A DNA stretch of 20,477 nucleotides from Candidatus Hodarchaeota archaeon (GTDB lineage: Archaea; Asgardarchaeota; Heimdallarchaeia; Hodarchaeales; Hodarchaeaceae): positions 1-20,477 of the forward strand of contig JAEOTM010000116.1 in assembly GCA_016839815.1 (NCBI GenBank), written 5' to 3'. The notes below the pieces were generated by a model that saw nothing but the letters and a program-made list of their open reading frames with translations, ran no database searches and was not told the DNA's origin. Both the position numbers and the translations under genes were made by a program. Each line of letters begins with the position of its first letter. Positions within the stretch are counted from its first letter, which is position 1. This document shows, in pieces, positions 1 through 20,477 of the stretch.

Positions 1-2
1 AC

Positions 3-545
3 TATCATACTATGGATTATGATTCAGAATCTGATGTAATCGTTTCCTATGGGGGTAAAGATGGGTATCCTGATGGTGTTTTCACCGATGAAACCTGGAT
101 CTTTCACTCACCTATCGATTTCCCTACCGCTCCTAGTAATTTTGAAGCTGAATTATTACCTGATCATACGGTACAACTTAATTGGAATCCCCCGACAATT
201 ACACCTAATCCATCAATATCTAGTTACAAAATCTATCGCGGATCCGAATCTGGTGTTCTTAATGAATTAGATGAAACACAAGCGATGAGTTATTTAGATG
301 ATACAGTTGTAGCGGGAGAGACTTATTTCTATGCAATCGGTGCTACAAATTCGCTTGGAGTTGGGGATTTAACAACGGAATATTCGATTTACGTTCCAGC
401 AAAAACTTCATCTTCTAGCACAACTACAACGGCAACTACTACAACTACTACCACAACAACTGTTCCTCAAGCTAATCCCAGCTTTACTGTATTTCTAGTT
501 GGATTTTCAGGTATAATTTTAGTTTTCTTGAGAAAGAAAAAATAA
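3..545 (+). CDS. Cell-surface protein, 5'-truncated: last Kelch-like blade, fibronectin type III domain, Ser/Thr linker, C-terminal membrane anchor
   Basis: The frame is open from position 3 (YHTMDYDSESDVIVSYGG...FTDETW is a Kelch-like blade with GG and W), so ATG12 is probably internal. FN3 motifs: PTAPSNF, VQLNWNPP, SYKIYRG, YLDDTVVAGETYFYAIGATNSLGVG. The C-terminus is PSF, a hydrophobic helix, then RKKK. Confidence 0.85.
   Translation, partial: YHTMDYDSESDVIVSYGGKDGYPDGVFTDETWIFHSPIDFPTAPSNFEAELLPDHTVQLNWNPPTITPNPSISSYKIYRGSESGVLNELDETQAMSYLDDTVVAGETYFYAIGATNSLGVGDLTTEYSIYVPAKTSSSSTTTTATTTTTTTTTVPQANPSFTVFLVGFSGIILVFLRKKK
406..461 (+). repeat. Low-complexity ACN/TCN codon run encoding a Ser/Thr-rich linker (TSSSSTTTTATTTTTTTTT)
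   Basis: acaactacaacggcaactactacaactactaccacaacaact seen directly; typical stalk of archaeal surface glycoproteins. Confidence 0.85.
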
Positions 546-554
546 TACTGAAAA

Positions 555-568
555 TTCTTTTTTTTTCA
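555..568 (+). terminator. Oligo-T (T9) archaeal-type terminator of the surface protein gene
   Basis: ttc-T9-ca begins about 10 nt after the stop at 545. Confidence 0.6.
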
Positions 569-607
569 CCCTGGTTAAAAAACTAGACAAACAAAGTGGA
601 TTGATAA

Positions 608-620
608 TGAAAAAAAAGAA
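608..620 (-). terminator. Oligo-T (T8 on the minus strand) terminator for the convergent minus-strand transcript
   Basis: tgaaaaaaaagaa on + reads ttcttttttttca on -, downstream of the 737..1750 gene. Confidence 0.5.
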
Positions 621-736
621 GGCAGAGAGATTATTTTTTCCTAAATCTCGCAAGCACTCCCAAATACGTTAGGATCTCTTTTCCTTACAATAAATTCTTC
701 TTTTGTTAAACCATAAAATAAAAAAGTAAATATTGA

Positions 737-1750
737 TTAAATCCCTTGGATTGTAGATCTAATGTTTTCTATGTCCATCTGTTGAGCTGCTATATTTAAT
801 AATCTTCCTGCCTCTTTGGGTATTGACTCAAATGATTTAGCTGATTTTATGACCTTTAAGAGGCTATCGAATTTTTTGGTATAATCTAAATTGTTTATGA
901 GATAAGAATTCAGAAAATCTAAGCTCCAACAGATATCATAAATGGGGAATAAACCCAGATAGACACGCTTTGAATAATCAAAATCAATGTTTTTTGCTGG
1001 TTCGAAAAATCGTTTGTATTCTTGGTAAAAAAAGTTTTCATAATCAACCAGTAGCTTCATATCAAAGGGAAAGTATATGATTTCATCTATTGTGTCACCA
1101 ATGTATGCGGTTTCCCAGTCAATCAACCAAATTTTCCCTGTTTCATCCTGTATACAATTATCATTTAGATTACCATGAATTTGGCTCTTTAATCCATGTT
1201 GAAACCCATGATTTTTTGTTTGAATAAAATCCCAAATCCCATCTAGAGACTGTTTTAATCCTCTTTCAAGAGTTATATTAATTAAATAACTGTATTTCTG
1301 AAGGGAGAACTCAACAAGGGATTTTAAATGATTAAATGACTCTTCTAGTAAGGTAAATCCATCTGGTATAATTTGTAAATCCAAAGTATGCAGTTCAGAG
1401 AGATTCTTAGCAAGTTGTGACAAATTCTCTTTTTTCGTAAAATCAGGAGGTTTTCCAATAATGAAATCAAATACTACTGCCCCATTCTTAAAAATTTCAT
1501 CATCAACATAAAGAGCTGATGGTATAAAGGTTAAACCTTTAGTAATCAAATCATTTCTAATTCTAGCTTCATTTTTTACTTTATTGCTCCTTTTTGGATA
1601 CATACATATCTTTATACCATATACATGGTCGTTAGAAGCGACCTTGTAAAATTTTGAACCTATTCCTTTGTTAATATATTCAATTTCTTTCACTAAAATA
1701 TCTTTAGAATTGAAGAGTTCTGTAATTTTTGTATTATCAATATCGGACAT
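737..1750 (-). CDS. Aminoglycoside phosphotransferase / choline-ethanolamine kinase-fold protein with atypical catalytic loop (HGN)
   Basis: N-lobe GIGSKFYKV..YGIKI..NEARI; FDFIIG; LAKNLSELH; Brenner-like motif IHGNLNDNCI; LIDWETAYIGD. SD-like AGGT upstream. Confidence 0.8.
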   Translation of the reverse strand: MSDIDNTKITELFNSKDILVKEIEYINKGIGSKFYKVASNDHVYGIKICMYPKRSNKVKNEARIRNDLITKGLTFIPSALYVDDEIFKNGAVVFDFIIGKPPDFTKKENLSQLAKNLSELHTLDLQIIPDGFTLLEESFNHLKSLVEFSLQKYSYLINITLERGLKQSLDGIWDFIQTKNHGFQHGLKSQIHGNLNDNCIQDETGKIWLIDWETAYIGDTIDEIIYFPFDMKLLVDYENFFYQEYKRFFEPAKNIDFDYSKRVYLGLFPIYDICWSLDFLNSYLINNLDYTKKFDSLLKVIKSAKSFESIPKEAGRLLNIAAQQMDIENIRSTIQGI

Positions 1751-1877
1751 AGAAATACCTTTTTCCAGTTATAATGAGTCATAACGATTAATCAATTTTT
1801 GTGCTAATGCATAATTTCCCAGTTTGTAATTATCGATTATAACATAAGATCTTTTGATTCAAATTATTCTTCATTTA

Positions 1878-2570
1878 TTAAAGCTTGAACTTAAATGGAA
1901 CTAACATCGGAGTACGGGATTTATATACTAGGTAAGTCTCTCCAAAACGAATTTCTAATTCTTTTTCCTCATAAATTTTAAGAAAAAATATCCAAACAGG
2001 CAACACGAGAATTACTACCCATATAAGAAACCATGATGATTGGAAAAATAATCCCAGTGAAAATAGGAAAAGAACAATTGCTAAAACCATTGGATTGCGT
2101 GTTCTAGTATAAAACCAGTCATTTACCAGATATCTACTACTGATGATTAGTGCAAATGGGGCTCCTAATCCTCTGAGTGCTAAGTTTAGTATCGTAATGA
2201 ACACAAAAATTCCATTCAATAAAACAAGAAATAGACTAATTTCTGTTGGAAGTGTAATGATAAGCCCTCTCCAGTCTTTATAGGTCAAAATGGCTCGAAT
2301 AATGCTGGATCCCAAGCAAAGCATAATTGAAGTGTGAATAATCATATTGACCCAATAAGTATGTCCAGCTGATGGGTATTTATTCAAGGTTAATCGTCCC
2401 AGTGTTGAAATTGGAACAACTAGGAGAGCTCCCACGATGATTATAGCTAGGTCCAGTGAGAATTCAAAATGCTGATCAAAAAACCACTTCCAAACCAATA
2501 AGATAGTAGTGAATCCCATTATGCGAATTATGAGTGAATAAATGAATCTAGGTGATTTCACTTGTATCAC
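1878..2570 (-). CDS. ICMT/PEMT-family integral membrane SAM-dependent methyltransferase (start uncertain: GTG2570 or ATG2519)
   Basis: Multiple TM helices; GLGAP..YLVNDWFYTRTRNPM and EEKELEIRFGETYLVYKSRTPMLVP match the family signature RNPM...EE..L...FG..Y..Y...P. Confidence 0.85.
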   Translation of the reverse strand: MIQVKSPRFIYSLIIRIMGFTTILLVWKWFFDQHFEFSLDLAIIIVGALLVVPISTLGRLTLNKYPSAGHTYWVNMIIHTSIMLCLGSSIIRAILTYKDWRGLIITLPTEISLFLVLLNGIFVFITILNLALRGLGAPFALIISSRYLVNDWFYTRTRNPMVLAIVLFLFSLGLFFQSSWFLIWVVILVLPVWIFFLKIYEEKELEIRFGETYLVYKSRTPMLVPFKFKL

Positions 2571-2619
2571 TTGAGAAAGTATTTATTCTTCCTTTAGGTT
2601 TTTTTGGTCGAAACTTAGG

Positions 2620-3591
2620 ATGTTCTCCAGTTCAAATCCCTTACTTAATCTTGAAAACAACCCTCCATTCAAGATTTTTGATTCACATGTCCATATCTGG
2701 GGTCATAGATATTTAAACGAGTATCTTGGGTACATCAAAAGATTCGGAGTTGATCGAATCTTAGGAATAGGTGGTCAAGAATTAAAGAGTAAATTAGAGT
2801 CTAGAGGGCTTGCAGAGAACATTATCTTTTGTTATTATCTTTCTTCGTACGATTTTTTAAAATTCAAGGTTAATAATCTTCAAAAATCGATCGATGAGGC
2901 TCATGCAAAGGAAATTCGTGTGTTAAAAATCTTTGTTGGACCAATGTTTCAATTCTTTACCAGAAATAAGAATCCCTTCAGAATCAACCATACTAGACTA
3001 GAATCTGTTTATTCAAAAATAGAAGATTATGATATGACTATATTAATACATGTTGCAGATCCAGATATTTCGTATAAGAAGAAATACAAAAATAAAAAGA
3101 AATACGGGTCAAAAGAAGATCGTATTAATGATTTTTCTGATCTATTAGGCAATTTCCCCAAGATTACAATGATTTCCGCACATTTTGGTTGCCTACCAGA
3201 AAATCTAACAAGATTAGGTGAGTTATTAGATCGTCATCCCCAATTATTCATAGATACTGCCTCAACTCGGTGGATGATACGTGAGCTTGGGAAAAATGCT
3301 ACCAAATCTAAAGAATGGCTTGAAAATTATCAAGATCGTATACTATTTGGCTCTGATCTCGGTAATTTTGAATTCAATCTGAAATTCTTCATTAGTAAGC
3401 AACGTCGCAAATATTATTGGGGTAGTCGTTACTGGTCCCAACGTTTATTCTGGGAAACAGCTCACCAAGCGCCTCTGCCATTTAAAGATAAGGATAATTC
3501 GGAATGGACACAAATTAAAGGATTGAATTTAACTCGCTCAACTTTAGAGAAAATTTATTATAAGAATGCCCAAGGTCTATTGGAGGATTGA
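2620..3591 (+). CDS. Amidohydrolase-superfamily metal-dependent hydrolase (Amidohydro_2-like)
   Basis: FDSHVH (HxH), IHVADP, SAHFG, FIDTAS, RILFGSD and C-terminal KIYYKNA..LL. Confidence 0.85.
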   Translation: MFSSSNPLLNLENNPPFKIFDSHVHIWGHRYLNEYLGYIKRFGVDRILGIGGQELKSKLESRGLAENIIFCYYLSSYDFLKFKVNNLQKSIDEAHAKEIRVLKIFVGPMFQFFTRNKNPFRINHTRLESVYSKIEDYDMTILIHVADPDISYKKKYKNKKKYGSKEDRINDFSDLLGNFPKITMISAHFGCLPENLTRLGELLDRHPQLFIDTASTRWMIRELGKNATKSKEWLENYQDRILFGSDLGNFEFNLKFFISKQRRKYYWGSRYWSQRLFWETAHQAPLPFKDKDNSEWTQIKGLNLTRSTLEKIYYKNAQGLLED

Positions 3592-3624
3592 TTCTCCAAA
3601 AGGATGAATTTTGGTGGAAAACTC

Positions 3625-4281
3625 ATGGATCTAGATACACTTCTCCGAAAAATCTTCTTTATTGTGTTTTTCTATGTTATTTACTATAATCTGGTATTTA
3701 TTATCTTTAATCCTGATATCTTCCAGGATATTGTATACATTGTTTATCTCAGCATTTTATACCTAGCAGGAATTATTGATACATTCTTACGACCTTTAGA
3801 AAAAGAACAAAAGGAAGAAGGACATTACGTCAAGTTTATAGTGTTTTTATTTTTAGTAAATCCTTTTCTTTTTGTGCTAGCAATTGAAGAGAATAATATA
3901 TTATTTACTACTCGTATAGAGATTCTATCTTGGGTTGGTTTGGTTATTTACTTACTTGCAGCACTTGTTGTTGTAATGGCAAGGGTAAATTTAGGAAAAC
4001 AGGCTACTGGTATCCTTGTAGTTAGGGAAGATCATGAATTAATTACTTCAGGATTGTACAAATTTCTAAGACATCCCATGTATTCAGGTAGTTTACTCGG
4101 AATTATTGGATTTGCGTTTGTAAGTCAATCAATAGTTATCTCTTTGATATCATTCATTCTTTACTTTTGGATATTTAAAGAACGATTAAAATATGAGGAG
4201 AGTCTTCTTGAGGAAGCCTTTGGAGAGAAATACTTGAAGTATAAGGAGTCATCATATCGATTAATACCCTTCTTATACTAA
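3625..4281 (+). CDS. Isoprenylcysteine carboxyl methyltransferase (ICMT/Ste14) family membrane methyltransferase (alternative start 3604)
   Basis: VREDHELITSGLYKFLRHPMYSG and EESLLEEAFGEKYLKYKESSYRLIPFLY; about 5-6 TM helices. GGTGG SD-like site precedes ATG3625. Confidence 0.88.
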   Translation: MDLDTLLRKIFFIVFFYVIYYNLVFIIFNPDIFQDIVYIVYLSILYLAGIIDTFLRPLEKEQKEEGHYVKFIVFLFLVNPFLFVLAIEENNILFTTRIEILSWVGLVIYLLAALVVVMARVNLGKQATGILVVREDHELITSGLYKFLRHPMYSGSLLGIIGFAFVSQSIVISLISFILYFWIFKERLKYEESLLEEAFGEKYLKYKESSYRLIPFLY

Positions 4282-4319
4282 TCTGGGTGTACCTGCCCTC
4301 TAAAAGATAAGTCAAGTAT

Positions 4320-5879
4320 TTACTTTGATTTCAACCGTTCCTCAATTTCTCTTGATGTTCTAGTTATTGATAAGCCCCCCAGTGCGGTACACTTTAATTC
4401 GTGAGCAATACTTCGTCCAACTTGATCCATTGCTTCAATTACCTCATCGAGAGGAATAACCACATCATAATCAGCTAATGCCATATTTGCACAGGCTAAT
4501 GCATTACTGGCAGCCATAACATTTTTACCTAAACATGGTACTTCTACTCTATTTGCTACGGGATCACAAACCATCCCAAAACTATTTTGCAGAGCCATTG
4601 AGGCCGCGTCAATAACCTGTTTGATAGTTCCATTTTTCAGAGTTACTAGTCCTGCAGCTGCCATACCAGAGGCTGATCCGCATTCGGCTTGGCATCCTCC
4701 AATTTCGGCTGAAAAAGTTCCCTTTTGAGAAATAAAAACTCCTATCATACCTGCTGCAAACATTGCTTGAGTTAATTCAGTATTGGATAGATTCATTACA
4801 CTTGTTGCCCCTATTAATGCTCCTGGAATAGTACCACACGCACCAGCAGTTGGAGCTGCAACAATAACTCCCAATGAACTTTTAATTTCCATCATTGCTG
4901 TAATACATACAATTATTTGATTTAGAATACCACCATCAAGTAGATTTTTGCGTTCAAGTTGAGTTTTGAACTTTCCTGATTGAAAACCAAGGATACGATC
5001 TGCGAAATTTGTCCCTTTTATTCCAGTCTGTATCGATTCTCGCATAATGCTTATTATCTTCTTCATTTTGGTGAAAACTTCTTCAAACGAAATATTACCT
5101 CGCATGCTTTCATAGTGAACTGCTAATTTCCACAAATCCCATTGTTTGTCTTTATTATACTGCAACATATCTTCGCAAGTAGTAAATGGAACTTTCACAT
5201 CATTACTAGAAAGGATTGGTAAAACAGGATCAATCATTTTGATTATAGCTTTAGGAAATTTTTGTTTTAGAGTTGTTAGGGACTCTTTTTCCAAGAAATG
5301 TTTTCCTTTGATTTCAATAAACTTCTGTTTTGTTTCTATAGTGCCTATAGAATCGCTAAGAAATTCTTTACTCTGTAAAAATTCTAAAAGATTATTCCCT
5401 TCGGTATAGATCAGAGTTTCATAACAATCTCCAATCATTGAAACTTCCATATGATCTATTTCAATGATCTCTATCATTCCCCCACCAGTAGATATAGCTA
5501 CTATTTCGTGCAGTTCATTCTCGTTTTTAAGAGTCAATTTATAGGTATTGGGATGCTTTACCTCTATATTATTGATTTTTATTTGGATTTCAAGACCTGC
5601 TTCCTTTACAGCATCTTTATATTCTGGTAATCTCTCGTCATCGGCCTCCCATCCTAGAAATCCTGCAAACAGGCCCATATCAGATCCTTGACTCTCATGT
5701 GTTGTCGCTAGGGAGCCTTTTGGATCGAATTCTACTAATACCTCTCTTATATTACCATCCATCAAATCCCGTGCCATTCTTCCTATCCGAACAGAGGCTG
5801 CACTGTGAGAGCTAGATGGACCTCTCATTATCGGGCCCAAAACATCATTAAAAATACTTGGATATTTATTTCCACCCAT
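4320..5879 (-). CDS. sdaA: Fe-S-dependent L-serine dehydratase, fused beta (SdaAB-like) and alpha (SdaAA-like) subunits
   Basis: Beta part: GPIMRGPSSSHSAA, GSLATTH..QGSD, HPNT, STGGG. Alpha part: IVAAPTAGACG, GGCQAECG, GMVCDPVANRVEVPC (Fe-S Cys ligands), IPLDEVI..M..VG, CTALGGL. Confidence 0.93.
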   Translation of the reverse strand: MGGNKYPSIFNDVLGPIMRGPSSSHSAASVRIGRMARDLMDGNIREVLVEFDPKGSLATTHESQGSDMGLFAGFLGWEADDERLPEYKDAVKEAGLEIQIKINNIEVKHPNTYKLTLKNENELHEIVAISTGGGMIEIIEIDHMEVSMIGDCYETLIYTEGNNLLEFLQSKEFLSDSIGTIETKQKFIEIKGKHFLEKESLTTLKQKFPKAIIKMIDPVLPILSSNDVKVPFTTCEDMLQYNKDKQWDLWKLAVHYESMRGNISFEEVFTKMKKIISIMRESIQTGIKGTNFADRILGFQSGKFKTQLERKNLLDGGILNQIIVCITAMMEIKSSLGVIVAAPTAGACGTIPGALIGATSVMNLSNTELTQAMFAAGMIGVFISQKGTFSAEIGGCQAECGSASGMAAAGLVTLKNGTIKQVIDAASMALQNSFGMVCDPVANRVEVPCLGKNVMAASNALACANMALADYDVVIPLDEVIEAMDQVGRSIAHELKCTALGGLSITRTSREIEERLKSK

Positions 5880-5972
5880 GAAAAATACCTACCTATTTTT
5901 TAAAAGAAATCCTTCTCTCCTTGATATTAATTCTATCACTCATGATAATCTAAAGCTCATTTCAGGATTAAG

Positions 5973-6006
5973 TATAAAATAATCTTGACTTTAACAATGT
6001 TCGGTG
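5973..6006 (+). promoter_or_regulatory. Putative TATA box (TATAAAA) and GGTG SD for the small ORF starting at 6015
   Basis: tataaaa at 5973-5979; ggtg at 6003-6006, 8 nt before ATG6015. Confidence 0.45.
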
Positions 6007-6014
6007 TAAAATCA

Positions 6015-6269
6015 ATGGCTAAATCTCCAGAAAAGCTTTACGATAAATGGATTAATGCTCGATTTGATGGAAAAATGGTTGTGTCTGTTACTCAAAAGGA
6101 TCAATATAAGAATTTAGGTTTTTCAGTTATTAATGGACGTTCTTATTCTACGAAACTTGGTCCAGCCATGAGTATCCAATTAGGGCCGAATGATCTTCAA
6201 GAACTGATTGAGGTACTTCAGGAAGTTCAATCAACGTATATTCCTCCGCTCAAGAAGGAAATAGATTAA
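6015..6269 (+). CDS. Small (84 aa) hypothetical protein, possible PC4/PUR-like single-stranded nucleic-acid-binding fold
   Basis: ATG6015 has an SD; predicted beta-strands followed by SIQLGPNDLQELIEVLQEV (strand then amphipathic helix). The stop overlaps the convergent gene's stop (TTAA 6266-6269). Confidence 0.7.
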   Translation: MAKSPEKLYDKWINARFDGKMVVSVTQKDQYKNLGFSVINGRSYSTKLGPAMSIQLGPNDLQELIEVLQEVQSTYIPPLKKEID

Positions 6270-7537
6270 TTTTCCCAGTCCTTCCTTTTTTTCTTACTTA
6301 CGATCAAGATTGGAACAACAATTAGGAGAAATATCGCTTCAAATCCAGTAATATTGCCTGACGAGGCGGGTTGTCGTGTTATCGATACATAGTATTTCCC
6401 ATTTGTACCAAAATCATATTCTTCACTAATTTCTCCAGATTGGTAGTACCCTTTGTCTTTATGAAATTTAATTTTATAGATCAACCGTAAAGTTCCTCTA
6501 TTAGGATTATCATACCAACTACCAGAAGAAGAGTGGTAGGTAAACCTCTCATAATCAGTAATATCGATTTCAAAATCAAGGGTGATACTATTGTCTGTAA
6601 ACTCTTCTTTAAGTATTTTGCAATAATCGAGAAAGCTGGAATGACGAAAATTAAGTCTCTGTCTGGCAAAGAAAGTATAGGTTTCACTATAACTAGAGGG
6701 GTCATAAGTGGTAGCATAATTTGTATCGGGATCAGCATTTGGAACCCAAGATTGTCCATCCCATCTGGAAAATTCATTGGGATACCAAGAATATCCAAAC
6801 CATTCAGGGGTGAATTTGTATAACTCTTCAGAAATTACCTCTAAAGAATACGCCACATTTCGAAAGAACAATTGATAGCGTATATCATTCCAAGTTTGCT
6901 TAGTACGATTCCAAAAAATTATTGGCAGTTTTGAAGCATTGGATTGTGTATAAGCATGCCACTGTGTTTCAATCTGGGAAATATATGCCTTAGGTTGTTT
7001 AACAAAAAAAGGAATAGATAAGAATATGTCAAAGCTATCTAAATGACTTTCCTCATACTTATCGAAAAAACCGTATATGTCATGAGATGACTCATTCCAC
7101 CCCTGATAGTTCTCTCCACATGTTTCATTATCCCAAGTAGGCTGTTCAAACCAGGATAAATGAAAATAGGGATATCTTGAATCAATCGTCCTATTAAATT
7201 GATAATTGTATGTATATTCATATTTCCCTGACACCCTACGAAAAGTCCAAGACCCTGCGTAAGGTTGAGGATCATAAATACCATAAATGTCTGAATATAT
7301 GTGGTAGGTATAGTTTACAAAGGTTGAGTTAACTCCTGTAATGTAGTAATTTTCCACGTGAGTAGCTTCCTCATCAAATCTCATTCCTATGTCATTAGTA
7401 AACTGCCATTGATTTACCTGTCTGATATTTATCTTATCTCCAATCTGTAGAGGACTTGCTGATACTTTAAATAGGGGGATTATTTGTAAAATTAAAAGTA
7501 TGGTTAAGATCAAGTAAAACCTTTGTTTAAAATTCAT
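6266..7537 (-). CDS. Secreted/cell-surface protein with signal peptide and PGF-CTERM-like C-terminal anchor
   Basis: MNFKQRFYLILTILLILQIIPLFKVSA signal peptide; aromatic-rich body; ends ITGFEAIFLLIVVPILIVSKKKRKDWEN. Confidence 0.85.
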   Translation of the reverse strand: MNFKQRFYLILTILLILQIIPLFKVSASPLQIGDKINIRQVNQWQFTNDIGMRFDEEATHVENYYITGVNSTFVNYTYHIYSDIYGIYDPQPYAGSWTFRRVSGKYEYTYNYQFNRTIDSRYPYFHLSWFEQPTWDNETCGENYQGWNESSHDIYGFFDKYEESHLDSFDIFLSIPFFVKQPKAYISQIETQWHAYTQSNASKLPIIFWNRTKQTWNDIRYQLFFRNVAYSLEVISEELYKFTPEWFGYSWYPNEFSRWDGQSWVPNADPDTNYATTYDPSSYSETYTFFARQRLNFRHSSFLDYCKILKEEFTDNSITLDFEIDITDYERFTYHSSSGSWYDNPNRGTLRLIYKIKFHKDKGYYQSGEISEEYDFGTNGKYYVSITRQPASSGNITGFEAIFLLIVVPILIVSKKKRKDWEN

Positions 7538-7544
7538 TTTTCTC

Positions 7545-7550
7545 TCACCT
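7545..7550 (-). promoter_or_regulatory. Archaeal Shine-Dalgarno AGGTGA
   Basis: tcacct on + reads AGGTGA on -, 7 nt upstream of ATG7537. Confidence 0.65.
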
Positions 7551-7658
7551 ACTCTCTAAAAAATCTTGAAGCTCATATTCTATTTCAGAATCTGACTCGT
7601 TCTCCTCACATAGACATAATTACTTTTTTATGCTTTTTGCTCGAGTAATCCTCTTAGA

Positions 7659-8777
7659 ATGAAAATTAAAGATTTTTTACTTGAACGGTTTTTTGCTAAG
7701 TACGAATTTGAAATCCCCTATTTACTATGTGCATCTGATTGTGAAGCGTTTTCTATAGAAGAGATTTTACAATTAGAGAAGGGAGCTGAGGAACGGTTTA
7801 AAGCTCTCAAGCTGGGTTATACTGATTCGCAGGGAAGTCCTGAACTACGGGAAGCTATTGCCACACAATACAAAATAATCTCCGAAAAGGATGTATTAGC
7901 ATTTTCGGGAGCGGAAGAAGGGATTTTTGCTTTTATGAATGTATTATTAGATCCAGGTGACCATATTATTGTTCAGTTTCCAGCCTATCAATCTTTATTT
8001 GAAATTGCTGAAGCTATAGGATGTCAAGTTACAAAGTGGCCAATGGATCCAAAAAATAATTGGAATTTAGATTTAAATATATTAAAGTCTGCAATTAGAG
8101 AGAATACAAAAGCAATAGTCGTTAATTTTCCTCATAATCCGACAGGTTCACTTATATCCTCTCGAGATTTTCTTAAAATTGTTAATATCGCTCGAGAGTA
8201 CGGTCTTTATTTATTTTCAGATGAGGTCTATCGTTTCTTAGAATATAAAGAATCATCCCGCTTACCGCCTGCGGTTGATCTGTATGAGAAAGCAATCTCT
8301 CTAGGGGTAATGTCAAAGTCATTTGGATTGGCAGGATTAAGATTAGGATGGATAGCAACGAAAGATCAGGATCTATTAGGCAATCTTGCCAAGTTTAAAG
8401 ATTATACTACGATCTGTAACAGTATAGCAAGTGAATTCTTAGCTTCAGTTGCCTTAAGACATTCTCAAGAATTAGTTCAAAGAAACCTAGCAATTATTAA
8501 ATCTAATTTGAAGCACTTAGACGAGTTTTTTACTAAAAATTCGTATATGGAGTGGATAAAGCCTCAAGCTGGACCTATTGGGTTTCCAAAGTTAACAAAC
8601 GATATATCCTCAGAGAAATTTTGTACGGAGTTGCTGACTACGGCCGGTGTATTGCTTCTACCTAGTTCAGCATTTTTGTTTGATGATAAGCACTTCAGAA
8701 TAGGATTTGGACGGGAAAACATGCCAGAGGCCCTTTCTCAATTAGAAACTCATTTGCGAAGAATAGGTAAATTATAA
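7659..8777 (+). CDS. PLP-dependent class I/II aminotransferase (VioD/capreomycidine-synthase-like subfamily)
   Basis: LGYTDSQGSPELREAIA, NFPHNPTG, FSDEVY, PLP-lysine motif MSKSFGLAGLRLGW, FRIGFG. Confidence 0.92.
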   Translation: MKIKDFLLERFFAKYEFEIPYLLCASDCEAFSIEEILQLEKGAEERFKALKLGYTDSQGSPELREAIATQYKIISEKDVLAFSGAEEGIFAFMNVLLDPGDHIIVQFPAYQSLFEIAEAIGCQVTKWPMDPKNNWNLDLNILKSAIRENTKAIVVNFPHNPTGSLISSRDFLKIVNIAREYGLYLFSDEVYRFLEYKESSRLPPAVDLYEKAISLGVMSKSFGLAGLRLGWIATKDQDLLGNLAKFKDYTTICNSIASEFLASVALRHSQELVQRNLAIIKSNLKHLDEFFTKNSYMEWIKPQAGPIGFPKLTNDISSEKFCTELLTTAGVLLLPSSAFLFDDKHFRIGFGRENMPEALSQLETHLRRIGKL

Positions 8778-8778
8778 A

Positions 8779-11706
8779 TTATCTCCGATATTTCTTCTGC
8801 CTTTTCCAAATAAATAGCAAAGCTATTACCAGTATGAGTTCAAAGATTATGGCTGGAAGATTAATCTGCAGAGTTCTCAAAAAATCGAAAAAATCCTCGG
8901 TTTTACGTATTCTAAAAGTTAGATCTGATTCATCTTGAACGTTGAAACCTAATGGATTAGTAGCAACTACACGGATGAGGTAGGAATTGCCTTGCATTTC
9001 GGTGGCATTAATTTTCCATTTGTATCGAATTGAATTTTCTCCTTCCCATGAAATAAGATGTCTAACATCTGAGCTAATAAATATCCACGAATCTCCTTCA
9101 TTCGAGGAATAATAAATATCATAATGTAATTCTTGATTGAATGTATCATTTGCAGCAGATATTTCAATAGTATAATCATCTGTAATCCTCTCTCCACCAT
9201 TTGGTGACAAGATAACTGGAGGTATTATATGATTAGGGGATTGAGCTGGATTATCTTCATAATTCCCATCAATAGGGTCGGTTGAATTAGGAAACCAAAA
9301 ATTTTGAGAGAAAATATTGCTCAGTCCTTGATCAATACCTTGTTTCATACTTGATGAAGAGAAGAGATTATTATCTGCAAAGTCATTATTCTGAATAATA
9401 TTCGCTTCGCTGTACGAATTTAAGAATAATCCCCAATAACGATTTTCAAACAAAATGTTCTGTTCAATTACACATTCAGATGATGTAGACATGGGTAAAC
9501 CGTTTATCATGACCCCATAAACATTGTCGTGTAGAAAATTGTGAAATATGCTAATTAAATGGCATTGTTGCAGAAATATTCCAGCATGCATAAACCCATA
9601 AATGTTGTTATTCTTAATGTGACTGCGAGACGATGATACTAGGGATAATCCATTCTGATCTTCATTCTTTCCGATTAGAGTATTATTGTTGATAATAATA
9701 TTTGTACTATTTATTACTTGAATTGTTGATCTAGAATCTCTAATTACGTTATTCCTGATAATAATATTCCGAGTATGATTTAAGTATATCCCAATCTCTG
9801 CTCCAATTAATGTACAATTCTGAATAACAACATTGAGTGTTGTATTGACAATCTCAATTAATAGTGATGAAAAAGGTGAGCGCGGCGGTGGCCGTCTACT
9901 TACTATTGAAAAGCCTTCTATAATATATGGATCTCCCTCTGTTCCATTTCCTGGTAAACCTACCATATTTGCATAAGAAATAAATTCTTGGTCGCTTGGG
10001 AATTGTAGAATAACGTTTGTAAACTCTATAATTGAATACTCTTTTGTCGCATAAACATTTTGGAGGTGTGATAACCTTTCTCCATTAAAGTCATACAAAT
10101 CATACAAAGATACTTCTCGTATTTCAAAAGATAGATTGCGATATAGAGTGGAAAGAGTTGTTAAGGTAAATGGAATCGATACATTATGGAATCCTTGAGC
10201 TAGGTCGACTGAGATTTCCATATTTTCCTCAAACTGGTAATTTGTTCTACTACTGAGGTTGATAACGAGTTTGTAGAATCCTAGTTGTATTACATTTAAT
10301 TCTACAATAATAATGAGTTCATCATAATCCCCGCCCTTGATCACACTACTGTTCAGGAGATAATCAAAGAACCGACCGGTAAGAACAGCTTTAGTAGGAT
10401 TAAACTCGTTATATATATATACACGAGTAGTATATGCGTTAAAAATCTCGTATATATCTTCTCCCTCTCCATCCTCAACCAGAATTTGGATAATTGTAAA
10501 ATTGGTTGCCGTCTGGAATGAATGAATCCCTCTAATAGTAAAATTGAAAGATACATTGTAAAGACCAACAAGGTAACTTTGAGTAATTGTTTCTGTATTA
10601 GTAAAGACGTAAACGTCAGAATTTGATTTTACGTGAACAGAAATTGAATAGTTACCTGATACTGATGAGTTAACTTCTATTTGCACTATTAGTTCGTTGA
10701 AAAGTCCATCGGAATCCGTATCATTGCCAAAATCCAGATATTTTCCTGTTACAATAAGATTAGGGACGTCAAATTCAGTAAAGTGATATTCTCGAGTAGT
10801 ATAGCTAGGTGAGGTTTCATCAATTAATGCATTGTTTGAATTGTACAGTTCAATTATCTGAATATTAAAAGTAATATTGATGAGTTCATAGTATCTCACA
10901 GCTGGATTGTACAGAAGCGGAATGCTGTGTTTGCCTTCAGAAAATTCCATACTGTTATTTCCCCACTTTAGAAATGGAAAATTTTCGGAATTACTTCGCA
11001 GAAGAGCTCTTAACTTATATGTACCAGCTTTTGTGATGTTGATTTCTACAAAGATCACTAAATTGTTGAATTTATTATTTCCGTCTGTATCATTTCCGTT
11101 ATCTGCAAATAAGTGGGTAAGAAAGGCACTAGGTGGATCACAATCAGAGTAACTATATAATTCGGTTGTGTACCAATCAATGGCCTTCCAAAACACATAG
11201 GCCGCTACAGTGAGGGAGTAAATACTGACCTCTGTAATGACGTAGGTAGTATTAATTTTACGAGAATAGACATTCCTGATTGGAAAAGTGAAAGAGATAT
11301 TTTGAATTCCTGATGAGAATTCATCAAAGACTTCGTAGTACTCCAGATATTCATAGCTAGTATGATTATCCTCTAATCGTAAACGAAATTCAAAACTACC
11401 CGCCTCTAGGATATCAAATTCCGCAGTTATCTGTATAAAATTGTATAAACCATCAAGATCTGTATCAATTCCCTGATCAGAGAACACTCCCATAGCGGTA
11501 ACTAAATATGTAGTCTTGGGTGAAAGATTTGACGGAAGAGAATTATTGTGTAAGACTGTGGTGGGAGAATTTCTTTCTTCTTTTTCGTCTGAAGGAATAA
11601 TTTGATGTTCTGAATATTTATTAACTAAAGGAGCCAAAGATGTTGAAAAAAATCCAAGATTGATGAGAATTATGAGTAAGATGGCTTTTGACTGGATATT
11701 TTTCAT
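8779..11706 (-). CDS. Large membrane-anchored surface glycoprotein: four beta-rich repeats, NosD/PbH1 right-handed beta-helix, Ig-like domain, C-terminal TM
   Basis: Signal peptide; repeated G(N/I)DTDxDG..N.L motifs; GNGTEGDPYIIE followed by GIYL/NIIIRNN-type beta-helix repeats; SPNGGE Ig-like domain; TM then WKRQKKYRR; more than 25 N-x-S/T sequons. Confidence 0.88.
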   Translation of the reverse strand: MKNIQSKAILLIILINLGFFSTSLAPLVNKYSEHQIIPSDEKEERNSPTTVLHNNSLPSNLSPKTTYLVTAMGVFSDQGIDTDLDGLYNFIQITAEFDILEAGSFEFRLRLEDNHTSYEYLEYYEVFDEFSSGIQNISFTFPIRNVYSRKINTTYVITEVSIYSLTVAAYVFWKAIDWYTTELYSYSDCDPPSAFLTHLFADNGNDTDGNNKFNNLVIFVEINITKAGTYKLRALLRSNSENFPFLKWGNNSMEFSEGKHSIPLLYNPAVRYYELINITFNIQIIELYNSNNALIDETSPSYTTREYHFTEFDVPNLIVTGKYLDFGNDTDSDGLFNELIVQIEVNSSVSGNYSISVHVKSNSDVYVFTNTETITQSYLVGLYNVSFNFTIRGIHSFQTATNFTIIQILVEDGEGEDIYEIFNAYTTRVYIYNEFNPTKAVLTGRFFDYLLNSSVIKGGDYDELIIIVELNVIQLGFYKLVINLSSRTNYQFEENMEISVDLAQGFHNVSIPFTLTTLSTLYRNLSFEIREVSLYDLYDFNGERLSHLQNVYATKEYSIIEFTNVILQFPSDQEFISYANMVGLPGNGTEGDPYIIEGFSIVSRRPPPRSPFSSLLIEIVNTTLNVVIQNCTLIGAEIGIYLNHTRNIIIRNNVIRDSRSTIQVINSTNIIINNNTLIGKNEDQNGLSLVSSSRSHIKNNNIYGFMHAGIFLQQCHLISIFHNFLHDNVYGVMINGLPMSTSSECVIEQNILFENRYWGLFLNSYSEANIIQNNDFADNNLFSSSSMKQGIDQGLSNIFSQNFWFPNSTDPIDGNYEDNPAQSPNHIIPPVILSPNGGERITDDYTIEISAANDTFNQELHYDIYYSSNEGDSWIFISSDVRHLISWEGENSIRYKWKINATEMQGNSYLIRVVATNPLGFNVQDESDLTFRIRKTEDFFDFLRTLQINLPAIIFELILVIALLFIWKRQKKYRR
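10018..11490 (-). repeat. Four tandem ~123-aa protein repeats, three with DxDxDG-type motifs
   Basis: Repeat heads: GIDTDLDGLYNFI (~11472), GNDTDGNNKFNNL (~11097), GNDTDSDGLFNEL (~10728), degenerate GGDYDEL (~10336). Repeat tails: YTTELYSYSDC, YTTREYHFTEF, YTTRVYIYNEF, YATKEYSIIEF. Confidence 0.85.
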
Positions 11707-11944
11707 ACTCTATTTCTCAAAACTCGTTTTTTTGATGGAAAACTGAATAGAATTCCTAAAATAAGAGATAAAAGAAGTATAAAGAGGATAATTGTTGTAG
11801 AAGTTTTCATCTTACACACTTATCTTGCATTCTGAATAAATTAGTATTCTTATTTTACTATATTAATTGATACTTTGAAGAAAGAATGATTATAAGATAT
11901 AAATCAATCTTCGTCCCCGTCCCACGATAGGTAGTTTCAATGAT

Positions 11945-12664
11945 ATGACAATTGCCATCTCCCTTAAATTGGCTAAAGAGACGAGATTTTTTAATAAAAG
12001 CGTTGTGAATCGTGTTTACAAAGAAATCCAAACGACAGCTGATCTAATAAATGCTACAGGGGGATCAAGTGAGAAAAAAGTATATCATTCGCTTTTACCT
12101 CGTTATAGTAAAAAATCTACGGGACAAATTATTGCTGGAGGACGACATACTCCATTTCTTTATTATTTTCCTGTTTCTGACCTCACCTCCTTTGTTATTA
12201 AGCCCTATCATTCCAAAGTCAGAGAGATAGCAAATCATTATGTAGCAGTCGAAGATATTAATGCTATATACCGCAATCACAAGTTTGAATTCGGAAATAA
12301 CGAGATAAAGATAAGATTTTCTGATGTTTTTGGATTTGGTACTTTTACAGTTGAAGAAAAGGTTATTCCTTTCATTATCCAAAGGTTTAGTACTGGTACT
12401 AAGTTGACCGAAGTCAAAACGAACCAATCAGGATGTATTATAGCTTTTCTGCCAAGAATTTTCAAGTATTTGGCTAAAGAAGGTATTATTGTTGACCCCT
12501 ATAACCAGAATTGGTTCGTTCATGGATTTTCACTCGATCAACGCAGTCTAGATTGCGAACTATTGGAATATGTGGATCTTGCTTACATGCACTCCCTAGA
12601 TACCAATCATAAGGTGAAAGCAGTTTTAGAGTCGTTAAAACCATTGGACATTCAAGATTCGTAA
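11945..12664 (+). CDS. Hypothetical protein with protein-kinase-like motifs (minimal atypical kinase, RIO/Bud32-like layout)
   Basis: In kinase order: IIAGGRHT (Gly loop), FVIKP (beta3 Lys), REIAN (alphaC Glu), FIIQRFSTGTKL (hinge), GIIVDPYNQNWFV (DxxxxN catalytic loop), YVDL (DFG-equivalent). Confidence 0.65.
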   Translation: MTIAISLKLAKETRFFNKSVVNRVYKEIQTTADLINATGGSSEKKVYHSLLPRYSKKSTGQIIAGGRHTPFLYYFPVSDLTSFVIKPYHSKVREIANHYVAVEDINAIYRNHKFEFGNNEIKIRFSDVFGFGTFTVEEKVIPFIIQRFSTGTKLTEVKTNQSGCIIAFLPRIFKYLAKEGIIVDPYNQNWFVHGFSLDQRSLDCELLEYVDLAYMHSLDTNHKVKAVLESLKPLDIQDS

Positions 12665-12743
12665 GAGTAGATACAGTTATTGACTATCAAAACCAGTTTA
12701 AAGGTGTGAATAGTTCTTCTCTTCAAGAATTAGACAAGCTAGC

Positions 12744-12750
12744 TTATAAA
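12744..12750 (+). promoter_or_regulatory. Putative TATA box (TTATAAA) for the 12794 gene
   Basis: ttataaa about 44 nt upstream of ATG12794. Confidence 0.4.
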
Positions 12751-12793
12751 CAGGAACGAAATTAGGGATATTAACTAGGTTCATTGATGTGAA

Positions 12794-13402
12794 ATGACAC
12801 AAACCTACATATCCAGAACTGAAAACTCTGATGACATCTGGATTAAACGACGAGGAAGTAGGAATCGGGGAATATTTTTTGGGATTTTAGGATTCCTTTT
12901 TGAGATTATTTTTGTTTATATATGGGTTTCACTGAGATCTAGCGATCCTGAGTTACTCTACCTAATATTCACATTATACAACACTGAAGTAACTCCATTC
13001 CTATTCATATTCTTTGTCTTTGGAGCGGGTTGTTTTCTGATTACTCTTCGAGAATTCGGATGGGAAGAGTCTATTTTAATCAAGCAAAACCTTGTGCAAA
13101 ATACCCCCGGTATACGGAAACAATTTCGATTTTTCTCATGGATTCGAGCAGTAGATATTCCTAAAGAGCGAATTATCGCTCTTCGATTACATACAATCTT
13201 CATGGACCAACTAGGATTAAATAAATCCTATCATATTGAAGTAGATTACCAAGAAACAACAAATTCTCCAGTAACAACTCTTGTTTTATTCAGAGATTAC
13301 AAAGATACTCTAACTGAACCCGCAGCAAGCCTTGTAAACAAAATCCATGATATCTTAGCATTACCAGAAGAGATAGAGAAAACCGAATCAAAACCTGTCT
13401 AA
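12794..13402 (+). CDS. Hypothetical membrane protein: two TM helices plus soluble beta-rich C-terminal domain ending in a helix (PH-like?)
   Basis: TM1 GIFFGILGFLFEIIFVYIWV, TM2 PFLFIFFVFGAGCFLITL; then strands (IPKERIIALRL, YHIEVDY) and a terminal helix (AASLVNKIHDIL). Confidence 0.75.
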   Translation: MTQTYISRTENSDDIWIKRRGSRNRGIFFGILGFLFEIIFVYIWVSLRSSDPELLYLIFTLYNTEVTPFLFIFFVFGAGCFLITLREFGWEESILIKQNLVQNTPGIRKQFRFFSWIRAVDIPKERIIALRLHTIFMDQLGLNKSYHIEVDYQETTNSPVTTLVLFRDYKDTLTEPAASLVNKIHDILALPEEIEKTESKPV

Positions 13403-13420
13403 AAACAAGAAAAAAAAGGG
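13403..13420 (-). terminator. Oligo-T terminator on the minus strand for the 13442..14917 gene
   Basis: aaacaagaaaaaaaaggg on + gives a T8 run followed by a T-rich tail on -, about 25 nt past the stop. Confidence 0.55.
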
Positions 13421-13441
13421 AGAGAATAAATCTAAGTAAAC

Positions 13442-14917
13442 TTAGAAGTATTCAGACGGATCTCGCATTCCACGTCTCTTGAAATCTTTTCGGGCAAGGA
13501 CCTTAAATTCATCACGTAACTCCGCTGGGAGTCGATTGGGTTTCTTAAAACCTTCAATTGAATCTTTAGCATAAGAATAGATAAAAGATCGGAAAGCAAC
13601 CTTCATTGGCATAGTAACTACACTGTATGGCAGAGATCCGAGAAACACAAATATAACGGCAAAAACAAGACCATAAGCTAATTCCTGTGTGGCGGCAAAT
13701 CCTAAACTAAATCCAACTCCAAGCCATAGTAATGAATTGACTATTGCGAAGATAAAGGTAGTTAATCCAAACCCAGTTTCGCCAACTAGGACATCGACAA
13801 GCGCTCCCCAAGTAGTTTTGGCTGAATCTTTAATAGAATCACTGAGACCTTTTTTGTTCTGTACAATACTGACCAACGTGAAGTAATTCAAAAACATCCA
13901 GATCGCACCAAGAATTGAAATGATAATCGATGCTAATGCTGCAAAGATTAAACCACCAATAGCTGCACCTGCATTTCCTCGCCCTCGCGAGCGAGTTGCT
14001 TGTCCACGGGTAGCTCCTGTGAAAATCTGCATAATTATCTTCACAGAGGCCATAGCGAACGCAAATTTAAGGATAACTGGAAAAACTTGACGTACATCTT
14101 TCATAGCTGATCCTAGGTCAGGATCTAATCCTCGGTACCAATCACTTGCGTAAGATATTACTCCAGCCGAGAGACTATAGTAAACACCGAGATATACAAT
14201 TAAATAGAAATACTCAAAGATTATGGCAAGAATGAGTCCTGGATAGGATAACTCTGTCTCACCCATAGCATTAGTCACTTCAAACATGGAGTATATATTG
14301 AGGAATCCAAAGATCATGAAGAATCCTGTTACAATTGAATAGAGGCCCAGTATAAGTGGCATAGCAAGGACTGCTTTCTCATCAAGCACAAGTTGTGCTG
14401 AAAACTCAACAAACTTTCCACTCCGAGCAATTACTCTGAACTTCCAGATTACGAAGGCTAAGAGCAGAACTCCGAAACCAGCAATGAACATTCCCATCAT
14501 TGACGCACCTATTTGATCCTCTGGCATAAGAATTCCCCCACCAATCATAAGGACCCCAATGATTATCATTAGGACAGGGAAAAAGATGGATACAAATATT
14601 GTGACCTGCTTAGCTACTTTACTCATGATCCATAGGATAACATATGCGAGAATTAAGGTTAGAACTAAAAACACAACAATAAATACGATGAGTAGGGGTA
14701 GAAAATCCATTGTAATTGGGACTAATAGTTCGAACGCTTCAGAAAGTTGGGCTAAAACCTCTTCATTCTCGGGATCTGTAGTAAAATCAGTAATAAAACT
14801 GTAGAACGAGACTGCCCCAAAAGAGTACAAGGCAACCGCAACTAACAAATATAACCATGTGGGCGTATTTGAAAAGTTTGTTTTAATATTGGGCTTTTTA
14901 TAATTTGATACACTCAT
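13442..14917 (-). CDS. Polytopic membrane protein, choline-transporter-like (CTL/SLC44/Pns1-like; related to DUF6159)
   Basis: About 10 hydrophobic segments. CTL-like landmarks: WKFRVIARSGKFVEFSAQLV..AVLAMP, SAGVISYASDWYRG, FLNYFTLVSIVQNKKGLSDSIKDSAKTTWG, LVGETGFG. Confidence 0.6.
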   Translation of the reverse strand: MSVSNYKKPNIKTNFSNTPTWLYLLVAVALYSFGAVSFYSFITDFTTDPENEEVLAQLSEAFELLVPITMDFLPLLIVFIVVFLVLTLILAYVILWIMSKVAKQVTIFVSIFFPVLMIIIGVLMIGGGILMPEDQIGASMMGMFIAGFGVLLLAFVIWKFRVIARSGKFVEFSAQLVLDEKAVLAMPLILGLYSIVTGFFMIFGFLNIYSMFEVTNAMGETELSYPGLILAIIFEYFYLIVYLGVYYSLSAGVISYASDWYRGLDPDLGSAMKDVRQVFPVILKFAFAMASVKIIMQIFTGATRGQATRSRGRGNAGAAIGGLIFAALASIIISILGAIWMFLNYFTLVSIVQNKKGLSDSIKDSAKTTWGALVDVLVGETGFGLTTFIFAIVNSLLWLGVGFSLGFAATQELAYGLVFAVIFVFLGSLPYSVVTMPMKVAFRSFIYSYAKDSIEGFKKPNRLPAELRDEFKVLARKDFKRRGMRDPSEYF

Positions 14918-15020
14918 TTTTATTCACTAAGATACTTGACTTATTGTGAAAAAGTTGAGAAATTCATTAAACTTCTAATTTTGTTAGAAATTAATCAAGT
15001 CAATCTATGACATTTCCTTG

Positions 15021-15029
15021 TTATATAAG
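15021..15029 (-). promoter_or_regulatory. Putative TATA box (CTTATATAA) for the CTL-like gene
   Basis: ttatataag on + matches the archaeal TATA consensus on -; about 105 nt upstream of ATG14917. Confidence 0.35.
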
Positions 15030-15157
15030 TGTATTCACACGATAATTCAGAAAATGGGGCCTAAATGGCTTTCCACTATATGAAAAGCTTCTAAAAAGAA
15101 TACAAAATTAAAAGGAAATGGGCGAAGTTGGTAAACTAGTCTAAACTCGCGGTATTA

Positions 15158-15397
15158 CTATTTACTAACAATAACCATGGTTAGAGTTGATCTAACTCCT
15201 TTAGCCTGACGTATTTGATTTATAACCATATCTTTTAAATTCTTCATGGTATCGGATGAGACCTTACAGACGAGGTCATATACACCATAGACAACGTAGG
15301 CCTGATCCACCTTAATTTCTTCTTTTAAGAACCTGAGGACTTCTTCTTCCTCGCCTATCTCAGCATTGATCATTACGAACGCAGTGGGACGACTCAT
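15158..15397 (-). CDS. Stand-alone Lrp/AsnC ligand-binding (RAM) domain protein without HTH
   Basis: 79 aa: TAFVMINAEIGEEEEV..AYVVYGVYDLVCKV..IRQAKGVRSTLTMVI is the classic archaeal demi-FFRP pattern. Confidence 0.93.
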   Translation of the reverse strand: MSRPTAFVMINAEIGEEEEVLRFLKEEIKVDQAYVVYGVYDLVCKVSSDTMKNLKDMVINQIRQAKGVRSTLTMVIVSK

Positions 15398-15427
15398 GAT
15401 AAAGCGACTCTTTTTTTGGCTTATTTG

Positions 15428-15447
15428 ATTACAAACGCATTTGTAAT
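15428..15447. promoter_or_regulatory. Perfect 8-bp inverted repeat ATTACAAA-cgca-TTTGTAAT, candidate operator in the divergent promoter region
   Basis: Seen directly between the RAM gene and the 15568 operon. Confidence 0.45.
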
Positions 15448-15567
15448 TCTATGGGATTAAAAAATGTTTGTGTGCCTCTTTTTTTTTCCTCCTATAATAA
15501 TAAAAAGGAGTGAGCTGCAGCATTGTCCGTACAGATTTCGCTCTAATTTTATCTGGAGAATTTCAGA

Positions 15568-16851
15568 ATGTCTGATTTACGCCATAAACTAGAGATTCCA
15601 GAAGAGAATCTCAAAGAAATTAATGATTTTTTACTGAATCCTGATAATCCACTCATAAATGATCTCTTACAAGTCATAGATAAATATGGAGGAGTGGATG
15701 AAATAAATAAGAAAGCTAATGAGGCTGGCAAGTTAGAGAATTTGCTAACTCGACTTCAAAAGAAACAACCTGATTATGTTCAAGACTTGGAATGGTTAAC
15801 GGAAAAGCGTGATAAGGAAGCCTTTATTAGTCTATCAGAATATCGTAGACGGGTTTTGGGAGACAAATTATCAGAAATTCAATTTAATGACGATTTTGCT
15901 GTTACTCTTGAACTTTCCGCATGTCAGTACTTTCCTTTCTTCATCGAAGGAGCTAATTTAGCCTTAGAAAGGGAAACGTTGTTACCAGGACGCATTATCC
16001 GTGTACGAAAAATGAAGGAGCAAGAAAATGACGGCGATCTTTTAGCTATGTCTGCAGCAATGAAAATCATTGGTGCTTCTTACGTTGAAACACTTGATAC
16101 AAAAGGAACTGCTCCTGGAGAGGATGGTGCCCCAGTTAATGTCCATTTAGGAGGTCCACCGACTATTACCGGTTATTTCGGAGGAGTAGGTCAACCTAAT
16201 GATTTCGCCTTAAAATGGATTGATGAATACCTTTACTACTATACGAATTACGGTGTTCAACAGGTCTTAAACATTAATCTTGGTACAATCCTCCTGGGCT
16301 ATTTCATCCATAAATTGGGAATCAATAATGAATTCAAGATTTCTGTCTTTGTAGGGAATGATAATCCGTTCTCTTGTTTCTGGACGTTACTTGCAGCTAA
16401 GCTGTTTGCTCGAGAAGATGGTACTAGCCCCTTGATTGGATTTAATCTTTCTAACTCTGTAAACAACCAGACACTTGAACTAAGTGCCTATATTCGAGAT
16501 AATTTTGGTTTTGAAGATGTAGTCAGATTAGAGCATCATATCACTGAGACATGGAAGAGTATTGTTCGTCAACCATATGACCGTAGAGCAGAATTGGTTG
16601 AACTCGCCCCCAATGTCAAAAACATCAGTGCAAAACATGAAGGAGGGAATGTCGATGTGGAATCACAGCGTGATTATCCAACTGATATTCTCGATTATTT
16701 CCGTGATAAATCAGAGATTATTAACGCAGGTCATTGGAACTTTTTAAAACAAAATTATTTCGATCGCTTGGATGCTGTCAACTCCACTGCCTATGCACTG
16801 ACAAAAAATGGATCAAGCTTCATCGCAGCTCGTCATCTTCATCATAGATAA
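15568..16851 (+). CDS. Uncharacterised soluble enzyme-like protein (427 aa)
   Basis: Long ORF with GGAG SD. Motif-like blocks: LELSACQYFP, PGRIIRVRKMKEQE, YVETLDTKGT, NVHLGGPPTITGYFGGVGQPN, KISVFVGNDN, GFNLSNSVN, RLEHHITE, SAKHEGG. No family recognised. Confidence 0.85.
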   Translation: MSDLRHKLEIPEENLKEINDFLLNPDNPLINDLLQVIDKYGGVDEINKKANEAGKLENLLTRLQKKQPDYVQDLEWLTEKRDKEAFISLSEYRRRVLGDKLSEIQFNDDFAVTLELSACQYFPFFIEGANLALERETLLPGRIIRVRKMKEQENDGDLLAMSAAMKIIGASYVETLDTKGTAPGEDGAPVNVHLGGPPTITGYFGGVGQPNDFALKWIDEYLYYYTNYGVQQVLNINLGTILLGYFIHKLGINNEFKISVFVGNDNPFSCFWTLLAAKLFAREDGTSPLIGFNLSNSVNNQTLELSAYIRDNFGFEDVVRLEHHITETWKSIVRQPYDRRAELVELAPNVKNISAKHEGGNVDVESQRDYPTDILDYFRDKSEIINAGHWNFLKQNYFDRLDAVNSTAYALTKNGSSFIAARHLHHR

Positions 16852-16876
16852 TAGTATGAATGGATTGTGGCAGACT

Positions 16877-18040
16877 ATGAATGAAGAACTTGACTTCGAG
16901 AGTCTTAGAACAGGTGCTGGCATTTTTGAAGTATTATCAAAAGCTAAAGCACTTGAACGAGAAGGTAAAACAATTTTACACTTCGAAATTGGCCAACCCG
17001 ATTTTCATACACCAAGTCACGTAAAGGATGCAGCTAAGCAAGCGTTAGACGATAATTTCACTGGATATGTTCCTGCCGCAGGAATTCGGGGCCTTCGTGA
17101 AGCGATTCAAGATGAAATTGAACAAACTAGAGGATTTAAGCCATCACTTGAGCAAATACTAATTACTCCTGGAGCCAATCCTGGGATCTATTTCACCTTG
17201 CGAGCAATAGTCAATAAGCATGCCGATGAAGTAATTTTTTCTGATCCCAGTTTTCCTACATATGGGGCTGTACTAAATTATTTGGGTTGTGCAAAAAAGC
17301 CTATTCCATTGAAAGAAGAGAATAAATTTCGCTTAGATCCTGTTGATATCGAAGCAAACATTTCAAAAAATACGAAAGTCGTGATTATTAATTCTCCAAT
17401 GAATCCCACTGGTTCTGTAATGAAAGAGGATGAAATTAATCGAGTGGCTGAATTAGCTGAGGAACACGAGTTTTATCTCTTAACTGATGAAATCTACTCA
17501 AAAATGACCTATGATCAAAAGTTCCATTCACCAAGTACTCGAGATTGCACGAAAGAACGAACAGTTATATTGGATGGTTTTTCCAAAGCCTATAATATGA
17601 CTGGTTGGAGATTGGGATATGCTGTGGCTCCTGAACCAATTATGGATCGAATGAGTTTACTCATCTCGACAACAGTTTCGTGTGTCGCATCTTTCATACA
17701 AAGAGCAGCCATTCCAGCTTTAACAGGACCACAAACTGATCTACATAATAATATGAAAGCTTTTCGATTACGACGCGATACTATTGTTGAAGGATTGAAT
17801 AGTATCCCTGGTTTTTCATGCTTGACTCCTCAGGGAGCATTCTATACCTTTCCCAATATCAAACAGACTGGTATGTCTTCCAAAGAATTAGCTGATTTTC
17901 TTCTTACAGAAGCAGGAGTAGCTTGTTTACCAGGTACAATTTTTGGTGAACATGGAGAAGGATATCTTAGATTTTCTTACGCTACTGATGTATCAATAAT
18001 TCAACAGGCAATAGTACAAGTCAAAGATGCATTAGCATAA
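16877..18040 (+). CDS. aspC: Class I PLP aminotransferase, aspartate/aromatic type (start 16877 or 16856; 16808 overlaps the upstream gene)
   Basis: HFEIGQPDF.TP, GY.PAAGI..LREAI, INSPMNPTG, DEIY, GFSKAYNMTGWRLGY, PQGAFY.FP, GEGYLRFSYA. Substrate specificity is inferred. Confidence 0.88.
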   Translation: MNEELDFESLRTGAGIFEVLSKAKALEREGKTILHFEIGQPDFHTPSHVKDAAKQALDDNFTGYVPAAGIRGLREAIQDEIEQTRGFKPSLEQILITPGANPGIYFTLRAIVNKHADEVIFSDPSFPTYGAVLNYLGCAKKPIPLKEENKFRLDPVDIEANISKNTKVVIINSPMNPTGSVMKEDEINRVAELAEEHEFYLLTDEIYSKMTYDQKFHSPSTRDCTKERTVILDGFSKAYNMTGWRLGYAVAPEPIMDRMSLLISTTVSCVASFIQRAAIPALTGPQTDLHNNMKAFRLRRDTIVEGLNSIPGFSCLTPQGAFYTFPNIKQTGMSSKELADFLLTEAGVACLPGTIFGEHGEGYLRFSYATDVSIIQQAIVQVKDALA

Positions 18041-18084
18041 GTTGACTATTATTTTACAAATATTACTGAATAGAGGCAAATAAA

Positions 18085-19128
18085 ATGAGTATAACGAGAA
18101 TTGCGTTTATAGGATTCGGTGTAGTCGGACAAGGACTTACTGAAATCTTATTAGAACAAAAAATAGAACTTTCTGAACAGTACGGATTCGAGTTTGAGGT
18201 TGTAGCGATTTCGGACACTATGAAGGGATCTGTATATGATAAGAACGGGCTAGATCTCAAAAAAATACTTGAGATCGTAAAGGCTACTGGGAAGATTGAG
18301 AGTTACCCTGAAGGAATTAAGGGCTGGGATAGTCAGAAAACCATTGTAGAAACAAATGCTAACTTAATTGTAGAAGTATCGTGGACTGATATCAAAACAG
18401 GAGAACCAGCGATATCACATGTGAAATCCGCCATTAGCTGTTACAAACATATTGTGATGACAAACAAAGGACCCATAGCTCTTGCTGTACGCGACCTTTT
18501 GAAATTGGCGAAAAATAATGGTGTCCAAATGCGTTTTGAAGGGACAGTATTAAGTGGGACTCCCGCAATAAACCTCGGGTTGAACAATTTAGCCGGAGTA
18601 AAAATATCAAAGGTGGCTGGGATTTGTAATGGAACCACTAATTACATTCTTACTGAAATGGAGAAGGGATTAGATTATGCAAGTGCATTAAAACAAGCTC
18701 AAGAATTAGGTTATGCAGAAGCCGATCCAACTGCAGATGTTGAAGGATTTGACGCCTTAGGGAAGATAGTCATACTTGCTAATGTTGTTATGAACGCAAA
18801 TTTAACGAAAGAGGAAGTATCATGCCAGGGAATTACGCAAATTTCTCCCCAGGATATCGAAACAGCAAAAAAGGAGGGGAAACGTTGGAAACTCATTGCT
18901 AGCGCGGAAGTTCAATCCGATGGGTTTGTAAAAGCGTCTGTGAAACCAGAAAAGTTACCTTTAGAACATCCCCTCTCAGCAGTGAGTGGTCCAATTAATG
19001 CCTTGACCTACACTACCAAACATTTAGGGGATGTAACAATTATTGGTCCTGGAGCAGGTCGGGCGGCTACAGGGTACGCCCTTTTAACGGATATTTTAGA
19101 TATTCATCGTACAATCTCACGACCATAA
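18085..19128 (+). CDS. hom: Homoserine dehydrogenase (no ACT domain)
   Basis: GFGVVG Rossmann motif, HIVMTNKGP, FEGTVLSGTP, GICNGTTNYIL, AQELGYAEADPTADVEGFDALGK, GPGAG..ATG. Confidence 0.96.
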   Translation: MSITRIAFIGFGVVGQGLTEILLEQKIELSEQYGFEFEVVAISDTMKGSVYDKNGLDLKKILEIVKATGKIESYPEGIKGWDSQKTIVETNANLIVEVSWTDIKTGEPAISHVKSAISCYKHIVMTNKGPIALAVRDLLKLAKNNGVQMRFEGTVLSGTPAINLGLNNLAGVKISKVAGICNGTTNYILTEMEKGLDYASALKQAQELGYAEADPTADVEGFDALGKIVILANVVMNANLTKEEVSCQGITQISPQDIETAKKEGKRWKLIASAEVQSDGFVKASVKPEKLPLEHPLSAVSGPINALTYTTKHLGDVTIIGPGAGRAATGYALLTDILDIHRTISRP

Positions 19129-19152
19129 ATCTCGACTCAAAGAGGAAGTAAA

Positions 19153-20477
19153 ATGGGTTATTTGGAAAAGTATCTAGAACTAGACCTAAGTGCAGAAAAA
19201 ATTACGGAACAAAACTTTGATAAATCATATGGTAAGAAATGGATTGGAGGGAAAGGACTTGGTGCAAAAATCCTGTATGACTCCCTCTCCCCAGATACTC
19301 ATCCTCTTAGTCCTGAGAATGTGTTATTGTTTATGACAGGCCCACTTACGGGGACTGCAGTTCAAACGTCAGGACGCTGGACAGTTGTTACGAAGTCTCC
19401 TCATACGGGGATATTTTTAGATAGTCATGTTGGAGGAAAGTTCGGTCATAGACTTAAACGAGCAGGGTATGACTATATTTTGATTAAGGGGAAAGCTTCT
19501 GAGCCAAAATATCTAGAGGTCACCTCTGAACGTGTAGATCTGCATACAGCTACTGAACTTTGGGGAAAAGGAACATACGAAACTGAATCTCTTCTCAAAC
19601 AGAAGCACAAGGGTGTTGAAGTAAGTGCAATCGGACCTGCAGGAGAAAACCTTGTTTCATTTGCGAATATTGTTACTGATAGAACTCATACAGCAGGTCG
19701 AGGAGGAGCGGGTGCAGTTATGGGTTCAAAGAATCTGAAAGCCATTATAGCAACAGGTTCTGAACAAATCGCTGCAGATAATCCTGACCGATTTAGAGAA
19801 TTAACACGTATATTCACCAAGAAAGTCCGTAATAATCCTGGAGTCAAACGTAGACACGAAATTGGCACGGTTATGTGGGTAAAGATGGCAAATGAGGCTG
19901 GATTTCTTCCTACGCATAATTTTCAATCAGGAGTATTTGATTATGCAGATCAGATTTCAGGAGAGCGGATGCGTGATGAATATGTTGTTGGGCATACAGC
20001 TTGTTATCGGTGTAGTATTGCCTGTGGTAAAACTACCAAATATGAACAGGGAAAGTACGCAGGACTCGAAGTTGATGGTCCTGAATATGAGACATCAGCA
20101 CTTCTAGGTGCAAGCTGTGGTCTAAAAGACCTCGGAGCAATCGCAAAAGCAAATGAAATCTGTGATGATCTGGGTATCGATACAATAACTGCAGGGGGAA
20201 CAATCGCGTTTGCTATGGAAGCTACTGAGAAAGGCCTTCTGAGACAAACTGACGTCAAATCTCTTGAATTTGGAAATGATGATGCTGTTCATGAGATGTT
20301 GCGACAGATTGCTAATCGAAACGGAATTGGGGATTTCTTCTCCCAAGGTTCATTATCTGCTGCCAATAAACTCGGTCATGATAGTAGAGCGTATGCTATC
20401 CAAGTGAAAGGACTGGAGTTAGCAGGTGTGGAACCACGTGGTTCGTTTGGAATGGCCCTTGCATATTCTACATCGGA
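19153..20477 (+). CDS. aor: Aldehyde:ferredoxin oxidoreductase family (tungsten-pterin/4Fe-4S), 3'-truncated; absent from the ORF track
   Basis: Hand-translated with no stop to the window end: MGYLEKYLELDLS..WIGGKGLG..TGPLTG..SGRWTVVTKSPHTG..DSHVGGKF..KRAGYD..IGPAGENLV..AGRGGAGAVMGSKNLKAI..CYRCSIACGK..GPEYET..CDDLGIDTI..VKGLE..EPRG. GAGGA SD at 19142-19146. Confidence 0.95.
   Translation, partial: MGYLEKYLELDLSAEKITEQNFDKSYGKKWIGGKGLGAKILYDSLSPDTHPLSPENVLLFMTGPLTGTAVQTSGRWTVVTKSPHTGIFLDSHVGGKFGHRLKRAGYDYILIKGKASEPKYLEVTSERVDLHTATELWGKGTYETESLLKQKHKGVEVSAIGPAGENLVSFANIVTDRTHTAGRGGAGAVMGSKNLKAIIATGSEQIAADNPDRFRELTRIFTKKVRNNPGVKRRHEIGTVMWVKMANEAGFLPTHNFQSGVFDYADQISGERMRDEYVVGHTACYRCSIACGKTTKYEQGKYAGLEVDGPEYETSALLGASCGLKDLGAIAKANEICDDLGIDTITAGGTIAFAMEATEKGLLRQTDVKSLEFGNDDAVHEMLRQIANRNGIGDFFSQGSLSAANKLGHDSRAYAIQVKGLELAGVEPRGSFGMALAYSTS

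Follow-up and report, generated by a model that had tools for sequence, protein, structure and literature searches.

The window analysed here is a stretch of 20,477 nucleotides on contig JAEOTM010000116.1 from a Candidatus Hodarchaeota archaeon. On the minus strand, positions 13442–14917 hold an open reading frame (ORF) that begins with ATG, encodes 491 amino acids plus a stop codon and resembles the eukaryotic choline transporter-like (CTL/SLC44/Pns1) proteins. The N-terminus is kept across 44 orthologs and the first transmembrane (TM) helix, M1, is nearly invariant. The annotated ATG start is therefore considered correct. Comparison with the ortholog in a second genome of the same genus (G058) gave a dN/dS of 0.036. 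Thus the ORF is a real gene under purifying selection and not a chance ORF. The gene is single-copy in the source genome as revealed by a genome scan, and the nearest proteins, which are 84–92% identical, come from MAGs of Hodarchaeales and Heimdallarchaeota. All landmarks named in the original prediction were recovered in place. They are the amphipathic RVIARSGKFVEFSAQLV segment (residues 161–177), the SAGVISYASDWY segment (250–261), the Arg/Gly loop ATRSRGRGN (307–315), FLNYF...S (342–365) and TWG (369–371).

The gene is convergent with an ORF at 12794–13402 (+), whose last base lies 40 bases from the stop codon of the CTL-like gene. This ORF encodes a predicted membrane protein of 202 amino acids that belongs to no Pfam or NCBIfam family and adjoins the CTL-like gene in three more genomes of the same genus and in no other Asgard family. 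On the other side, positions 15158–15397 (−) encode a stand-alone Lrp/AsnC ligand-binding (RAM) protein of 79 amino acids without a DNA-binding domain. The RAM gene stands between the CTL-like gene and an amino-acid gene cluster and is conserved in G058. The cluster, which includes homoserine dehydrogenase and aldehyde:ferredoxin oxidoreductase genes, is headed by the gene of a 427-amino acid protein without a family (15568–16851, +). This first gene shares 44 bases with the beginning of a class I/II aminotransferase gene and is also conserved in G058. No neighbour is conserved across 20 CTL-like loci from 10 Asgard families.

The protein was modelled with AlphaFold2 (pLDDT 78.4, pTM 0.76). 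All archaeal and bacterial structures of CTL-like and DUF6159 proteins used in this work are predicted models. The model contains ten TM helices, in line with the 491 amino acids and roughly ten TM segments that had been predicted, and three membrane-parallel amphipathic helices (AH1–AH3). Together they are predicted to surround a pseudo-threefold centre, which is the CTL-type fold. From the N-terminus, M1 (residues 18–47) is followed by a short acidic loop, M2–M4 (72–158) and AH1 (160–179). After AH1 come M5/M6, AH2 (268–277), M7/M8, AH3 (347–371), M9/M10 and a basic C-terminal tail. The helices of the model make up an N-terminal four-helix module, M1–M4 (residues 18–158; 14444–14866, −), which superposes on yeast Pns1 from residue 77, and a six-helix core, M5–M10 with AH2 and AH3 (residues 181–455; 13553–14377, −). 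The core is homologous to the DUF6159 family and fold-related to the sulfate permease CysZ. Since the modelled M1–M2 loop spans only about 24 amino acids (residues 48–71), there is no extracellular domain.

The amphipathic helices were delimited by the model together with conservation. AH1 (14381–14440, −) holds RVIARSGKFVEFSAQLV and is the first element that the CTL-like protein and DUF6159 have in common. It is directly followed by a (D/E)-K pair at residues 180–181 that is conserved throughout the superfamily. A conserved W-Y-R-G-x-D-P motif (260–266) stands just before AH2 (14087–14116, −). AH3 (13805–13879, −) carries K363-x-S365 and TWG, and Ser365 is invariant in both classes, the full-length Asgard proteins and DUF6159. 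At the end of M8 lies the conserved motif W-x-F-L-N-Y-F-T-L (residues 340–349; 13871–13900, −), which an HMM alignment places against the pocket stretch K491/N494/Y495/Q498 of human CTL1 (pocket residues from PMC13160678). The position of the pocket tyrosine (Y495 in CTL1, Y394 in Pns1) is taken by Phe342, and this phenylalanine is invariant in the 44 orthologs. The conserved pocket tyrosine on M8 is absent from the CTL-like protein; the neighbouring Asn344 is conserved. Across the superfamily, the strongest conservation is seen at polar residues on the amphipathic helices and at the M8 end.

Loop charges agree with a topology in which both termini are cytoplasmic (N-in/C-in). The cytoplasmic C-terminal tail (residues 456–491; 13445–13552, −) contains 11 lysines and arginines and is conserved among orthologs; it was modelled with low confidence. 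Also of low model confidence is the Arg-rich M7–M8 loop (residues 302–315; 13973–14014, −), of which residues 307–315 (13973–13999, −) form the Arg/Gly-rich part. By CTL topology this loop would face outward, contrary to the positive-inside rule.

Homology to the eukaryotic family was examined with profile searches. The Pfam model PF04515 (Choline_transpo) matches residues 145–452 over profile positions 3–324 of 326 with E = 6e-5. Since the score, 22.8 bits (24.7 bits in the genome scan), does not reach the gathering cutoff of 26.9, the protein is filed as a divergent superfamily member and not as a curated member of PF04515. PF04515 is matched by 33 of the 44 orthologs, the best at 3e-14, and other Asgard clades exceed the cutoff end to end with 33–54 bits (up to 53.6). 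Profile A2, built from 59 diverse full-length Asgard proteins, was searched against the PDB. It found yeast Pns1 with E = 7.4e-25, profile positions 8–403 aligning with Pns1 residues 75–486 from M1 onward, and human CTL1 with E = 6.5e-11. The hmmsearch suggested along with the original prediction thus gave a match below the cutoff for the protein itself (E = 6e-5) and, through the orthologs and A2, clear and collinear homology to eukaryotic CTL/Pns1 for its family. Profiles of three other full-length clades found Pns1 as well (24.8, 44.9 and 50.3 bits). Neither Pns1 nor CTL1 was found in the PDB by the Hodarchaeales-only profiles A1 and A6, no CTL was matched there by the DUF6159 profile A3, and the single CTL-like sequence returned nothing useful from an NCBIfam search or from phmmer against the PDB. 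Sequence comparison gives no sign that this Hodarchaeales clade is especially close to eukaryotes.

The suggested structural comparison likewise gave a match. When the predicted model was superposed on Pns1 as a rigid body, 404 of 422 Pns1 residues were aligned, M1–M4 included, versus 282 for a DUF6159 model that consists of the core only. Searched alone, M1–M4 (profile A8) found neither Pns1 nor CTL1, and its best match was a designed TM protein. The module carries no independent sequence signal and its homology therefore rests on collinearity and structural superposition. We conclude, with a probability of about 85%, that the gene encodes a true, though divergent, CTL/SLC44/Pns1 superfamily member with the complete eukaryotic-type architecture. 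The original reading, an intermediate or ancestral form and candidate eukaryotic signature transporter, is supported in part. Because the complete Pns1-type layout is already present, the protein does not count as an intermediate in architecture.

Pns1 of Saccharomyces cerevisiae (PDB 9F63, PF04515) is 11–14% identical to the archaeal protein. It begins with about 75 additional cytosolic amino acids and has the pocket tyrosine at the position of Phe342. Human CTL1/SLC44A1 (PDB 7WWB, 9QU3) is 10–12% identical. Its pocket residues are not conserved in the archaeal protein, which also lacks the extracellular domain of about 150 amino acids found in CTL1 (residues 63–213). In architecture the archaeal protein is nearer to Pns1 than to metazoan CTL1, neither of the former having an extracellular domain. 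Metazoan and plant CTLs possess the large M1–M2 extracellular domain and Pns1 does not (PMC13160678). Since Pns1 is also without it, the domain marks a subgroup rather than the family as a whole. Pns1 has no established function (PMC13160678).

DUF6159 (PF19656) comprises membrane proteins of about 290 amino acids from bacteria and Euryarchaeota, and no paper mentioning it was found in the searchable literature. These proteins have a homologous six-helix core with AH1–AH3, and unlike the archaeal CTL-like protein they lack M1–M4 and begin at about position 145 of the full-length profile. Asgard profiles match them over positions of about 145–435; the original prediction described DUF6159 proteins as matching mainly the C-terminal part. 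The motifs common to DUF6159 and the archaeal protein are (D/E)K after AH1, G-x-D-P, W...YF..P, K-x-S with its invariant serine, and LYxYA. PF19656 did not match the CTL-like protein of the window at E ≤ 10; some full-length Asgard proteins match both the PF04515 and DUF6159 models. The layout of the core is also like that of CysZ (PDB 3TX3, 6D9Z), which has no detectable sequence similarity and no M1–M4 and, according to the description in PMC13160678, is a hexamer whose helices in part span the membrane. The mitochondrial carriers of the SLC25 family (e.g. UCP1, PDB 8HBV) have the core layout in common with the CTL-like protein as well (PMC13160678).

Among 400 Asgard genomes, 140 carry a match, mostly an ORF of 460–510 amino acids, and 37 of the 85 genera are represented. 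Distribution within Asgard archaea is patchy, and none of the 135 genomes of one large Loki-class family (f20) has a match. A profile search of 1.84 billion representative sequences yielded 280 matches, the best 150 of which were examined. Among the matches listed, all named full-length proteins are from Asgard archaea (Hodarchaeales and Heimdall-, Loki-, Hermod-, Hel-, Njord- and Thorarchaeota), and no recognisable eukaryote occurs among the best 150 of 280. A word-indexed search with a broad alignment returned the same 59 Asgard proteins only. The family has diverged deeply within Asgard archaea, with a mean column identity of 16%, four major clades and at least 14 coded families. When genes extracted from Asgard genomes were placed in the core tree, they fell into all four clades. 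The CTL-like protein belongs to an ancient family that has diversified deeply and occurs across Asgard archaea.

The P0162 and P0090 clades at first looked unassigned. They have Heimdallarchaeial members at 35–43% identity, which rules them out as non-Asgard full-length forms. P0180 and P0190 sit on densely packed, prokaryote-style contigs. The small P0166 clade, which consists of seven full-length clusters and was not found in 161 Loki-class genomes, is left unassigned; at least one member is archaeal, since its contig carries an RNase P Rpp30 gene. One Heimdallarchaeial genome (G052) contains two deeply diverged CTL-like paralogs (C163 and C104).

Sampling outside Asgard archaea covered two phyla, Chloroflexota and Halobacteriota. 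Matches were present in 57 of 301 Chloroflexota genomes, the strong ones starting at profile position ≥131, and in 82 of 301 Halobacteriota genomes. All were of core length only. Full-length homologues widespread in bacteria had been named as an observation that would count against the original prediction; the 301 Chloroflexota genomes gave core-length matches only. Among the prokaryotes sampled, the complete ten-helix form occurs only in Asgard archaea, and bacteria and other archaea have only the six-helix core.

A core tree (LG+C20+F+G4, 58 rows × 312 columns, unrooted) was inferred from full-length Asgard-type and short forms. The two forms are split by a branch with 100/100 support that is present in all 200 bootstrap trees, and quick trees agree. 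All full-length clusters (66/66), the archaeal protein among them, lie on one side of this branch, with DUF6159 on the other. Being unrooted, the tree shows one change of architecture, not its direction. The ten-helix form looks like a six-helix core with an M1–M4 accretion common to Asgard archaea and eukaryotes. Tentatively, M1–M4 may have been added to a DUF6159-type core in Asgard archaea, and the ten-helix form may then have been inherited vertically by the first eukaryotes. If so, SLC44 would be an Asgard-derived eukaryotic signature membrane protein, and its original function, probably not choline transport, would be accessible in simpler prokaryotic relatives.

The missing sequence signal of M1–M4 by itself raises another history, in which the Asgard module arose independently of the eukaryotic one and a DUF6159-type core acquired its own N-terminal extension. 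TM helices carry little specific sequence signal, and other N- or C-terminal extensions exist in the family, giving forms of 544–709 amino acids among the matches listed. We consider independent origin improbable, because A2 is collinear with Pns1 from M1, because the superposition takes in M1–M4 (404 aligned residues against 282 for the core model), and because the position of all full-length clusters on one side of the branch fits a single accretion.

The patchy distribution, including the large Loki-class family without a match, could also point to acquisition of the Asgard genes from eukaryotes by horizontal transfer, or to eukaryotic contamination of the MAGs. This is very unlikely. Identity to Pns1 and CTL1 is only 10–14%, divergence within Asgard archaea is deep, and the members that match both PF04515 and DUF6159 form a bridge to the prokaryotic core family. 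Furthermore, the genes reside on archaeal contigs, including complete chromosomes, with dense prokaryote-style gene packing.

Loki-type relatives of 660–680 amino acids (P0124, P0139, P0126 and P0138) carry a C-terminal extension. In these four proteins the extension gives a second match to M1–M3 of the profile, which at about 0 bits is non-significant. This second match may reflect repetition of a module, tandem genes that were read as one, or noise.

SLC44/CTL has been treated as a eukaryotic family and has links to human disease and plant development. To our knowledge, few candidate eukaryotic signature proteins (ESPs) are membrane proteins of the CTL kind. The complete Pns1-type form across Asgard archaea makes the origin of the CTL family during eukaryogenesis testable. 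Precomputed PF04515 matches on Heimdall proteins are already in databases, and a preprint of October 2026 devotes a single line to a "CTL/PNS1-like" Asgard cluster; a structure-based ESP study does not mention an Asgard CTL-like cluster (PMC12962969). Homology of the Asgard proteins to CTL is itself no longer new. What is new beyond that single line is the anatomy, a DUF6159 core plus M1–M4, and the finding that, of the prokaryotes sampled, only Asgard archaea have all ten helices. By itself, the core is a family that is widespread in bacteria and archaea. Small prokaryotic relatives free of an extracellular domain make the function of the fold testable, and they should present fewer difficulties in expression, reconstitution and structure determination.

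What the protein does was considered in the light of its predicted architecture. M1–M4 would form a peripheral N-terminal module. The core would be pseudo-threefold and made of three hairpins (M5/6, M7/8 and M9/10), each following an amphipathic helix on the cytoplasmic face (AH1–AH3). With both termini inside, the resulting bowl would open outward. The most likely function, on which we would place even odds, is that of a facilitator or exchanger whose small solute, polar or charged and not necessarily choline, would bind at the pseudo-threefold centre. We lean toward transport because the core resembles CysZ and SLC25 and because conservation is highest at polar residues on the amphipathic helices and at the M8 end.

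Transport by eukaryotic CTLs is disputed (PMC13160678). With CTL1, Pns1 and CherI, Nel et al. 2026 observed no uptake of choline or ethanolamine, and they suggest that eukaryotic CTLs have a role other than transport (PMC13160678). They describe a hydrophobic groove with lipid- or sterol-like densities that is lined by most of the residues conserved in both CTL1 and Pns1; in their account the closed bowl fits no known transport mechanism, and they could not reconcile it with alternating access (PMC13160678). The archaeal protein might likewise be a lipid-interacting or regulatory membrane protein that, for example, senses or organises lipids through the conserved groove. The replacement of the one pocket tyrosine common to CTL1 and Pns1 by Phe342 would suit such a role. 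We regard it as doubtful, since the core layout is shared with a sulfate permease and with the SLC25 exchangers, and since the highest conservation in the superfamily lies in the polar residues named above and not in the lipid-facing groove. In addition, several cell-based studies cited in PMC13160678 report uptake of choline or ethanolamine by CTLs, and some Asgard copies are found among ion-transporter genes, which is weak evidence.

The family name, together with the activities reported for CTL1 and CTL2 in work cited in PMC13160678, would make the protein an importer of choline or ethanolamine that feeds phospholipid head-group metabolism. The window holds genes that could be read this way. 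A run at 737–5879 encodes a weak choline/ethanolamine-kinase-like protein (737–1750, 19 bits), two PEMT/ICMT-family methyltransferases (1878–2570 and 3604–4281), an amidohydrolase and L-serine dehydratase, and the kinase-like and methyltransferase genes lie 9–12 kb from the CTL-like gene. An ICMT/PEMT gene also neighbours one distant Asgard homolog. However, the source genome contains 14 copies of the PEMT family, the stronger copy in the window (3604–4281) matches isoprenylcysteine O-methyltransferase best (87.9 bits), the kinase match is sub-threshold and generic, and none of the 20 other CTL-like loci has PEMT/ICMT or kinase-like genes within 7 kb. A functional link between these genes and the CTL-like gene was rejected for these reasons and their presence is treated as chance. 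The CTL1 pocket residues are not conserved, and transport is disputed even for the eukaryotic proteins. An importer of this kind is highly improbable, and the reading as a facilitator or exchanger of a small solute is preferred.

Two distant Asgard loci have neighbours of their own. At L085 (contig of P0069) the CTL-like gene is beside an ICMT/PEMT methyltransferase, MgtE, a Na/Ca exchanger and MntP, and at L117 (contig of P0190) it is near an Rce1-like protease. Each neighbourhood is a single instance and not recurrent. Within the window, positions 8779–11706 (−) encode a protein of 975 amino acids with a NosD/right-handed beta-helix region.

Follow-up and report, generated by a model that had tools for sequence, protein, structure and literature searches.

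What a homoserine dehydrogenase (Hom) would do between an aminotransferase and a tungsten aldehyde:ferredoxin oxidoreductase (AOR) is the question raised by this locus of a Hodarchaeota genome. The window (20,477 nt) is the whole of contig C69, and four co-directional genes, for ORF1, a class I aminotransferase (AT), Hom and AOR, occupy positions 15568–20477 of its + strand (Table 1). They were separated by 25, 44 and 24 nt (ORF1/AT, AT/Hom, Hom/AOR), or by 4 nt at the first junction if the aminotransferase starts at M17 (16856), and no T-run of 6 or more was found in any of the three gaps. ORF coordinates bore out the four-gene arrangement, the gaps and the divergent RAM gene described in the first-pass annotation, and Pfam scans of window ORFs of 80 aa or more agreed with its statement that no aspartokinase, asd, thrB or thrC lies beside hom in the window. 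The last 25 nt of C69 overlapped exactly with the reverse complement of the end of C31, and the missing AOR residues were encoded on C31; the AOR was therefore taken as an intact 599-aa gene.

Table 1. Features of the operon and its upstream flank (positions of the window).
Feature	Position	Strand	Description
Membrane protein	13442..14917	-	491 aa, multi-pass; weak PF04515
Stand-alone RAM gene	15158..15397	-	79 aa; PF01037
Divergent intergenic region	15398..15567		AT-rich, 170 nt; presumed promoter region
ORF1	15568..16851	+	427 aa; orphan family
Class I aminotransferase	16877..18040	+	387 aa; PF00155
Hom	18085..19128	+	347 aa; PF00742, NF004912
AOR	19153..20477, 3' end open	+	residues 1–441 of 599; PF02730, PF01314

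The order ORF1-AT-Hom-AOR was found in two Heimdall-class families (f1 and f4) and in named Heimdall/Hodarchaeota MAGs (L123–131, L168), and Thermoplasmatota carried the order ORF1-Hom-AOR-AT (L132–134); the aminotransferase was co-clustered in all three of f1, f4 and Thermoplasmatota. Linkage of the gene set, on which the first-pass annotation had staked its proposal, is thus conserved in two archaeal phyla and in two gene orders, and the arrangement is therefore more than chance. Hom-AOR adjacency extended to Asgard families f1, f3, f4 and f11, Thermoplasmatota and Bacteroidales. The f4 genomes without ORF1 (G013–17, G037, G039) were also the f4 genomes without Hom.

The upstream flank was less widely shared. 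RAM is the ligand-binding domain of Lrp/AsnC regulators, and the RAM gene (PF01037, E 1.2e-10), 170 nt upstream of ORF1, encodes a protein that was 96–97% identical and in the same position in the four closest genomes; in the remaining f1 and f4 genomes no RAM gene preceded the cluster, and bacterial homoserine clusters carry full Lrp/AsnC regulators. The order membrane protein-RAM-ORF1 was kept only in these closest relatives (G058, G061, G062, G063). The membrane protein matched PF04515 under the gathering score (E 6e-5); its sequence makes it a possible transporter, which may have a part in the homoserine pathway. Direct reading of the presumed promoter region, which would serve both the operon and the RAM gene, showed TATAATAATAAAAA some 60 nt before the start codon (ATG) of ORF1.

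Hom was assigned by PF00742 (E 2e-61) and by NF004912 PRK06270 (437 bits against a cut-off of 373). It has no ACT domain, keeps the homoserine dehydrogenase signature AQELGYAEADPTADVEGFDALGK and keeps the GxGxxG motif as GFGVVG. In a tree of 68 Hom sequences it fell in a 51-row clade (SH-aLRT 99), in which an AOR was next door in 25 rows and an aldehyde dehydrogenase (ALDH) in 17 (42/51 together); canonical Asgard Homs adjoining AK or ThrC lay outside this clade. At least 5–7 swaps between AOR and ALDH beside Hom were counted on the tree, and the near-identical Homs of Bacteroidota L142 and L163 differed in having an AOR versus an ALDH neighbour. An ALDH also lay 26 nt behind Hom in sister family f2 (G078/G079), and one followed a Rhizobium plasmid Hom with 48.7% identity to that of the window.

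The AOR (PF02730, E 8.8e-78; PF01314, E 3.1e-79) carries CxxCxxxC at 284–291 and C489, GPEYE and GGCH, and its best sequence matches were AOR proper (1aor and 9mqx, 455–469 bits) rather than FOR or GAPOR. The cluster AORs of f1 and f4 grouped in one clade (100/100), to which the Hom-linked AOR of G006 was sister (97/96). This Hom-linked clade was not found in four Hom-less genomes checked, whose best AOR matches were 39–42% identical and grouped with other paralogues. Grouping with generic peptide-fermentation AORs had been named beforehand as evidence against a role on L-aspartate-4-semialdehyde (ASA): nearness to AOR proper goes part of the way in that direction, and the separate Hom-linked clade in Asgard genomes counts on the other side. 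That this AOR could act on ASA, as first suggested, gained support from the Hom-AOR adjacency, the AOR/ALDH swaps and the AOR's own clade; AOR and Hom appear functionally coupled, and ASA is therefore its most plausible substrate. We propose from sequence that it is an aspartate-semialdehyde:ferredoxin oxidoreductase.

On balance we favour, by a narrow preference over all other readings taken together, an anaerobic, ferredoxin-linked catabolic pathway from homoserine to aspartate, with homoserine fed by ORF1 and the aminotransferase. Gene content, synteny, phyletic patterns and family and clade membership were observed; each substrate, which way flux runs and what ORF1 does we infer. ORF1, as a metal-type barrel, would convert an imported or amino-acid-derived C4/C5 compound into 4-hydroxy-2-oxobutanoate (HOB), which the aminotransferase would convert into homoserine. 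Hom would then oxidise L-homoserine to ASA, and the dedicated tungsten AOR would oxidise ASA to L-aspartate with reduction of ferredoxin, in place of the NAD-dependent aldehyde dehydrogenase of the bacterial route; the exergonic AOR step would pull the unfavourable alcohol oxidation by Hom. The surroundings of related clusters were counted for this pathway as catabolic: in Thermoplasmatota the cluster is bordered by genes for 2-oxoacid:ferredoxin oxidoreductase and succinyl-CoA synthetase, and in L008 an Opp peptide transporter is encoded upstream. The catabolic option of the first-pass annotation (from homoserine by way of ASA to Asp, yielding reduced ferredoxin) fits a Hom class shown to be oxidative in bacteria and the pairing with ALDH elsewhere.

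The entry to the pathway depends on the first two genes. The aminotransferase ORF spans 16808–18040 with a likely start at M24, which gives a length close to that of the orthologues (386 aa). It is a class I, fold type I PLP enzyme (PF00155, E 1.8e-65) with the PLP-lysine motif GFSKAYNMTGWRLGY. No NCBIfam equivalog reached its cut-off; GntC, PRK07682 and archaeal AspAT (307 bits against a cut-off of 550) scored highest. The earlier label 'AspAT' thus stands as to class and not as to Asp/oxaloacetate specificity; it is left open because the enzyme may instead interconvert HOB and homoserine. We propose a HOB/homoserine aminotransferase, or alternatively an Asp/oxaloacetate aminotransferase; amination of HOB by ordinary aminotransferases is documented (PMC8879981).

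ORF1 is a highly conserved orphan: it had no sequence match in Pfam, NCBIfam or PDB, and PF01136, the U32 'peptidase', did not match it in Pfam scans. At least 8000 relatives matched at E ≤ 0.001 (every scored candidate), the best 120 of these with 72–91% identity, and 228/400 Asgard genomes carried the gene, most of them in single copy. The predicted structure (AF2, pLDDT 88) is an N-terminal helical domain followed by a (beta/alpha)8 barrel. Foldseek placed class II aldolases at the top (E about 1e-4), and the best named Atlas match was a U32 cluster (TM 0.57/0.77); TM to class II metal aldolases was just 0.3–0.45, and the helical domain of about 100 residues is additional in ORF1 relative to these fold neighbours. 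UbiU/V hold a four-Cys Fe-S site; such a site seems unlikely in ORF1 because its family has a single nearly invariant Cys.

The neighbours of ORF1 form three alternative modules: a DHDPS-Fae fusion (DapA-like aldolase and formaldehyde-activating enzyme) in Loki-type genomes and family f7, a PanB-like hydroxymethyltransferase in one bacterium, and AT-Hom-AOR. Read from sequence, HOB is the metabolite that these modules would have in common, which suggests that HOB is metabolised natively; the fusion of Loki-type genomes and f7 would split it into pyruvate and methylene-H4MPT. ORF1 is probably the maker of HOB, the C4 precursor of homoserine. The 427-aa protein, which had been expected to supply or consume homoserine, is a true operon partner and probably supplies it.

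The catabolic scheme as literally first drawn is rather unlikely. ORF1 would free homoserine from a gamma-substituted or acylated precursor, Hom and AOR would yield aspartate, and a true AspAT would pass it to oxaloacetate, a linear path that employs all four genes. In bacteria a PLP gamma-lyase (PF01053) occupies the place of ORF1 (and AT) directly upstream of Hom, and archaeal AspAT is among the best models of the aminotransferase; against this, the AspAT equivalogs all scored far under cut-off. The pyruvate-aldolase-like-Fae fusion, sole partner of ORF1 in Loki-type genomes and f7, and the PanB-like partner use 2-oxo acids, not amino acids, so the scheme would need an unlinked aminotransferase in Loki-type genomes, f7 and the bacterium.

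The presence of lysC, asd, thrB and thrC in carriers bears on the direction of flux. Neither an aspartokinase over cut-off nor Asd was found in the source genome; aspartokinase exceeded the cut-off in only 14/83 class genomes, essentially the same genomes that have Asd, and hardly any f1 or f4 genome had either of them, near-complete ones included. ThrB was found in 0/31 f4 genomes, and most cluster carriers had neither ThrB nor canonical ThrC; a search for DHQS-II in the source genome found none, and DHDPS/DapA had no match in the two carriers checked (source genome and G066). Most carriers lacked aspartokinase, Asd and ThrB, and the operon was therefore read as an anaerobic catabolic homoserine-to-aspartate route. 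The lack of aspartokinase and Asd would also suit an ATP-independent bypass of LysC and Asd, offered earlier as a second option, in which AOR would reduce Asp to ASA with reduced ferredoxin and Hom would form homoserine. AORs are reversible in principle, Hom retains its GxGxxG motif, and the source genome, G058, G061 and G062 need homoserine because they retain thrB and thrC side by side. The bypass is nevertheless improbable as the main role: Hom belongs to a class shown in bacteria to be oxidative, the same clade repeatedly swaps AOR for ALDHs, which oxidise ASA to Asp in published pathways, and the product has no evident consumer because most carriers lack ThrB and the two checked lack DapA. 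It also leaves ORF1 and the aminotransferase without a role, and these could themselves provide homoserine for ThrB. Under the preferred catabolic pathway, homoserine would also feed threonine synthesis in the small subclade of the source genome (thrB-thrC without aspartokinase/Asd).

There is little likelihood that 'Hom' and its aldehyde-oxidising partner apply the same alcohol-to-aldehyde-to-acid logic to another hydroxy compound and other metabolites. PRK06270-class enzymes have been assayed in just two bacteria, a lactaldehyde dehydrogenase model gave the Hom-neighbouring ALDH its highest score (554 bits, cut-off 650), and bacterial ORF1 homologues lie among sugar and sugar-acid genes (IlvD/Edd, Dak, PfkB, ROK); Hom, on the other side, exceeds a curated equivalog cut-off with its signature kept, the assayed bacterial enzyme accepted, of the alcohols tested, almost only L-homoserine, and the Rhizobium cluster also includes aspartate ammonia-lyase and homoserine kinase. 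Generic peptide fermentation, in which aminotransferase and AOR process amino acids in bulk, from the 2-oxo acid through the aldehyde to the acid, beside Hom and ORF1 as mere neighbours, would suit the nearness to broad-specificity AOR proper, the genome's AOR paralogues (about ten) and the L008 peptide transporter, and is very unlikely given the four genes together across two phyla (also in different order), the absence of the AOR clade from the Hom-less genomes checked and the joint gain or loss of ORF1 and Hom in f4.

Among the closest known systems is the canavanine pathway of Pseudomonas canavaninivorans and Rhizobiales, with homoserine dehydrogenase HD and aldehyde dehydrogenases AH/AC, for which the steps from homoserine through ASA to Asp have been rebuilt from purified HD and ALDH (PMC9533460). 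The proposed chemistry is alike (homoserine to ASA to aspartate without kinase or acyl-phosphate), as is the gene logic of a homoserine-releasing enzyme, Hom and an aldehyde-oxidising enzyme, frequently accompanied by a regulator of the Lrp/AsnC type. The archaeal cluster differs in its tungsten, ferredoxin-dependent AOR (NAD-dependent ALDH there), its entry by ORF1 and a class I aminotransferase (PF01053 gamma-lyase there), its lack of aspartate ammonia-lyase and its strictly anaerobic archaeal hosts without the canonical aspartate pathway. AnHSD of Arthrobacter nicotinovorans is a NAD-specific Hom of the PRK06270 class that works only in the oxidative direction, lies beside an ALDH and is almost restricted to L-homoserine within the alcohols tested (bioRxiv 10.1101/2021.02.09.430557); both it and the window Hom, the latter known from sequence, pass NF004912, have no ACT domain and adjoin an aldehyde-oxidising enzyme, whereas GxGxxN is reported for the AnHSD class in place of GFGVVG. 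The Pyrococcus furiosus AOR (1aor) and 9mqx have the two-domain AFOR architecture, CxxCxxxC + C ligands, GPEYE and GGCH in common with the window AOR, which differs in its separate Hom-tied clade and in a proposed single charged amino-semialdehyde rather than broad amino-acid-derived aldehydes. For ectoine degradation in Halomonas elongata, the ALDH-type DoeC was proposed, from knockout phenotypes and sequence homology, to convert ASA to Asp without phosphorylation (PMC3187862); that route is likewise catabolic and under an AsnC/Lrp regulator, but DoeC belongs to another enzyme family with another cofactor and its ASA comes from diaminobutyrate, not homoserine.

The synthetic homoserine cycle/HOB shunt of E. 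coli uses a HOB aldolase and a HOB aminotransferase, and HOB was termed a non-native metabolite (review PMC8879981). Its intermediates are those proposed here (pyruvate + formaldehyde <-> HOB <-> homoserine); that shunt was engineered, whereas ORF1 with DHDPS-Fae, PanB-like or AT-Hom-AOR forms natural clusters. At the step for which aerobic bacteria have an ordinary aldehyde dehydrogenase, this Asgard archaeon most likely relies on a ferredoxin-linked tungsten AOR.

Four co-directional genes were found to fill the window from the start of a 427-aa orphan protein (ORF1) to the contig end, followed in order by a class I aminotransferase (AT), a homoserine dehydrogenase (Hom) and a tungsten aldehyde:ferredoxin oxidoreductase (AOR). 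Spacing was operon-like, with intergenic gaps of 25, 44 and 24 nt and oligo-T runs absent from all three, and the short-gapped run described in the first-pass annotation was confirmed as written. The AT start was set at 16877 because its orthologues are of 386 aa. The window is one whole contig of 20,477 bp (C69), and its final 25 nt recurred exactly, in reverse complement, at the end of a second contig (C31) of the same genome (4.24 Mb, 206 contigs, 89.5% complete), which supplies the remaining AOR residues, thus giving an intact gene of 599 codons. AOR is followed by a Pfam-negative ORF of 227 aa and by a cysteinyl-tRNA synthetase gene in convergent orientation; in other genomes of the same family (f1) the slot of that ORF was held by a PatB-family C-S lyase (TIGR04350, 482 bits in locus L008), which was absent after AOR in the own genome. 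The nearest named relatives were MAGs labelled Heimdallarchaeota/Hodarchaeota, e.g. Candidatus Hodarchaeum mangrovi.

Coordinates of the cluster genes and other features (L-numbers, loci; G-numbers, genomes; f-numbers, Asgard families)
Feature	Location	Strand	Length	Remarks
ORF1	window 15568-16851	+	427 aa	
Class I aminotransferase (AT)	window, start placed 16877 (ORF opens 16808)	+	386 aa (orthologues)	
Homoserine dehydrogenase (Hom)	window 18085-19128	+		
AOR, tungsten type	window, from 19153	+		runs past contig end
Stand-alone RAM protein	window, 170 nt upstream of cluster	opposite to cluster	79 aa	PF01037
ORF following AOR	L079 (G000, contig C31) 6212-6895	-	227 aa	Pfam-negative
Membrane protein	window 13442-14917	-	491 aa	choline-transporter-like match (PF04515) below threshold
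Fused alpha/beta iron-sulfur L-serine dehydratase	window 4320-5879	-		
Second class I/II aminotransferase	window 7659-8777	+		
Choline/ethanolamine-kinase-like ORF and two PEMT/ICMT-type membrane methyltransferases	window 737-4281	both		kinase-like match E 9e-4; weak, eukaryote-flavoured
NosD / right-handed beta-helix repeat protein	window 8779-11706	-	975 aa	
Cas12f/TnpB-type protein	L113 (G010, f3) 5405-7546		713 aa	with two small reverse-strand ORFs, between AT and Hom
Gtr1/RagA-type GTPase-domain protein	L112 (G069, f1) 6171-8405		744 aa	after Hom, slot of AOR elsewhere
DapA-like-Fae fusion	L076 (Loki-type MAG) 9308-10795; also L062-L070		495 aa	TIGR00674 239 bits (cut-off 206)
ECF-type S-component	L072 10473-11039; L074 2302-2844	same as ORF1		RibU-like, PF07155; upstream of ORF1
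Annotated homoserine row, R. leguminosarum plasmid	L177 (NZ_CP071629.1) 6001-12096			

Elsewhere in the window, the serine dehydratase and the second aminotransferase fit an amino-acid-fermenting lifestyle. The lipid- and choline-type matches may mark an Asgard module for phospholipid head groups, and the NosD-repeat protein is probably secreted or exposed at the cell surface. Of the genes on the 5' side of the cluster, those for RAM and for the 491-aa membrane protein were kept in the four closest genomes only, and RAM linkage was therefore discarded as a general feature of the cluster.

Linkage of the four genes was conserved across two phyla. The order ORF1-AT-Hom-AOR was repeated, at times with insertions, in two Heimdall-class families, f1 and f4, and a collection-wide Hom search returned identical gene order in nine named Heimdall/Hodarchaeota MAGs. 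By the same search, three Thermoplasmatota MAGs held all four genes in the order ORF1-Hom-AOR-AT (62-64, 59-60, 45-47 and 53-55% identity). On one side of the cluster they had a four-subunit 2-oxoacid:ferredoxin oxidoreductase and on the other succinyl-CoA synthetase, a fermentative context. ORF1 and Hom were also co-distributed, as all seven f4 genomes lacking ORF1 belonged to the eight lacking Hom, two of them being single-contig genomes. Two other proteins were recorded at cluster loci, a Cas12f/TnpB-type protein in G010 and, in G069, an Asgard eukaryote-like GTPase.

Hom was assigned by PF00742 (207 bits, cut-off 22.9) and NCBIfam NF004912 PRK06270 (437 bits, cut-off 373), and its translation carries the catalytic signature AQELGYAEADPTADVEGFDALGK, read against A-x3-G-x-x-x2-D-P-x2-D-V-x-G-x-D-x3-K, which we take to be the PROSITE-type pattern for homoserine dehydrogenases. 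In a tree of 68 Homs the window copy fell within a 51-member clade (SH-aLRT 99), and 42 of the 51 had an aldehyde-oxidising neighbour within 2.5 kb, AOR in 25 and an aldehyde dehydrogenase (ALDH, PF00171) in 17, placed just 3' of Hom in nearly every locus. Asgard Homs adjoining aspartokinase or ThrC lay outside this clade and were only 38-42% identical. ALDH-linked members included Priestia, Planococcus, Calditrichaceae, Latescibacterota and a sister Heimdall-class family (f2), and AOR-linked members included Bacteroidales, Thermoplasmatota and the Asgard families f1, f3, f4 and f11. At least five to seven switches between AOR and ALDH were counted on the tree, one of them between nearly identical Bacteroidota Homs; the interchange of the two enzymes beside one type of dehydrogenase apparently tracks whether the host lives with or without oxygen.

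For the version with ALDH, the pathway has been established by experiment. In Pseudomonas canavaninivorans, purified homoserine dehydrogenase, ALDH and aspartate ammonia-lyase take homoserine through L-aspartate semialdehyde (ASA) and aspartate to fumarate; the homoserine is freed from canavanine by a PLP gamma-lyase acting upstream (PMC9533460). The PRK06270-class Hom of Arthrobacter nicotinovorans (AnHSD), also with an ALDH neighbour, oxidises homoserine and has no reverse activity (bioRxiv 10.1101/2021.02.09.430557), and for the ALDH-type DoeC oxidation of ASA to aspartate in ectoine degradation was proposed from knockout phenotypes and homology (PMC3187862). The window Hom shares with the catabolic class of oxidation-favouring Homs (AnHSD and the P. 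canavaninivorans enzyme) the aldehyde-oxidising neighbour and the separation from Homs linked to aspartokinase, Asd or ThrC, but its dinucleotide motif, GFGVVG, differs from the GxGxxN described for that class as specifying NAD. In the bacterial loci examined, a PF01053 gamma-lyase-type enzyme lay directly 5' of Hom, the position that ORF1 and AT would hold in archaea, and this context suggests that the archaeal pair occupies the place of the single bacterial lyase. The same loci often held an amino-acid permease, peptidases or an Lrp/AsnC regulator. On the Rhizobium leguminosarum plasmid the annotated row comprises Hom, ALDH, a dapA-like gene, aspartate ammonia-lyase, homoserine kinase and Lrp/AsnC; therefore a DapA-like gene also accompanies bacterial homoserine catabolism.

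Both AOR domains scored above cut-off (PF02730, 261 bits; PF01314, 267 bits), and the protein aligned over its full length to 1aor and 9mqx. The joined 599-aa sequence contains C284, C287 and C291 (CxxCxxxC) with C489, GPEYE at 309 and GGCH at 444, all likewise found in the P. furiosus AOR, from which the [4Fe-4S] cysteine ligands and the Glu/His active-site roles were taken and presumably carry over. The cluster AORs of f1 and f4 formed a 100/100 clade whose sister was the Hom-linked AOR of one further genome, G006 (97/96), and which was closest in sequence to AOR proper (9mqx, 1aor), not to FOR or WOR5. In four genomes without a cluster-type Hom, the best AOR matches were 39-42% identical and grouped with other paralogues of the own genome; the Hom-linked AORs stand as a clade of their own. 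To our knowledge, no physiological substrate has been assigned to most tungsten AORs, and a literature search found no paper tying AOR to ASA or to Hom. The linkage and the displacement of AOR by ALDH point to ASA as the candidate substrate here. The proposal in the first-pass annotation that this AOR acts on ASA, together with its catabolic option, gained substantial comparative support from the Hom clade, the AOR clade and the AOR/ALDH displacement. The acid/aldehyde couple lies at about -580 mV, so that aldehyde oxidation with ferredoxin, the usual physiological direction of AOR, is strongly favourable and can pull an unfavourable alcohol oxidation.

The other option put forward at first pass was an ATP-free bypass of LysC (aspartokinase) plus Asd. 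Presence of the canonical pathway was scored by matches to TIGR00657 (aspartokinase) and TIGR00978 (Asd). Across the own genome, at 89.5% completeness, the best aspartokinase match reached just 28 bits and Asd had none. Among 400 Asgard genomes surveyed, Asd was carried by 2/21 in f1, 2/31 in f4, 3/12 in f7, 11/12 in f6 and 127/135 in f20; aspartokinase exceeded its cut-off in 14 of the 83 class genomes, essentially those with Asd. Hom was carried by 17/21 genomes in f1 and 23/31 in f4. A strict pattern of ORF1 replacing Asd was rejected, as the two co-occur widely in f20 (ORF1 in 82/135). The canonical thrB-thrC pair was restricted to the own small subclade (G000, G058, G061-G064) and f6, and ThrB was found in none of the 31 f4 genomes. 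As consumers of ASA, a DapA-type lysine route was rejected for the own genome and for G066, in which no DHDPS/DapA was found, and a DKFP-type aromatic route for the own genome, in which DHQS-II was not found. From these gaps it follows that the products of Hom are without an evident biosynthetic consumer in most carriers, which argues against the bypass as a general function, and as the main role it is unlikely. For the thrB-thrC subclade, lacking aspartokinase and Asd, there is a slim chance that AOR also runs in reverse, with low-potential ferredoxin as the driving force and Hom drawing off the product, and so reduces aspartate directly to ASA.

Under the catabolic reading, homoserine would be supplied by ORF1 and AT. 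The AT belongs to fold-type I by general PF00155 membership only, and scored below the cut-offs of the aspartate aminotransferase equivalogs NF041091, NF006229 and NF004769 (307/550, 304/624 and 272/617 bits, score/cut-off); the earlier AspAT label is unproven. For ORF1, searches of Pfam, NCBIfam and PDB (phmmer) gave nothing usable. Peptidase U32 (PF01136) was absent from its Pfam scans at E up to 10 and from the genome as a whole, ORF1 included. Its top Foldseek matches were class II metal-dependent aldolases, but at E ~1e-4, TM 0.30-0.46 and ~10% identity. A language-model feature search was discarded after reaching only 0.84-0.86, with unrelated clusters, and a search of 1.84 billion representatives gave 520 matches, nearly all of them partial copies from the ORF1 family itself, and none leading to a named family. 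The family comprises at least 8000 matches, the best 120 of which are 72-91% identical to the window copy.

The partners of ORF1 change across this family. It is AT-Hom-AOR in f1, f3, f4 and Thermoplasmatota that accompanies ORF1, and in f7 and f20 the partner was a fusion of a DapA-like domain (PF00701) and formaldehyde-activating enzyme (Fae, PF08714), mostly 20-45 nt downstream; of ten loci examined, nine had it directly 3' of the ORF1 homologue, and L069 had it ~1.5 kb 3'. The fusion, a paralogue of canonical DapA, was rejected as an ordinary DapA since Loki genomes hold a separate canonical copy (324-342 bits versus 233-248 for the fusion). In one bacterium the partner was a PanB-like hydroxymethyltransferase. 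In f31 it was the ECF S-component, whose upstream position hints that a substrate or cofactor of ORF1 is imported. As the aldolase-Fae fusion, the PanB-like enzyme and an AT feeding Hom are all able to act on 4-hydroxy-2-oxobutanoate (HOB), we infer from gene context that ORF1 makes HOB. Amination of HOB by ordinary aminotransferases is documented for an engineered homoserine cycle (PMC8879981). In the proposed route, ORF1 would form HOB, AT would aminate it with glutamate to homoserine, Hom would oxidise homoserine with NAD(P)+ to ASA, and AOR would convert ASA, water and oxidised ferredoxin to aspartate and reduced ferredoxin; in the own subclade the same homoserine could also enter thrB-thrC.

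By this reading, the cluster would encode a variant of an already known pathway. One AOR clade receives L-aspartate semialdehyde as its specific, testable candidate substrate, together with a clear proposed place in metabolism. The orphan ORF1 family is tied to C4 hydroxy-acid metabolism, a link that supports HOB, previously treated as an engineered, non-native metabolite (PMC8879981), as a natural intermediate. The recently described bacterial route from homoserine through ASA to aspartate is extended to Asgard archaea, Thermoplasmatota and anaerobic Bacteroidales, which accounts for the 'biosynthetic' hom gene kept in many Heimdall-class genomes without the rest of the pathway, and bears on how metabolism is reconstructed for the archaea most closely related to eukaryotes.
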